64,000 bases of DNA from an uncultured Chloroflexia bacterium (lineage in GTDB: Bacteria > Chloroflexota > Anaerolineae > JAAYZQ01). The notes beneath the pieces are model-generated. The model searched no databases and was not told the DNA's origin. It saw nothing but the letters and a program-made list of their open reading frames with translations. The position numbers were made by a program, and so were the translations under genes. Each line of letters begins with the position of its first letter. Position 1 is the first letter of the stretch. Of the stretch, positions 1-64,000 are shown piece after piece. The stretch spans positions 704,001-768,000 of the forward strand of contig CAVOXA010000014.1 in assembly GCA_963700285.1 (NCBI GenBank), written 5' to 3'.

Positions 1-430
1 ATGCCGTGCTCATTGTACACCTTGACCCCGAAAAGCCCTGAAGACGGCGAGTCCTTCTTATAAGATTGGACACAAGCGACAAAATCTCTCAAGCCTAAGC
101 ACCCGTATCCTGATTCGAAAGCCTCCTGACGCATAGTGACCTACCACGGGTCTACACGTGGTTCCGCGGCATGAGCTCCTTCGGGTACGGATGTAGGTAT
201 ACCTGCTGGTGCACCCAGTGGGGCACCGGGTAGCGGCTATAGTGATGCTTGAGCAGCGTCAGGGGCACGATGAGCGGCAGCAGCCCCTGCCTGGTCCAGA
301 CCCTGCAGGACACCGTCCGGGTCGGTGGTGTCCTGCTGTGGGGTGTCCTCAAGGTCTGCGCCTGGTCGGACTCTTTGGTGACGATTTCTCTACCCTCTTT
401 GGCACGCCCGTCAGCGACAGCCCTCGCGGC

Positions 431-3400
431 TCAGTAGTTGCGCATCACCAGTGGCAGGTAGCAAAGAGTCGTGAGCCGGGGTTCAACGACCAAACTGAAA
501 ACGTTGGAGATTGAGCCGCCAGCATCGGGGTTGCGCACAGCCACTCCCACCGTCTGACCGGTGCTGATCAACCCGGCGTCGACTTGAGCCCTGACCTGAG
601 TGCTGCTTTCATAAGTCGTCGGCAGCGATTCGCCGTTCCACAGGACTTGCGCGCCGCTTGCATAGCCGGTGCCTATCACCATTAGATCGAGCCCCGTGCT
701 CCCTGCCAGGACTACGCCTGGATTGAGGCTGGTGATCTGCGGCACCGGATTCGACACGGTAAAGACCAGCCGGTTCGAATCCAGCGCATCGCCGCCCGGA
801 TTGCGAACCACAACATCTACGAGACGGGCGGTGGCAATCTGCTCCGTGCCGATGCCGGCCGTCAACTGGCTGCTGCTGATCCAAGTGGTGGGCAGCGCAA
901 CCTCGTCCCAACGGAGCACAGCGCCATCTTGAAAGTACTCTCCATCGACGGTGAGCACAAAGGCGGGACCTCCCACTGTGGCCGACTGCCGGTTCATCTG
1001 GTTGATCTTGGGCAGTTCCGCCAGTGCCGACGAGGCCCAGGTATCGGGCTGGTTCCACACGGCGTTAAACGGCCACTCGTTCTCATCCCCCTCAAAGCGG
1101 GCCCCATAGTACCCCAAGCTCATGCTGACGAGTTGGTCCCGGCCACCGGCCGTCGTTCCGTCGATGCGCAGCTCTGCGCTCCAGGCCGAGGCGTTGGCGC
1201 TGACCATCGCCTGCAGCCCGCCCGGACCAGCCTGGGAAAAGCCCCCCACCCCGTCCCCGGAATAGGTGAAAAACCCACCATCTTCCCCGGCAAAGAAGCC
1301 ATAGTCATCCGCCTGGGCCAGCGCGTCGTGGCTGTTGTTCGCGTCGATGCGGAGGCCGGCAAAGGGGCTCACACCACCGCTGCCGCGATCCATACCGCTG
1401 AAACAGGCCCACAGGTGACTGCTGCTCCGCAGCAGGTACACCACGGCCTGGTTGCCGTCGGCGTAGGGCGCCAGCCGCAGTTGCATGCCACCCGCATACG
1501 CCGTGTCCTCGCAGAAACCGTCGAGCAGCGGGGCGCTTCCCTCGGGAATGCTCAGTGGTAGGACAGTAAAGGCGGCTTGCGCGGTGCTGCCCAACGCTTT
1601 CGAGTCACGGGCGATGAGGGTCGCGGTGTGCTTGCCGGGCGCCAGCCCATCCACCAGGAGTTCGTCGCCGCTGCCCGATGGCTGGCCGTCCACCGTCCAG
1701 GTCAAATCGTTGCCGCTCAAACCTCCATCCTCGGCATCGCTGCCGCCGCCGCTCAGCACCACCGCCTCGCCCGCGGGTAGGGTCGCGCCCTCGCCCGGTG
1801 AACCTAGGTAAGCCGTGGGCGCCCGGTTGCTGACAGTAAAGGGCGCCGAGGTCGCCACGGCGGTGTGATAGCCGTCGCTGGCTGCCACACGGATCAGTCC
1901 CTGGCCCGGGAGGCTGGCTGGAACTTGGAGATTGGACAGGAGCAGGCTGGTGGTGGTTGAGTCCACCAGCCCCAGGACAGTTCGGTAGCAGGGCGATCCA
2001 GGTCGCGCCATTGTCGGGGCTGTACTGCACGTTATAAAGCAGCGTGTCGCCGTCGGGATCGGAGGCCAGCCAGGTCAGCTGCATCTGTTCACCGATGGTC
2101 TCGCCCCCCGCGGGCTGTGAGACGCTCACCACAGGCAAGCCCGCACCAGGGCTCCTGCTGGCCAATACTGTACCGTCTTGCACCAGCTCGACCCGGGAGA
2201 CCGCACCCGCCGGTGCAGCAAAGGTCGTCACAAAGGGCAGCGTCGGATCGGTGGGCGGGTCGTCCGCCAGATCCTGCAGGGTAATCTCCTGTTCGGCCAG
2301 CACGGTGCCGTCCGCCGCCAGCAGCCGCACTCGGAAACTGCTCGCCTGGGGCGATGCCCCGGCAGAGAAAGTGGCCAGGTTCTGCCATTTTTGGAGAATC
2401 CCAGCGCCGAGCTCAGCCGTGGGATAGATCCAGGCATAGTCCAGCGTACCGGTGATGAGCGAGGGCGTCACCGCGCCGCTGACATACACAGCCGCGTCTG
2501 CCGAGGCCAGATCGATCTGGGCCTCTACCGTCTGCAGGCTCCCGTCGTACAGCCGGTCGTAGATGGCCCCCCAGGTATAGTCACTCGTCCACATGGGACG
2601 GCAATAGCCCATCAGGTCCGCTGCGTCGTCTGGGGCGATGGGTGTCCAAGTCTTGCTATCAAAGCCATAGTGGTTGGCAGCCCCGGCATAGTCGATCTGC
2701 GTTGTGGGGTAGGGATAGTTGCCGTCTGGATCGTCCTCCGTTCCCCTGCAGAGCACGTGCTTGCGCCCGTGATTGTGGGACATCTCGTGGACAAGCGTCC
2801 CGCCTGCCGCAGGCCAATACCAATCCGCCGAGACTGTCGGCGCGTGGGCTGCGAACTTGACCCAGGCGTTCATCGACACCGTGGAGCCAAGGCCGCTCGT
2901 CGTCCCGCTATCGGCGTCTGGGTGGATCATGCCAATGTAGTGGGTCTCTGCCCCACTGTCGTCGCACTCGTCCGGATCGTCCGAGAAAAAGTTGCGTGCC
3001 CCAACAGAGCCAAGGATTTGCCAAGCGTCGTCCTTCACTTCGTACGGTCCAAAACAAGGATAGGGAACTGGCCCCCACCAACAGACCTGCGTCTCGGCGA
3101 TGTCACTGGTCTGGTAGTAGGTCCAGATGTCATAGACCGGCCACAAGCGCCTAGCCATGTCGATCATGGCCCCAAAGTTGGGGTTGTCGCTCGGCCGGGT
3201 GTACTGCTCGGTATGAGTCCGCACCGGGATGAAAACCGTACAAACAGGCGATTTCTCGTGAAAGGTGACATCACGGCTGATCTGGTTATTTCCCGTATCC
3301 GGATCGGTGTAGACGGCCTGCGGGTCCACCACCAGTCTCAGTTTGACGGTTCCAGCCGCCGTCCAAGCCGATGGGAGCTGGAAAAGCAAGCCATCCTCCA

Positions 3401-4812
3401 GGGTGGCCCGGTCGTAGGTCCCACCCGGCTCCAGGAAGGGCCAGCCTCGGACTGGATGCAGAGGCGACCCTGGGAGCGCGCTGCCTCCCCTCGTGCCATA
3501 GAGGTAGGCGTCGACGGCTACCGTTGTGGGTCCCGAGGTCTGGCGGGCGTAGGCGCGCACGTAGGTGGTCTTTTTGGCTACCAGCTCCACGTCGTGGGCC
3601 AGGTTCTGGATGCCCTGCGTGACCTCCAGGGCATCGGCCACCAGGTCGCGCTGGATCGCCGCTGCGTCAAAAGGCAGGCGGTAAATGCCCGGACTGCCCT
3701 GGACCCATCCGGCGAAATAGAGGTATCGGTTGTCGGTATAGAGGCCCCTGTACACCGGGCCCACGACGGCGATCTCCGTCTGCGGTGCCGCCATCAATGG
3801 GCATGCGCCGCACTGACGTGGTTTGGGTTAGAGAATCGTACTCGGTCCAGAACAGACTGGCGCCGTCGGTTCGGATCTGCCCGATATAATGATGAGTGGA
3901 AGGAGCGTCCCTCAGATTGGTCGCTGCACACAGGTAAAGGGGCGGGTTCGGGTAAGGCTGCGCCTCGTTCCAGCAGCCGTAGCGGCGGATGCGCTGCGGA
4001 GAGGTGCCGGTCACCCAATAGACCTGAAAATGCCACGGGTACGCGGGCTCATAGTACAATAGGTTGGTCCCACCGGTGGCGTCCAACTGGGTCTTGTTGC
4101 AGGGTAGCGTGCCGCAGGTGACGGTTGTCCTCCACAACCCTCCTTCGGCCGTCCAATACACCATGCCATCAACGACGGCCAACTGAGTCGGGTGACAGGT
4201 CGTGTCGGCTACCCGGTCGACCCCGGCACCATCCTTGCGGGCCCGCGCCAGGCAGCACCCATTGTCGCAGTACCCGGCCGCGTCAACAGACGCCTCGCCT
4301 GAGGGCGATCCGTTTGCGGCGAGCACCTCGGGCTCTGGCACCGACATATAGACATGGTCGCCGCTGGCCTGTAGATAGTTCGGAGTGGCCCACGCCTCAC
4401 TGAGATCCAGCATCAGAGATGGCGTGGCGCTCGGATCATCAATACGGCGCCGGAAGACGCCTTCGCCTTCGCCGCCATAGTAATACAGGGCCTCGGCGTC
4501 GGCCGTCATGGCGTGAAAGTACTGGCAGTCGGGTGAGGTGGAGCTGGATATCGTGTACACCGATCCGCCGTTGGCCGGCTGCCGGTGCAGGTAGCCGTTG
4601 GTGATGCTGCCCCCGCAATGGAGGGCCCAGTAGGCCAATCCCTCGGCCAGTGTCCATTCCGAGAGCGAATCCCCAACCACCAGTTCCAGTGGCGCGGGAA
4701 GCGTCTGGGATTGTGGATCATCCGCCAAACTTGTGGCCGGTGAGAGGAGGCTGGATAGGAGAAACGCCAGGCACAATGCGACCCCGAACGTCATGCGAAC
4801 AAGGCTCAACAT
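431..4812 (-). CDS. Large secreted zinc metallopeptidase-like surface protein (~1460 aa, two apparent frameshifts) with IPT/TIG-like domains and a Chloroflexi-type C-terminal tail
   Basis: Three overlapping minus-strand ORFs (3667-4812, 1605-3797, 431-2011) join into one protein. AGGAGG RBS before ATG 4812 and an N-terminal signal peptide. Metzincin motif HEMSHNHGRKH (HExxHxxGxxH), Ig-like repeats (NPVPQITSLNP) and C-terminal LCYLPLVMRNY. Confidence 0.75.
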
Positions 4813-5084
4813 ATTTTTCCTCCTGACATTGCGGTTAGCGTGCAGCGCCTAACCGGGTCCGAACCATCGCCGAAGCAACCTCATCGCCTCTCGCCCCGAG
4901 TGCACCGCACTCGGTCCAAGGGTCCGTGACAGACTCCACCTCTTGAGTTACGCCCTCCAACTCCTGGCTGTAAGAATACCTCAATCCTGGTGCAGGCTCC
5001 CTGCAAAGACACAACCGCTCCCTGCAATCGACTCTTGCCGATCGGGTTGTTGTGTGCCATATTGTCGCCAGGCTAGGCTTCTAA

Positions 5085-5190
5085 ATGAGACCGGTACCAT
5101 CCAAGATGCCTGCGCGGGTGGCCTCTTTGCCCGCCAGGATCTTGACGGTTCCAGGCGGGTATGCGCACCGTTCCGGGTGTGTGTGCATCA
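5085..5190 (-). pseudogene. Possible remnant of a caspase-like (peptidase C14) gene
   Basis: The frame reads THPERCAYPPGTVKILAGKEATRAGILDG, resembling the 'DP..C.YP..V.LL...ATR..IL.G' segment of bacterial caspase-family domains. No start context or catalytic dyad. Confidence 0.3.
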
Positions 5191-5667
5191 TGAGAATGCT
5201 TATCCATTCGCCACTTCCAAATGACGCATGGCAGGGAGTACAAACTGTGATGGTTGCTACGTGGTGTGCTCGCGTGAATCCCTGCGGCCAATCGCGAGAC
5301 ATTCCCCAACCTTGCGTGGGTCAAGCGGGAGCGCTGTGATTGCCTTGCTCACGAACGAAGCAGCGTGAAGGCTTGGCGCAACCTGCGCCTGAGCGCCCAT
5401 CGAATTCAGGAGATGCGGGACACCCGCCTCCAGATTCGCTTTGCCCCACCCTAGCATATCCTCTTGTTCCAGATCGTACCCCCTTCTATCGAATCGTTTC
5501 TAGTCGGCTAGCGAAGGGTTTCGCTGACCCGATTCCCCCTGCCCCTGTTGGCGGCTTGCCCAACAATTGCCAGCCGGTCATCCCCCGGTCACCCCTCGGC
5601 GACGTCCAATCTTCCCGTGTTCTTCATTGCTGGGCTGGGAATCGCATTCTTGACACCCTTTCTTCCC

Positions 5668-6342
5668 TTAGAAACCACGTTGCTGCCCTTGCCAGGGAGG
5701 CTCGGCGCCGGTCTTGAACTCCTCGACACTGGGTCCCCCAAGATTGCGCAGCCGCCAGGTTCCATACAGGTAGCTAACGACCAACAGCGCAATGGTAACC
5801 GGCCAGCCGGTCAGGACCTGGATCAAGCCAAGCTGGCTAGTTTGCTCCCCCTGGAACAGGTTCAGTTGAAGCAATAACCTCAGCCCAAAGACCACTACCC
5901 ATAGCCAGGTGACCTCGCTGTAGGCTGGTCGCACCCTGGGATGCCAGTACCAGTTCAGGGGCCAGCGGCGGGCGACGTAGCTCGTCCAGGCAACGATGGG
6001 ACGCCTGGCAAGAACACTCACCAGGCAGAGCAAGAAAGTTAGCCCACCCGTGACGATGCCCGGCAGAAAAAAACCCTCAGACCTGCCCAGAACCAGTGCT
6101 ATCAAGGCAGCCAGGCCCACACCAAACGTTCCACCAAGAGCGTACAGAACAGATTGGCGCCTGAGCAAGCGGAGAATAGCGATGACAACAGCCAGGGCTA
6201 GTGAGGCCCAGATTGCGACTTGCATTCCCCACAAGGCATTCAGCAGTACAAAAACGAGAGGGGGCAGCAGAGAATCCAACAGGTTGCTGCGGCCAGCCAA
6301 CACCATGCGCAGCTCTTCAAGAATCTCGTGCAACTTTTCCAT
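5668..6342 (-). CDS. DUF3159-like integral membrane protein
   Basis: 224 aa with multiple hydrophobic segments; motifs 'DSLLPPLVF', 'GFFLPGI' and 'GWPV'; GGAG RBS. Confidence 0.7.
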   Translation of the reverse strand: MEKLHEILEELRMVLAGRSNLLDSLLPPLVFVLLNALWGMQVAIWASLALAVVIAILRLLRRQSVLYALGGTFGVGLAALIALVLGRSEGFFLPGIVTGGLTFLLCLVSVLARRPIVAWTSYVARRWPLNWYWHPRVRPAYSEVTWLWVVVFGLRLLLQLNLFQGEQTSQLGLIQVLTGWPVTIALLVVSYLYGTWRLRNLGGPSVEEFKTGAEPPWQGQQRGF

Positions 6343-6556
6343 GCGATCATCTCTCCATGTCAGCTCGCAAGTACAGTATACCGTACAAACGGCGCAGAAT
6401 CAAGATAAGGGTCGCGCCCGGTATCCTTGCGAACAGAGAGCCAGCGTAAACCCCACGCGGCGTGTCTTTCTGTCCTCCGTGGTGTTTCCTTATCAGAGTT
6501 GGAGTTTGCGTATCTCCACTCCTGCGCACAAGTATCCGCCTTGGGGGGTGAAACAG

Positions 6557-7801
6557 ATGTACGAACGAGTGGTGGTCACAGGGCTCGGGGCAGTGACAGC
6601 TCTTGGCAACGATGTACCGACCTACTGGGCTGGGCTGGTCTCGGGGCAGTCTGGCGTCGGGCCGATATCTGCCTATGATGCCTCTGGGCAGGACGTTCGC
6701 ATCGCGGCAGAGATCAAGAACCTGGATATAATCGGTCTTCTCGGACGCAGGCGGAGCAAGAGAACCGATCGATTCAGCCAGGTGGCCCTGATCGCTGCAC
6801 AGCAGGCTGTGGCCGATGCAGGCATAGAGTTCGGTGACAGCGATACCAGTCGCAGGGCAGCTGTCATACTGGGAACGTCGATCGGTGGCATCACGACTCT
6901 TCTCGAGGGCCAGGACGCTCTCCGCGAGCGTGGCGCACGACGGGTCAGCCCCTTGATGATACCCATGATGATGTCCAATGCGGCTCCGGGCGAGATTGCA
7001 ATCCACTACGATCTCCACGGCCCAACCTTCTCGGTGGTTTCGGCATGCGCCTCGGGCACACACGCCATCGGCGAAGCGGCCAGGCTCATACGCACGGGAG
7101 CAGCAACGGTAGTGATCTGCGGCGGCAGTGACGCAGGGATGCATCCCCTGGCGCTGGCCGCGTTTGGCAACATGCAAGCCGTCTCGCGCCGCAATGACGA
7201 GCCAGAGCAGGCCAGCCGCCCGTTCGATGCCGACCGCGATGGCTTTGTCCTGGGTGAGGGGGCCGGCATGCTCTTCCTGGAGAGCCTTTCGCATGCTCAG
7301 AGCCGCGAGGCAAGCATTTACGCCGAGGTGGTCGGCCACGGCGCGAGCACAGACGCCTTCCACATCACCAGCCCCGACGAGGAGGGGACCGGTGCCGCAC
7401 TGTCTATGCAGCGCGCATTGCACGACGCGGGTCTGGATCCGGCGGAAATCGACTATATCAATGCCCATGGCACGAGCACGCCACTGAATGATGCAGTAGA
7501 GACCCGGGCCATCCGCAAGGTCTTTGGCAGACATGCCGATCGCATCCCAGTCAGTTCGACCAAGTCAATGATCGGACACCTCCTGGGTGCAGCAGGCGCC
7601 GTCGAGGCTGTTGCCTGCATCAAGTCACTGGAAACCGGCATCATCCATCCTACCATCAACTATGAGACTCCTGATCCAGATTGTGACCTGGACTACGTGC
7701 CCAACCTGGCACGGGAAACTCATCCCCGCACCGCCCTTTCCAACTCGTTCGGTTTTGGCGGGCACAACGGGACGATCATCTTCAAAGCCTGGGAGGGCTA
7801 A
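6557..7801 (+). CDS. fabF: 3-oxoacyl-[ACP] synthase II
   Basis: Starts MYERVVVTGLG. Catalytic motifs SACASG, NAHGTST and KSMIGHLLGAAG; C-terminal NSFGFGGHN. Confidence 0.93.
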   Translation: MYERVVVTGLGAVTALGNDVPTYWAGLVSGQSGVGPISAYDASGQDVRIAAEIKNLDIIGLLGRRRSKRTDRFSQVALIAAQQAVADAGIEFGDSDTSRRAAVILGTSIGGITTLLEGQDALRERGARRVSPLMIPMMMSNAAPGEIAIHYDLHGPTFSVVSACASGTHAIGEAARLIRTGAATVVICGGSDAGMHPLALAAFGNMQAVSRRNDEPEQASRPFDADRDGFVLGEGAGMLFLESLSHAQSREASIYAEVVGHGASTDAFHITSPDEEGTGAALSMQRALHDAGLDPAEIDYINAHGTSTPLNDAVETRAIRKVFGRHADRIPVSSTKSMIGHLLGAAGAVEAVACIKSLETGIIHPTINYETPDPDCDLDYVPNLARETHPRTALSNSFGFGGHNGTIIFKAWEG

Positions 7802-8054
7802 CGGCGAGCCAACCTGAGCCTGGGCCGTCTGGTCCAGGCGTGATACACGCCTGTTGGGGTCAGGATACGGGCCAGCCCCCACCATAATCCAGCCCTTCCA
7901 GAAACGATCGAGCTTGGGAGCACACCGCCTTCCGGTCGTCCGCGTCCAGGTAGCGAATTCCCAAAACGTTGCGGCCGAGGTGAGGACAAATCCGCAGCGA
8001 AGGTGGATGGCCTGCTGGCCCCTGGGCTGCTTCGCCTAGCCTACTCAGCCAGAC

Positions 8055-8861
8055 TCACCTTGATTCACCCCCTCTTCTCCTTCGCCCCCAATGACGGCGG
8101 GTGACTCTTCCATCTAGCGCCTGGTACCAGCGCCGGGTGAAGGGAAAGAGGTGGTTAGCCAGGAGCATCGGCCGTAGGATCCAGGAGGTATAGATTGTCT
8201 CCATGTCCTTCTCTATGCCCCCTACCATGCCCCTGGCAACTGCCTCGGCGGACTGAGAAAGCCATGGCGTGGGAGCGCCTCCGGCGCTCTCCAGGAAGCC
8301 ACTCCGGACAGCCAGCGGATAGACAAGGACCAGGCGGTCCCGCTTCCCAGTTTGGAGGCGGTAGACCTCGGCGAACCGGTCCAGCGCGGCTTTGGTCGAG
8401 GAGTAGAGCGCATAGCCCTCCAGGCCGACTCGGCCCAGGATCGACGACGTGATCACGACGCGGTAGTTGCCGCCGGGGAAAAGCGCATGCATCTTTTCCA
8501 CAGCATAGATTGGCGAGAAGACGTTGGTCTGGAAGATGGCCTCAATGCGACCCCAATCTGGATCCCGGACCGGTTCCCAGTAGGCAAAGCCGGCAATGGC
8601 GCAGAAGAGGTCGATCCCGCCCATTTGCTCGAGGGCGTAGGCAAAAAGCGCGTCCACACCCTCCTGGAGGGCCAGATCGCCGGCAAAGGGCCGGATCTCG
8701 GTCCGGGCTGCGCGGGCCGATTCCACCGCGTCATGAAGCCGCGCCCCGTCTCTGCCTGCGGCGACGACCTGAAGCTGCCGCCCAGAGAGCTCCTGCAGCA
8801 GCGCCCGGCCAATGCCTGAAGATGCACCCGTTATGACAACTCGCTTTCCATCTATCTCCAT
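8055..8861 (-). CDS. Short-chain dehydrogenase/reductase (SDR)
   Basis: MEIDGKRVVITGASSGIG (TGxxxGxG) and YSSTK (YxxxK). Start moved to ATG 8861 within ORF 8055-9374. Confidence 0.85.
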   Translation of the reverse strand: MEIDGKRVVITGASSGIGRALLQELSGRQLQVVAAGRDGARLHDAVESARAARTEIRPFAGDLALQEGVDALFAYALEQMGGIDLFCAIAGFAYWEPVRDPDWGRIEAIFQTNVFSPIYAVEKMHALFPGGNYRVVITSSILGRVGLEGYALYSSTKAALDRFAEVYRLQTGKRDRLVLVYPLAVRSGFLESAGGAPTPWLSQSAEAVARGMVGGIEKDMETIYTSWILRPMLLANHLFPFTRRWYQALDGRVTRRHWGRRRRGGESR

Positions 8862-8947
8862 GCTTTGCCTTTTCTCAGCGATGCCGAGTCCAGCTTCTTC
8901 GAGACACCAATCCCCGGCATCCCAGAAGCAAGCATAGCCGCAGTCTG

Positions 8948-9484
8948 TCAGGCCGTAAACAGCGCCGTCCAGACAAAGAGGTCCAGCACCGCCGTTTGGA
9001 AGCTGAAGGCCAGGGCGCCGGCCGCAGCCAGCCAGTAGGAGACTGCTGGCCGACGCGGCCGGAGAGCCAGCAGCGCCAGCAGCAGACCTATCGAGGCCAG
9101 CCCGACCACGGCCAGCACCAGCCGGATGGCCAGCCATAGCGTGCCGCTTGGCTCTCGCACCATGGCCGAGGTCAGGGGCAACCAGAGCGCCGATGGCAAC
9201 AGGATCAGCAGGTACAAGATCGGGAACAGGACAAAGCCCAAACTTCCGGCGATCTGCACACCCTCTGGGTCGACGCGGAACAACAGGTAGAAGGTGAAGA
9301 CAAAGTACCCCCCCGTCGCCAGGGCCATGGAGGCCATATAGGCTGGCAGAATCGCCGCCGGCACGCCGCCCCACAGACCAGCCCGTGTGGCGGGATCAAA
9401 GCCCACGCTGTAAGCATAACCGGCAAGGACAGCAGCGCCGCCCAACAGCACGATCCAGGCCAGCGCCAGCTTCTGGGGGTGCAC
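8948..9484 (-). CDS. Hypothetical integral membrane protein (~5 TM)
   Basis: Strongly hydrophobic ORF; GTG at 9484 follows AAGGGGG RBS, just after the stop of the upstream gene. Confidence 0.65.
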   Translation of the reverse strand: MHPQKLALAWIVLLGGAAVLAGYAYSVGFDPATRAGLWGGVPAAILPAYMASMALATGGYFVFTFYLLFRVDPEGVQIAGSLGFVLFPILYLLILLPSALWLPLTSAMVREPSGTLWLAIRLVLAVVGLASIGLLLALLALRPRRPAVSYWLAAAGALAFSFQTAVLDLFVWTALFTA

Positions 9485-9488
9485 GGGA

Positions 9489-10091
9489 TTACCCCCCTTG
9501 CTCCGTAGCATTCGGACCCGGTCCCCGGCGCCCTGCTCTGCCTGCCGCCCAGCGCCAGATCGCAACCAGGATTCCGGCAAACAGCAGGAGGAAACTCACT
9601 CCGAGAAAGCCCCACTTCAGCGCTGTGAACAGGGGCGCCAGCAGGTCCACCAGGGCAGTCTGCTCCGGGTAGCGCAGCATCACCAGGGATGTGGATAGGT
9701 TCTCCAGATAGTCAAACAGGGCGCCCAGCAACGGGGCCAGGTTGGCGAGCTGACAGCGGCTGTCTGGCGCGAAGGCCTTGCCATACACCCAACTCATGGC
9801 TGTCACCAGGAACAGCGCGTAGACCAACGGCCAGATCAGGTCAAAGGTGAATCGGGCCCGGACGTAGGCGTGCCGCCCCTGCTCGCCATACGATTCGGCA
9901 ATCCGGTATAGATCGCCGGGCGTGTAGAAGAAGGAGGTATCCGGCGACTCGGCACTGCCGGTCTCCTGCTCTGCCTTGAGCGCCTGCTGGGGAAGGACCA
10001 GGGCCGTGAAGAGCAGAAAGATGATGAGCGCCGCCAGGGCAACCCAGCCCGTTGATACCCTACGCAGCCAACCAGAGATGCGATTGCACAT
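9489..10091 (-). CDS. Hypothetical membrane protein (4 TM, DYLEN motif)
   Basis: 200 aa with four hydrophobic helices; GGAGG RBS upstream. Confidence 0.7.
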   Translation of the reverse strand: MCNRISGWLRRVSTGWVALAALIIFLLFTALVLPQQALKAEQETGSAESPDTSFFYTPGDLYRIAESYGEQGRHAYVRARFTFDLIWPLVYALFLVTAMSWVYGKAFAPDSRCQLANLAPLLGALFDYLENLSTSLVMLRYPEQTALVDLLAPLFTALKWGFLGVSFLLLFAGILVAIWRWAAGRAGRRGPGPNATEQGG

Positions 10092-10229
10092 ATTCTATCC
10101 TCCCTCCGGTTTGAAGCATGAAGAACGCGGCTTGGGTCCGGGCCGGTCCTAAGCGCGGCCTCGCGACCAGACCTGTCGCCCCTTCTTCGGGAAGGACCTT
10201 CCTGGATTCAGGGCAGGCCCGTGGCAGAT

Positions 10230-10535
10230 TCACGGCAGGCGCAGTGCCTGCACCCCGATCTGCTCCATGGCGCGGGCCAGGGCAAAGTCCTTCTCAGTGA
10301 TGCCCCCGGCCTCGTGCGTCGTCAGATCGACCACCACCCGGTTGTAGACGTTGAACCACTCAGGGTGATGGGCGGCCCGCTCGGCCACCAGGGCTGCCTG
10401 GGCCATAAAACCAAAGGCATGGACAAAGTCACGAAACCTGTACTCCCGGTGAAGTTTTCCCTTTTCCACGGTCCAGGAGCCAAGTTCAGCCAACACTCCC
10501 TGGATCTCAGGCTCAGTTGCTTTCTCTACGGTCAT
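10230..10535 (-). CDS. phhB: Pterin-4-alpha-carbinolamine dehydratase
   Basis: Family signature FRDFVHAFGFM...HHPEWFNVYNRV...LTTH...GITEKDF. Confidence 0.9.
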   Translation of the reverse strand: MTVEKATEPEIQGVLAELGSWTVEKGKLHREYRFRDFVHAFGFMAQAALVAERAAHHPEWFNVYNRVVVDLTTHEAGGITEKDFALARAMEQIGVQALRLP

Positions 10536-10644
10536 ATCAGATCCGATGCCTCCTCTTCGCTATTTGATCACGTCTCACGTTGTTGGCGCTTGAACGCCCA
10601 AGCCCGCCAGCTTCTCTGCCCGGAGCTCAGTCAGAATCAACTGG

Positions 10645-11823
10645 TCAGAACTGTCCCTGCATTGAGGCGGCATAGCCCGTCATCTCGACGTAGCCGTTGC
10701 CGCCAATGGCCAGACCAGCCCGCTCGCCTTCGACCTGGACCGCACCCTCCCAGTAGGCATAGGACACATCAGTTCCTGATCAGCCAGATAGGGTTCGATC
10801 TCCAGCGTCAGGTCTGCGTCGGGCACGGCAATGGTCCAGCCGGCCGGATAAGTCGGCCCCAGAGTGACGGACTGCGCCAGGTATCATCGACGCGGATCTC
10901 GAAGTCGTCACGGTCGAGATGGCGGGTACTGCCGTCCGGGGTGATCAGGGTGCCGCTGGAAAAGGGATCGATGCTGCCGTCCTCCTTGCGAAGCTGGAAG
11001 GCCATCAACTCGCTTCCGTCGTCCAACTGGATCGAGAACCAGTCCCAGCCCACCTGTTCAGCGGCCAAGCCGCTGGTGCTCCACTCGTGGTCCATCCAGC
11101 TCCAGCCTTCAACCGGGTGGACCACATCCGCGACCTGCACCGTGCCCGTCGTCTCCAGGCGGGTCAGGCTGTAGTAGTAGGAAGCGTTGCCCGGTTGCGG
11201 GCCCTTGGGGCTGTAGCCGCGGTCGCCCTGCAGAATGGGACCCTTGCGGTCAGTCAGCACCAGGTCCAGGACCAGGCCATCCTGAGCGGCGTACATGCGC
11301 GTCACACCCGGCTCGAGCTCCTCCACCTCCCAGTCCTCCAGCCAGACCTGGTAGGGTGTCGGCCTGCGCTCCGGCCAAGCCGCCAGCCCCTCGCGCAGAA
11401 CCGCTCAAAGGCCTGGAAGCTCCCAGCCGACAACGTCGGTCAGGGCAAAGTGGGCCATGTAGACCTGGTCCGCCGCCCAGGTCGACTCGCGATCGCTGCG
11501 CAGCGCAGGCGGGACCAAGGCCCGCCGGAAAAAGGTCAATTGGTAGCCAAAGCGCCGCCCCTCGGCTGTGACCAGGTTGCCGGTATAGTACCACCACTCG
11601 GTCTGGTAGTCCAGGTGTGGGCCGTGGTCGGCGGGGAACTCCAGGTCGACTGGACCCTCGACGCGCAGGTAGCCAGCCGCTGGGCTGCCTCCGTCTCCAT
11701 CAGTCAGGGCAACCAGGCGAGCCTGCACCTGCGGCTCCTGGCGCTGAACCACGAGAAGCGAGCACACCGCCCAGCAGGGCCAGCAGCCCGATGCCGATCA
11801 GAACCTTCAGCCAACGTTTGCAT
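10645..11823 (-). CDS. AttH/CrtC-like lipocalin-fold secreted hydrolase (frameshifted)
   Basis: Motifs spread over frames: FPADHGPH...EWWYYTGNL...FGYQLTFFR, ASYYYSLTRL, SWMDHEWST, GWDWFSIQL, YWEGAV...GYVEMTGYA*. Stop at 10645-10647. Confidence 0.8.
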
Positions 11824-11832
11824 GATGGATCC

Positions 11833-14420
11833 TCACTCGTAGCGCAGCGCTTCGGCGGTGAGCATCTTGCCCATCTTGCGCGCCGGGTAGATGCCGGCCA
11901 GCAGGGCGGCGACCACGGCCACGGCCAGCGCCGTCAGGAAGGGCGCCGGGCTCGACCTGCATCTGCAGCGTCCAGCCGAAGGAGCGGCGGTTGATGATAT
12001 AGATCAGGATCAGCGACAGGGCAAAGCCGGTGGGCATGGCCAGCAGGCCGGCGACGGCGCCCATCAGGCCGGTTTCGAGCATCACCAGGCCCCAGAGCTG
12101 GCGGGCGGTTAGACCCACAGCCCGCAGGATGCCCACCTCGCGCTGTTTCTCCAGCAGCAGCGACAGCAGGGCGCTGAGCACGCCGATAAAGGCGACCAGC
12201 GTGGCCAGCAATTGCAGCGCGCCGGTGATGGCAAAGGTGCGGTCAAAGATGACCAGCGCCTCGTCGCGCAGCGCCTGGTTGGGCCGGACAAAAAGGCGCT
12301 GCACCGGCGCCAGCGCATCGCCCAGTTCCCGGGCCACGGCGTCGGCGTCGGCGCCTGGCGCCAGGCGGATGGCCAGGGCGGTGAGTGCCTCGTCGTTCCA
12401 GAACTCGTCGATAGGTGTCCAACGACATGGAGATGGTGCCCCACTGGTCACATAGTCGTAGTAGATGCCGGCCACCGGAAGCTCGCGCGGGCCCTCGGCG
12501 GTGTAGAGCGTGACCGTGCCACCGCGGCGGGGCAGGCCGACCAGGTTGGCGTAGGGCTCGGAGACGACGACCGCGCCAGCCTGCATCGCCGCCCAGATCT
12601 CTTCGGGCGAGAGAGCCGTCGGAGAGGAAGGGCCGGTCACCAAAATCGGGATTGTAGACGCCAAAGACCGAGAACCGGACCGCCGGGCGATTCCACCGTC
12701 GCCGTTCGCAGCAGGTCCACGCGCTCGACGCCGGGCCAGGCCTCGACGATAGGCAGCACCGCCGGGTCCAGCGGCGTGGTGGCCTGGGTCGAGGTACGGC
12801 TGGGCGCCGAGACATAGACGTCGCCCTGCAGCACCTGGTCCAGCCAGGTGACCACCGTGGTGCGAAAGCTGCCGATCATCAGGCTCACGCCGATGGTCAC
12901 CGATACGGCCACCATCAGCGCCGCCACGGCGACGGCCGTGCGGCTGATCGAGGTGACGACGTTGCGCGGGGCCATGCGGCCCAGCGCGCCCCAGATACGC
13001 CCCAGGGGCCGGGTCGCAATGCGCATCAGCAAGCGTGGTCACCAGGGGCGTCAGCGCGGCAAAGGCGACGACGATGGCCAGGGTGCCGGCAAAGCTGACC
13101 GTCAGGCTGCGGGTGGGGATGGCCAGCAGTCCCAGACCCAGGGCAGCCAGGACCAGGCTGCCGACGGCCACCCAGGCGACGGCGCGCCGGGCTTTGCCCT
13201 CCAGGCCGGAGCGGGAGAGGGCGACGCGCGGCGGCACCGAGGCCGCTTCCCAGGCCGGCGGCGCGGCGACCAGCACGGTGGCCAGGATGCCCAGCAGCGC
13301 GCCCTTGACCAGGCTGCTGGCTGGCGATCTCGATCTCCTGCACGGTGACGACGAAGTAGAGGTCGTTGATGGTCTGGGTCACCGCCTGCACCGCGCCCCG
13401 GCCCATGACGATGCCCAGGCCCAGGCCCAGGACGGCGCCCAGGACGCCGACGACGAGCGCCTCGCTGACGACCAGGGCAAAGACCTCGCGGCGGGTGACG
13501 CCCAGGCAGCGCAGCGTGCCAAAGAGCGGTCGGCGCTGGACCACCGAGAAGGTCATGGTGTTGTAGATCAGGAACAGGCCGACGACCAGGGCCAGCAGGC
13601 TGAGGGCCAGCAGGTTGAGGCGGAAGGCCGCCGTCATCTCTTCGATGGTGCCGGCGCGGGCCTCGACCCCCACGATCTGGGCGCCGGCCGGCAGCAGGGC
13701 GCGGAGCTCGTCAGCGACGGCCCCCTCGTCCCCGGGCAGGATCAGGTCGATGCGGTCCAGCCGGCCCAGGCGGCCGGTCAGTTCCTGGGCGGTGGCAATG
13801 TCGGCCAGGATCAGGCCGTCGAGGGTGCGGCGGCTGAGCTCGTCGGCCGGGGTCAGCAGCCCGGCCAGGAAGGCCTGGCGCGGGTAGCCGCCCACCTCCA
13901 GGCTCAGGCGGTCGCCCGGCGCCAGGCCATAGTAGGCGGCAGTGTCCGACGGCCAGCAGGACCGCGCCCGGCCGGGTGAGCAGGGCGGTCAGTTCTCCAG
14001 CGGGCGCCTCGCCTGCGCCCCAGAGATAGTTGCGGAAGGGCGCTTCGGCAAAGGGATCGACGCCCAGCAGTTGGAAGGGCCGGTCGCCGAGCTGCGGCGA
14101 ATAGACATAGTCGGTGACGATCGGGGCGGCCGGGAATGCCGCCGGTGGCCAGCCCCTGGCGGCGCAGTGTCGACGTAGAGCGCCTTCGTCCAGCCCCTGC
14201 GGCCCGGCCGACGATCTGGTGGGTGGCCCGCCCGGCGACCGCGTCGGTGCTGTAGTCAAAGGCGCGGGTGGCGCTGGCGTTGGCCAGGTCCACGGCCACG
14301 GCCACGGCCACGCCCAGGGTGATGCCCAGGACCATCAGGGCGCTCTGCCAGGGGTGGCGCAGCAGGTAGCGCCAGCCGATGTTCCACAGCGTGCGCGAGG
14401 CAAAGGTGGCCGGTCTGCGC

Positions 14421-14428
<8 letters not shown>
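11833..14428 (-). CDS. FtsX/MacB-family ABC permease (AttF/G-like, frameshifted)
   Basis: Fragments [40 protein letters not shown] and [11 protein letters not shown]; duplicated FtsX architecture; several indels. Confidence 0.8.
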
Positions 14429-15121
<693 letters not shown>

Positions 15122-15127
15122 CGACGT

Positions 15128-15763
15128 TCACAAGTCCAGCAGGCCACGATGGCCATCGCGGCAGGCGGCCAAGATCCGCTCAGCCGCCTCGTCGGGGCTC
15201 ATGGCCCCAGCCGGCAGTTTGAAAGGCACCTTATCCCACAAGGGGGTATCCACGGCAGCCGGACGCACCAAAGTGACCCGGCGCTTGCGCTCCTCCTTGG
15301 CCAGGACCTCGACAAAGGCCTCGAGTCCGGCTTTGGCAGCCGCGTAGGCCGATAGGCGGGGCAGGCGCATCCGCTCGCTGATGGCGCCCAGGAAGATGAG
15401 GCTGGCGTCAGCCGCCAGTAGTGGTAGACTATGGTGCACGGTCAGGTAGGCGCCGACCAGATTGGCATCCAGGATGCGCTGCCAGGACTCGGGCGTCGCC
15501 TGGGCCACCTTGCTAGCGACGATGTCGCCCGCGGCGTAGATCCACAGGTCGATCTGATCCACCCTCTCACCGGCCTCCCCTACCGCGCCCTCTACGGCAG
15601 CTGCGTCGGAAAGGTCGACCTCGAATAGGTCGGACGTCACATCAGCTAGGCCCGTTGTGTGCCGGCCCAGGGCCAGCACTCGCCATCCCTCATTTCCAAG
15701 CTGGGAGGCCAGCGCCCGGCCAATGCCGCCGCCCGCGCCCCAGACCATCGCGTTCTTTTTCAT
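15128..15763 (-). CDS. SDR family oxidoreductase
   Basis: VWGAGGGIG nucleotide-binding motif and YAAAK. Confidence 0.85.
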   Translation of the reverse strand: MKKNAMVWGAGGGIGRALASQLGNEGWRVLALGRHTTGLADVTSDLFEVDLSDAAAVEGAVGEAGERVDQIDLWIYAAGDIVASKVAQATPESWQRILDANLVGAYLTVHHSLPLLAADASLIFLGAISERMRLPRLSAYAAAKAGLEAFVEVLAKEERKRRVTLVRPAAVDTPLWDKVPFKLPAGAMSPDEAAERILAACRDGHRGLLDL

Positions 15764-15778
15764 GGTTTCTCTCCCCAA

Positions 15779-17233
15779 TTAGCCAGGCCAGACAGGTTCG
15801 CGGACCTTGCCAAAAAACTCGATGGCCCGATCTCGCGCCCATCCGTGGTCCAGGATTGGGGCTGGATAGTCCAGCCCGATGATACAGTTAGTTCGGCGTT
15901 GGACATCCTCGGGCATGGTCCATGGCTCGTGGATGTAGTCAGCAGGCACGCCAGCCAGCTCGGGCAGCCAACGGCGCACGAAAACGCCTTCCGGATCGTA
16001 CATACGGCCCTGCAGGCCCGGGTTCAGAATGCCCAGGTAGGGGGCCGGGCCACTGCCCGTGCCAGCCGCCCGCTGCCAGCCCTCGCTGTTCGATGCCGGG
16101 TCGCCATCCAGCAAATGCTGCATGAAGAACCGCTCGCCCCAACGCCAGTCAACCAGCAGGTCTTTGGACAGGAAGGAGGCCACAACCTGGCGCGCCCGGT
16201 TGTGCAACCATCCTGCCTGAACTAGCTGGCGCATGGCGGCATCCACCAGCGGATAGCCGGTCCGGCCCTGGGCCCAGGCATCGAACGCCGCCAGATCGTT
16301 TTCCCAGGGCACGTTGCGATACTCTTCACGGAATCCCTGGCTCCGGGCCCGAGGGCAGTGGTACGCCATCGAAATGGAAAACTCGCGCCGTATGAGTGCA
16401 TCCAGCCAAAGCTCAGCGCTGTATCGCGCCTCCGCATCCGGGGCGGCGTCCATGGCACTGAGCACGCTTACCACTGCTTGGCGAGCAGAGACCATCCCCT
16501 GGTTTATGTATGGAGATAGCTCCGACGTACCCTCCACATCCAGCCGGTTCCGCATTTCGTCGTAGTGGTATATCGGCGCCAGGCGCTTGGGTTGATCCCC
16601 ATCAACCCAGTCCACAAAGGCTTTCAATCGCCTTTGTGCCTCGGCTTCACCCGGCTGGAAGGGAACGAGTGAGGACAGCTCAGGAACCCTTGGAATTGGA
16701 AAGCTTAGAACATCGGGCGGTGGGGATAGCTGCGTTGGAGGCGGGAGCACGTCAAGCACCAGCGGCTGCGCCAGCGCCTTCCACGCCTTCCTGAAGGGGG
16801 TAAAGACGGTGTAGGGCAGCCCATCACCCTGACGCAGTGCATCCGGTGGATGGACGGTCAGACCCCGCGTAAGGTGAAGGGGCAAGGTCCTGGTCAGTTC
16901 GGCATCCCGCCTTCTGGTGTCAAGGGCATGCGCTGCTTCAGCAAAGATGGCGGTCGCTCCTATCTCACTCCACAGCGCAGCCAGCTCTTCTTGCGGCTCA
17001 CCGCTGCGGACGATCAGCCGGCTGCCCCGGGAGCGCAGGTCGTTGTCTAGCCCTCGGAGACCGGCCAGCAGGAAGGCAAGCTTCTTATCATTCGAGTCTG
17101 GTCCGGCCAACACTTCCTCTTCAAGTATATACACAGGCACGACGCGATCGGCGTCTGCCAGGGCGGCAGCCAGGGCCTGATTGTCACTCAGGCGCAGGTC
17201 GCGACGTACCCACCAAAGCGCAGTCGTCGTCAT
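15779..17233 (-). CDS. phrB: Cryptochrome/photolyase family protein (class I CPD photolyase-like, atypical substrate pocket)
   Basis: WWVRRDLRLSDN, YTVFTPF, GRTGYPLVDAAMRQL, HNRAR, VDWRWG and LLDGD..SN..GWQ. Confidence 0.88.
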   Translation of the reverse strand: MTTTALWWVRRDLRLSDNQALAAALADADRVVPVYILEEEVLAGPDSNDKKLAFLLAGLRGLDNDLRSRGSRLIVRSGEPQEELAALWSEIGATAIFAEAAHALDTRRRDAELTRTLPLHLTRGLTVHPPDALRQGDGLPYTVFTPFRKAWKALAQPLVLDVLPPPTQLSPPPDVLSFPIPRVPELSSLVPFQPGEAEAQRRLKAFVDWVDGDQPKRLAPIYHYDEMRNRLDVEGTSELSPYINQGMVSARQAVVSVLSAMDAAPDAEARYSAELWLDALIRREFSISMAYHCPRARSQGFREEYRNVPWENDLAAFDAWAQGRTGYPLVDAAMRQLVQAGWLHNRARQVVASFLSKDLLVDWRWGERFFMQHLLDGDPASNSEGWQRAAGTGSGPAPYLGILNPGLQGRMYDPEGVFVRRWLPELAGVPADYIHEPWTMPEDVQRRTNCIIGLDYPAPILDHGWARDRAIEFFGKVREPVWPG

Positions 17234-17267
17234 AGCATGATCCAGCCTTCTAGGGTCTGAAGAACAA

Positions 17268-17378
17268 TCACTTCTGATGGTCCTTTCCGCGCAGTTCAGA
17301 AATCGCAGCGATGGTCAGTGGTCCGATCGCGGCAACAGTGGCCAACAGACCCAACACAAAGATAAATGCATCGCTCAT
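17268..17378 (-). CDS. Small membrane peptide (36 aa)
   Basis: MSDAFIFVLGLLATVAAIGPLTIAAISELRGKDHQK; ATGA overlap with the upstream small ORF; GGAGGGG RBS. Confidence 0.6.
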   Translation of the reverse strand: MSDAFIFVLGLLATVAAIGPLTIAAISELRGKDHQK

Positions 17379-17554
17379 GTCCGCCCCCTCCACGCCAGTA
17401 CAAAGGCGCCGAAGGCAAGAATCGAGGGCACCCAAATACCCACAAAGATGCCCTGCTCCTTCGAGCCAGTGAACCAAAGGAATGTCGACAGCAAAAAAGA
17501 CATGCCAGCTGCTACAAGAATGCTATATCGGCTGATTCGCCACCACTTGTTCAT
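17375..17554 (-). CDS. Small two-helix membrane protein (59 aa; absent from the ORF track)
   Basis: Manual translation MNKWWRISRYSILVAAGMSFLLSTFLWFTGSKEQGIFVGIWVPSILAFGAFVLAWRGRT; GAGGAG upstream; first ORF after promoter site A. Confidence 0.65.
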   Translation of the reverse strand: MNKWWRISRYSILVAAGMSFLLSTFLWFTGSKEQGIFVGIWVPSILAFGAFVLAWRGRT

Positions 17555-17690
17555 TGCTTCCTACTCCTCTTCCTTTTTTGACTATTGCTGGACGCACCGC
17601 TTGCACCGCAGATTGCGGTGACCTGCGCTCCCATTTCCTGTTGCTGCGTTAAAGCCCGCAGAGACTACTAGTCTTTCTTCCATGCTCTAG

Positions 17691-17760
17691 CATCATAGCA
17701 TATTGTCATAGTTTTGTCAAGTATTTGAAGAATTTTTTGCGTTAGAACTGCGTTAAACCT
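17691..17760 (-). promoter_or_regulatory. Sigma70 promoter with putative CarH operator (site A)
   Basis: Minus strand CAAATAC-TTGACA-17 nt-TATGAT with TG extension; TGACA repeated at 11-bp spacing; upstream TAACGCA direct repeat at 11 bp. Confidence 0.75.
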
Positions 17761-17928
17761 TGACAGGGACTGGACGTCGGGGCGCAGTGTCCACCAATTC
17801 CTCCCCATCAAGCGGTGGCCGCATACTCCACCTTGCGCAAAACTGGTCTATTCTAGCCTGCTTTCTGAAAGACCAAAGAAATTCGAGATTCCGGTCCCGA
17901 TGAGATTCCGGGCGAAAGGAGCCAGTCA

Positions 17929-18347
17929 GTGGTGATCACAAAAGAGCAGCCAGTGGGAAAGCTGAGCAAAGATCTGGCCTGGGAGTGCGCCACATTGACC
18001 TAGTACGTGATGCACTCCTCATCATCACAGGTGCAGAGCACGAGTCGATGATCCAGGCGCTCAACCACACCAACGAAGATTTGGGGCACGCCGTCGCGCT
18101 ATCCGACCAAATCGATTTCCTGAGGGGATGCCTGGCGGTAGAAGTAGAAAAGACTGAGACGTCGAGCGACAGCACCGAGATGCTCGAGGAGGATTTGGCA
18201 GGCGAGCTCAACGCGATTTCCCGCTTCAAGGAGCGGATCGCTGAGGCTGAGCCACTACAAGAGTAGGCACTCAGGCGTAACCTACAGGACATCTCGATCT
18301 TTGAGGAGGAACACGCCCGGGATCTTCTGACCACGCTTGGTACGTAG
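17929..18347 (+). pseudogene. Decayed ferritin-like/bacterioferritin gene
   Basis: AAAGGAG RBS; reads ITKEQ..KDLAWEC...*YVMHS, then a frameshift, then EDLGHA...EDLAGELNAI...QE*ALRRNLQDI...EEEHARDL. Two internal TAG stops plus a frameshift; ExxH iron ligands still visible. Confidence 0.7.
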
Positions 18348-18478
18348 GCGATTTGCAGAAAACGAGACCACACCGGACTGATGCTGTCCCAACTCAACAG
18401 CCCCATTCAGTCCGGCAAGTCAACAGGATAAAGGAGGCCCGTGCCCCCAACACGGCAGCACAAGCGGCCAAGACAGGA

Positions 18479-18516
18479 AAAGAGGTGATTCTGCCGAGAA
18501 GCAGAATCACCTCTTT
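18479..18516. terminator. Bidirectional intrinsic terminator
   Basis: AAAGAGGTGATTCTGC-cgagaa-GCAGAATCACCTCTTT, a perfect 16-bp stem between convergent genes. Confidence 0.8.
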
Positions 18517-18532
18517 AAAAGAAGGAGAAGAC

Positions 18533-19345
18533 CTAGTCTTTGATGCTGACCTCAGCCTGACGATTCCGGAGGAAAAAGCTTCCGGCTACCAAGGCCAGGC
18601 CCGCACCCAGGGCAGCCAGCAGCCAAGGGTTCGCGGTCTGACCACCAGTCGTCGGTAAGCTGGCTGGAGGAGCCGCGTCGTAGCTAGCATCTACGCTGGG
18701 CACCGCCGTCAGAGCTGGCTCACCACCGGCCAATCCCATGGCAAAGATGGTGTAAACATTCCCATCTTCTAGCATCACCCCAGGCACACTCAGGGCCACA
18801 GTTTCGGTCCCGGCCAGACGAGCTTCCAGATCATAGGTACCAGCGTCGACCGGCAGGTAATCGCCCGTGCCCTTGAATGGCACATTGGAGAAGAGTACAG
18901 GACCACCGTTCGCAACCGCGATGTCAACGGCTGGGGCATCGGGTGAGGCGTGGACAAAACGCACGTGAGCCTTGCCCGCTTCAGGGGCGCTGTTGTTGTC
19001 GATCAGGACCAGCGGCTCAATGCTCTCCAGCGTACCCACAGCGACGACCGTATAGTCGGTTTGAGCGGCCAGATCAAGGTCGGCATCGATGACAATCGGT
19101 TCCGTTGCGCCGGTAGGGGACACCTGGACGTTGTACGTACCAGCCTCGAGGGCGGCATAATCTGTGATACCCTTGAACGGGGCATTGCCAAATGCTACGC
19201 TGCCGTTAACCCAGACGTCGACTGCCGGGGCATCGGGTGAGGCGTGCACGACGCGCACGCGGGTTTCTTGACCCTGCGCGAAAGCACTAGTGGCCAGGAC
19301 CAGACTGAGTACCAAGACGGCGGATACTGCAAACAAGCGTTTCAT
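18533..19345 (-). CDS. DUF4397 domain surface protein with LPxTG-type sorting signal (paralog 1)
   Basis: Signal peptide; two RVVHASPDAPAVD repeats; C-terminal LPTTGG, hydrophobic helix and basic tail; GGAGG RBS. Confidence 0.85.
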   Translation of the reverse strand: MKRLFAVSAVLVLSLVLATSAFAQGQETRVRVVHASPDAPAVDVWVNGSVAFGNAPFKGITDYAALEAGTYNVQVSPTGATEPIVIDADLDLAAQTDYTVVAVGTLESIEPLVLIDNNSAPEAGKAHVRFVHASPDAPAVDIAVANGGPVLFSNVPFKGTGDYLPVDAGTYDLEARLAGTETVALSVPGVMLEDGNVYTIFAMGLAGGEPALTAVPSVDASYDAAPPASLPTTGGQTANPWLLAALGAGLALVAGSFFLRNRQAEVSIKD

Positions 19346-19386
19346 TTCTACCTCCAAGCAGATATGGTTTTTTGAAATTCTTGAGG

Positions 19387-19430
19387 CGAGTATAGCACAA
19401 CAAGATTATTTTGTCAAGTATTTGCACATA
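19387..19430 (-). promoter_or_regulatory. Sigma70 promoter with putative CarH operator (site B)
   Basis: Minus strand GCAAATAC-TTGACA-AAATAATCTTGTTGTGC-TATACT (17-nt spacer); same CAAATACTTGACAAAA core as sites A and D. Confidence 0.7.
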
Positions 19431-19627
19431 TTTCTTACAGCTTTCTAATGCTGTGGCAAGCTTAACTATCTAGTATCTGCAGAAATCAAATGATAGAGGA
19501 AGACTCTTGCTGATATCCCCCTGAGAACTGGCCTGCGAACAGCGCTACATCAGAGCCCCCCCTGGCTGCATCCTGCAACTTTGGGATCAAGGGGCGCGGC
19601 ACAGTGTTTTGTCTGGGTATGCCTTAG

Positions 19628-21874
19628 CTAGGAGGCCAGGGCCGCCTTGACACGCTCCGGCGTCATGGGCAGGCGCCGGAGCCGGACGCCTGTCAGAGCA
19701 AAAAGTGCATTGCCAATGGCAGGGGCAATCGGGCCGATGGATGGCTCACCAAGGCCTCGTGGTTTCCCATCGGGTGCATCAAGCAGGATCGTTTCCACAT
19801 CAGGCGCATCAGCCATTCTGATCAGCGGATAGCGGTCAAAGTTCCCCGCTTGCACCCGGCCATCCTTGACGGTGATCTCTTCCAAGAGCGCAGCGCTGGT
19901 TCCCATCACGATAGAGCCCTCGATCTGGGCCGCGGCACCATCAGGATTGATGGTGCGCCCGGCATCCACGGCAGCCACCACCTGGTGAACGCGAATCTGG
20001 CCCGAGTCCCGGTCCAGCGACACCTGGGCCACCTCCGCGACTACGGTGCCACCATCGTTGCTACAGGCAATGCCCTGCGCTCGACCCTCGGGCTGGCCTT
20101 CTCCCCAGCCGGCCCGTTCCGCGGCTGCTTTCAGGACAGCGCCCATGCGCTGTCCCAACGCATCCTCCGGCAAGTGCGCCAGGCGGAAGAGCAGAGGATC
20201 CACACCAGCCTCATGCGCCAGTTCATCGACAAAGCTCTCGAGGGCAAAGACATTGGCCATCAGACCCAGACCGCGCCAGGAACCGGTAGGGATCGGCATG
20301 GGCCGTCTCCAGGCTGTCGTGTCCCGGTGGGCGATATCATAGAGGATCTGGGCGCCGCGTGTGGAACCAAAATCGAAACCCAGCACCTTGCCAACCGGGC
20401 CGGGAAAGCCACCCAAAAGGGCATCTCCGCTGGCCTGCTCATGCCGCAGAGCGGCGATCCGCCCCTGACCGTCGAGGACAGCACTCAGTTGGTGGTGTGT
20501 GAGAGGGCGCACAAAACCATCGCGCATCTCCTCAGAACGATCCCAGCCAACATGTACGGGAGCGGCCACCGCCCTAGAGAGCCGGGCAGCCTCGACAGCA
20601 GGGCTGGGCACTGGCGCGAGTTCGATTTTTCTCCCAAAGCCTCCGCCCAGGTACATCGGGATGATCTCGATCTGCTCAGGCTCCAGGTCCAGGGCCGCGG
20701 CTACCTCCCGACGGGAGGTGATTTCGAACTGGGTGGAGGTCCACACCCGACCTCTTTCCGGACCCACGATGGCCAGGGCGGCCTGGGGCTCCATGGGGGC
20801 GTGCGTAGCCATGCCGCTGCGATACTCCGCCGTGATAGGTGTGCCGCGGCTCAGAAGGGAAGCTGCATCCCCCTCCCGCTGGATATTCACCCCGCCACGA
20901 CCACCAACAGTGACCTGCTCTTCCAGTTCTTCCTGCTGCCAAAGGTAACCCTGGTCCCATTCGACCTCCAGGGCATTGCGGGCTGCCCAGGCCTGGAGGC
21001 GCGACTCTGCCACCACGCCGGCAAAGCCGTCCTCGATCACGACCTCGATGACGCCGGGCATACTTGCTGCTTCGCCGGGCCGGGCTGACAGCATCTCCGC
21101 ACCTATCGTCGGCCGGTGGACGGCAGCTCCATAGAGCACCCCCTCGGCACGAGCGTCGTAGCCAAAGACGGCCTCGCCCGTAATCTTGCTGGGCAGGTCG
21201 ACGCGGGGCAGAGACTGGCCAATGTACCATTGCTCGCTTGCTGGCTTGAGCGGGACGTCTCCTTCTGGAACCTGCCACATTACATCCTTCCCTACTAGCT
21301 CCCCATAGGTCACACCGACCTGGGGATCAGAGATCAGCTCTATGGCGCCTTGCCGGGCCACCAGGTTTTCTAGAGGCTGGTTCAGCTTGCGTGCGGCCTC
21401 GGCGCGCAGCATTTCGCGCAGTGTAGCCGCCGCCTGGCGCAGCGGATCGTAGAGGGTTGTCACCGACATACTGCCGCTTGTGCCGCGAAAGCTCTCGTCG
21501 GCCTGGCTGGTGCTTGCGTGCCGGACCTCCAACTGATCCCAGGCGATCTCCAACTCATCGGCTGCGATCTGCGCCAGGGCGGTGTGAATGCCCTGCCCCA
21601 TCTCCGCCTTGGGCACATTGAGCAGGACACGACCTTCAGGATAGACCTCGAACCAGAGCAAGGGATCGAGGGTGCCCGAGGCAAAACCACCCGCATCCCC
21701 CTCGGTCAGCCCAGCCGCGGCTCGCCGCAGATGTGGCAAGCCCATGGGGATGCCCAGGGCTAGTGCGGCGCCAGTCGTCGCCATCCCAACCAAGAATCCA
21801 CGCCGGCTGATGTACCACTTGCGCTCGTCTTTGTCCGCAAGCTCACTGGTCTGCTGGCCCTGCCGATCGCTCAC
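19628..21874 (-). CDS. Xanthine dehydrogenase family molybdopterin subunit (IorB-like), Tat-exported
   Basis: ISRRGFL Tat motif; KAEMGQGIHT, GGGFGRK, WRGLG and GLGEP; GTG overlaps the stop of the 2Fe-2S gene. Confidence 0.9.
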   Translation of the reverse strand: MSDRQGQQTSELADKDERKWYISRRGFLVGMATTGAALALGIPMGLPHLRRAAAGLTEGDAGGFASGTLDPLLWFEVYPEGRVLLNVPKAEMGQGIHTALAQIAADELEIAWDQLEVRHASTSQADESFRGTSGSMSVTTLYDPLRQAAATLREMLRAEAARKLNQPLENLVARQGAIELISDPQVGVTYGELVGKDVMWQVPEGDVPLKPASEQWYIGQSLPRVDLPSKITGEAVFGYDARAEGVLYGAAVHRPTIGAEMLSARPGEAASMPGVIEVVIEDGFAGVVAESRLQAWAARNALEVEWDQGYLWQQEELEEQVTVGGRGGVNIQREGDAASLLSRGTPITAEYRSGMATHAPMEPQAALAIVGPERGRVWTSTQFEITSRREVAAALDLEPEQIEIIPMYLGGGFGRKIELAPVPSPAVEAARLSRAVAAPVHVGWDRSEEMRDGFVRPLTHHQLSAVLDGQGRIAALRHEQASGDALLGGFPGPVGKVLGFDFGSTRGAQILYDIAHRDTTAWRRPMPIPTGSWRGLGLMANVFALESFVDELAHEAGVDPLLFRLAHLPEDALGQRMGAVLKAAAERAGWGEGQPEGRAQGIACSNDGGTVVAEVAQVSLDRDSGQIRVHQVVAAVDAGRTINPDGAAAQIEGSIVMGTSAALLEEITVKDGRVQAGNFDRYPLIRMADAPDVETILLDAPDGKPRGLGEPSIGPIAPAIGNALFALTGVRLRRLPMTPERVKAALAS

Positions 21875-22362
21875 ATTGCACCCCCACTCGAGGCTGGTTC
21901 CTCCGCAGTTGTCATCTCGGCGGCCGCGCGACCAACCGCCCGCTTGATGCGGCCGTAGGCGCCACAACGGCAATAGTTGGCACTCATGCCCGCAACGACC
22001 TCCTCTTCTGTGGGATTCGGATTGCCTTCCAGCAGTGCGACTGCCCTCATCATCTGGCCGCTCATGCACCAACCGCACTGCTGTACCTGCTCATCCAGAA
22101 ATGCCTGCTGCACCGGATGAAGCTCCCCGTCGCTGGCCAATCCCTCGATGGTCCGGATGGCTTTGCCCTCGGCTGAGGACAGTGTGGTGATGCACGAGCG
22201 TACCACCTTGCCATCCAAGTGCACTTCGCAGGAACCGCAGATCCCCACACCGCATCCGAATTTGGTACCTGTCAGTCCCAACTCGTCGCGCAGAACCCAT
22301 AACAACGGGCGGTCAGGCTCCTTTTCTACTTGATAGGTAGTGCCATTGACCATAATTTCCAC
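21871..22362 (-). CDS. (2Fe-2S)-binding subunit (IorA/CoxS-like)
   Basis: GTKFGCGVGICGSC...SCI, QCGWCMSG and NYCRCG; AAGGGAGG RBS before GTG 22362. Confidence 0.9.
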   Translation of the reverse strand: MEIMVNGTTYQVEKEPDRPLLWVLRDELGLTGTKFGCGVGICGSCEVHLDGKVVRSCITTLSSAEGKAIRTIEGLASDGELHPVQQAFLDEQVQQCGWCMSGQMMRAVALLEGNPNPTEEEVVAGMSANYCRCGAYGRIKRAVGRAAAEMTTAEEPASSGGAM

Positions 22363-22418
22363 AGAACGCCCTCCCTTTTGGCGATACACGCCAGATGTAG
22401 GACTTTGGCCGCCTTCCA

Positions 22419-22550
22419 TCACAGAATGCCAGCGCTCACGGCGATACCCACACCGAGCAACAAGCCCACAAGAATGCCAGTCAGCGCGCCCAGCACAGAG
22501 CCCAGGCTCACACCTACGGCACGCTGCAAACATCCCCTGCCTTCTTCCAT
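22419..22550 (-). CDS. Small glycine-rich membrane protein (43 aa)
   Basis: MEEGRGCLQRAVGVSLGSVLGALTGILVGLLLGVGIAVSAGIL; GAGGAG RBS; GxxxG repeats. Confidence 0.5.
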   Translation of the reverse strand: MEEGRGCLQRAVGVSLGSVLGALTGILVGLLLGVGIAVSAGIL

Positions 22551-22719
22551 CGTATGCTCTCCTCGAGGCGCCGCCCAACGCAGCGATGATACCCGGCTCC
22601 CAGTCGTCCCATGCCCCCACCCATGGGCCCATGAGAACCAGGACACTTTGTCACCTAATCATCCTTTTTCCTACACCACTCTAGCAGTTCCGCCCGAGGA
22701 CAGGATTTGCCCATCGAAG

Positions 22720-23205
22720 CTAGTCGAGCCCATCTTGACCTTGATTGAGTTCGTCCAGCACAGCCAGGATCTCAGCATTCGGTGGAATGTCCGACATGGA
22801 GCCGCCATAGTGCACGTAACTTACCTGGCCCGACTTGTCAATGACCATCAGGGCCGGCATACGACCCCAACTCAGCAGCTTCACCTCCTGCCCATAGCGC
22901 TTTGCTACGGTGTGGGTCGGATCGGCCAGCCCTACGAAGGGTAGTTCCTCTTTTTGCCAGTAGTCCACAAAAGCCTTCTCGCTGTCAGGGCCTACGACTA
23001 CAACTTCAGCACCGCGCTCGACAAACTTCTGATAGTCTTGGCGCAACTGCGCCATGTGCCTACGGCAATACATTCACATGAACCCACGGGCGAACACCAG
23101 GACCACGTGCCTGTTCCTGTGATAGTCAGAGAGCGTCACGCTCCGGCCCCGCGTATCCTTCAGCGTAAAATCGGGCGGGGTAGTCTTCTCTCGAACTCTG
23201 GCCAT
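22720..23205 (-). CDS. AhpC/TSA (peroxiredoxin-like) selenoprotein with UxxC motif
   Basis: ATG 23205 (GGGAGG RBS) reads ...PDFTLKDTRGRSVTLSDY...VVLVFARGFM-TGA-MYCRRHMAQLR, in frame with ORF 22720-23073. The TGA (23074-23076) occupies the first Cys position of CxxC. Confidence 0.85.
23039..23054 (-). promoter_or_regulatory. Putative bacterial SECIS hairpin
   Basis: UGGCGC-AGUU-GCGCCA starts 19 nt after the in-frame UGA, with G at the second position of the apical loop. Confidence 0.6.
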
Positions 23206-23279
23206 GTTCAGTTTCCTCCCAACTCGCTAGGATGCCAAGGGTGGCCACGTGCCCTAGGGGCCTTGGCGCTGCCAGCTTA

Positions 23280-24461
23280 TCACGGACTCGGTCGCGCCTC
23301 CAGCATCACTTCAACGGCCTGTTCCACTCCAGCGCGCACAATCCCCAGCGTCACGAGCTGTCCGACTTTCTTCTCAGCCAGGTAGGTAATCAGATCGTCC
23401 ATGTCCCGGATGGCTTGGCCATCGAGCCTTACGATGATGTCACCTCCTGTGGAAGGAGAGGCATCTTCGGACTCGAGCTGCTTGTCAGCGCCACGCAAAC
23501 CCGCCTTGGCGGCTGGACCATCCGTGACAATACCTCCCAGGATCACACCTCGGTCGACGGACAACTCCAGGGCTTCGGCCAGACGCGGCGTCACGGACTG
23601 ACCCGTGATCCCCAACCACGGGTCCGAGTACAATCCGCTCGTGATGAGTTCCGGCACAACTCGCTTCACAGTATTCACCGGGACGGCAAAGCCGATCCCT
23701 GCATTGCTCCCGCTGGATGAGTAGATGAGCGTGTTTACGCCAATAACCTGGCCTCGAGAGTCCAATAGCGGTCCACCGGAGCTGCCGGGGTTGATGGCCG
23801 CGTCAGTCTGTATGAGCTTGGGCAGCGAAAACCCGCTATCCTGGCGCACGACACGCCCAAGGGCACTGACGATGCCTGTGGTCATGGTCTGCTCAAAACC
23901 AAAGGGGTTCCCGACGGCGATGGCCCTCTGCCCAACACGAAGCGAAGACGAATCTCCCAGTTGAACCGGCTTCAGGAGCCCATCGGCTGCGGGCACCTTG
24001 AGCACCGCCAGGTCGCTATCTGCATCGGTCCCTACGATCTCTGCTTCCACGATCGTGTCATCGGAAAAACGAACCAGGATCTGCTCTGCGTTCTCCACCA
24101 CATGGTTGTTAGTCACAACATGTCCTTCGGAGTCGAGTACAAAACCTGAGCCGCTGCCGCCCCCCCGCTGTGTCCTGACGGCGATATTCACGACCGAGGC
24201 GCCCACTCTCTCATAGAGCTGAATGAGCAATTGCTCCTCAGCGGCCGCCAAGCTCAACAGATCCGCCTCCAGCGGAGAAAGCCGGTCCACAGCCGGCGCG
24301 GAGGATACTTTCAGTATCTCGGGAACTGACCCTCTGTCAGCGTCCGCCGTACGAACAAATCGGGATTGAGTCGCCTCAAGGCCTGCAACTATGTCCCCGC
24401 CGAAGAGGACCAATACCAGAAGGCCTAGGACCCAGATGAACAGCCTTTCTCTTGATATCAT
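23280..24461 (-). CDS. HtrA/DegP-family (S1C) serine protease with PDZ domain
   Basis: [35 protein letters not shown]-terminal PDZ and N-terminal TM; GGAGG RBS. Confidence 0.9.
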
Positions 24462-24560
24462 GCTTCCTCCTATCGTTGCACCTGGAAAAGGTCTTTCGCC
24501 GTGGCTCAATCTGGGCGAGGGACCTTCTTGACCAGATGTGAATTGGTGATTCACCTAGGA

Positions 24561-24630
24561 TTCATGATATCATATTGCACAACTTTTGTCAACTATTTGG
24601 CTGGATTTTTCTGTTAAGACTGCATAAGAA
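24561..24630 (-). promoter_or_regulatory. Sigma70 promoter with putative CarH operator (site C)
   Basis: Minus strand CCAAATAG-TTGACA-AAAGTTGTGCAATATGA-TATCAT (17-nt spacer); upstream TCTTATGCAGTCTTAAC repeat. Confidence 0.72.
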
Positions 24631-24672
24631 CAGGCACTTCTCAGGTGACACATCATATCCGCTGGGAAGGCA

Positions 24673-25671
24673 TCAAGGCTGGCTGGTACCCTGGCGCCCT
24701 GCCTCCAGGAGCACCTCACGTCGCCGGCGGTAGGCGACAATAGGCTGGTCGGCCTGGATGAGTCGCTCTCCAATGCGCAAGCCGGAGGCCTGGGGTTGGT
24801 GGGTCACGACAATCCGCCGATCTTGGTGGGCAATGTAGCGGTTATAGGGCAGCGCAAGCCAGGCGATCAGATCGCGCAACAGAGGCAGGGTCACGAACCG
24901 CTGGCAGTAGCGCAGGTATAGGAGCGTGTGACTCTCATCGACAGGCACAAAGGCGCCGATGATACGCATATCGGACTGAATATAGTTCTGCCATAGATTG
25001 GGGAACAGGAACTCTAGCTTGTACTCACGGGCAGGATCAGGCACAGGTACCTGGCTTGGCCTTCGGGGTGACGTACCATCATCAACCCGGTTGTAGGCAT
25101 AGATATAGAACAGATCATCATCCATCCATTGTAGCCCGGGCCCATCGACCAGGGTACGATTGCCGCGACCGATCGTATTGTAGTGCAGGAACGGCACATG
25201 GGCAACGTCAAGCTGGTTCTCAATGACCCGGCTGTAGTGGGCGTCCCAGGGGTCATAGATAGTACGGTAGGTAAAGGTATCATCCATATCATCGAAGAAG
25301 CGGGGCGGTGGCAGCTCATCGGGTGGGCTCTGGCCCCACCAGACCCAGATGAAGCCATGGGCCTCGTGGGTCGGGTAGCTGTGAGCCCGAAACACCTTGG
25401 GCACAGACGCAACCCGCCCGTTGGCGGGGATAAGCGTGCATCGTCCTGAAGCATCGTACTCGAAGCCATGGAAAGGGCACTGCAGATGTCCCTCGATGAC
25501 CTGCCCCTCGCTGAGCGCCACGCCACGATGGGGACACCGGTTAAGCAAGCAACTGACCTGGCCTGCTGTATCCCGCCAAAAGACCATCTTCTCGCCCATG
25601 CGGGTGACTCCGACAGGTGTCTCTTTGACCTGTCTGGATTCCATCAGAACATACCATTGATTGGGGATCAT
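24673..25671 (-). CDS. Rieske non-heme iron oxygenase (VanA/PAO-like alpha subunit)
   Basis: Rieske ligands CPHRG...CPFHG; mononuclear Fe motif ENQLDVAHVPFLH; QD at the third iron ligand. Confidence 0.88.
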   Translation of the reverse strand: MIPNQWYVLMESRQVKETPVGVTRMGEKMVFWRDTAGQVSCLLNRCPHRGVALSEGQVIEGHLQCPFHGFEYDASGRCTLIPANGRVASVPKVFRAHSYPTHEAHGFIWVWWGQSPPDELPPPRFFDDMDDTFTYRTIYDPWDAHYSRVIENQLDVAHVPFLHYNTIGRGNRTLVDGPGLQWMDDDLFYIYAYNRVDDGTSPRRPSQVPVPDPAREYKLEFLFPNLWQNYIQSDMRIIGAFVPVDESHTLLYLRYCQRFVTLPLLRDLIAWLALPYNRYIAHQDRRIVVTHQPQASGLRIGERLIQADQPIVAYRRRREVLLEAGRQGTSQP

Positions 25672-25750
25672 TGCCTTCCTCCTTCGCGTCAAGAACCTCG
25701 CTAGACCAGCTCACGGAGGATATTCAATCCTGAACACTGCTTACTGGCCT

Positions 25751-26380
25751 TCACTTTTCCTGCACATATCCATAGTGGACAAAGTCATCCCGGCTCCGCC
25801 GGCCTTTGAGATAGGTTACAGCAACCACCAAGATGCCAAAGACCACGAACCCCCAATCTCTTTCCACCAAGTGAAGAACAATGGGGATGAACCAGAACCA
25901 CAGGCTCTTGAGCCGCACATTTACCCTAGCCAGGAGAAAACACAGGACAGTGATTGCCCCCAGTATCAGGAAGGAGGGCAAAGAGACCAGGGCAATGCTC
26001 CACATGAGCATGGTCGAGCCGCGCCCTCCCTGGCCGCGAAGGAAGACGGAGTAGTTTGTGCCCACATATGCGGCAAAGATAGCCAAGAGCTTGGCATCGT
26101 CCTGCCCTGAGAACAGAAACTCCGCAAGTCCCACGCAGACCAGAGCCTTGGAGACCTCGCCAAGCAGCGTAAGAACCACGACGAGCAGTCCGCCAGTGCG
26201 AAAGGCGTTGATGACGCCTACGTTGCCGGTCCCTTCCTGGGTGAGGCTTCGTCGCCTAAACAGATAGGTTGCCAAGTAGGCGAAAGGGATGGCACCGTAA
26301 GTATACGCGACGAGAGCCAACAAGGCCAGGCCCAAAGCTTGTACGGTACCAGTAGCTATCCAGATCTCAGTATCACCCAT
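25751..26380 (-). CDS. PlsY-like (DUF205) membrane protein, atypical
   Basis: YGAIPF, GTGNVGVIN, GEVSK and GGRGS; no recognisable C-terminal HxxNI motif. Confidence 0.75.
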   Translation of the reverse strand: MGDTEIWIATGTVQALGLALLALVAYTYGAIPFAYLATYLFRRRSLTQEGTGNVGVINAFRTGGLLVVVLTLLGEVSKALVCVGLAEFLFSGQDDAKLLAIFAAYVGTNYSVFLRGQGGRGSTMLMWSIALVSLPSFLILGAITVLCFLLARVNVRLKSLWFWFIPIVLHLVERDWGFVVFGILVVAVTYLKGRRSRDDFVHYGYVQEK

Positions 26381-26456
26381 AACCCACGCTGCAGCGCGCC
26401 ACTGCTTCTTTCCTCGAGGCTGAAAACCGCGTCAACGGACGCTTGTCAGAGGCTGC

Positions 26457-27328
26457 CTAGCCTTTCAGCCCAGTTACAGTGATGCCCTTGATGAACTGCT
26501 TCTGGGCCAGGAAAAAGACAATGACGACCGGCAGCATGGTCACCAGCGAGGCAGCCATCAGATAGGCCCAGCGCACGTCGTAGCTGCTGCGAAAGAAGCT
26601 GAGCCCCAGCGAGACCGTGTACTTGGACTGGTCGTGCAGGTAGATGAGCGGCGGCAGAAAGTCGTTCCAGGCCGCCTGAAAGGTGAAAGATCGGCCACCG
26701 TGGCCAGCGCGGGCCGGGAGATGGGCAGGATGACGTGCCAGAGGATCTGCAAGGTATTGGCACCGTCGACCCGGGCGGCGTCCTCCAGCTCCGGCGGCAG
26801 TGTCAGGAAGAACTGCCGCATCAAAAAGATGTAGAACGGGCTGCCGAAAAAGGCTGGCACGATCAGGGGCAGGAATGTGTTGACCCAGCCCACCGTCTTG
26901 AAGCCGATGTAGATGGGGATCATGGTCACCGGATAGGGCAGCATCATGGTCGCCAGCAGCACCACGAACAGCAGGTTCTTGCCCGGCGCCCGCAGCCGGG
27001 CAAAGGCATAGGCCACCACCGTGCAGGAAAGCACGTGGCCGACGATGATCATCACGGCAATGAACAGCGTGTTGAGGCTGTAGCGCCCAAAGGGCACGTA
27101 GGTCAGCGCCTCGGGATAGTTGGACCACGTGACTGGATCCGGCAGCCAGCGGGGCGGGAACTCCAGCACCTGGTAGTTGGGCTTGAGCGACGACGAGATC
27201 ATCCAGAAGAGGGGCAGCAGGAAAAGCAGGGCGACAAGGATGGCCAGCGCGTAACCTACGATGGTCCCCAGCCGCTGGCGCGCCTGTTGCCCAACGAGAA
27301 GCTCCCGGGTCTGTGCGGCAAACCTCAC
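26457..27328 (-). CDS. Carbohydrate ABC transporter permease (MalG-like, frameshifted)
   Basis: EAA loop LPPELEDAARVDGA; WNDFLPPLIYL continues in another frame. Confidence 0.85.
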
Positions 27329-28270
27329 CGCCCCCCTCCCTCATAGTAGACCCAGCGGTCGGCGGAGCGCACGATCAACAAGGTCAGCACCAGGATGATC
27401 AGGAACAGAACCCAGGCCAGCGCCGAGGCATAGCCCATGTTGAAGTACTGGAAGGCCTGGCGGAAGAGGTAGAGCACGTAGAACAGGGTCGAATCGAGCG
27501 GCCCGCCGTCGGTGGCCACAAAGGCGCTGGTGAAGGTCTGGAAGGTGCTGATGATGCTCAGCACCAGGTTGAAAAAGATGGTGGGCGTCAGCATGGGCAG
27601 GGTGATCCTCCAGAACGACTGCCAGGTACCCGCCCCATCGATGGCGGCTGCCTCGTAGAGGTGCTGGGGAATGCCCTGCAGGCTGGCCAGGTAGATGACC
27701 ATGGTCCGACCCAGCCCCCACAGGCTCATCATCAGCAGGGCCGGCAGCGCCCACTCGGGATCGGCCAGCCAGCGCGGTCCCTGGATGCCCACGTAGGAGA
27801 GCAGCGTGTTGATCAGGCCCACGTCGGGATGCAGGATCCACATCCACAGCACGACAAAGGCCACACCGGGCAGTACGGAGGGCAGGTAGTAGATCGTGCG
27901 AAAAACGCCGACGAAACCGCAGCTTCTGGTTCATCAGCAGGGCCAGCACCAGCCCGCCGACCAGCTCCAGCGGCACATAGACCAAGGTGTAGATGGCCGT
28001 CACCTTGAGCGACTGCCAGAAGAGGGGATCGCGGGTGAACATCTTTTCATAGTTGTGCAACCCAACGAACTTGGCCGGGCTCAGCAGATCCCAGCGGGTG
28101 AAACTGATGAACAGCGAAGCGATCATCGGCCCCAGGACAAAGAGCAGAAGACCCAGCAGCCAGGGCGAGATCAGGAGATAGAAGGTCAGCGCCTCCCGTC
28201 GGGCCAGGCTAAGCCTCTGCCAACGGTGAGCGAGGCCGTGTCTGGGATGCAGTCGCGCATCTACTGCCAT
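27325..28270 (-). CDS. Carbohydrate ABC transporter permease (MalF-like, frameshifted)
   Basis: FVGLHNY, LYEAAAIDGA and GYASALAW across ORFs 27341-28270 and 27325-27864. Confidence 0.85.
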
Positions 28271-28290
28271 GAGGCTACCTCGCTATTGAT

Positions 28291-28315
28291 GGGGGGAGAG
28301 TCTGCCTCTCCCCCC
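28291..28315 (-). terminator. Intercistronic hairpin after the substrate-binding gene
   Basis: GGGGGGAGAG-tctgc-CTCTCCCCCC, a 10-bp stem with no long U-tract; may stabilise or attenuate the mRNA. Confidence 0.5.
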
Positions 28316-28333
28316 TGAGGCCAAGACACGTAC

Positions 28334-29803
28334 CTATTCGGACAGCTTTTCATCCAGCGCCGCCTGCGCCTCCTGGGCCGCTTGCTGCATCACCTCGGCC
28401 ACATCGGCCTCCGGATCGATCAGCACGGTCTCCAGCGCCTTGCGCAGGGCCGGATCGGCCGTCTCGCCCCAGTAGGGCGTAAAGACGTAGGCCCGCGGCG
28501 CCAGATGATCCAGCTCGCTGATCCACACGCCCTCGATGGGATCCTCCGTCAGGCCTGCTTCCTCGGCAACCGAGGCGACCGGCGGGATGGCCCAGTCCTT
28601 CCACACCTCCGAACCCTCCTCGCCGGTGTAGAAACTCAGGAAGCGCCACGCTGCCTCGGGGTGCTTGGTGCCGCTAAAGATGCCAAATCCACCCCAGAAA
28701 AGGATGTTGGCCCGCTCCTCGCCGGCCGGCACACCCACCACGCCCAGATCGACGTTGGGGTTGTCCTTGTAACCCGCTTGCGGCCAGCGGCCAAAGAGGC
28801 GCATGGCGGCCTGGCCGTTGTCAAACTCGGCGTTGCCGCCAGCCCACAGCGAAAAGTCCGCGGGCGGCGGGGCGACCTTGTGCACGTTGTACAGGTCGGC
28901 AAAGAACTGCACAGCCTCGATGGTCTCCGGCGAGTCCATATAGCCGACGAACTGCGTGCCATCCTCGCTGATGAGCTGCCCCCCGCGGCGGCGATCCAGT
29001 ACTCAAAGCCCGTCGTCCAGTTGGCCGTCAGTTGGATGCCCCAGATGTCGGTCTTGCCGTCGCCGTCGGTGTCCAGGGTCAGGGCTTGGGCCTTCTCCAG
29101 CAGGTCGTCCCAGGTCCAGCCCTCCTGCGGGTACTCGACGCCATACTCGTCAAAGATCTTTTTGTTGTAGTAGACGCCCAGCGGCGTAAAGTCCTTGGGC
29201 AGCATCCACTGCTGGCCCTCCCACTGGCCCGGCTCCAGGACGCCGGGCAGGTAGATGCTCGTGTCCAGCGGATAGTCGCCGTCGATGAAGTCGTCCAGCG
29301 GAAGAAAGGCCCCCTTGTCGACGAACATGGGCACTGCATCGTCGCCGATCTGCATGATGTCCGGGGCATCACCGGCGGCGATCTGGGTCAGCAGCCGCGT
29401 GTAGTAGTCCCGGCCGGACACCGCCTCGAGCTGGACCAGGATGTCGGGGTTTTCCTCCTCGAACCTGGCAATGATCTCCTGGTGCGGGTTCAGTCCTTCG
29501 CCACTGTCGCCCGTGCCGACGCGCAGGATCATCTTGGCTCTCCTCGGATGGATCCCCTACGGGCTCGGGAGTGGCGGTGACGACCTTTTCCACCTCTACC
29601 ACCTTGGTCACTTCTTTCTCGACCACTTTGGGAGTGCCTTCGACAATGACCGTTTCTTGTACTGTCTCCATGACGACTTGGGTGACGACTTTTTCAACCT
29701 CGACAGTCTCTACAATGACCTCGGGCTCGGGCGCCGGGCCGCAGGCCGACAGCAATACGAGTACCACCAGCAAGACACTGACAAACAGTCTGGCTCTTTT
29801 CAT
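28334..29803 (-). CDS. Sugar ABC transporter substrate-binding lipoprotein (frameshifted)
   Basis: Lipobox LSAC; VEVEKVVT/VEKEVTKVV linker; AGDAPDI, YYNKKIFD and WTWDDLL across three ORFs. Confidence 0.85.
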
Positions 29804-29863
29804 TTCTCTTCTCTCCTAATCTTTTTTCGAAAGGTCATGGTTAGCGATGCATCAGATTTGGTT

Positions 29864-30295
29864 CTAGGTGTCTACCTCCTTTCGTCGCTGCTCCCCCAGC
29901 CTTCTGAGGATCAGATTGTACAGCAAGAAGAGTTCACTGCCGGCACATTCAACCCCGGCCGAACTGAGAGTTACCCAGATCTCTGTCTCGCCAATGCCCA
30001 AGTCTTTGCAGATGAGCCTGGCCTGATGCCACGTGGGTAACCAGACCAGCTTTTCCACCATGTTCTCCACCGTTCCAAGCCTTCTGAGAAAGTGCCCAAG
30101 ATTCAGGATGAAGTAGATCCGGTCTGGAAACGGAGAGGGCGCCGCGATGACCTCCCTTTCGTCCCACACGAAGCAGCCCACCTGCGGACGCCAGAGGAGC
30201 CCTGCCTCTTTGAGGCGTCTGGCCGCGAGGCGCAGATCTTGGCCGAATGGGATCGGTGCCAGATCGACGTCGCTGCGGAATGGCGTTGGTCTCAT
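29864..30295 (-). CDS. Hypothetical protein
   Basis: 143 aa with GGGAG RBS, in operon with the upstream kinase; motif VWLPTWHQAR. Confidence 0.6.
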   Translation of the reverse strand: MRPTPFRSDVDLAPIPFGQDLRLAARRLKEAGLLWRPQVGCFVWDEREVIAAPSPFPDRIYFILNLGHFLRRLGTVENMVEKLVWLPTWHQARLICKDLGIGETEIWVTLSSAGVECAGSELFLLYNLILRRLGEQRRKEVDT

Positions 30296-30315
30296 GTCAG
30301 ACTCCCAATCCTTGC

Positions 30316-31365
30316 TCAAGCACCAGCCGCCTCTCTGCGGCTCTTTTGAGCTAGGAGACAGGCTTTTGCCAGTGTCGACTCGTTTGCTACGGCCCAGTCA
30401 GCCAGTTTCAGGATCTCGGGCAATGCGCTCGGTGCGGCTTCACAACTGAGTAGTGACCCCAATGGCGGATCGAGAGCGGCACACAACCAGATGGTTCGGA
30501 TCAGATCAGGCAATGCCTGGATCTCTGACCACGCGAGAGGCACAACCTCCTGGTAAGCGGAAAGAAAGCTCATGACCTGCTCCATGTTCAGTACGCCGGT
30601 ATAGACAATGTGCTTCAAACCGAGCCCAGGATCGGTGCAGAAAGCAATAATTGCCTCAGCCACTTCCATGGCCCTCGAGGACCAGTGAGCCAGATCATAG
30701 TCGACCACACCGACAATCTGATTGCCCTGATAGATCAGATTCGCCCCGTGGTAGTCTCCGTGGATCACCAACTCTGGCAATTTCGGGAGCGTAAGATAGC
30801 GGTTCCGAAGGTCTTGAACGTGTTCCTTCAGATGCGATATCAGCACTTCGAGCTCGGACGGCATGGAACACGGCCAACACTTCAAGAGTTCTTTCAAGAT
30901 GCGAGCAAGCGCATCATATCCATAGCGTTCCTCAGCCCTGTGAAACGCCTGGTAATCAAATTTCTGGACAGCATTGTGATAGAAGCCCAGCATACGCGCA
31001 GAGGCGCTCAGCTGACACGGTCTTGCTCCGTCAAAAGGATCCCCGGGAACAAATACCTGCATTTCATAGACCTCCCCCGCATGCTCCAGGAAGGTGCTAT
31101 GGTGACAAGTAAGAACCAGGGCCGGGGCCGGGAACCCCACACTGCGTAGGTGCTGGACTAGGGCGTGTTGCGCTAGAAGCAGAGATGGCTGGCGCAGTCC
31201 GGCGTGCCGACGCTTGAGTATGTACTGACCCTTCTCGGTTTCAAGCAACCACTTGTCATTCACATAGCCCCGCTTGATAGGGGCATAGTAGCTATGCGTG
31301 CCCATGCCATACTGGGCCAAAACAACTCCGATATCCGACTCGGTGAGGGTTCCGTACATACTCAC
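30316..31365 (-). CDS. APH/homoserine kinase type II family phosphotransferase
   Basis: GYVN, ILKR, Brenner motif IHGDYHGAN and VVDYD. Confidence 0.85.
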   Translation of the reverse strand: MSMYGTLTESDIGVVLAQYGMGTHSYYAPIKRGYVNDKWLLETEKGQYILKRRHAGLRQPSLLLAQHALVQHLRSVGFPAPALVLTCHHSTFLEHAGEVYEMQVFVPGDPFDGARPCQLSASARMLGFYHNAVQKFDYQAFHRAEERYGYDALARILKELLKCWPCSMPSELEVLISHLKEHVQDLRNRYLTLPKLPELVIHGDYHGANLIYQGNQIVGVVDYDLAHWSSRAMEVAEAIIAFCTDPGLGLKHIVYTGVLNMEQVMSFLSAYQEVVPLAWSEIQALPDLIRTIWLCAALDPPLGSLLSCEAAPSALPEILKLADWAVANESTLAKACLLAQKSRREAAGA

Positions 31366-31367
31366 GT

Positions 31368-31508
31368 TTAGGTAGGGCCTTGTGGCGCTGGGCGCTCCAA
31401 CATCTTTTTGTAGATGTTCTTAAAGCGGGCAGGCCCATACAGCTCATAGAGACCGCGAGAACAGCCAGACTGACAAACGGGCACGAGCACAATATCCTGA
31501 TCGTCCAA
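31368..31508 (-). CDS. Possible small leader ORF (46 aa)
   Basis: TTG start after AAAGGGTG; MDDQDIVLVPVCQSGCSRGLYELYGPARFKNIYKKMLERPAPQGPT; stops 2 nt before the kinase gene. Confidence 0.35.
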   Translation of the reverse strand: MDDQDIVLVPVCQSGCSRGLYELYGPARFKNIYKKMLERPAPQGPT

Positions 31509-31539
31509 TGACACCCTTTCTGCAAGCCCCAATAGATAA

Positions 31540-31567
31540 ATTATACTCTACGCCTATGCAATGTCAA
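31540..31567 (-). promoter_or_regulatory. Consensus sigma70 promoter
   Basis: TTGACA-16 nt-TATAAT on the minus strand. Confidence 0.65.
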
Positions 31568-31769
31568 GCCACTGGAAAGAACCTCGGGCCTGGTACCGAT
31601 CGCCACTTCTTGGTGGCATCGGCCGGCCTCGGGAGAGAATCTAGGCGATGGGCATAAGGGGCCTTTCGGCTCGAGTCCCACCGCCGCTTCGGGTTCACAG
31701 ACGGCTGCCGTAAACTTTCAGAACCTGCATGCTGCCTAGATCGAATCCCATTCTCAAATTGCCCCCGCG

Positions 31770-31798
31770 TTGCTTTTCCAAAGGGTGTATGCTATCAT
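31770..31798 (+). promoter_or_regulatory. Putative sigma70 promoter of the radical SAM gene
   Basis: TTGCTT-17 nt-TATCAT with TG extension. Confidence 0.5.
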
Positions 31799-31871
31799 CA
31801 AGAGGACATCTGATAAGGCAAGTAATTTCCAACCGGTACAGGCATGATCACCGAAAACGTGAGGTAGATGG

Positions 31872-33305
31872 ATGAGAGTAATGCTGATTCAGCCGCCCAT
31901 GTTCCATCTGCGGATGCAGCTTTCCCCGAACCTGGGGCTCGCCTACATTGCAGCCGTTCTGGAGCGGGACGGCTTCGAGGTGCAGGTCCTCGATGCGGCC
32001 GCTGAGAACCTGGATTTGGATGCTATCATCGAGCGCGTGCGGGCGTTCCATCCTGCCGTAATTGGTGCTGGCGGGCAAACGCCCGTCAGCCCGCGTTCCA
32101 TGGTCATCTTTACTCGCGCCAAGCGAGAAATAGATGAAGCCATCGTTACAGTCGCAGGTGGACCCCATTTTTCGTTTACCGACCAGGAATCCTTTGCCGA
32201 GTGCCCGGAGCTGGATGTCATCGTGCGCGGCGAGGGTGAAGAGACCATGAGCCATCTCTGCGCAAAGATTGCGGCCGGCGAGACGCTGGACGAGGTAGAC
32301 GGTATTACCTGGCGGAACGGAGATGGAAAAGTCATACGCAACTCCGATCGCCCGCCCCTCGACGATATCGACTCCCTCCCCTTTCCAGCGTGGCATCTGT
32401 TTCCGGTGCACAAATACCACTGGGTAGGCAATAGGCTCCTTGCTACATCTTCGTCGCGTGGATGTCCCTATCACTGCCCATATTGTATCACCTGGAAAGT
32501 ACACAAAGGTGTCAGGCACAGAAACCCAGTCAAGATCGTTGAAGAGATGGTATGGGCGAAAAAGAACTTTGGCCATGACACTTTCTTCTTTCAGGATGAT
32601 GCCTCCTTTCTCGTGCGTGGGCAGATGGAGGGATTCCTGGATGCGTTGGAAAGGTGCGGAGAGAAGTTGTTCTGGTATTATGAAACGCGAGAGGACGTCT
32701 TTCTCAGCTTCCGTGATCTCTGGAAACGCATGAAAAGGAACGGCCTCTTCAAGATCGTGTTCGGGCTGGAGTCCCCGGATCCCCAAAAAAGGGAACTCTT
32801 TGGGAAAAAGGGATACGATCCCGACTCTGTCGAATCCATGCTTCGCGTGCTGGAAAAAGAACTCGATGTCATGGTATCTGTGTACCTTCTCTTCGGCGTG
32901 CTTGAAGATACCGAGGCATCAATGGATGCCACGTTGGCGTACGCAAGGCATCTGTATCCGGACCTCTGTTCGTTTGTTGTGGGGTCCATGGCGGTTCCCT
33001 TTCCGGGGACCGACATGTTTGTCAATCTGAACAAAGAGGGCCTGATCAGCAGCTACGACTGGAAGGAATATGGTTTTGGCAAATCGGTGATCAAGTCCTC
33101 CATTCCCCCAGAAAAGCTGCAGGATACTTTCAGCGGATTCTGGATCCGCACTTACGTGCGGCCCAAGGCTCTGCTCAAGCAAGTACAACTGCTCCTTTCC
33201 CGAAACCGTTTCAGACGCGCGATGGCGAAGCAATACATTGTGATGGCGGTTGAGATGATCTCGGATGTCAAGAGAATGAAAGGTGAGACTAAGGATGAAT
33301 TCTAG
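31872..33305 (+). CDS. B12-binding domain radical SAM enzyme
   Basis: PNLGLAYIAA, GGPH, RGEGE, SRGCPYHCPYC (CxxxCxxC), FFQDD, FGLES and PFPGT. Confidence 0.9.
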   Translation: MRVMLIQPPMFHLRMQLSPNLGLAYIAAVLERDGFEVQVLDAAAENLDLDAIIERVRAFHPAVIGAGGQTPVSPRSMVIFTRAKREIDEAIVTVAGGPHFSFTDQESFAECPELDVIVRGEGEETMSHLCAKIAAGETLDEVDGITWRNGDGKVIRNSDRPPLDDIDSLPFPAWHLFPVHKYHWVGNRLLATSSSRGCPYHCPYCITWKVHKGVRHRNPVKIVEEMVWAKKNFGHDTFFFQDDASFLVRGQMEGFLDALERCGEKLFWYYETREDVFLSFRDLWKRMKRNGLFKIVFGLESPDPQKRELFGKKGYDPDSVESMLRVLEKELDVMVSVYLLFGVLEDTEASMDATLAYARHLYPDLCSFVVGSMAVPFPGTDMFVNLNKEGLISSYDWKEYGFGKSVIKSSIPPEKLQDTFSGFWIRTYVRPKALLKQVQLLLSRNRFRRAMAKQYIVMAVEMISDVKRMKGETKDEF

Positions 33306-33702
33306 CTCAGAAAGGCGCAGCCCTTAGAAGACAGTCACTATGCGCCTTATCAGCCCCTGAGGCGCACAGGGAGCAGCCATACCGTAAGCACCAGGAGTGC
33401 AGTCGTGAGCCTGTAGCGCCCGAACCTGCGGGCCGGTACCTTTTGAGTTCTTCTCCGCCTTGCTGGGCAGATTCATAGTGAAACTGCTGTCCGACCGCTG
33501 CTACGCTGCCATCCTCGATACCAAAGCCCCGTCGATTGATTTGACCTTCGACACGGCAGATGGCCCTGCGCGTCTCGCAAACGTGCGAGCCCTGATGCAT
33601 CTGCCTCAAGCGAGTGTTTGGGAACCAGCATAGGGCCATCCTCCGCGAGCGCAATCCCTAGAAGGGGATGTCCATCGCGCCGGCAAATGACTTGCGCAGT
33701 AG

Positions 33703-33804
33703 CGTATCCCAGAAGACTATCCGTTCGCCTACGAGGGTAAATCCCACGGGCTTGTCCTTGACCTGCACGGATTCCATCATTGCGTAGCGTTGTTTGGCAA
33801 TTAT
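33703..33804 (-). pseudogene. 5' remnant of a Rieske oxygenase paralog
   Basis: IIAKQRYAMMESVQVKDKPVGFTLVGERIVFWDT aligns with MIPNQWYVLMESRQVKETPVGVTRMGEKMVFWRDT of the 24673-25671 product; ATA stands where ATG would be. Confidence 0.6.
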
Positions 33805-33901
33805 TTGCTCATCTTCATTTGGTAAGGTTCCGACACGACGGACCGCAGTCCAATTACTCAGTCTAGGGAGGTCACCGATTAGCGTTGCTCCAAGGCCATG
33901 G

Positions 33902-34726
33902 CTAAGATCGCCGCGTCCGAACCTTGAGCGCGATGACAGCCAGCGCATAGGTGAATCCAGCCAGTACCAGACAGGCAAGCAGCCCCTTCCACATTGCTGC
34001 AGCGTCCCAGCCGGTGTTGAGTAGTGCCCGCATCGCTTGGAGCACATACGTGATTGGGTTCAAGGCTGCTGCAATCCTGAGCCAACCATCGAGTAGCTCG
34101 ATTGGCACAAAGGTTGGTGCTAGAAATGTCAGGGGAACAAAAACAAAGGTAGCACCTTCTGTAACTGCTGCGCTGCCACTGCCCAGAGCCGCAGACACCG
34201 TGAACCCGGCGAACCCAGTGCCAAGAAGAACAGAGAGGACCACAACAAACAGCAAGCCAGCCCAGCCAGTCGCCGGATCCAACCCGAGCAGAAGGCCAAC
34301 GACAAGCACAGCGCTGGCCTGCAGACCCAATATCACGGCTCCAGCCAGGATTGGACTCAGAAGCAGGACGCCGCGACTCACTGGTGTGATCAGGAGTTTG
34401 TCAAAGTAGCCACGTTCCAAATCGCGTACCAAGTTCTGGGATGCAATGCCCGCTCCTGCCACCGAAGACGTGACGATAGAAAGGGGCAGGATAAAGCCAA
34501 GGTAGTCGCCCTCCATACTTGGAATGAAACCGGCCGCCTTGCCCAACGTCGACTCGTAGATGATCAAAAAGAAGACACTTATGGCTATAGGTGGTAGCAA
34601 GGCTTCTGGCGTGCGAAAGATCGTGACCAGGTTGCGCCGCAACAGTAGGAGCAGTTGGCAAGGGAACGAGAGTCGATTCCCTCCTCTACTGCTATGCCAC
34701 GCCGAACCATCTGCCTCATGAGTCAC
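33902..34726 (-). CDS. ABC-2 type exporter permease (DrrB-like)
   Basis: Six TM; DLERGYFDKLLITPVSR and NPITY..AMR. Confidence 0.85.
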   Translation of the reverse strand: MTHEADGSAWHSSRGGNRLSFPCQLLLLLRRNLVTIFRTPEALLPPIAISVFFLIIYESTLGKAAGFIPSMEGDYLGFILPLSIVTSSVAGAGIASQNLVRDLERGYFDKLLITPVSRGVLLLSPILAGAVILGLQASAVLVVGLLLGLDPATGWAGLLFVVVLSVLLGTGFAGFTVSAALGSGSAAVTEGATFVFVPLTFLAPTFVPIELLDGWLRIAAALNPITYVLQAMRALLNTGWDAAAMWKGLLACLVLAGFTYALAVIALKVRTRRS

Positions 34727-35733
34727 GAGACATGAACCTCCGTGTCCGCCCCGTCCCCAGACTTTGATCCTCTGGCCGTGGACATCTCCAGCGTCTGCAA
34801 CCGATGGCCGGTCACTGCAAGGAACACGTCGTCAAGCGTTGGCTGGGTTAAGGTCAGCGAAATCGTCGGTACCGCCGCCTGTTGAAGCCGGTTCAACACG
34901 GACGGGATTGCCGCAGCAGCGTGGCTCAGATACAGACGGACCATTTCGCGATCCAACTGGATACGATCGCCCATGCCAGCCAGTACAGACATCGCTTCTT
35001 CAGCCATCTGTCGCGTATCAAACAAGAGGTTCAGCGATTCGCTGCCCACAGACGCCTTTAGTATAGCAGGTGAACCCTCGGCCGCGATCTTGCCTTGGTC
35101 GATGATCACCACCCTGTCGGCCAGCTCGTCTGCCTCCTCCATATATTGGGTTGTGAGAAAGATCGTGATCCCCAGCTGCGCGTTCAGCCTTCTGATTTCC
35201 TGCCACATATCTCTTCGGCTTGCCGGGTCCAGGCCCGTAGTCGGTTCGTCTAGGAAAAGGACCTCCGGCTCATGAACCAGTGCCATGGCCAGGTCCAAGC
35301 GCCGCCGCATTCCAACACTTAAGGTACCAGTCCGGCGACCCACCTCCTCAGCCAGTCTGATCAACTGGATCAGTTCTTGCGCGCGCGTTTTGGCGTCTAA
35401 GCGGTTGGCGCCAAAAAGCTGACCCTGCAACGTAAGAAGCTCCAATGGCTTCATGAGCGGATCGATACCGATCTCCTGCAGCGCCACGCCGAGGATTCGA
35501 CGCACGGATTCTGCCTCTGACACCACATCAAAACCGCAGACTGTAGCACGCCCATGCGTAGGCAGCGCCAGCGTGGTCAGGATCTTGATGGTTGTACTCT
35601 TGCCTGCCCCGTTGGGACCAAGAAAACCAAAGATGCTCCCTCTCGCCACTTGGAAGGAGACGCCGTCCACGGCTTTCACCGGGCCACGGTAATGTTTGGC
35701 GAGATTCTCGACAACAACAGCTTGATCGATCAT
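34723..35733 (-). CDS. ABC exporter ATP-binding protein (DrrA-like)
   Basis: GPNGAGKST, LSVGMRRRL, FLDEPTTGLD, TTQYMEEAD and PTLDDVFL. Confidence 0.9.
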   Translation of the reverse strand: MIDQAVVVENLAKHYRGPVKAVDGVSFQVARGSIFGFLGPNGAGKSTTIKILTTLALPTHGRATVCGFDVVSEAESVRRILGVALQEIGIDPLMKPLELLTLQGQLFGANRLDAKTRAQELIQLIRLAEEVGRRTGTLSVGMRRRLDLAMALVHEPEVLFLDEPTTGLDPASRRDMWQEIRRLNAQLGITIFLTTQYMEEADELADRVVIIDQGKIAAEGSPAILKASVGSESLNLLFDTRQMAEEAMSVLAGMGDRIQLDREMVRLYLSHAAAAIPSVLNRLQQAAVPTISLTLTQPTLDDVFLAVTGHRLQTLEMSTARGSKSGDGADTEVHVS

Positions 35734-35812
35734 ACTTCATCCATTGATAGATGCAAAGACAGCCTGCTAACAAAGTTCCACAGAAATCTGGCCCGGGCCG
35801 GACCCAGCTGGG

Positions 35813-36541
35813 CTAGTCTGCTTGTCGGTTCAGCAGTGCCGGTATGCTGTACCGGTCCATGAACCGGCCGAGTTGTCTGCTCATATCCAAAAAGTCGGAC
35901 AGCTCCTCTTGATTGCGAAAGACCCTCTCCTTGTGATACTGATAGTACTGCTTGACATCCTTGCGCATTGCTATCCAGAACACGATATTCGCAAAGACGA
36001 TATAGGCGAGTACTGCAGGGTCCCCCGTACGGAGCCACAGCCATGGTATGAGCAGAACCATGCCACCCCAGCGTACCAGATGTACCTGTCCGAGCAATAC
36101 ACCAAGCACCACAGCCACCACATTGCAGACAACAATGCCAAGCGGGTCGATGACCAGCACGCTGCCATAGACCACCGATTCGCCCCGGCCACCATGAAAC
36201 TGGTGATAGATAGGCCAGTCATGTCCCACCAATGCTAAGGCGGCGAAGATGAGGTCATACGGAGTCACAGGAAACCAATACTGCAGGGCCAGCATAGGCA
36301 GCACGACCTTGAGCATGTCCAGGATACCGGTCAGGCAGCCATAGCGCGCACCCAGGCTGAGATTCACCAGGGTGGCGCTTGCGGCATCATCTTCGTAGAC
36401 CAGATCGCTGTTCGGGACAGCCTCTACATATCGCGTGACGTCAGTACCTGGCGCCACCAGCCTGGCTATCAGGCGCGCAAAGGAAATGGAGCCGATCAGG
36501 TAGCCAGTTACACCCACAACGAGCGTAGTCAGTGGATCCAT
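35813..36541 (-). CDS. PlsY-like (DUF205) membrane protein, atypical
   Basis: GYLIGSI, LDMLK and GHDWPIYHQFHGGRG; motif 1 degenerate and catalytic His motif absent. Confidence 0.75.
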   Translation of the reverse strand: MDPLTTLVVGVTGYLIGSISFARLIARLVAPGTDVTRYVEAVPNSDLVYEDDAASATLVNLSLGARYGCLTGILDMLKVVLPMLALQYWFPVTPYDLIFAALALVGHDWPIYHQFHGGRGESVVYGSVLVIDPLGIVVCNVVAVVLGVLLGQVHLVRWGGMVLLIPWLWLRTGDPAVLAYIVFANIVFWIAMRKDVKQYYQYHKERVFRNQEELSDFLDMSRQLGRFMDRYSIPALLNRQAD

Positions 36542-36575
36542 GCCTCCTCCCCCCCGGCAGCCAGCACGTGGTCGA

Positions 36576-37817
36576 CTACGGGCGCGCCTCTAGCTCCTGA
36601 CGCTTCAAGTCTATCTTTTCCTTGAATGCCTGGATGACCACAGGATCATCATTCCAGGCCCCCAGGTTCAACAAGGGGTACCCCTCAGGAACTCGCGCCT
36701 CATTGACCAGCGCTGGAATGTCATATTGGCTGTGTATTGCATCAGCACTTATCGCTGCAGAGAAATACAGTACCTCCTCGACACCGCTTCTAAGAAACTC
36801 CTCCACCTTCTCTGCAGGTTTGGGCTCCTTGAATTCCATCCAGGCCAGGCTCATGTTGTCCTTCCTGTACCCATCGGCCTCCAACTTGGCGAGTACATCT
36901 TCCCGGAAGCCAATCTCCTGTGCTGTCTCTGTCGACCATTCCAGATCCCATTCGTCAGGCTGGCCGTGTCCAACCAGCAGAATACCCACTTTGGACTTGT
37001 CGACGTCGCCCTTGTTGGCATTGGCCCGCTGGACAAACATACTCTGCAAGGTTTCGGAGTCATACATCGGTCCTGTAAACTCGAGCGGTACATCAAACTC
37101 ATCCTCCACTTGCAGCGCCTCAATGAGTTCTTTGCCTTCTGCCGTATGGTTGGAAATGGTCAAAAAGACCTCGCTGACAACGATCCTGCTGGCACCTTCG
37201 TTCAGTGCCTGAATGACGGCCGCGTCCGGTCTGGGATCGTCGTCCAGGAAACTGAGGTAGAACCGGGTAGAGTCGTCCCCCTCTGCACGATATGCCTGTT
37301 CAAGGCTTTTCAGCATCTGAGCGTGCATCCTTCGGTGATCACTCCGACCCACCTCCAGGTATTTGTTCCTGAGCTGGTTGACAAAGAAAGGCCGGGCTAC
37401 GAGCGGCACAAAGGGTATCTTTTGCTCATCGAATTCATTAAACTGGTTGATCCAGCCAATTGGATCGTAGGTCTCGGGTTCGCCGTGCGTAAAGTATACC
37501 ACAGCCGTATGACCTAGGCCAGAATCGCCTTTCTCTCGGGTCAACTCAGGAACAGGTCGAGGGTCCTCCCTTGAGAGAAAGACCTGTGTCATCACAACGT
37601 AGCCTGCAAAAAAAAAGACCAGGGAAAGCGGAATCGCCGCCAACAGCAGTCGCCCCTTGAAACCCAGGGCAAGAACGACTAGCAGGGAAAACAGGACGAG
37701 AAGAGTTGCAGCGAGATACCCACTCATCTGCAGCGGATGAGTGGTCAGAAAGACAACGAGCAGAACGCCAAGAGCGAACGACAGGCCAACCGGCAGCAAC
37801 CATTTTACGTATTCCAT
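36576..37817 (-). CDS. Membrane-anchored class II chelatase-like protein (ferrochelatase/CbiX fold)
   Basis: Three N-terminal TM helices; duplicated xxHG motifs FTHGEP and LVGHGQP; AWMEF..P and HSQYDIP. Confidence 0.6.
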   Translation of the reverse strand: MEYVKWLLPVGLSFALGVLLVVFLTTHPLQMSGYLAATLLVLFSLLVVLALGFKGRLLLAAIPLSLVFFFAGYVVMTQVFLSREDPRPVPELTREKGDSGLGHTAVVYFTHGEPETYDPIGWINQFNEFDEQKIPFVPLVARPFFVNQLRNKYLEVGRSDHRRMHAQMLKSLEQAYRAEGDDSTRFYLSFLDDDPRPDAAVIQALNEGASRIVVSEVFLTISNHTAEGKELIEALQVEDEFDVPLEFTGPMYDSETLQSMFVQRANANKGDVDKSKVGILLVGHGQPDEWDLEWSTETAQEIGFREDVLAKLEADGYRKDNMSLAWMEFKEPKPAEKVEEFLRSGVEEVLYFSAAISADAIHSQYDIPALVNEARVPEGYPLLNLGAWNDDPVVIQAFKEKIDLKRQELEARP

Positions 37818-37853
37818 GCTTATCCCTTTCCAGATCATAGTTTGGCAGTTATG

Positions 37854-40190
37854 TTAGGATTCGTGCAATATGATCTCGCCCCGGTAGGCGTCCACCGTCA
37901 CAAGCGAATTGTCTGCTAGACGGCAGGCTCCAGAGACCGAGACCACAGCGGGAATGCCGTACTCGCGCGCGACGATAGAGCTGTGCGAGAGGATTCCGCC
38001 TGATTCGGCAACAACAGCTCCCGCTCTGGCGAACAGGGGTGTCCAGCCCACATCCGAATGTGGGATCACGAGCACATCCCCGGTCTTGAGCTTGTCAAAG
38101 TCCTCGATACCCTGAAGAACTCTGACCCGGCCTGTGTACTGGCCGCGTGACGTAGGTACACCGCCCAGGCTATCACCAGCGGGGGATATGAGAACAGGTT
38201 CTTGATCCCCGTAGATGAGACTTGGAGGCTGTACATCGCGGACCCCCTCGATTCCTTGCTTGCGCTCCTCAACAGTAGTCTGAAATCGAAAACTTCCAGG
38301 ACCGCTCTCCACTACCTGCACTACCTCCTCGTAGCTAAGGTAAAAGATGTCATCCCTCGATGTAATCACACCTCTACGCGCAAAGTGATCGCCCAGAGCC
38401 AGGAAATGGTCGCGAAATTGCCCATAACCAAAAGTGTAGAGCGAACTCACCGCTTCGCGGTACCAACGGTATCGCCCCGCCAGCCTGTACACTGGTCCAA
38501 TGAAGAATCTACGATGCGACGGTAGTTTCAACTGATCGAACTTTATCTGGCCAGTCCGGACTTGGGTTGGCATTTCGTCAGCAATCATCCTAAGGATCAG
38601 GTCTGGTCTGTCCCGCCAAGGTACGGCCGAGAAATCATTCCCGCTATCGCTCAGATGCCCAAAGCGCTCGATGAATAGCGAAACTTCCCTTTGAAAGGAT
38701 TCAGCACCAGGCAACATGTGCAATTCTTCATAGCTACAATCAGAGATATGGTCTTTCAATTCGGGTTCCAGTCCGCTGTATTGCTCCCTTAATCGCGCGA
38801 GATGCACGTCCGGCTTGAATTGCTCCATCTCTGCCATATGGTCGGTCAGGTCCAGGCCTTCTAGATCGACACCACTCCGAGCTAGTTGCCCTCTGAGTAT
38901 ACGATCGTACAGGTGCATGAGCACCGCTACGACAATATTGTAATAGGCTGCTTCTTGTACCAAGACGAATAGCCTATCAATCCCTTTCAGGAGTTCGTTC
39001 TCCTCCAACTGGGCAGATTTGGCACGCTGAAATGCCTGAAATTGCTCATCCAGCTTTGGGAGCATGGTATCGAGCGCCCTAGCGAATCGGATTTTCCCCG
39101 CAGCAAAGGCAAGGATTCTGGGCAGAAGCGAGTACGTCTTTGGAGTTGGTCTGAAGGATGGCTTCTCCGGCCCCTCTACCTCGATGCCCAGCAAGAGCTC
39201 GAGCGCCTCTCTGGGAAGACCAAGCATCTCAAAGATCTGACCTATGGTTCCCATATCGAAATATGCGCGGTGGTAGAATAGCGCGGCAAGACTCTCAGGA
39301 TCAATATCGTGGGGACCGGTCAACTCGGTCAAGAATCTGACCCAGGCCCCGTTGACCAGCGGAGCATTCGTCGCCCATATCAACGGCTTGATGATCCCCG
39401 GGAAAACCTCACTGGCAATGCGATTGGAATATAACGGAATATCGAGTGAGGTGATCTCGCGCAGTTGAACCCAGCTCACCGCCTCGCCATCGTGGACCCA
39501 TTCCAGATCGACAGGCCTGCCATATTTCTTGGAGATTTCCTTGGTCTGGCGTACAATGCTATCAACAGTGCCCAGCTCGGGGACTTGGTCATCAGGAACT
39601 TGGATCCAGGAACCCCACTTGTTGCTCCAGCGCATGGGCGTAACGCCATCTTGAACCAGGGCCTCGCCACTGCCGCGCACAGCCTCCACAATGACTTCGT
39701 CCATGCCAGTCATGGGATTCTTGCTAAAGGAGACTCCGGAAAAGTGCGGCTGGACCATCTCCTGGATGATGATAGCCATCCTCAACTCACCCGGATCGAG
39801 GCCACTCTTCTCCAGATATGCCTGCACTCCCGGTTCCAGAGCCGCCGCCCATATCGACTGCACGGCCTCTAGGATATCTGCGATTCCTTGCACACCTAGG
39901 TGTGTCTTGAACTGACCCGCAAATGAGTGCTCGTGGCCATCCTCAATGTTTGCCGAGGAGCGCACGGCATATGCGCGGTCCATGTTCAGTCTCTCAAAGA
40001 GGCCGGATCGTAGGTCTGAGACGAGTTCGGGATCACCCGCCCGGTAGCGAACGTACGCATCCCAGGTGCAGACATATGAAGCAGGGACCTGCAGTCCGTT
40101 CCGGATTAGAAACCGTAGATTCTCTGCCTTGCCGCCGATCGTCCCAGGAACTCTGCGAGCACGCAGGTCATAGATAAGAGTTCGTGACAT
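37854..40190 (-). CDS. PEP-utilising dikinase of RPH-like architecture (ATP-grasp, central domain, His-swivel)
   Basis: GGKA..L, AVRSSA..ED...SFAGQF, IIQEMV, DLEW and QLREIT; C-terminal GWTPLF...GGILSHSSIVAREYGIPAVV; no PEP-binding barrel. Confidence 0.85.
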   Translation of the reverse strand: MSRTLIYDLRARRVPGTIGGKAENLRFLIRNGLQVPASYVCTWDAYVRYRAGDPELVSDLRSGLFERLNMDRAYAVRSSANIEDGHEHSFAGQFKTHLGVQGIADILEAVQSIWAAALEPGVQAYLEKSGLDPGELRMAIIIQEMVQPHFSGVSFSKNPMTGMDEVIVEAVRGSGEALVQDGVTPMRWSNKWGSWIQVPDDQVPELGTVDSIVRQTKEISKKYGRPVDLEWVHDGEAVSWVQLREITSLDIPLYSNRIASEVFPGIIKPLIWATNAPLVNGAWVRFLTELTGPHDIDPESLAALFYHRAYFDMGTIGQIFEMLGLPREALELLLGIEVEGPEKPSFRPTPKTYSLLPRILAFAAGKIRFARALDTMLPKLDEQFQAFQRAKSAQLEENELLKGIDRLFVLVQEAAYYNIVVAVLMHLYDRILRGQLARSGVDLEGLDLTDHMAEMEQFKPDVHLARLREQYSGLEPELKDHISDCSYEELHMLPGAESFQREVSLFIERFGHLSDSGNDFSAVPWRDRPDLILRMIADEMPTQVRTGQIKFDQLKLPSHRRFFIGPVYRLAGRYRWYREAVSSLYTFGYGQFRDHFLALGDHFARRGVITSRDDIFYLSYEEVVQVVESGPGSFRFQTTVEERKQGIEGVRDVQPPSLIYGDQEPVLISPAGDSLGGVPTSRGQYTGRVRVLQGIEDFDKLKTGDVLVIPHSDVGWTPLFARAGAVVAESGGILSHSSIVAREYGIPAVVSVSGACRLADNSLVTVDAYRGEIILHES

Positions 40191-40386
40191 CCATCGCCTC
40201 ATGCTCAAGAGCAGTACGAGCCCTCAGCACCGTCTGACGGTCGGCATCCCGCCCAATGCGCAGTACCGGTTTCTGCTCTGTAACAACCATCACAGTGAGC
40301 GATATTCTATCAGAATACAGACGAAGCACTCGCCGAACTAGGTCCTTTGCGTTACTCTCCGTGGCCCTCTCTCGAGACAAGGACAT
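40168..40386 (-). CDS. Possible small hypothetical protein
   Basis: 72-aa ORF filling the gap between the REC gene and the dikinase gene, overlapping both. Confidence 0.25.
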   Translation of the reverse strand: MSLSRERATESNAKDLVRRVLRLYSDRISLTVMVVTEQKPVLRIGRDADRQTVLRARTALEHEAMDVTNSYL

Positions 40387-40723
40387 TCATGGCTTCAACC
40401 AACTGCGTGGGCGGGTTGGCCTTGCTGACAAATATATCTGCGCCAGCGGCCAGGGCACTCCCTTCATCCTCTGGTCGTCCACTTAGAACTACAACATAGG
40501 TATGGTTGCCTGAAGCACGGATTGCAGACAGCAACGTCTGGATCGGCGCCCCAGGCAGATCCCAGTCAAGCAAAACGATGTCGGGATGAGCCGGCACCAT
40601 CTGGCTTAGCAGATTCTCGCCGTCCGCTGCTTCGCCAACCACTTTCAAGCCATCCTCCTCCTGCAGAAGCATTCGAAGTGCGGAACGAGTGGCCGCTTGA
40701 CGGTCGGCTATTAGTATGCGCAT
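40352..40723 (-). CDS. Stand-alone response regulator receiver domain (NarL-type REC)
   Basis: MRILIAD, VVGEAAD, PDIVLLDWDLPG and AGADIFVSK. Confidence 0.8.
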   Translation of the reverse strand: MRILIADRQAATRSALRMLLQEEDGLKVVGEAADGENLLSQMVPAHPDIVLLDWDLPGAPIQTLLSAIRASGNHTYVVVLSGRPEDEGSALAAGADIFVSKANPPTQLVEAMNVLVSREGHGE

Positions 40724-40807
40724 GATCCTGTCCCCATGCCCAACAAACATGGCCCTCGAGTCAGCAGTTGGAGCTGCTGGCGGAGAGATGCCCACCATGG
40801 GACCAGG

Positions 40808-41467
40808 TCAGCAGGCACTGAACGCCTCGCGAAGGCTTTCTCGATCGAGCAGGATCAGTTTGCCGCGGCCAGATGCCACCCATCCGCGTTTTCGAAACTC
40901 CTGCAGGGTCTTGCTGATGGACTCGCGCCAGGTACCCAGCATGTCAGCCAGTTCATGGTGAGTGACATGAACAGCACGGTGCGGATCGTCGCCTGTCAGA
41001 TCCAGAAGCAGTGCTGCCAATCTAGAGGCGACAGTACTGTAGGCGGTCTGGGCCAGCCGGTCCTCTGTCTCTCGAACACGCTGGCCCATGGCCTGCACCA
41101 ACCCAAAGCCAAACAGGGCATCAGTCGCTGATATCTCCAGCGCTGCTTTGCCAGGCAAGATCCAGACCGTACAAGATTGCAGGCACACAGCATGCATATC
41201 GGGCGCTTCACCGCCCAGCAGGGATGCCTCTCCGAACATAGAACCGGTAGCCAGGGTAGCAACTACAAGGCGACGGCCATCTCTCCCTGTGCGGTAAAGC
41301 TGGACTCGGCCACTTGTCACCAGGAATATGGACTGGGCCATCTGCTGCGCAGTGCACACCGTCTTCCCTGTAGGAAAGGAGCAGATTCTCACCAGGCACT
41401 CCAATTCTCTGTTGCGTTGCACAAGACAACGGAAAATGCTCGTAGCATCCCTCTGTATAGGGTCCAC
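40808..41467 (-). CDS. Crp/Fnr family transcriptional regulator
   Basis: SGRVQLYR, FGEASLL and HTH THHELADMLGTWRESISKTL; GTG 41467 after GAGGGG (start uncertain). Confidence 0.85.
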   Translation of the reverse strand: MDPIQRDATSIFRCLVQRNRELECLVRICSFPTGKTVCTAQQMAQSIFLVTSGRVQLYRTGRDGRRLVVATLATGSMFGEASLLGGEAPDMHAVCLQSCTVWILPGKAALEISATDALFGFGLVQAMGQRVRETEDRLAQTAYSTVASRLAALLLDLTGDDPHRAVHVTHHELADMLGTWRESISKTLQEFRKRGWVASGRGKLILLDRESLREAFSAC

Positions 41468-41654
41468 TTTGCTGCCCCTCTGTCTGAGCACTCCATGCAG
41501 TGCAAACTTCACATTGCCGTCTTGTGCGCGAGGCTTCAGCCTCGCTACGTTCCAACCCGACCCCGATCGCATTGCCGAACTAGCAGCCAGGGGGCCTCCT
41601 CCACACACGCCCAGCTTGCTCATGGCTACGGCCTACAGACTGAATTGGTCAAAC

Positions 41655-41690
41655 AAGCCACCAAGGTACCGAATCGCGCCTTGGTGGCTT
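41655..41690. repeat. Inverted repeat upstream of the Crp gene
   Basis: AAGCCACCAAGG-12 nt-CCTTGGTGGCTT, perfect 12-bp arms. Confidence 0.55.
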
Positions 41691-41835
41691 TGGGACATCA
41701 CCGGGGACCGGATGCTGAACCCGGCGATGGCTTTCTACCGTAGGGCCCAGACCTGGTCTGGAGTTTTCCAGAACCATCGCCGCGACAATCTAGACGAGTC
41801 GCAGAAGAGCAGGCCTCAAGCCCACGGACTTGAGA

Positions 41836-42630
41836 TTACTGTCGGGTAGCCCCGGCGTTGCGGCGCAGGGAAAGTCCAGCGACGACCAGGGCAAGACCAA
41901 CACCCAACACAGCCAGCAACCACAGATTGGTGACCTCACCGCCGGTCTCTGGCATCGTAGCGGGATAGCTGGCATCTACGCTGGGCACAGCCTGCAGGGC
42001 AGGCTCACCACCGGCCAAGCCCATGGCGAACACCGTGTAGACCGTGCCCGCCTCAAGGGCGACGCCCGGCACGCTCAGGGCAACGGTCTCTGTTCCGGCC
42101 AGGCGAGCTTCAAGGTCGTACGTTCCAGCATCCACCGGTAGATAGTCACCGACGCCCTTGAACTCAACGTTGGCAAAGAGTACGGGCCCACCGTTGGCCA
42201 CGGCAATATCAACAGCCGGAGCATCGGGCGAGGCGTGGACAAAGCGCACGTGCGCTTTGCCGGCAGCCGGAGCGCTGTTGTTGTCGACAAGAACCAGGGG
42301 CTCAATGTTCTCCAACATGCCCACAGCCACCACCGTGTAGTCGGTCTGCGTCTCGAGTGGCAGGTCAGCCTCGATTACGACCGGCTCTGTGGCACCAGTG
42401 GGCGTCACCTGAACATTGTAAGTGGCGGGCTCAAGTTTTGCATAGTCAGTGATTCCGGTGAAGGGAGCGTTGCTAAAGGCAACAGCGCCATCCACCCACA
42501 CATCGACCGCCGGTGCGTCGGGTGAGGCATGCACAACCCGCACACGAGCCTCATGACCATCAGCAAAGGCGCTACTGGCCAAGGCGAGACTGAGAACTAG
42601 GACCGCGGATACGACTAACAGACGTTTCAT
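41836..42630 (-). CDS. DUF4397 domain surface protein with sortase-like signal (paralog 2)
   Basis: Colinear with and very similar to 18533-19345; C-terminal MPETGG, TM helix and RR. Confidence 0.85.
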   Translation of the reverse strand: MKRLLVVSAVLVLSLALASSAFADGHEARVRVVHASPDAPAVDVWVDGAVAFSNAPFTGITDYAKLEPATYNVQVTPTGATEPVVIEADLPLETQTDYTVVAVGMLENIEPLVLVDNNSAPAAGKAHVRFVHASPDAPAVDIAVANGGPVLFANVEFKGVGDYLPVDAGTYDLEARLAGTETVALSVPGVALEAGTVYTVFAMGLAGGEPALQAVPSVDASYPATMPETGGEVTNLWLLAVLGVGLALVVAGLSLRRNAGATRQ

Positions 42631-42922
42631 TTCTTACCTCCTTGAGTTAAACATAATGGGATTAGAGAAGCGAAGTATCGATAGACAAGCAGCGCGAGAT
42701 TGAGCCTGTCGACTAGTGGAAACTGGCACGCATCCTTTTTGAGTCGTAGTAGTAGTTGGTTTGAGACGGCTTTGACGCCGCCCTGTCGACATGGTCTTCG
42801 ACGCTTCTGAAAGTGATGGCTGTAGTGATAGTTTCATGATCAAGTCCTATGATGTAGTGCTTGGCATCCCAAGCCTGCAGACCAGTCCCCAGATCACTCT
42901 CAACGCTGCTCGAACTACAGGT

Positions 42923-42980
42923 ATTGTACCGCAAGGACGTGATTCCTGCACTAGGCGATGGTAGAGTCCTTGCGGCTAAT
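42923..42980 (-). promoter_or_regulatory. Palindromic promoter/operator element, copy 1
   Basis: CCGCAAGGAC...GTCCTTGCGG inverted repeat next to a TACAAT -10; 43 of 58 nt identical to 44715-44772 (manual ungapped count). Confidence 0.7.
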
Positions 42981-43052
42981 TCTCATCTAGCCACAAGGTT
43001 AGATGCGGCTTAGCCACCCGGCTAGGTTCGTCGGGAACCTGCGATCCTCGGT

Positions 43053-43088
43053 GGTCCTGGGCCAAGGCATGTACCTTGGCCCAGGACC
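43053..43088 (-). terminator. Strong hairpin after the DUF4397 tandem gene
   Basis: GGTCCTGGGCCAAGG-catgta-CCTTGGCCCAGGACC, a 15-bp stem 8 nt past the stop codon; no U-tract. Confidence 0.6.
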
Positions 43089-43096
43089 CACCAGCC

Positions 43097-44518
43097 TTAC
43101 TGTATGTTGTTGAACATAAGAGGCAGATACAGCATGGCTTTTTCCGGCACCAGGAATCCTGGCTTCCCACTCGGCAGGATAAAGAGGGCAGCCGGTTGGT
43201 TCCCAGCATCTCCCACGGCAAAGGCAGACAGGATGTCACCATCCCCCAACCTGATAGGCAGCGGATCGATCAACGTCGTGCTGCCATCAGCCGTTGTGAT
43301 TTTGAAATCATACATCCCCTCCGGCAGTTCCGAGTAAGGGGCGATGGTGTCATACGGCACATCATCGAGGATAACGGTCCCGTCCTGCAACCGCACGTCG
43401 GCCTTGGTGTCCGCAGCATCAGTGGCAAAGGGCGCCAGGTGACCGATTCGGACCTTGCCCTTCCCGGCTGACGGCGCCGCATTGTCATCCTCGAGCAACT
43501 CAAGGCCCAGATCCCAGCCATTCGCACCGCCTTTGGCGATGGCCACATAGTCCTTGGTATGGTTGAGATTGACCGTGGCGCTGATGGCCGCTGTGGTACT
43601 GCCCGCTGGGAAGACTTCTACCAGATGGTCCACACCGGCTTCCACAGGCAAGTACGCGGTCGAATCCGCAAACTCAAAGCCGTCCAGCACCTCTGTGCCG
43701 TCCAGCTCTATGGACACCGCCGTGTCAGGATCCATGGCAAACGGTGCCAGGTGCGCGACCTGTAGCGATGCGGCCAGCGGCAGCAGGCTGCCTTCCTCCC
43801 CGCTCGGCAGGGCAAAGGCCCCCACCGGCTGGTTCCCACCATCACCTACTGCAAACACAGAGACGATGTCACCAGCACTCAGTGTCACCGGCATCGGATC
43901 GATCAGAGTCGTACTTCCGTCGGCGGTCGTGATCTTCAGGTCGTATGTCCCGGCATCCAGCTCAAGGTAATCGGCGACGGCCCCATAGGGTACATCGTCC
44001 AACAGGACTGTCCCATCCTGCAGCCGCACATCCGCCTTGGTATCCGCTTCCAGGGCGGCAAAGGGTGCAAGGTGGCCGATGCGCACCTTTGCTTTTCCAC
44101 CTGGTGGTGCGGCGTTGTTATCCTCGAGTAGCTTCAGACCGAGGTCCCAACCATTACCACCCCCGATCGCAATAGCCGTGTACTCCATATCCTCCATCAA
44201 GTTCACGGTTGCGCTAATGGCTGCTGTAGTACTGCCGGCTGGGAACACCTCGATCAGATGGTCAACGCCAGCCTCCAATTTGAGATACTCTGTCGAATCG
44301 GCAAACTCAAAGTCGTTTAGCACAGCCGTACCGTCCACCTCAATAGTCACGGCCGTATCTGGATCTTGGGCAAACGGCGCCAGATGCACGACGGCGAGTT
44401 TCGCCATCGTGGCCGATGGCGCCACCTGTTCTGTATCTTCCTGGGCAATAGCCATGATGCCCAGAACAACCACCAATGCCAGCACTAGGGCCAGCACCAA
44501 AGCAAGTCTTTTCATCAT
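43097..44518 (-). CDS. Tandem-duplicated DUF4397 surface protein with Chloroflexi-type C-terminal tail
   Basis: Signal peptide; two ~210-aa internal repeats (HLAPFA..PDTAV...KVRIGHLAPFA); ends MLYLPLMFNNIQ. Confidence 0.8.
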   Translation of the reverse strand: MMKRLALVLALVLALVVVLGIMAIAQEDTEQVAPSATMAKLAVVHLAPFAQDPDTAVTIEVDGTAVLNDFEFADSTEYLKLEAGVDHLIEVFPAGSTTAAISATVNLMEDMEYTAIAIGGGNGWDLGLKLLEDNNAAPPGGKAKVRIGHLAPFAALEADTKADVRLQDGTVLLDDVPYGAVADYLELDAGTYDLKITTADGSTTLIDPMPVTLSAGDIVSVFAVGDGGNQPVGAFALPSGEEGSLLPLAASLQVAHLAPFAMDPDTAVSIELDGTEVLDGFEFADSTAYLPVEAGVDHLVEVFPAGSTTAAISATVNLNHTKDYVAIAKGGANGWDLGLELLEDDNAAPSAGKGKVRIGHLAPFATDAADTKADVRLQDGTVILDDVPYDTIAPYSELPEGMYDFKITTADGSTTLIDPLPIRLGDGDILSAFAVGDAGNQPAALFILPSGKPGFLVPEKAMLYLPLMFNNIQ

Positions 44519-44714
44519 TAGCCTCCTGCTGCTAGGTTCCTATTTCTTTTGGATTTACAAAATGGAAGACGCGCATTGCGCATCTCAAACTCCTTATTTC
44601 CGTATCGGAGGACAAAGATTCCTCGATGGACACCTTCCTTTCTCTCGGAAATGCCGAGCTCAGCGATCTTGGGCAGAAACACAAATACCGGTTCTTGTCT
44701 GCACCGGCGCTTTC

Positions 44715-44772
44715 ATTGTACCCAAAGGACTCTCCCCGTGCACTAGGCAAAAGGAGAGTCCTTGTGGATAAT
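44715..44772 (-). promoter_or_regulatory. Palindromic promoter/operator element, copy 2
   Basis: AAGGACTCTCC...GGAGAGTCCTT inverted repeat, central GCCTAGTGCA and TACAAT -10. Confidence 0.7.
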
Positions 44773-44917
44773 CTATTTCTGTTCTTATGGCTAGCCCGGA
44801 CTTGGTCGATCGGCTAGTACCAAGCGGGATCTATGAAAAGCGCAGGGACTCGATGGGTGTTACGGGCGGATAGCAGGACCAATATACCCGATAGCGTATA
44901 GCCCGGACTGCACCGTC

Positions 44918-45568
44918 TCAGGATTTCGGTACGAGATTATGTTGAAACGCAAGCGCGGCAGCCTCAGTCCGGTTCGAGGCTCCCAACTTGGAGAGGATGC
45001 TACCAACATGGTATTTCGCGGCGGCCACACTCACGACCAGACGCTCTGCAATCTCGGCATTGGAATGCCCTTGGACGAGCAAGGCCAAAACGTCTCTCTC
45101 CCGGTCCGTCAGGTCATCGCCCATCTTGACCGAGGGCTGGCCAGCACGGACCAGGGCTTGCACCGCCTCCGGCGCCAACGTGGGTCGCCCGGCGTAGGCG
45201 GCACGTATCGCCTCGGCAAGCTCATCCATGGACGCGCCCTTGAGCAAGTAACCGACAGCGCCTGCTTGCATAACACCCTGTACCAGGTCGCCACTGTAGA
45301 AGCTGGTCAAGGCCAATACCTGCACCTGGGGATACCGCTTCCGGAGCGCCCTTGTTGTTTCGACACCATCCATCCCGGGCATCATCATGTCCATCAAGAC
45401 AACGTCGGGCTGCACCTGACCGCATAGATCTAGGGCTTCCTCACCACTTTGGGCTTCTCCTACGACTTCAATATCGTCGAAGGCGAGCAATAGGAATCGG
45501 ATCCCCCCTCTGAGGATTTCATGGTCGTCGACAGTCATGACACGAATCTTTTGTGTTTCTCCCATCAT
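44918..45568 (-). CDS. NarL/LuxR family response regulator
   Basis: VDDHEILRGG, PDVVLMDMMMPGMDG and LTDRERDVL...SNAEIAERL HTH. Confidence 0.92.
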   Translation of the reverse strand: MMGETQKIRVMTVDDHEILRGGIRFLLLAFDDIEVVGEAQSGEEALDLCGQVQPDVVLMDMMMPGMDGVETTRALRKRYPQVQVLALTSFYSGDLVQGVMQAGAVGYLLKGASMDELAEAIRAAYAGRPTLAPEAVQALVRAGQPSVKMGDDLTDRERDVLALLVQGHSNAEIAERLVVSVAAAKYHVGSILSKLGASNRTEAAALAFQHNLVPKS

Positions 45569-45578
45569 CCCATCCCCT

Positions 45579-48170
45579 TCAGGCTGCAGGCCACACCACC
45601 TCGACCCGGGTACCATGGCCAGGACGGCTGGCTATGTTCAGTTTGGCACCGATGGCCTGCGCACGCTCTCGCATGATCTCCAGGCCCAACTGGTGGGCCT
45701 GGACCCTGTCTCCGTCAAAGCCAAGGCCATTATCACACACCTTCAACCTCGCCTGCCCTGGCTCACAGTGAAGGCTAAGCTCTGCCTCGCTGGCTCGAGC
45801 ATGTTTGCTGATGTTATTGAGCGCTTCCTGGGCTATGCGGTAGAGGGCGACCCGGACATCACCTGGCAGAGTACAGTCGCCCATCACGTTTGCCGTCACG
45901 GGCATGCGGGTACGGCCCATCATAGCATCCGCCAACTGACGGAGGAGCACACCTAGCTCGTGTTCCAGCAGGGCAGCCGGTCGCAGTTCCAGCAACATGG
46001 TACGCATTTCGGCAAGCGCACCTTGAGTCAACAAGCGAAGCTCCTCCAAGCCGTGACGGGCCTCTTCCGGGTTGCGCTCCCAGACCCGGGGCAGAGCCTC
46101 AGAAATCGCCGCTACCGAAAACAGGGTCTGGGTGACGGCATCGTGGAGTTCGCGCGCAATCCGTTCCCGTTCCGCACTGGCAGCAGCTTCCTCAAGCTGG
46201 AGCTCGGCCTTCCTTCGGTGAGTGATATCCTGGGTCGCTACCACCACACTATCTATCTCACCCGATTCATCGAACAGTGGCGCCGCATTTGAGGAGAGCA
46301 AGAGCTGGGTTCCGTCAGACATTTTGATTCCGTGCTCGATGTTTTGGACCGGTTCGCCGCAGCCCATCACCCGGGCAAAAGGCAGTTCCTGGTCGGGGAG
46401 AGGCTTGCCATCCTTGGCGGTGCCCTGCCATACTGGATCGTTGTAGGAACGCCCCAGAAGTGTGGTAACCCCCCTCGCCTGATCCGCAAGCTGCTGCAGC
46501 AATCGGTTGGAAAAAGTCATTCGCCCGTGCCGGTCAAATACAGCGATTCCCACTGGACTGGTGTCCATCACTCTAGCAATGAGATCGCGCTCCCATTGCA
46601 GCGCTTCCTCGATCTGCTTGCGCTCCGTCATATCCCGCGAGGCAACGACCACGCCCGCAACCGAGCCATCTAGGTCCTGCACCGGGTAGTAGCCGACATC
46701 CATGTACTTGGCCTCTTCATCGGGCACAGGAAACCAGGCCTGGAAGTGAACCTCATCGCCAGCGAGGCACCGATCCAGATGCGGCTTCACTTGTTCTTCA
46801 AAGACTCTCGTGCCCAAGAGTTCCGCCACGTGCATGCCTACGATCTCTGCCCGTGGCTTCTTGGCAAACTCAGCGTATGTCTCGTTGACCGCACGATAGA
46901 CATAGTCACCGTCGACATAGGATATCGGATCAGAGACTGTGCCTACGATGGTCTCATACCGGCGCAGCGTGCTCTCCACGCGCTTGCGCTCGGTGATATC
47001 CCGCAGTGCTCCATAGACCCGTACAACGCGGTCACGGCCATCATCCCAGACTGGTTTTCCGCTGTGGTGCAGCCACCGCAGTCGGCCATCCTTGGTGATG
47101 ATCCGGAGCTCATGGGCATCTTTCTGGCCCGAGAGCAGTCTCTGCATGTGCTCCTGGACGGCAGGCAAGTCTGCCGGATGGACTATGCGCTCCCAGCCAC
47201 CGTGAGTCTCCAGCTCCTGCGCCGAAAAACCTGTGACCCGGTCGAGCGACTGCGTCATCCATTCAGGTGACAGGCTTCCGTCGCAATCTACACGAAAAGC
47301 GTAGGCCAGATCTGTATTGAGTTGTGAGACCGCCCGGTATCTCTCCTCGCTGGAGCTCAACGCCTTCTCTGCCGATACCCGCTCCGCGATTCTGCCCAGC
47401 CGCTCGGCGATGGCATTGAGCAAGCGTCTCTCTTCCCTCAAGAAGGGGCCTTCGTCCCGGTCTGGCCGGGCCTCTTTGTAGTAGACTTCGATGCTGCCAG
47501 AAAGCTTGTCGTAGACCCTGATGCCGCAGCTCTGCTTCCATTCCGTTGCTACAAATCCTCTTGATTGGTATGTCCGCCCATGAAGGACCACACGCGCACA
47601 CGCGATCTCTGGATATTGCCAGGCTGGCGGTATGAGGTCCGCCGTGCCCGCGAGGATATCTGGCAAGAAGAGGTCTGCCTGCTCGATCAGTCTGGAAATA
47701 CCATAGAGACAATCCAGCTCTTTCACCCGCTCCTTGACTTCATGCATCTGGACCCGGAGCATCTCCTCCGCGTGCTGAATGCGCAGCATCGCCTTCACCC
47801 GAGCCACAAGCTCCCGCTCGGAAGCTGGCCGAACGATATACTCATTCGCACCCTCTTCCAAGCCCTCGGCCTGGCTGGCAGAGTCAATCCTCCTACCGGA
47901 GAGCATAGCCACGAAAGTATTGGCCAGCGCTGGGTCAGCCTTGATCCGCCGGCATACCTCCATACCGTCCATGTCGGGCAAAATGACATCGAGAAGGATC
48001 AGGTCTGGCCTGACCTCCCTCGCCAGACGCAGACCCTCGCTGCCCGTAGCCGCCTCCACCACCTGATAGCCTGCATCCGTCAGCAGCCGCGATGTGGAGT
48101 GCAGCAGAAACGGCTCGTCGTCAACGATGAGTACTCGGGCCGCACTGGCAGGATCCTTGCTCTGTGTCAT
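45579..48170 (-). CDS. Hybrid sensor kinase REC-(GAF-like)-PAS x3-HisKA_3-HATPase
   Basis: N-terminal REC (VDDE, LLDVILPD); three PAS/PAC ends (RDITERK, RDMTERK, QDITHRR); ERERIARELHDAVTQ, QEALNNISKHA and DNGLG. Confidence 0.92.
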   Translation of the reverse strand: MTQSKDPASAARVLIVDDEPFLLHSTSRLLTDAGYQVVEAATGSEGLRLAREVRPDLILLDVILPDMDGMEVCRRIKADPALANTFVAMLSGRRIDSASQAEGLEEGANEYIVRPASERELVARVKAMLRIQHAEEMLRVQMHEVKERVKELDCLYGISRLIEQADLFLPDILAGTADLIPPAWQYPEIACARVVLHGRTYQSRGFVATEWKQSCGIRVYDKLSGSIEVYYKEARPDRDEGPFLREERRLLNAIAERLGRIAERVSAEKALSSSEERYRAVSQLNTDLAYAFRVDCDGSLSPEWMTQSLDRVTGFSAQELETHGGWERIVHPADLPAVQEHMQRLLSGQKDAHELRIITKDGRLRWLHHSGKPVWDDGRDRVVRVYGALRDITERKRVESTLRRYETIVGTVSDPISYVDGDYVYRAVNETYAEFAKKPRAEIVGMHVAELLGTRVFEEQVKPHLDRCLAGDEVHFQAWFPVPDEEAKYMDVGYYPVQDLDGSVAGVVVASRDMTERKQIEEALQWERDLIARVMDTSPVGIAVFDRHGRMTFSNRLLQQLADQARGVTTLLGRSYNDPVWQGTAKDGKPLPDQELPFARVMGCGEPVQNIEHGIKMSDGTQLLLSSNAAPLFDESGEIDSVVVATQDITHRRKAELQLEEAAASAERERIARELHDAVTQTLFSVAAISEALPRVWERNPEEARHGLEELRLLTQGALAEMRTMLLELRPAALLEHELGVLLRQLADAMMGRTRMPVTANVMGDCTLPGDVRVALYRIAQEALNNISKHARASEAELSLHCEPGQARLKVCDNGLGFDGDRVQAHQLGLEIMRERAQAIGAKLNIASRPGHGTRVEVVWPAA

Positions 48171-49399
48171 GCCCCACTCCTGTCGTCAGACCCCTGCTCA
48201 AATTGGATAGGCAGCGATACGTAAAAGGTAGAGCCCTTGTCCACCTCGCTCTCTACCCAGATCCTTCCCCGGTGTCCCGCGACAATCCGCCGCGCTATGG
48301 CCAGCCCCAATCCGGTACTCCTTTCTCCCTCTGTCCCCCTCACGCTGGTTCTGCCAAACCACTTGAACAATCTGTCGATCTCTTTGGCTGGAATACCCTG
48401 CCCCTCATCTCTGACCGAGACCACTACCTGATCTGCCATTCGCTCCAGACCTACCTCCACCTGGCTTCCCTGGTGGGAGAACTTGACCGCATTGGAAATG
48501 AGGTTGTTCAAGACCTGCTCTATCTTGACAGGATCTAGCAGCATCAAAGGTAGTGATTCCTCATGTCGAAAAGAGAGACGAATCTGCTTGCTGTCCGCCA
48601 GAATGCTATTCAATACCAGATTGCGGTCGATCAGAGCGACCAGGTCTGTCGGTTCAAGCGAGAGGACCAGCCGGCCAGACTCGATGGCAGACACGTCCAG
48701 CAGGTCTTCGACCATCTGCAGCATGAAGCCGCCATAGGACTCGATGATTGATAGGAACTCAATCTGTTCCTCCTCTAGCCGGGACGAGGCCCTGTCCAGC
48801 AAAAACCGGGCACAAGACTGAACGACAAAGAGTGGGTTGCGCAAGTCATGAGCGGCCATACCCAGGAACTCATCCTTGAGCTTGATGAGCTTCTCCAACT
48901 CGGCGTTACTCTTGGCTAGCTCTCTTTGGAGCGTGACCAGCTCATTGTTCAGGCGGCTCAGTTCATCGTAGAGCGCGGCGGTTCGTCCAGTGTGGAGGCG
49001 CTCCATTTCAGTGCGTTCCTTGACCGCTTGCCGCAGGGCTGACGTCTGTTCTCCACTGATCTGCGCAAGCTCATCACAGAACCGGCCCAACGCGCTGGAA
49101 CTTGTCGCCGCTATGATCAGGAGCTTGCTGCCAGCGACGACTCCCGTAAAGTGCAACACCTGAACGCCACCGTTGTCAGAGACAGTTAATTCCCAGTCAA
49201 AGGCCGTGCCCCGGGCTCGCACGACGGCCAGAAAGCTAAGTGCCTTGCCAAGGCCAGGTGGATCGATGAGCTGAGTGAAAGGACGGCCCAGTCGCGCCTT
49301 GCTGGCCATCGCCAGGTCGTCGTGTAGCACCTGCTCAAGCAATCCCTGGGCATCGCATAGCAGTGCAAGGCCGGGAACCTCTGCGATTGAGTTCATCAT
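48167..49399 (-). CDS. Cytoplasmic sensor histidine kinase (HisKA-HATPase) with coiled-coil linker
   Basis: LYDELSRLNNELVTLQREL coiled coil; AAHDLRNPL, NLISNAVKF, DEGQG and GLGLAI; ATGA overlaps on both sides. Confidence 0.9.
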   Translation of the reverse strand: MMNSIAEVPGLALLCDAQGLLEQVLHDDLAMASKARLGRPFTQLIDPPGLGKALSFLAVVRARGTAFDWELTVSDNGGVQVLHFTGVVAGSKLLIIAATSSSALGRFCDELAQISGEQTSALRQAVKERTEMERLHTGRTAALYDELSRLNNELVTLQRELAKSNAELEKLIKLKDEFLGMAAHDLRNPLFVVQSCARFLLDRASSRLEEEQIEFLSIIESYGGFMLQMVEDLLDVSAIESGRLVLSLEPTDLVALIDRNLVLNSILADSKQIRLSFRHEESLPLMLLDPVKIEQVLNNLISNAVKFSHQGSQVEVGLERMADQVVVSVRDEGQGIPAKEIDRLFKWFGRTSVRGTEGERSTGLGLAIARRIVAGHRGRIWVESEVDKGSTFYVSLPIQFEQGSDDRSGA

Positions 49400-50460
49400 T
49401 CCTCATCCACCATGCACATGGCCAGTGTTACAGCTTCCTGGGCATCGGGGGCATAGCCATGGGCGCCAATGGTCCTCCACAGCCCCGGCGAAAGGTTGAA
49501 AGGATAGCCGCCTACCAGGACCCGCACCATCTTGGTCGCCTCCGCGCTCTGCACTCGAGCAACAAGGTCGGCCACAGCGCTGACATGAAACGTCATCGTA
49601 GCTGAAATGGCCAGAATCTCTGCATCGCGTTCTTTGAGTGTGCGCAAGATGCTATCCGCCGGAGTGTTGGCCCCGAGGTAGTAGGCGTCCCATCCCTCTA
49701 TCTCAAAAAAGTCGGCCACCATCCGCGCCCCAAGCTCATGCAGCTCACCGCCCACACAGGTAACGACAGCCCGGTGGCCAATCCTCTCGGCGGAAAAAAC
49801 GTGGGGATAAAGCTGGGACATGATGAGCTGCGTGGCTGCCGTACAGTAGTGCTCTTGGGCCACTGTAACCTGGTTCATCTGCCACAGGCGCCCGATCTCG
49901 CGCTGCGCGCGCTGAAAAACGTAGAGATATAGGTCCTTGATCCCGGCGCCTGCCTGAACTGCGTCGAGGACGAGTGCACTGGCCACATGCCGTTCCCCCT
50001 GCAGAAGAAGACGGAGATAGTCCCGTGCCAGATCCACCAGTGGGGCATCTGGTTCCAGATGGGTTGGCAGAGTGGGGGAGGTCTTTCGTAGCTTGTCAAG
50101 GGCTGCAGCACAATAATCGTCCGTGATGGCACTCAAATCCGGGGGTAGATGTTGTCCAAGTACATCACGCATACATTGGAGGGTAGCCACCAAGACCTCA
50201 TCGGGAAAACCAAGGCCGGCAAAGAGTACTTTGGTCCAGGCTGAGTAGTTGGCAAAAAGATTAGGATCGCAGACGGACAGCGCTTGCGCCAAGTAGGTCA
50301 GGTGATAGCCCACATCGCGGACCGATTTCTCTCTCCCTTCCTCCCCGTAGCGCGCCCAGGGCTCTGCCTGGAGGGCATACTGGAGGTCAACAACCTCCTT
50401 CGCCAGGCTTGTCAATTGCTCATCAATGATCTGGCTCGCTTTCGAAGCATCTTTGCTCAT
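49396..50460 (-). CDS. Globin/phycobiliprotein-like domain + CarH-type cobalamin-binding protein (no DNA-binding domain)
   Basis: W-x9-EH (WQMNQVTVAQEH), E-x-H-x2-G (ELHELG), YLGANTP and VLVGG; helical N-domain KSVRDVGYHLTYLAQAL...LFANYSAW. Confidence 0.85.
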   Translation of the reverse strand: MSKDASKASQIIDEQLTSLAKEVVDLQYALQAEPWARYGEEGREKSVRDVGYHLTYLAQALSVCDPNLFANYSAWTKVLFAGLGFPDEVLVATLQCMRDVLGQHLPPDLSAITDDYCAAALDKLRKTSPTLPTHLEPDAPLVDLARDYLRLLLQGERHVASALVLDAVQAGAGIKDLYLYVFQRAQREIGRLWQMNQVTVAQEHYCTAATQLIMSQLYPHVFSAERIGHRAVVTCVGGELHELGARMVADFFEIEGWDAYYLGANTPADSILRTLKERDAEILAISATMTFHVSAVADLVARVQSAEATKMVRVLVGGYPFNLSPGLWRTIGAHGYAPDAQEAVTLAMCMVDEE

Positions 50461-50643
50461 TGGGGCCTCCTCGCACTCGGGCCACCCTGGGACAGCATAG
50501 CGGGAATGCTAGCAGACGGGCTGCCCAGCTCACCATTTCGTGCAGGCTGACAACCTTATTCTAATCGTACCTGCAGGAAAACGCAAGTACCCTGAGGCCC
50601 CTCAGACAGGGGGCTGATGGTACCAGGCAGATGGCCAAGCTGC

Positions 50644-50988
50644 CTACAAGATCAAGATGATCCCCGCAATGATTTCCACGGCCAGGCTCAAAAGATTCGA
50701 GCGCTCAGTCGACCGGTCGAGAACGATCCCCGCGGTCCGTGCCAGGGCAATGACCAAGTATACAATGCCCAGCATCTGGTACGCCTCTGGCGCGCTAAGG
50801 AGCAGGGGGGCCAATCCCAGCCCGACAAACGTACCACCAAGAATCGCCCGGATCTCGGTGATCCCTCGCGCGCCAGGAACAATCAGCCCCGTAAAACCCA
50901 TCACCGACCGGGGTCGGACCAAAGAAACCAGGCCAGTAGCGATGGTGACCACAGCCATCAGTACTTTGAGAATGTCAAGAATCTCCAC
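50644..50988 (-). CDS. DUF4345-like small membrane protein
   Basis: Four TM; TEIRAILGG motif; GGGAGG RBS. Confidence 0.7.
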   Translation of the reverse strand: MEILDILKVLMAVVTIATGLVSLVRPRSVMGFTGLIVPGARGITEIRAILGGTFVGLGLAPLLLSAPEAYQMLGIVYLVIALARTAGIVLDRSTERSNLLSLAVEIIAGIILIL

Positions 50989-51067
50989 AAGTTTCCTCCC
51001 GTATCCGTTGGAATAGTAGAATGGTTCACTCTTCTCTCAGCGTCCTACCGTCACCACCCAGTCTCTG

Positions 51068-51721
51068 CTAGTGCCCGCAGAAGGACCTGGACGCCACGTC
51101 TGCAGAATCTGGCTCAGCGGCAGGCACTTCTACCGGCGTCCAGTAGCTGCGCATCTTCAGCGGGGAAGGCCGGATCGCCACCCAGGCGCTCCTTCTCACC
51201 AATGACAAAGGTATAGCGGCCCAACTTCACCCTGGGGATGCCAAACTGCCACCAAGTACTGGCCTCTCGTGGGCAGCGTCACCCGCTCTTCCTGGCGCTC
51301 CCAGTAGGAGGTGCCGCTGAACGGCTCGTAGAAGGTGGGAGCGGGTCCGGGTGGCGGCTCAAGCACCAATGCACCTGAGCCTCTCCGGCAGAACTACCCC
51401 CGCCGGCACTTTGTTCTTTGGCAAGCCTGGCCCCATCAGGAACATTGTCGGCGCAAAGTCCTTCTGGCCCTCGACCTGGGGAATGGTCAGTTCTAGAAGG
51501 ATCACCTCGTTCTCCAAGCCCTCAAAGGCAAAGTAGTCCACGTCGACGGCCGAAGACAGGGTGGCATAGATGGCTGTCGAGATGCTGGGATCTCTTATCT
51601 GCCAGGGGTGGTCGGAACTGATGTCCGTATCCTCGAAGAATGGCTGATGTGCCAGTATCGCCGTTGGAGCCAGCACGGAAAGGCTGAGTACCACTACTAT
51701 TCCCAGTATTGTACGTTGCAT
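51068..51721 (-). CDS. Secreted hypothetical protein (frameshifted)
   Basis: Signal peptide ending in AHQPFFE; continues FYEPFSGTSYWERQE and GRYTFVIGEKE in other frames; probable TAG at 51068. Confidence 0.6.
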
Positions 51722-51724
51722 CCC

Positions 51725-53353
51725 CTATTCTCCTAGATGGTCTTCTAGAGTTCCTCGAGACCCGCAATGCCACAATCTGAACCTGCTATCCAAAGTCTCC
51801 TGGGCCTCCCGGTTAACTGGTCCAGAGCATGCTGGGATCAGCGGAAAAAAGCTACTGTTCCGCTCTTCGGCCATGACCGAGCTCGCCACCCGCATGCCAC
51901 CCAGCGCGACCGCCGGCACGGACTGGCCGGGAAAGATGCTGTCACCCACCATCCACAAACTGGGTGCCAGCCGGGGTCCCCAAGCACGAAAGAGGTTGGT
52001 CTGAGGAAAGCCACCCACCCAGCCCCAGGCCCGCCGCGTGAAGCGCTGGAAGGTAACCGGGGTACCGGGTAGGATGAGGTCTACCGCCTCCCGAAGGTTG
52101 GGCAAAGCTACCTCGGCAGCATCCAGAACTCGCTCGACGAAGGCCTGCTTTCTGATCTCGTAGGCGGTCTATCGTGTTCGAATAGATCCCACCAGCCATC
52201 CAACTCTGTGTGTGTGCTTATGGTAAGCGCCCGCCGCCCATCTGGCGCCCTACCAGCGTCCCAGGCTGGACTCAACGAGAGAAAGACCGTGTTGCCATTG
52301 CCAAATGGCTCCCGAAGCACGACCTGGTGGTGGAGGGCAGACTGCGTCGGCACAACCGAGGCATCCAGGCCCACATAGACCATGTAGGCCCCCCATACTT
52401 CTCGCGGCTTTGGGCGGCAGCTCCTTCAGCCGGTGGGGCGCATTGTCTCCCAACAGTCGCGCTATGTTCCAGGGGGTCAGGTTAAAGACGACCGTCTCAG
52501 CCGGAAAGGACGCCCCCTTGTTGGTCTCCACGGCCACAGACCGACCTTTGCTGCTCAGAGCGATTCGCGTCGCCTGCTGGCGAAAATGGACCTGCCCGCC
52601 ATAGCGGCGCACAGCATCCACCAGCTCGCCAGCAATGGCCCCCATGCCGCCCTCGGCGTGCGCAGCTCCCCTCCGAGGTAGATCGAGTGCGGAAGCGCCA
52701 TAGAGGGCATTGGTGTAGCGGCTGGTTGTCTGCGAGGCGATCAGCAACTGGCCATCGACAAAGTAGCGCAGTCGCTCTGAGCGCGCACTGACTGGTCCCT
52801 GCAGGTGGGAAGCCACCGGCCGTAGAGCATCCAGAGCGAGACCCGGTTTGAGCCTTTCTCGTAGATCTTTCCCCAGCCAACCGAAAGCTTGGCCGGCAAG
52901 GTGGGCTGCCTCGCCATAGGCTTGGGGAGGCCAGTCAGGCAGACGCAGGGCGAGGTCCCACATCGCGTCAGAAGTCCGCTCCTGCCAGCGCCAGAATGCC
53001 TCTGATTCAGGACCAAAAGCGCCGCGACGCTCAGCCCAGCGCTGCTTGCCCCGCCACCTCTTCACACAGCTACCATCCGGCAGATGCGAAACCATGACCG
53101 GATCCGCTGGCCGGACGGGCCAGGCTTCGATACGCAGAGCATCACCGACCAAGTCCATGGGGCCGCCTGGGTAGAAGCCGGCTGCCAGCGTTGCGCCAGC
53201 GTCAAAGCGGTAGCCCTGATGGTAAAATGTCCCGGCACAGCCCCCTGCATAGACGTGGGCTTCAAGGACCGTGACATTCAGTCCGGCTCGCGCCAGCAGG
53301 GCTGCTGTCGTTAGTCCGCCGACTCCGGCGCCAACGACCACAACGCGGTTCAT
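51725..53353 (-). CDS. CrtI/CrtD-family FAD-dependent carotenoid desaturase/isomerase (frameshifted)
   Basis: [16 protein letters not shown]...[25 protein letters not shown]...GWVGG and VGDSIFPGQ; ORFs 52250-53353, 52108-52383 and 51725-52105. Confidence 0.8.
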
Positions 53354-53380
53354 CCTTCTTCTCCTGACCTGGTGACAACC

Positions 53381-54130
53381 CTAGTTCATGTGGGCGCCGG
53401 CAAAGGCCCCGATTTCGGTCTTGTCCGTAATCAGGCTATATATCTTGCCGTCCCGCATCTGGATGATCTTGTCGACAAACTTGACCATCCGCAGGTCGTG
53501 GGTCACCATGATACCCGCCAGATTCTCGGCGTGGATCAGATCGGCAAAGGTACCAACCACCTGAAAGGCGCGCTGGGTATCCAGGCTGGCCGTGGGCTCG
53601 TCGGCCAGCACGATGTTGGGCCTGTGGACCAACGCTCGGGCGATGGCCACTCGCTGCTGCTGCCCGCCGGAAAGCTGAGATGGCAGGTTCTTCAGCCTGT
53701 CACCCAGGCCAAGTTGATCGAGCAAATCCGAAGCTCTCTCCTTGTTGGTCCTGGTGTATTGCTTGTTCAACTGCAGCATCAGTTCGACGTTCTCCCGCAC
53801 TGAAAGGTAGGGAACCAGGTTGTTGTCCTGAAAGGTGAACCCTACCTTCTCGCGGCGGAACTTTGTTCGCTGGCGATCGCTCATGCCAGACAGCTCCTCA
53901 CCCCCGATAAGAATCCGGCCCTCGGTCGGCGCCAGCAGGCCAGCCAACATGGCCAGCATGGTCGTCTTTCCAGAACCACTGGGACCCACCAAAGCCACAA
54001 ACTCGCCAGGGCAGATTTGCAGGGAAACTTCGTCCACGGCTTTGATGATACTATCCTCCACTTCGTAGGTCTTGGTGACAGACTGTGCCTCAAGTACCGG
54101 TGTCATTTTTCCATTTCCATCCATGTCCAA
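53381..54130 (-). CDS. ABC transporter ATP-binding protein (HrtA/LolD-like)
   Basis: [34 protein letters not shown] and VTHD. Confidence 0.9.
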
Positions 54131-54136
54131 TGCTCC

Positions 54137-55369
54137 TTATGATGCCAACCCAAGTGCGGTCAGGGGCTCTACCCTCAACAGAACCACCAGAGAGATCATG
54201 CCGGCCAGGGGCCCGATGATCAACAGCGAAACAATGGCCACCAAAGCAGACTCGGGTGTGAAGATGATGGGTACAGTTCCTGGGAGGCCCAGCGAAAGGG
54301 CAAAGGTTCCCAAGACACCGAGTGCTACGCCCAAGATGGTCGTATAGATGATCTGCAGGACAAAGGCCACGGAAATGGTCAGCGTCGCTGCGCCGATGGC
54401 CTTGAGCATGCCGATTTGAGCCACCTTCTGCAACGTCTGGATTTGGAAGAATCCACCCAACACCAGCACGCCGATGAGCAGCGTAAAGATGCGGATGGTG
54501 TTCAGCGTACTCTGCTGCTCGGCATAACCCGGTGTGGCCTCATAGGCCGTCTTGAGGTCAGCGGACTCGACCCTTTTGACGCCGTTGTCCAGACGCTCAG
54601 CCATGATCTCCAGTTCGGCTGGGTCATCCAGTTGCACGGCAGCCACGTTCAGGACATATTCCGCGTTACCCTCGGTCGGTCCAGTCCCCGGCTTGACCCG
54701 ATCCCAGGTCACATAGGGCACAAAGATCGAGGGCTGCAAGAAATTCTGCTGGCTGTCACTGATGCCGGCTACAGTCAGGTCATAGAACTCTTCGTCTGTC
54801 CCCTGCACCGACTTAATGGTGAACTCGTCACCCACTTTCAGTCCGGTGCGCAGGGCGACATTGCTGCCGATGACCGCCTCTTTGCTCCGTTTGCTCTTGA
54901 GGCCGCGGCCCTGCAGCGCCGCCGGCTCGCCCGGCTTGCCGGGTTCTACACCAATGAGGGATACACCCAAGGGCTCTTGGCCCTCATCCATCATGAGCGA
55001 AGCCCGGCTGAAACCGATCAGGCCCACATCTCGAACACCCTCGATCCTTCGGATCTCCTTCAGCTTTGACCGTCCCATTCGGCTTGTCGAGGTAGACAGG
55101 TCAGTGTTCTCTTGAAACAACAGCAGGTCCGCATCAAGCTTCGCCAAATACTCGATGTTGCCCGAACCCAAACCCTCGGCCAGCCCGTCGATAAAGAGCA
55201 CGAGGGTTGTGATCAGGGCGATCACCAGGGCCACCATGAAGAATCTTCCCTTGTTGCGCCAAAACTCCTTGAAGGCCAAATAGACGGGCAGTGGAGCGCT
55301 CAGGCTCCGCGCTCTCTCTTCGACCTTGGTCATTGGGCGAGCGAACGTTTTCTCAGCTTGCAAGTTCAT
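54137..55369 (-). CDS. FtsX-family ABC permease (HrtB-like)
   Basis: LAFKEFWRNKGRF, GLAEGL, FFQIQTLQK..QIGMLKAIG and VEPLTALG. Confidence 0.85.
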   Translation of the reverse strand: MNLQAEKTFARPMTKVEERARSLSAPLPVYLAFKEFWRNKGRFFMVALVIALITTLVLFIDGLAEGLGSGNIEYLAKLDADLLLFQENTDLSTSTSRMGRSKLKEIRRIEGVRDVGLIGFSRASLMMDEGQEPLGVSLIGVEPGKPGEPAALQGRGLKSKRSKEAVIGSNVALRTGLKVGDEFTIKSVQGTDEEFYDLTVAGISDSQQNFLQPSIFVPYVTWDRVKPGTGPTEGNAEYVLNVAAVQLDDPAELEIMAERLDNGVKRVESADLKTAYEATPGYAEQQSTLNTIRIFTLLIGVLVLGGFFQIQTLQKVAQIGMLKAIGAATLTISVAFVLQIIYTTILGVALGVLGTFALSLGLPGTVPIIFTPESALVAIVSLLIIGPLAGMISLVVLLRVEPLTALGLAS

Positions 55370-55859
55370 TTCCCCTATCAATAGAGTCTCTCCAGGTCTG
55401 TGATCCCGCGCCTGACTGAGGCGCCTCCAGAATCTGTCTTGTTTTCCAACCGCGATAGACGAAGAGAAGTGGCAGGCCAAGCCACATTGTTAGCCCTACC
55501 GGCCCCCACACTAGGTGTCGCCTCAGCTTGGCCTCGATTTCGTCTACAACGCTTGTCGCGCCTTCATTCTCCTGCACAAAGGTGTGTCGATGGGTCCAGG
55601 CATCAAAGGGACCAGCCACCTGCTGGTCTGCGAAGCCTGAGATAGTCACGTCTTCCACGCGGGCGACCCAGCGGACGGGGACAGGCCCCAGCCACACCGT
55701 GAAGGCCATCTCGTCGCCGTCAGCCATCTGCTCCGGCGCGTAATGCAGACTTGTGGGCATCATCGGCGGCGTGATGGCGCCCAGACTGGAAGCCTGGGTA
55801 TGAAATCTGGCGACGCTCGCCTGCCGCGCCTGTACCCGGAAGGAGTGGCGGTACTTCAC
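55353..55859 (-). CDS. SRPBCC (START-fold) family protein
   Basis: LGAITPP, PVRWVA and FADQQVAGPFDAWTHRHTF. Confidence 0.8.
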   Translation of the reverse strand: MKYRHSFRVQARQASVARFHTQASSLGAITPPMMPTSLHYAPEQMADGDEMAFTVWLGPVPVRWVARVEDVTISGFADQQVAGPFDAWTHRHTFVQENEGATSVVDEIEAKLRRHLVWGPVGLTMWLGLPLLFVYRGWKTRQILEAPQSGAGSQTWRDSIDRGNELAS

Positions 55860-56782
55860 TTCAGCAGGTTCCTCAGCGCACTCTCTGCATCGGGAAAATG
55901 GAAGGTAAACCCCATCTCCAGCAGACGCTGGGGAAGGCCCAGCTGACCCTCCAATACCACGCTGGACACGTCACCAACAGCCGCCCGCATGGCAAAGCCT
56001 GGCACAGGGATCAGGGATGGCCTTCCCAGGACGCGGCCCATGGCTTTCCCAAATGCAGCATTGGTGATGGGCACCGGGGCGACGAGATTGAACGGCCCCC
56101 TGGCCGCTTCGTGCTCGATCAGAAAGCGGATAGCCCGAACCTCGTCCTGCAAATGAATCCAGGGCAACCATTGCTTCCCACTACCCAGCGGACCTCCAAC
56201 AAAGAGGCGATAGGGCAGCAGCCACCGGGGCAGCGCTCCCCCCTCGGTATCGAGCACAGCCCCACTCCGTGCGATAACCCGCCGCATGCCCATTGCTTCT
56301 ACAGCCTCCGTCGAGGGCTCCCACTCGTTGGCAGCAAGATCTGCCAGGAAGCCAGTCCCCGGTGGCGCGTCCTCAGTGACCTCGTCATTGCCCGTGTTGC
56401 CATAGTAGCCAATGCCTGAGGCCTGAACGACGACCCGAGGTTTCTCCTTGGCGGCCTCAGCCGCCTCTACCACGGCGCGTCCGGCCCAGACCCGGCTATC
56501 GCGAATAACCCTCTTTCTCTCTGCCGTCCATCTGCTGGGAAAAAAGCCAGGGCCAGCCAGGTTCGAGCCGGCCAGGTTGACGATGGCGCCGGCGCCGTCA
56601 GCCAGATGCTCCCAGCCTTTGGCAGTACGTGCATCCCAGCCAGCGACCTGGACGCCGTCTGGCAGGCCAGATTCTCGTTCTGGGGAGCGAGTCAAGACCA
56701 CGACCTGGTGTCCATCCACAACAAGATTCGCAGCAAGCGCCCGGCCAATGAGGCCAGTACCGCCTGTTATGATCACCCGCAT
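55856..56782 (-). CDS. TIGR01777-family NAD(P)-dependent epimerase/oxidoreductase
   Basis: ITGGTGLIG, VNLAG, RW....K..IRDSRV, GGPLGSGKQWLPWIH and GPFNLVAP. Confidence 0.88.
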   Translation of the reverse strand: MRVIITGGTGLIGRALAANLVVDGHQVVVLTRSPERESGLPDGVQVAGWDARTAKGWEHLADGAGAIVNLAGSNLAGPGFFPSRWTAERKRVIRDSRVWAGRAVVEAAEAAKEKPRVVVQASGIGYYGNTGNDEVTEDAPPGTGFLADLAANEWEPSTEAVEAMGMRRVIARSGAVLDTEGGALPRWLLPYRLFVGGPLGSGKQWLPWIHLQDEVRAIRFLIEHEAARGPFNLVAPVPITNAAFGKAMGRVLGRPSLIPVPGFAMRAAVGDVSSVVLEGQLGLPQRLLEMGFTFHFPDAESALRNLLK

Positions 56783-58131
56783 GCTAAATTCTCCTCGTTT
56801 CCTCTACCTAATCCGTTCTCGTATATCACTGTGCTCAGCCATTCCAGGACAGGCTCCGCCCGTCCATTGAGGTTCTGGCTGGCTGCCTGGTGGTAGCATC
56901 CCAAATACCTGATCAATGCCTCGTCCGACAGATAGTGGTTGCTTAGCAGGCCCCTTAGCCAGTCAAGATCCGTGCTGAGAAAATCCATATCCCCCAAGGC
57001 CAGGGCGGCATCGATGTTGCTGGCAAGCTCCCGGGTTGCAACAGCAAGGTGGCGAGGCTCAATCTCCACCGGGCCCAGCCTTCGCGCCAAATCGGCCTCA
57101 ATCTGCCCCCGTCGCTCCTCAAAGTGATCCCTGGCAATTGGAAACGCCTCTGGAAGGGCCACAGTTCGAGCTACTGGATGAGGAGCAGCCATCAGTACTT
57201 CCACGACATCTGGGGCTGAAGGCAGACGCTCACCAAGAAAATGACCTGGAATCCGAGCGCGCGATGCCGGCAGCAGATTGAAGATCAGGCCCCCGTAAGC
57301 CAGCGGCACACCCTCCGCCTGCAGAAACTGGGCTGCCTCGAGCAGGGACGCCGCGCTGGTGAGTCGCTGAGCGGCCATCACCACCAAGTGAGGGCTCTTC
57401 ATGGTCAGGGTCGTTTCCAGTCGCTCTACCGGCACGTTCGCGCCCAGGTAGATGACGTCCCATCCCCTGCGCCGCAAGAGAAAAGTCAGCAAGAGCAGGC
57501 CGAATACGTGCTGCTCCTGAGGTGGGCAGGCGATGAGGATCCGGCCTGAACGGGTCGGAGGCGGAGAGGCCATGATCAGAGCCTCTAACCTTCGATTGGC
57601 CAGCGCCGAGCAAAAGTGCTCCTGTTGAACCGTAGCCTCGCCACGATACCATTTGTCGCCGATCTGCGACATAGCGGCCTGGAGCAGCTCAAGAGCCACC
57701 GTCTCTGGCGAATAGAGAGCAAATGCCTGGGCCAGGGCCTGTTCCGACCGCTGTTCGTCATAGGCCAGGCAGGCCGAGATCCAGTCTTCACGCAATTCGA
57801 TCAGCGTCGCCCCCAGAGCCGGAGGCGCGTGAGACGGCACTGGAAGCAGGCCGGCACTTGCCGGGGCGGCCAGCGGATCCTGGCCCTCCGCCTCGATCTG
57901 CCGCCACAGATCTACCGCCCGCGCGATGCTGAGGCCTTCCTGCTGGCGGGCTGTGAGCCATTTGAGCGTTTCAATGTCGTACCGTGTATAGAGTCGATGG
58001 CCGCCACTGCTGCGGTGGGGTGTGGGCAGGCCGTAGCGCCGCTCCCAGGCACGCAATGTATCCGGCTTGAGGCCGGTCTGCTGCACCACCGCTTTCAAGT
58101 TGAAAAAGGGCCCTTCGCTGCTGTTCGTCAC
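56773..58131 (-). CDS. carH: CarH/LitR-type AdoB12-dependent MerR repressor with extra C-terminal helical domain
   Basis: MerR HTH (DTLRAWERRYGLP..GGHRLY), W-x9-EH (WYRGEATVQQEH), EQHVFG and YLGANVP; ~130-aa C-terminal extension. Confidence 0.85.
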   Translation of the reverse strand: MTNSSEGPFFNLKAVVQQTGLKPDTLRAWERRYGLPTPHRSSGGHRLYTRYDIETLKWLTARQQEGLSIARAVDLWRQIEAEGQDPLAAPASAGLLPVPSHAPPALGATLIELREDWISACLAYDEQRSEQALAQAFALYSPETVALELLQAAMSQIGDKWYRGEATVQQEHFCSALANRRLEALIMASPPPTRSGRILIACPPQEQHVFGLLLLTFLLRRRGWDVIYLGANVPVERLETTLTMKSPHLVVMAAQRLTSAASLLEAAQFLQAEGVPLAYGGLIFNLLPASRARIPGHFLGERLPSAPDVVEVLMAAPHPVARTVALPEAFPIARDHFEERRGQIEADLARRLGPVEIEPRHLAVATRELASNIDAALALGDMDFLSTDLDWLRGLLSNHYLSDEALIRYLGCYHQAASQNLNGRAEPVLEWLSTVIYENGLGRGNEENLACG

Positions 58132-58185
58132 GGGTCAACCCCTCCAGTCCTCTATCCTTCATCCAGTTGATCCCCTAGTCTGCTC

Positions 58186-58256
58186 GCATTGTAGCACACT
58201 GTCACAGTTTTGTCAAGTATTTGGCCAGGATTCCGGGCTTAAAACCGCGTTAAGAT
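58186..58256 (-). promoter_or_regulatory. Sigma70 promoter with putative CarH operator (site D, autoregulatory)
   Basis: CCAAATAC-TTGACA-AAACTGTGACAGTGTGC-TACAAT (17-nt spacer); TGACA at 11-bp spacing; upstream TTAAC..TTAAG at 11 bp. Confidence 0.78.
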
Positions 58257-58415
58257 TCGACACAAGGCCAACATGAGGATGGCCAGTTGCCAAAGGGCTT
58301 CAATCATCAGGGAAATAGCCTGGGGCGTCTATGCCGGAATGGAATGACCGCCGGATCCCCACCCGGGGCATTTGACCCGGAATCAAAAAGGTGATACAAT
58401 CAACTATCACAATTG

Positions 58416-58516
58416 ACTGAAGCTGGGGGAGCCTGGGCGGCCAGGCTGAGAGGGCGATGGTTCTTGTCGCCGACCCCTTGAACCTGACCTGGGTAATGCC
58501 GGCGTAGGAAAGCGAA
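58416..58516 (+). ncRNA. TPP riboswitch (THI-box)
   Basis: GGGG...GCTGAGA...GACCCCTTGAACCTGACCTGGGTAATGCCGGCGTAGGAA, immediately upstream of thiamine genes. Confidence 0.93.
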
Positions 58517-58531
58517 CGAACCCACCAATGC

Positions 58532-58566
58532 GAACCGCCAGCCATAGGCCAGGCGGTTCTTTGTTT
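58532..58566 (+). terminator. Riboswitch expression-platform terminator
   Basis: GAACCGCC...GGCGGTTC followed by TTTGTTT. Confidence 0.75.
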
Positions 58567-58597
58567 GCCTCAGGGCACACGGAGAATGGAGGCACAG

Positions 58598-59248
58598 GTG
58601 CGAGCCATAATCATCGCGGCAGGTCAGGCTCAAAGCAGCAAAGACCTACAGGACTGGGTTCAAGATGGGGATTTGATCATTGGGGCCGACGGTGGAGCGG
58701 CGCAAGCCATGAGATGGGGCTTGTGGCCCCACCTGGTCATCGGCGATATGGATTCGTTGCCCAACGAGACTCGGCAGTCATTGGAGGATCACGGTTGCCG
58801 CTTTGTGATCCACCCTCGCGCCAAGGACGAAACCGACATGGAACTGGCCCTGACCTACGCGGCGCAGCAGGGTGCTGACGAGATCGTTGTCCTGGGAGCG
58901 CTGGGGGGCCGGCTCGACCACACGTTGGCCAACATCTTTTTGCTGATCCTACCCGAGCTGGAAGGCTTAAGGGTTCGCATCGTAGACGGGAACCAGGAGG
59001 TGCTGCTCGTGCGTGCGGGCGAGGCCGCCAACATCGAGGGCAAGCCGGGCGACCTGGTCTCCCTTCTACCTCTGGGAGGCAGGGCCTGCGGCGTTTCAAC
59101 GTTAGGTCTGGCCTGGGCGCTGAACGACGACACACTAGACCTCAGCTTCACGCGGGGCGTGAGCAATGTGATGACGTCGCCTGTGGCCCACATTGAGATG
59201 GAGAAGGGCTTGTTGCTGGTTCTGCACAGTCCCCCGGAAGAGGACTGA
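58598..59248 (+). CDS. thiN: Thiamine diphosphokinase
   Basis: IGADGGA, IGDMDS, KDETDMELAL, GALGGRLDH and GVSN. Confidence 0.92.
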   Translation: MRAIIIAAGQAQSSKDLQDWVQDGDLIIGADGGAAQAMRWGLWPHLVIGDMDSLPNETRQSLEDHGCRFVIHPRAKDETDMELALTYAAQQGADEIVVLGALGGRLDHTLANIFLLILPELEGLRVRIVDGNQEVLLVRAGEAANIEGKPGDLVSLLPLGGRACGVSTLGLAWALNDDTLDLSFTRGVSNVMTSPVAHIEMEKGLLLVLHSPPEED

Positions 59249-59340
59249 ACCTGGGGAATTGGAGATTAGCCAGTGCAGCTTGAAGTGGTGCACACTGAGC
59301 CCTGAGCCTATAGAAGTGAGCTGGAGAGGAGGCCGGCAGT

Positions 59341-60444
59341 ATGAAAGGTAGAGAACAGTGGTTGATTGTCGTAGCCGTGGTGATGTTGTTGGCATCCTGT
59401 GGGCCGGCGTCCGCGCCCTCAACAGAAGCCCCCGCAGCCACGTCCCCATCCGAAACGGCCGGGCGTACGCTGACCGTGATGACCCACGACAGCTTTGATG
59501 TCAGTGAGAACGTTGTGGCGGCCTTCAAGGAGCGCTGCAACTGTGAGGTCCAGTTCCTGCAGGTCTGGCGATACGGGCCTGATGCTGAACCAGGCCACTT
59601 CTGAGCAAAGACAATCCCCTGGCAGACGTCATCTATGGCGTGGACAACACCTTCCTCAGCCGGGCGCTGGCGGGCGACATCCTGGAGCCCTACGAGTCGC
59701 CAGTTCTGGCTGACGTTTCCGACGACCTCAAGCTGGATCCCACGTTCCACCTGTTGCCGGTGGACTATGGCGACGTCTGTCTGAACTATGACAAAGGCTG
59801 GTTCGAAGAAAATGACCTGGCACCGCCCGAGCGACCTTGCCGCGCTGACCCAGCCCGAATACAAGGCGCTGACCGTCGTGGAGAACCCCGCCACTTCGTC
59901 GCCAGGGCTCGCGTTCCTGCTGGCCACCGTGGAACAGTTTGGTGACCACCGGTGACTATACCTACCTGGACTACTGGGCCGACCTGCGTGCCAACGACGT
60001 GCTGGTCACCGACGGTTGGGAGGACGCCTATTGGGGCAACTTTACCTACGCTTCCGATGGCGACCGGCCCATCGTCGTCAGCTATGCCAGCAGTCCCCCG
60101 GTAGAGGTCTACTTTGCCGAAGAGCCGTTCGACGAAGCCCCAACAGGCGTCGTCGCCAGCCGACGGCAGCTGCTTCCGCCAGATCGAGTTTGCCGGCATC
60201 CTGAAGGGCACCGAGAACCGGGATCTGGCCGAACAGTGGATCGATTTCATGCTGGGCAAGACATTTCAGGAGGATATCCCCCTCAAGATGTTTGTCTTCC
60301 CTGCCAACGAGCAGCGCGGCGCTGCCAGATGTCTTTGCACGGTTTGCCGAGATACCCGACAACCCGGCGATGGTAGACCCGGAAGCCATCGAAGCCAACC
60401 GCGAAACGTGGATCAAGGCCTGGACTGAAGTCATGCTTCGATAA
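59341..60444 (+). CDS. thiB: Thiamine ABC transporter substrate-binding lipoprotein (frameshifted)
   Basis: Lipobox LASC; [49 protein letters not shown] and CFRQIEF across frames; TAA at 60442-60444. Confidence 0.85.
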
Positions 60445-60503
60445 GCGTGTTGGCTCGCTTGTTCCGGGTCGATGCACTCGCCCTTATTCGGTCTCAGAGC
60501 TGC

Positions 60504-60532
60504 TTGTCTCCTGACTGTACTTGTGGTATAAT
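60504..60532 (+). promoter_or_regulatory. Sigma70 promoter
   Basis: TTGTCT-17 nt-TATAAT with TG extension. Confidence 0.55.
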
Positions 60533-60599
60533 CTGGGCGGAAGGACTCTGGCAGAAAGCACTTGGTGAGCGCTGATTGGAATGCGGAGAGGAGCAAGTG

Positions 60600-61100
60600 A
60601 TGATCAAGGTCACCATAGATAGCGTTCGGGCAAGCTTGCTGTCCCAACATCGGGTGGTGGTCCTCAAAGAAGAGGATATCGACCGCTATCTGGCCATCTG
60701 GATCGGTCCATACGAAGCTGATGCCATCACCATCCGGCTTCAGGGCGTCGAGGTCGCCCGCCCTCTCACCCACGATCTCGTCCAGCAAGCCATCACCAGG
60801 CTTGGTGCGACAGTTTCCCATATCCTGGTGAATGACCTGCACGACGACACGTTTTACGCCCGTGTAGTTATAGATCGCGAGGGAGAACGCATCGAGTTAG
60901 ACTCGAGGCCCAGCGATGCCATCGCCTTGGCCGTCCGTGTCCAGGCCCCGGTATTTGTCAGCGAGTCAGTGATGGAGAGAGCGGGTGTGGTGCCAGACGA
61001 AGAGATTGACCTTGATGCTTTGACACCCGAGGAAGAAGAAAAGCTAGCGCCATACAAGGACTTTATCGAGGGACTTGATCTGGAAGATCTGGTAGAATAG
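60600..61100 (+). CDS. Bifunctional nuclease family protein (DUF151)
   Basis: [17 protein letters not shown] and [11 protein letters not shown]. Confidence 0.88.
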
Positions 61101-61277
61101 TTGGCGCCGGCAACACACCGGCAAGCCACAGTTGATCTGATGGTAAAATGGAACTAGGTCGGCGACCGCAGCCGGCAATCGGGACCGGTTGCAGGCAGGG
61201 CTCCTGCTCAGTGGCACAGCGCCAGCGGGAGCCTGCTTTGCGCAGGGCAGAGCATATTTCGTCAGAGGGCGCAGATT

Positions 61278-62633
61278 GTGACTGAAAGTAGCAGGATCGA
61301 GAGACTTCCCCCACAGAGTGCCGAGGCGGAAGAGGCGGTTCTGGGCGCGCTCCTGATTGACCCGGACGCCATCATCCGCCTGGCCCCCATCCTTCGACCT
61401 GAGGATTTCTATCGGGAAAAGCATGGTTGGATCTATGATGCTGCCTTGATCCTCCACGAGCGCCGCGAGCCGGTCGATTTCCTGACCATTTGCGACGAGC
61501 TGGATCGACGGGAACAACTTGACCAGGTAGGCGGAGCAGCGTTTATCACATCGCTGATCAACGCCATGCCAACCTCTATACACGCGGAGCACTATGCCCG
61601 AATTGTGGAGCGTACGGCCACAAGAAGGCGATTGATTGACGCAGCCAGCGAAATCGCCGTCCTGGCCTATCAGGAAGCCGACGACGTCGAAGAGGTGGTG
61701 GACCATGCTGAGCAGATCCTCTTTGGTGTGTCTGAGCGGCGCGTATCTCGCGAACTGGTCCCGATCAAGCAGATTCTGAGTGAATACTATGACCGCATAG
61801 AATACCTGACCCGCCACCGTGGAGAACTGATCGGCATACCCACCGGATTCAACGACATTGACAAACTGTTGGGCGGCCTGCAGCGTTCCGACCTGATCAT
61901 CTTGGCCGCCCGGCCAAGCGTTGGCAAGACCAGCCTGGCCCTCAGTATCGCCCACAACGCAGCAAAGCTGCACGGGCAGAGGGTAGCCTTATTTAGCCTG
62001 GAGATGTCGAGCGAGCAGGTCGTTCAGCGGCTCATCTCGGCAGAGACAGGCATCGGTTCGCAGCGTCTGCGTAGGGGAGAAATAGATCAGGACGAGTGGG
62101 GCCGCTTTATGAAGGCCTACAACGATCTGGCAGAAACCCACTTTTTCATTGACGACACGCCGGGCATCTCGGCACTAGAACTGAGGACCAAGGCCCGTCG
62201 CCTCCACGCCGAAGTGGGGATTGACCTGCTCGCGGTAGACTATTTGCAGCTCATGCGGGGTGACTTTCGCTCAGAGAACCGCGTACAGGAGATCTCGGGC
62301 ATTTCTCGCGCGCTCAAGGGGCTGGCCCGCGAGCTAAACGTGCCGGTATTGGCTCTCTCCCAGTTGTCTCGAGGCGTAGAATCGCGTACTGACAAGCGCC
62401 CCATCCTGTCAGACCTGCGTGAGAGCGGCGCACTGGAGCAGGATGCCGACGTGGTCGTCTTTATCTACCGCGACGAGATGTACAACGAGAACACCGAGAG
62501 GCAGAACATTGCCGATATCATCGTCGCCAAGCACCGAAACGGGCCCACCGGCACGGTTGCGCTCTTTTTCAAGAAGGAGCTGGCCCAGTTCCGCGAGGCG
62601 GAGCTTCGCCGGACGGATCTGGACTTTATCTGA
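61278..62633 (+). CDS. dnaB: Replicative DNA helicase
   Basis: [50 protein letters not shown] and KHRNGPTG; no intein. Confidence 0.96.
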
Positions 62634-64000
62634 TGCCCGCCCGTCGGCCCGCAAAGGCACTTGTCCCAGCAATAACAGGGCTGGTTGCCTTTGTCGTCTA
62701 CCAGCAAACGCTTCTACCCGGCATTGGTTGGGGCGATATCGCCCGATTTCAATACGTAGGGCGGCTATGGGGTATTCCCCACCGCTTTGGTTATCCACTG
62801 TACATCGCCATCAGCCACCTGTTTGGCTACCTGCCGGTGCGAACGCTAGCCTACCGCATCAACCTGATGTCAGCAGTTTTTGCCGCGCTGGCCGCGGTGA
62901 TGGTCTACATGATCCTCATGCGGCTGGTCGACGATTGGATAGCATCGGCATCAGCCGCATTGTCCTTTGCTTTTTCGCGGGCTCTTTGGGGCCAGGCAGT
63001 CATAGCCGAGGTATATACCTTGAACGCCTTTCTCATTGGCGCCATCGTACTTGTGTTGCTTGCCTGGCATCAAACCCGCAGAGATTGGCTGCTGTACCTG
63101 GGCATCGGATTGTACGCCCTGAGCTTTGGCAACCACATGACGGTTGTTACCCTGGTCCCGGCAGTGGCATACCTGGTGCTGGTCACAGACTACCGAGTGC
63201 TGCTCGATCCGAAAAAGCTGGCGGTGATGGTTGGATTGGTGTTGCTTGGTGCATCACAGTATCTGTATGTCATCCTCCGCGCCCAGCAGCAGCCACTGCT
63301 CAATGAGTTGGGTCCGTTCTCGTGGCGGGGATGGCTCCATTGGATGACACGCAACCGCTTTCCAGGGCAGTTCTTTGGGTTCACCTTGAGTGACCAGGTA
63401 GACCGGATGCGCATCTATCTGGAACTTCTGGAGATGCAGTTCTATCGCTGGGGCTACATTCTGGGCTGGATTGGCGCATGGGAACGACTGAAGGCCGATC
63501 TCAAGACCTTTGTGTTTCTGGCATTGGTGGCGCTGGGCATCTATGGCTTTGCCATGAACTATGGCGGCATCACTTTCCGCGTTTATCTCATCCCATCCTA
63601 CCTGATCTTTGCCGTATTCTTTGGTTGTGGCCTGAGCGCCCTGCGTACGTGGCTGGAAGAGCTGCTCAGGGACCAGCGCCAATGGCTGGCCAGGCCCTTG
63701 ATTGCGGCCTTGGCCGCTGCCATATTGCTCATGCCTCTCTACCCACTCTGGCAGAACTGGGCCGAGGTAGACCAGAGCAGCAACTACTACTATCATGAAC
63801 TGGCATGGAAGTTTGTAGAGGAGGCGGGACCCGACTTTGTCCTGGTAGAATCGGAGCCGCACTACGACGACCTGGAGGCAATCTTGTACGTGGCCTGGGC
63901 TGAGAAGGGTTGGTACGACGCCCAGACGGTGACCCCTGGTGGGATCGACCCCTGGCTGGGAAGCCGACCCATCTATGCCTGGTATGGCGACGCGGACATT
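62633..64000 (+). CDS. DUF2723/TMEM260-like membrane glycosyltransferase (runs off the window end)
   Basis: ATG overlaps the dnaB stop; TLLPGIGWGD...GIPHRFGYPLY, QAVIAEVYTLN and GNH; open to the window end. Confidence 0.8.
   Translation, partial: MPARRPAKALVPAITGLVAFVVYQQTLLPGIGWGDIARFQYVGRLWGIPHRFGYPLYIAISHLFGYLPVRTLAYRINLMSAVFAALAAVMVYMILMRLVDDWIASASAALSFAFSRALWGQAVIAEVYTLNAFLIGAIVLVLLAWHQTRRDWLLYLGIGLYALSFGNHMTVVTLVPAVAYLVLVTDYRVLLDPKKLAVMVGLVLLGASQYLYVILRAQQQPLLNELGPFSWRGWLHWMTRNRFPGQFFGFTLSDQVDRMRIYLELLEMQFYRWGYILGWIGAWERLKADLKTFVFLALVALGIYGFAMNYGGITFRVYLIPSYLIFAVFFGCGLSALRTWLEELLRDQRQWLARPLIAALAAAILLMPLYPLWQNWAEVDQSSNYYYHELAWKFVEEAGPDFVLVESEPHYDDLEAILYVAWAEKGWYDAQTVTPGGIDPWLGSRPIYAWYGDADI

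Follow-up and report, generated by a model that had tools for sequence, protein, structure and literature searches.

Four adjacent genes of an uncultured Chloroflexia bacterium raise the question of how a protein with the motifs of a B12-dependent light sensor, but without a DNA-binding domain, might pass on its signal. All four lie on the minus strand of the window (i.e., the whole stretch of 64,000 nucleotides analyzed here), in the order sensor, first kinase (HK1), second kinase (HK2), and NarL-type regulator. To our judgment the balance tips slightly towards the following reading: the sensor is a globin-first photocobilin, likely with coenzyme B12 bound, whose light-dependent docking on a conserved helix, here called the NNEL helix, likely switches HK1. 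The genes are as follows.

49396..50460, minus strand: sensor, 354 aa, assigned as a stand-alone globin-first photocobilin (Pfam, sequence search, structure model)
48167..49399, minus strand: HK1, a soluble HisKA kinase (His184) of 410 aa, assigned as the dedicated partner of the sensor (Pfam, motifs)
45579..48170, minus strand: HK2, 863 aa, with a receiver, a 145-residue stretch, three PAS domains, HisKA_3, and HATPase (Pfam, motifs)
44918..45568, minus strand: NarL-type response regulator, 216 aa, ATG at 45568, with D60, K110, and a GerE helix-turn-helix (Pfam)

The initial annotation had drawn this layout correctly: the four genes, the ATGA overlaps that join sensor to HK1 and HK1 to HK2, the 10 nt between the HK2 stop and the regulator start, and the sensor motifs W-x9-EH and E-x-H-x2-G are all confirmed in the sequence. 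Given the ATGA overlap and the 10-nt gap, HK1, HK2, and the regulator likely share one transcript. A promoter and terminator scan at the locus yielded nothing useful, with minus-strand promoter matches absent. The earlier claim that there is no obvious transmembrane helix agrees with the hydropathy of the sensor and HK1: their strongest 19-residue segments (1.65 and 1.64, respectively) sit within strands or helices of soluble folds, so neither protein has a convincing membrane helix.

The sensor is composed of two domains.

50080..50433, minus strand: photoglobin domain, residues about 10-127, with D49 and W75 corresponding to SasPcob Asp270 and Trp296 (alignment, fold)
49429..50028, minus strand: four-helix cap and Rossmann B12 domain, with G190xxW193, E203H204, G238xxH241, and G263xxxP267, and with Q194 at the position of CarH His132 (Pfam, signature, fold)

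Pfam places B12-binding_2 at residues 145-217 and B12-binding at 230-344, together with a weak Phycobilisome match at 35-116 (E 3.9e-4, below the cut-off); no DNA-binding domain appears in the scan, as had been claimed before. Both light motifs, W193-x9-E203-H204 and E239-x-H241-x2-G, arise together in 7 of 10,000 shuffles of the protein. The four elements of the B12 light signature as given in the text of PMC11796333 (GxxW, EH, GxxH, and GxxxP) are all present, and its W, E, H, and H are invariant in 139/139 sequences. In the globin, D49, H53, and W75 are invariant across all 117 aligned sequences (the window protein plus 116 of the 120 relatives listed). Alignment with SasPcob, with the numbering offset checked against Trp61, Glu71, and His72, shows that the bilin-pocket residues D49 and W75 are kept and that, with S46, the covalent Cys is absent. 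The position following the cap Trp is Q in 108 and H in 4 of the 139 sequences; as Q194 here replaces CarH His132, a bis-His light state is ruled out.

By sequence, the closest solved relatives are SasPcob (E 2e-28) and AbPcob (E 5e-19), with CarH behind (E 3e-9). Sensor residues 34-104 align with the C-terminal globin of SasPcob, which means that the order of globin and B12 domain is swapped between the two. The structure model (pLDDT 94) matches 8J2W over residues 139-353 (Z 26.4, rmsd 1.8, 208 residues) and smURFP/allophycocyanin over residues 1-127 (Z 17, rmsd 2.0-2.1, 126-127 residues); Foldseek alone puts CarH-type domains on top and 8J2W tenth. Judged by sequence and model, the sensor is thus a photocobilin, in which a bilin-type globin precedes a CarH-type B12 domain, and it likely binds coenzyme B12. 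The CarH-type signature noted originally stands, and the protein that carries it belongs to the photocobilin family. This sensor family is large (4526 matches among 8000 scored candidates), but its distribution around the host is patchy, as only 4 of 60 relatives of the host genome hold a close copy.

HK1 matches HisKA and HATPase in Pfam and has two further features that the initial annotation did not include.

49106..49372, minus strand: PAS-fold input domain of HK1, residues about 10-98, without a Pfam family (model, Foldseek)
48884..48973, minus strand: NNEL helix of HK1, residues about 143-172, predicted docking site (profile, conservation)

The helix core has the consensus Y[DE]ELSRLNNELxxxQRELAKKN, and N151 of HK1 lies 33 residues ahead of His184. 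This spacing is nearly fixed: a strict HisKA H-box pattern occurs within 60 residues of the helix in 55 of 78 partners, and the distance from the first Asn to the phospho-His is 33 residues in 53 of these 55 direct HisKA partners and 40 (an extra heptad) in the other two, with the coiled-coil register fixed. Among 21 partners picked for variety from the 78, the outputs behind the helix comprise HisKA, HisKA_2, PAS, and GAF kinases as well as GGDEF domains. Given that kinases of several types and GGDEF cyclases all come after it, the helix looks like a portable docking site, and because the PAS part is often missing (e.g., L002, L004, L105, and L132), it is the minimal element. Partners that do have the PAS domain show, at the level of the consensus, a second and decayed copy of the helix motif directly after it; in HK1 this copy (residues 108-127, window about 49020-49080, minus strand) is decayed further. 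A Pfam scan of 80 members of this N-terminal family gave weak coiled-coil and PAS matches only, HNOBA (an Atlas lead under 0.9) was not among the best 25 of 52 Pfam families, and a PDB sequence search with the partner N-terminal profile found no meaningful match. The closest fold of the HK1 N-terminal model was taken from Foldseek alone, where 4L9G (PpsR) ranks 23rd.

Whether sensor and helix belong together can be read from other genomes in both directions. In the forward direction, 114 sensor loci were fetched, of which 98 had at least 600 nt downstream or a fusion and 16 were dropped for too little downstream DNA; L031-L060, being short duplicates or distant B12 domains, were left out of the counts. 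Among the 82 loci with an in-frame globin, the helix lies in the next 1 kb in 77, is fused in one, lies upstream in two, and is absent from two (it was not found near the sensors of L025 and L121). In other words, it sits behind or is fused to 78/82 globin-fused sensors; with sensors clustered at 70% identity, the figure is 54/57 clusters. This count is partly circular, because 72 of the same loci went into the helix profile, and kin loci are not independent in it. The 16 loci without an in-frame globin include three with the helix behind the sensor, one fusion, and 12 of a Chloroflexaceae type scoring below 25 bits. Nine of these 12 were inspected and carry a stand-alone PAS protein with a variant helix at its end, and two of the nine have a separate globin-like gene. 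L012 and L140 encode sensor and helix in a single chain.

The reverse test makes no use of the sensor: the partner N-terminus profile was run against four phylum samples (401, 251, 251, and 251 genomes) with the seed genomes excluded. It returned 35 non-seed places, of which 18 (in 17 genomes) have a helix of at least 20 bits, and every one of these 18 clear helices has a W-x9-EH B12 gene no more than about 1.5 kb away. The remaining 17 matches fall into six that directly flank a B12 gene, eight weak PAS-only matches from another Chloroflexaceae-type kinase family (three of which face a B12 gene), and three with no B12 gene in 12-13 kb. In the 7-Mb genome of the host, HK1 is the sole match of the helix profile, and in nine other genomes the module likewise occurs at a single locus. 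The module is present in Chloroflexaceae too, and we place further sensor-helix pairs in Pseudomonadota, Acidobacteriota, Spirochaetota, a Bacteroidota-type lineage, Bacillota, Planctomycetota, Desulfobacterota, and a methanogen. The coupling of sensor to HK1 is hence well supported, and the two form a genuine pair of sensor and kinase that is well conserved and whose sensor belongs to a published family.

Several loci show variations on this arrangement. In L098/L099, three different kinases, each with an NNEL helix, are encoded upstream of a single photocobilin gene, and one sensor may thus serve several outputs. A split form of the Chloroflexaceae type (L148, L149, and L150; L172-L174) consists of a PAS-helix-STAS-like gene, a B12 domain, a stand-alone PAS-helix, and a stand-alone globin-like gene; its STAS-like output presumably resembles that of RsbR-like proteins. 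The methanogen locus L013 encodes a B12 domain and a separate globin-like protein, followed by a PAS-helix-HisKA_2 kinase. Finally, L180/L198 (L198:5849-6610) counts against the pairing: its PAS module has a decayed helix and a short output, 13 kb of surrounding DNA lack a B12 gene, and the module is possibly an orphan or the partner of a distant sensor.

The complex prediction that had been suggested as a check was run with one cofactor-free sensor and two copies of HK1 residues 100-245, a set-up that differs from the one used for calibration. It scored 0.37 against 0.04 for the best control; the runs share at least 87% of contacts, with a partner pLDDT of at least 81, and the interface is not given. 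In the calibration, the mark was reached by 116/157 solved pairs and 2/215 mismatched pairs. Because the marks up to 0.60 cover only 18 of the solved pairs and both mismatched ones, the prediction adds weak support to a strong genomic prior. Taking both together, we hold it quite probable that the sensor binds HK1 via the NNEL helix. The published precedent, in the text of PMC10979010, is that stand-alone photocobilins alter cyclase activity in trans; by analogy, the sensor likely docks on the helix and switches the kinase with light.

The mechanism we propose draws on four features seen in the sequence: the sensor has the B12 photoreceptor signature and keeps both residues of the bilin pocket, sensor and helix occur together whichever of them is searched for, and helix and phospho-His stand a fixed distance apart. 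The conformational steps of the sensor are modeled on SasPcob, AbDPcob, and AppA-PpsR. A dark sensor loaded with adenosyl-B12 would be a head-to-tail dimer. Light would cleave the Co-C bond and thereby move the Glu-His helix of the four-helix cap, and this shift would alter the binding of the sensor to the HK1 coiled coil. The change in binding would travel along the coil to the His184 bundle and turn HK1 on or off, and HK1 would phosphorylate D61 of the HK2 receiver. The phosphorylated receiver would then tune the autokinase activity of HK2, alongside its PAS inputs, and HK2 would in turn phosphorylate the NarL regulator.

Light is probably the main input, given the sensor signature and a second B12 sensor, a MerR-type CarH, which heads the same minus-strand run. 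An alternative keeps the same docking and kinase control and makes the cellular signal the supply or form of B12, or light combined with oxygen, instead of light alone. Many of the hosts, Syntrophobacteraceae, Desulfosporosinus, and a methanogen among them, are presumably anaerobes, which raises the question why anaerobes would keep such a sensor. The genes of the CarH island recur near other sensors only in one genome of the same genus (G001). According to the text of PMC10979010, adenosyl-B12 alone already lowers the cyclase activity of AbDPcob relative to the apo form, and published work on CarH indicates that its monomerization needs oxygen to be effective. We nevertheless regard this alternative as unlikely: the light signature is invariant throughout the relatives, and the signature-bearing proteins tested so far, as far as the published accounts go, are light-responsive; moreover, the bilin pocket is kept, the Chloroflexaceae hold the module as well, and the window has a separate CarH 6 kb upstream. 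As for cofactors, the host genome (89% complete) has a PduO-type adenosyltransferase, CobA was not found in it, and neither was a canonical heme oxygenase, for which reason bilin may be lacking. The missing heme oxygenase and the many presumed anaerobes speak against a simple two-colour sensor.

Downstream of HK1, the picture changes. HK2 matches REC, three PAS domains, HisKA_3, and HATPase in Pfam and keeps its H, N, and D-G kinase boxes; about 145 residues between the receiver and the first PAS (residues 130-275, window 47345-47780, minus strand), which the initial annotation passed over, have no Pfam match and are presumably GAF-like. The NarL-type regulator matches REC and GerE. Candidate phospho-acceptors are present at all four positions (HK1 H184, HK2 D61, HK2 H676, and regulator D60), as a four-step relay would have it. 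However, HPt is absent from the Pfam scan of the four proteins, and with an ATPase domain HK2 is a complete kinase. Two kinases acting in cascade are therefore more likely than a single phosphate passed through four sites; from the relay of the initial annotation, the coupling of sensor to HK1 survives.

The proposed survey of the four-gene order turned out against its conservation: the complete order, with the HisKA_3 kinase and NarL, was seen in two close relatives only, G001 of the same genus and G013 of the same family. Of 81 loci with 1.8 kb available downstream, 53 encode an HK1-type kinase after the sensor, and 20 of these 53 continue with a related receiver; within 5.5 kb, NarL genes occur in 3/51 loci and HisKA_3 genes in 4/51. 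The conserved unit is sensor plus HK1, and HK2 and the NarL regulator are local add-ons. These counts also favor a reading with two separate units, sensor with HK1 and HK2 with NarL, in which the HK2 receiver would be a phosphate sink or be fed by another kinase and NarL would follow the PAS inputs of HK2, not light. The HK2 receiver (D17, D18, and D61) fits this in having Arg114 for the usual Lys, a replacement that may impair switching, as work on CheY indicates. Yet the likely single transcript speaks against such a separation, as do the gene order in G001 and G013 and the receivers themselves, whose subfamily (44-75% identity) recurs behind HK1 on differing outputs; among related receivers near sensors, D61 is found in 21/21 and Arg for Lys in 17/21. 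We give the two-unit reading little weight, and see a good chance that HK1 feeds the HK2 receiver. Least credible by far is that the sensor is a corrinoid methyl carrier with incidental neighbors: relatives are named MtbC1 in databases and the fold matches MtmC and methionine synthase (Z 22-23), but the 40 corrinoid-type domains in the same alignment all lack the W-x9-EH that the sensor has, the top folds are photocobilins (Z 26), and the next gene encodes a signaling protein in nearly all loci.

The neighboring genes deserve a short description. The MerR-type CarH (56773-58131, minus strand) has W-x9-EH and an extra C-terminal region with a weak match to the photoglobin profile (7.5 bits), and is possibly a DNA-binding photocobilin. 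It heads a run of a DUF1731 epimerase, an ABC transporter, an FAD oxidoreductase, and DUF4345. This run stops at the sensor, and its synteny extends to G001 only. The FAD oxidoreductase (51359-53353, minus strand; L061/L035 in G001), which we take to be phytoene-desaturase-like, and the gene following it look split by frameshifts, and the G001 sensor gene is in three pieces; these splits are probably assembly indels. Beyond the NarL gene (40352-44518, minus strand) lie two DUF4397 proteins, a Crp-type regulator, and a lone receiver, all candidate targets; the DUF4397 and Crp genes, the two checked, are kept in G001.

Several elements of this locus are already known, namely the photocobilins and a prediction (2021) of their place in two-component operons, and the docking element was not found in print in a search of largely open-access literature. 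The closest solved systems are SasPcob (8J2W and 8J2X) and AbDPcob (8J2Y) of Zhang et al. 2024 (PMC10979010), which likewise combine the W-x9-EH cap, the Rossmann domain, and a bilin-type globin in one chain. SasPcob shares the Asp270/Trp296 pair, the absence of the bis-His ligand, and the stand-alone form. It differs in His137, which is S270 here, and both solved proteins differ in having the globin at the C-terminus, not the N-terminus, although the text of PMC10979010 states that both orders exist. That text only guesses at the natural partner of SasPcob and leaves the signal output of stand-alone photocobilins open, whereas the present locus names a kinase with a dedicated 30-residue site. 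With it, control of a histidine kinase by a B12 light sensor can be assayed directly; the same literature search found no paper that tests such a kinase. Schneider et al. 2021 (PMC8717448) predicted that photoglobin and B12 domains, in either order, act as light sensors in two-component operons, multi-kinase cascades included. Neither a dedicated partner nor a docking motif is mentioned in its text, which lists the S-helix among the transmitters, and its figures and supplements may show the NNEL helix as such.

CarH/LitR have the same adenosyl-B12 photoreceptor signature and fold, but identity with these repressors was rejected, as the N-terminal DNA-binding domain and the His of the bis-His ligand (His132) are both absent here, a globin is added, and a second protein gives the output. 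The most instructive comparison is with AerR/PpaA-CrtJ/PpsR and AppA-PpsR2 (4HH3). AppA binds the PpsR dimer through a four-helix bundle at the Q-linker behind the N-terminal PAS, and AerR has been modeled on CrtJ in the same way, according to PMC9144470, PMC3949515, and PMC10151467. A helix behind the partner PAS is thus the docking site there and the predicted one here, and in 8 of 9 ppsR loci fetched, a B12-fold gene likewise lies just before a partner with PAS and long helix. In 134/139 of the sensor sequences and 7/7 AerR/PpaA proteins, the residue 18 positions behind the cap Trp is Gln; counting from this Trp, Q211 of the sensor would correspond to AerR Gln112, a proposed contact to the CrtJ linker. 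On the other hand, AerR/PpaA lack the Glu-His pair and show no globin match, and their partner is a helix-turn-helix repressor instead of a HisKA kinase. In profile comparison, the partner N-terminus matches the PpsR N-domain at 94.7% (E 5.6e-8, 105 columns). The PAS profile by itself also finds the N-domain best, with PAS1 at 76-82% and PAS2 at 5-8%, although PAS1 is preferred (94%) with its Chloroflexaceae subset; for the helix by itself, the match to the Q-linker is weak (12-16%). In view of these controls, we say that the pair works like AppA-PpsR, not that it belongs to that family. Grafted onto many outputs in nature, the helix is a lead for a two-part optogenetic switch. A bolder reading, which we consider doubtful but worth stating, is that PAS and NNEL helix share ancestry with the PpsR N-domain and Q-linker and together act as a portable docking module, which places any dimeric enzyme (several kinase classes, diguanylate cyclases, and STAS proteins) under a separate B12 photoreceptor. 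If so, a 30-residue tag could bring a chosen coiled-coil enzyme under green- or red-light control, and AerR-CrtJ, AppA-PpsR, and the pairs described here would represent a single ancient switch that has reached eight or more bacterial phyla as well as archaea.

Follow-up and report, generated by a model that had tools for sequence, protein, structure and literature searches.

We have analyzed the gene for a MerR-B12-photoglobin regulator in a 64,000-nucleotide stretch of Anaerolineae DNA (the window). The protein is a member of a published architecture class combining MerR-HTH, B12 and photoglobin domains, and the opposite domain order of a neighboring B12 sensor is not new. The preliminary description of the window had noted a CarH-type repressor with an extra C-terminal globin, which is confirmed, and had read the tail as a bilin domain adding red-light or tetrapyrrole sensing. 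For that headline our added result is negative: the bilin-binding Asp and the distal residue of photoglobins are replaced familywide, by Ala365 and Leu362 in the regulator, and none of 201 genomes of the class matches haem oxygenase. A bilin or red-light function of this globin, as read from sequence, is doubtful. We consider it probable that the protein is a green-light, AdoCbl-dependent repressor made up of a MerR domain and a full photocobilin-type module, in which the globin would act as a pigment-less clamp rather than as a bilin antenna. Green-only sensing with a structural globin is the most likely reading because the family has lost the bilin Asp and its hosts have no recognizable biliverdin source. 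What we observe directly is the order of the domains and their fold, the B12 signature, the absence of the bilin Asp, conserved repeats at 11-bp spacing that overlap the -35 box, and linkage to photolyase and carotenoid genes.

Photoglobins were described in a computational study (Schneider et al. 2022, PMC8717448), which includes MerR family regulators such as RPI92725.1, names MerR-HTH as a fusion partner of photoglobin plus both B12 domains, reports Chloroflexi hosts, and predicts bilin binding via Asp49 and a distal Cys, Ser or Thr. Both orders of photoglobin and B12 domains have been published (PMC8717448 section 3.4; PMC10979010 section 9), and two photocobilins were characterized experimentally by Zhang et al. 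2024 (PMC10979010), in whose main text the word "MerR" is absent. No experimental study of the regulator family was found in the open-access literature, which misses most subscription papers.

Domain layout, tail and distribution

The ORF at 56773-58131 (minus strand) encodes 452 aa, as the preliminary description had stated in setting the protein against a canonical CarH of about 290 aa; the TtCarH chains used for comparison have 290-305 aa. Among the 120 best homologues 119 are 427-460 aa long, and of the 150 top representatives at 50% identity, 145 carry the tail. As judged by homologue lengths, the long form is a family trait. Pfam assigns MerR_1 (residues 11-75), B12-binding_2 (114-185) and B12-binding (196-296), with no match over residues ~320-452 (Table 1). 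The best solved relative by sequence is T. thermophilus CarH (E 4e-30), and the protein scores 138.9 bits against the NCBIfam CarH equivalog NF052513, below its cut-off of 400.

Table 1. Features of the regulator, its predicted operators and its neighbors, in window coordinates.
Feature	Position	Strand	Basis
MerR-B12-photoglobin regulator gene	56773..58131	minus	ORF, Pfam, homologue lengths, AlphaFold2 model superposition
MerR-type DNA-binding domain, residues ~8-81	57889..58110	minus	Pfam MerR_1 E 7e-14; alignment to the DNA-binding domains of TtCarH and 2JML
Four-helix B12 cap, residues ~110-187, G158-x-x-W161, E171-H172, Tyr162 at TtCarH His132	57571..57804	minus	Pfam, alignment
Rossmann B12-binding domain, residues ~195-316, E206-x-H208, G230-x3-P234	57184..57549	minus	Pfam, alignment
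C-terminal photoglobin domain, residues ~329-438	56818..57147	minus	Model vs 8J2W, profile vs 8J2Y, hhalign vs neighbor globin
Ala365 codon, position of SasPcob bilin-binding Asp270	57037..57039	minus	26 residues before conserved Trp, as Asp270/Trp296
Trp391 codon, equivalent of corrin-contacting SasPcob Trp296	56959..56961	minus	118/120, 74/77, 133/145 homologues
Own predicted promoter and operator, TTGACA 58211-58216, TACAAT 17 bp later	58188..58227	minus	TnnACA-type repeat search, site matrix
Predicted operator/promoter upstream of photolyase 15779-17233	17688..17742	minus	Site matrix
Predicted operator/promoter upstream of DUF4397 gene 18533-19357, top genome score	19385..19439	minus	Site matrix
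Predicted operator/promoter upstream of HtrA-like protease 23280-24554	24560..24614	minus	Site matrix
Downstream co-directional genes: TIGR01777 oxidoreductase, 168-aa protein, ABC permease and ATPase, frameshifted CrtD-like desaturase	52250..56782	minus	ORFs, Pfam
Second sensor: photoglobin residues 1-128 (S46-x-R-D49, W75 intact), then B12 module	49396..50460	minus	Pfam, alignment

An AlphaFold2 model built from a 75-sequence alignment has a mean pLDDT of 88.8 and places five main helices at 329-438. Model residues 108-441 superpose on residues 7-341 of the photocobilin SasPcob (8J2W; Z 28.6, rmsd 2.9 Å, 315 aligned) and the model also matches AbPcob (8J2Y, Z 27.1), whereas CarH chains match over 108-318 only, with a lower Z of about 23. 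In agreement with this superposition, Foldseek gives a TM-score by target of 0.83 for 8J2Y, and the alignment of the regulator family profile with 8J2Y spans the globin, reaching profile position 411.

The preliminary description had also held that the tail resembles the N-domain of the second B12 sensor in the window, 49396-50460, and the peptides it quoted are found in both proteins. Pairwise BLASTP aligns the two domains at 26% identity over 46 aa (E 0.002), and profile-profile alignment (hhalign) gives E 1.4e-5, compared with 0.37 and 0.19 for helical-bundle controls; a wider profile reaches E 1.9e-7 at 93.7% probability, and the N-domain directly matches the tail of a relative (G071) at E 9.3e-5. 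Based on the model superposition and the profile-profile matches, the tail is a photoglobin homologous to the neighbor's N-domain, and the two sensors bear homologous domains in opposite order, as had been proposed. A single-sequence model of the isolated domain was poor (pLDDT 60.9), with no Foldseek match at E <= 0.001 and only generic helical matches in a wide VIA search (best Z 8.5). In the ESM Atlas the best score was 0.85, and a Phycobilisome-bearing cluster at 0.76 is taken as a lead only. Homodimer prediction for residues 105-442 scored 0.00, which counts neither for nor against.

The named relatives come from Anaerolineae and allied Chloroflexota. A CarH-like match is present in 78 of 201 genomes of the class, 52 with the long form and 26 with short or partial forms only, a tally that rests on match range and tail checks; outside the class, match range indicates the long form in 2 of 54 matching genomes. 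A quick tree of B12 domains divides the long forms between two clades: one, which is supported, has 51 rows, including three with a frameshift or truncation, and the other has 9. The protein is a common Anaerolineae-type regulator (52/201 genomes). Two homologues, P0242 (573 aa) and P0262 (510 aa), have further C-terminal extensions with no Pfam match there.

Conservation is lowest in the globin (column mean 0.36 vs 0.54-0.70 in the other domains), one close relative (L019) stops before it, and a two-part CarH serves in the 26 genomes of the class sample; these observations would suit a globin left over from a photocobilin ancestor and no longer needed, in a protein acting like a two-part CarH. 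Against this reading, the globin is kept across a deep clade, and of 81 rows, from the window and 80 genome loci, 77 have it at full length and two more have it in the next frame; Leu377 (137/145), Trp391 (133/145) and Tyr413 (124/145) are also conserved among distant representatives. We regard the relic reading as the least likely of those considered.

B12 module, globin pocket and pigment supply

Light-sensing B12 modules have the signature elements GxxH, GxxW, EH, a lower His and GxxxP (PMC11796333). G158, W161, E171, H172, H208 and P234 are each present in 120/120 homologues and G230 in 117/120; H208 is, by alignment, the lower cobalt ligand. The glycine of GxxH is absent from the regulator (Gln205), Gly being found in 15/120 close homologues and 76/150 representatives. 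In TtCarH, the bis-His light state needs His132 and oxygen, and the dimer needs Arg176-Asp201 (PMC10442372); these three residues correspond to Tyr162, Gln207 and Asn232. His occupies the 132 position in 3/120 close homologues, and in 2/57 long forms vs 10/21 short forms, counts in which kin are not independent; many short-form homologues also lack His132 or the Arg176-Asp201 residues. The unkept Arg176-Asp201 pair and Gln205 count against the green-light repressor reading that we prefer.

In SasPcob the light state is water-ligated and forms without large domain movement, and the globin touches both B12 subdomains and shields the corrin edge (PMC10979010). Since His132 is absent and SasPcob reaches its light state in this way, we infer a photocobilin-type light state for the regulator. 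By analogy, the globin would pack on both B12 subdomains with Trp391 shielding the corrin edge, and light would produce a water-ligated cobalamin with little domain movement, not the bis-His state of CarH.

The same structure shows how a bilin is held: Asp270 of SasPcob binds three biliverdin pyrrole rings, and Trp296 touches ring D and the corrin (PMC10979010). Ala365 is placed at Asp270 by sequence spacing (26 residues to the Trp), not by atomic superposition. At this position 112 of 120 close homologues have Ala and none has Asp; Asp is likewise found in 0 of the 77 globin-bearing rows and in 1 of 145 distant representatives. The residues that take its place are Ala, Ile, Val or Gly, all small or aliphatic. 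In AbDPcob, exchange of this Asp for His is enough to lower biliverdin occupancy to about 20% (PMC10979010), in favor of the pigment-less reading. A register shift restoring a conserved Asp was rejected, no position from 361 to 370 having Asp in more than 14/145 representatives, and an alternative hhalign register, off by one, is likewise without a conserved acid. The distal site, Cys or Ser in photoglobins, is Leu362 (Cys 0/145, Ser 3/145), and the CXRD/CXQD chromophore motif position reads L-A-V-A. In the family of the neighbor 49396-50460, Asp49 and Trp75 are each present in 121/121 sequences, with Ser46 at the distal site. Of the MerR-B12-bilin three-domain repressor put forward in the preliminary description, the MerR-B12-globin layout is borne out by model and profiles, and bilin binding is not supported. 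The conservation of Trp391 (118/120 close homologues, 74/77 locus rows, 133/145 distant representatives) fits a bilin or a non-bilin reading, because Trp296 of SasPcob touches both the corrin and ring D.

Haem oxygenase (PF01126) is matched in 0/201 genomes of the class and in 8/301 genomes of the phylum, none of these with the long form; as those eight matched, the search is able to detect the enzyme. Bilin reductase above cut-off is found in 0/201 class genomes. The source genome of the window (89% complete) has no match to PF01126, HemS or PF14518, one sub-cut-off HutW-like match and one weak ABM match; a cobalamin adenosyltransferase is present. Absence of haem oxygenase is not a decisive test of binder versus non-binder, since 13 of these 201 PF01126-free genomes, the source genome included, encode photoglobins with the Asp (motif checked in 9 loci). 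The second sensor is itself such a case, its S-x-R-D bilin motif being intact although the genome has no match to haem oxygenase. In four genomes of one genus (G210:C63, G222:C247, G233:C5, G293:C35), a frame of 433-441 aa that matches haem oxygenase and one of 707-722 aa with a B12 module lie about 5-7 kb apart; the two may make up a complete photoglobin system with its own bilin supply.

These data bear on two further readings. In one, biliverdin, which might be scavenged, is bound in the globin and red-light excitation is handed on to AdoCbl, giving a green-plus-red repressor. The fold and arrangement are those of SasPcob and the Trp296 equivalent is conserved; moreover, AbPcob/AbDPcob, in which His replaces the Asp, still responds to red light at a biliverdin occupancy of about 20% (PMC10979010), and the persistence of Asp-type photoglobins without haem oxygenase means that a non-PF01126 bilin supply may exist. 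Given Asp counts of 0/120, 0/77 and 1/145, the near-absence of distal Cys or Ser, and the null searches for haem oxygenase and bilin reductase, we judge this reading unlikely. In the other, which we hold to be similarly improbable, the pocket is re-lined for a more hydrophobic ligand (porphyrin, isoprenoid or lipid), and light and metabolite are integrated. The exchange of Asp for Ala, Ile, Val or Gly next to a conserved Asn, retention of the globin in 52/201 genomes, fatty acid binding by related non-haem globins (PMC8717448), and the lipid and carotenoid enzymes among the linked genes all accord with it; the low conservation of the globin relative to the other domains and the variability of pocket-side residues in divergent members do not. 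The idea of a natural DNA-binding photocobilin with a pocket re-lined for a non-biliverdin ligand or a scavenged bilin, that is, a two-input, His132-independent B12 light switch of Anaerolineae, is one that we advance only tentatively. The pigment-less clamp, which we prefer, has points against it too: the red response of AbDPcob without the Asp, the Asp-type photoglobins in 13/201 genomes, and the conservation of Asn366 (80/145) and Asp/Glu388 (115/145), polar residues with no assigned role.

Predicted operators and neighboring genes

CarH operators consist of 11-bp TnnACA-type repeats over the -35 box (PMC9304148). Upstream of the regulator, imperfect repeats of this type lie 11 bp before and after the -35 box. 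Across 80 related loci, 30 upstream regions contain tandem TnnACA at 11 bp, where 200 base shuffles gave 0.8 on average and at most 4; a spacing of 11 was counted 33 times, the next highest count being 12, at spacing 23. The TTGACA -35 box is itself one of the repeats, and its partner 11 bp upstream has T 91%, C 93%, A 93% and A 96% in 55 sites, percentages that are partly circular because the sites were chosen by motif.

A matrix built without the window's own site finds 28 genome sites above 17 bits, part of which may simply be promoters, vs 0 in a 1.85-Mb strand after shuffling. Four strong sites lie in the window (minus strand, starts 17742, 19439, 24614 and 58238), and they presumably correspond to the operators A-D of the preliminary description. 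Three of the four photolyase copies in the genome are downstream of a predicted operator, and further predicted sites precede other photolyase and DUF4397 copies. Judging from these sites, the likely targets of the regulator are operators with 11-bp repeats that precede its own operon, photolyases and further genes; as an AdoCbl-dependent repressor it would bind the predicted operator through its MerR domain in the dark.

The photolyase copies are 53-73% identical to the window copy, and one is frameshifted. Photolyases and DUF4397 genes form repeated light-response modules (window 15779-24614, G000:C14:684000-704000 and C14:155000-161200), most of them behind the same operator-promoter. DUF4397 proteins are encoded in the window at 18533-19357, 41836-42630 and 43097-44518, and as two copies in the genome immediately follow predicted operators with top scores, this uncharacterized domain may have a light-induced role. 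A weaker operator-like site at 33768-33822 (minus strand, 19.9 bits) has no clear gene behind it.

Among the 80 related loci, for which counts are lower bounds given many short contigs, at least 31 have a photolyase, 30 CrtB (28 divergent), 18 a CrtD-like gene and 11 lycopene cyclase; at least 49 have a photolyase or carotenoid gene of any kind. PF00494 is matched in 29 of the 52 long-form genomes. A carotenoid regulon in the source genome was rejected, as CrtB has no match by Pfam or tblastn in this 89% complete assembly. The CrtD-like desaturase of the window (51725-53353, minus strand) is split by a frameshift, as is a second copy (C14:158228-159669); the splits could reflect sequencing error or decay. 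Divergent from the regulator, at the place of crtB in many relatives, a TPP riboswitch (58415-58527, plus strand, 70.4 bits) precedes thiamine pyrophosphokinase.

The gene 49396-50460, which has a weak Pfam Phycobilisome match, precedes two histidine kinases and a response regulator. A conserved functional pairing of the two B12 sensors was rejected: a long branch (2.97) separates their B12 domains in the tree, and, as the neighbor's globin occurs in only 1 of the 80 loci, the pairing in the window is local.

Relation to known systems

The regulator links two characterized types of B12 photoreceptor, CarH with its DNA output and the photocobilins with their globin partner. Its predicted operator, together with two controls provided by nature (the short CarH forms of the class and a photoglobin 6 kb away that has the Asp), makes it a system in which the role of a photoglobin lacking the bilin-binding Asp, and the possibility of a red-sensitive CarH, can be examined directly. 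If an Asp-free pocket does couple red light to AdoCbl, the protein would offer optogenetics a CarH repressor that already responds to red light and whose operator is predicted. The analysis is also a caution that a photoglobin fusion should not be annotated as a bilin sensor by default.

CarH/LitR proteins (TtCarH 5C8D-F; B. megaterium and Myxococcales; PMC9304148, PMC10442372) share with the regulator the MerR domain and B12 module with W-x9-EH and ExH, and the 11-bp TnnACA repeats over -35 and linkage to carotenoid and photolyase genes. In contrast to them, the regulator has an extra 120-aa globin, lacks His132 and Arg176-Asp201, falls under the NF052513 cut-off, and resides in a genome with no CrtB match.

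The photocobilins SasPcob (8J2W, 8J2X) and AbPcob/AbDPcob (8J2Y) have the same order of B12 cap, Rossmann domain and C-terminal globin, the same packing as predicted for the regulator, and the Trp296 kept as Trp391, and they too lack a His132-type upper ligand. The regulator differs in its N-terminal MerR DNA-binding domain and predicted operators, in having Ala where SasPcob has Asp270 and AbPcob His, and in its host class without a haem oxygenase match; AbPcob is counted as a photocobilin despite lacking an Asp270 equivalent.

With the photoglobin family (PMC8717448) the regulator shares a globin fold related to phycocyanin, as indicated by hhalign and by the full model on 8J2W to residue 441. 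MerR fusions are known there, and may include the present family. The regulator departs from the pattern described in that paper in having Ala365 and Leu362 at the positions of the conserved Asp49 and the distal Cys/Ser/Thr. The same branch of the globin superfamily also contains BBAG globins and phycobiliproteins (Rockwell et al. 2023, PMC10151467), but their CXRD/CXQD motif is L-A-V-A in the regulator, which is also without linkage to haem oxygenase or bilin reductase.
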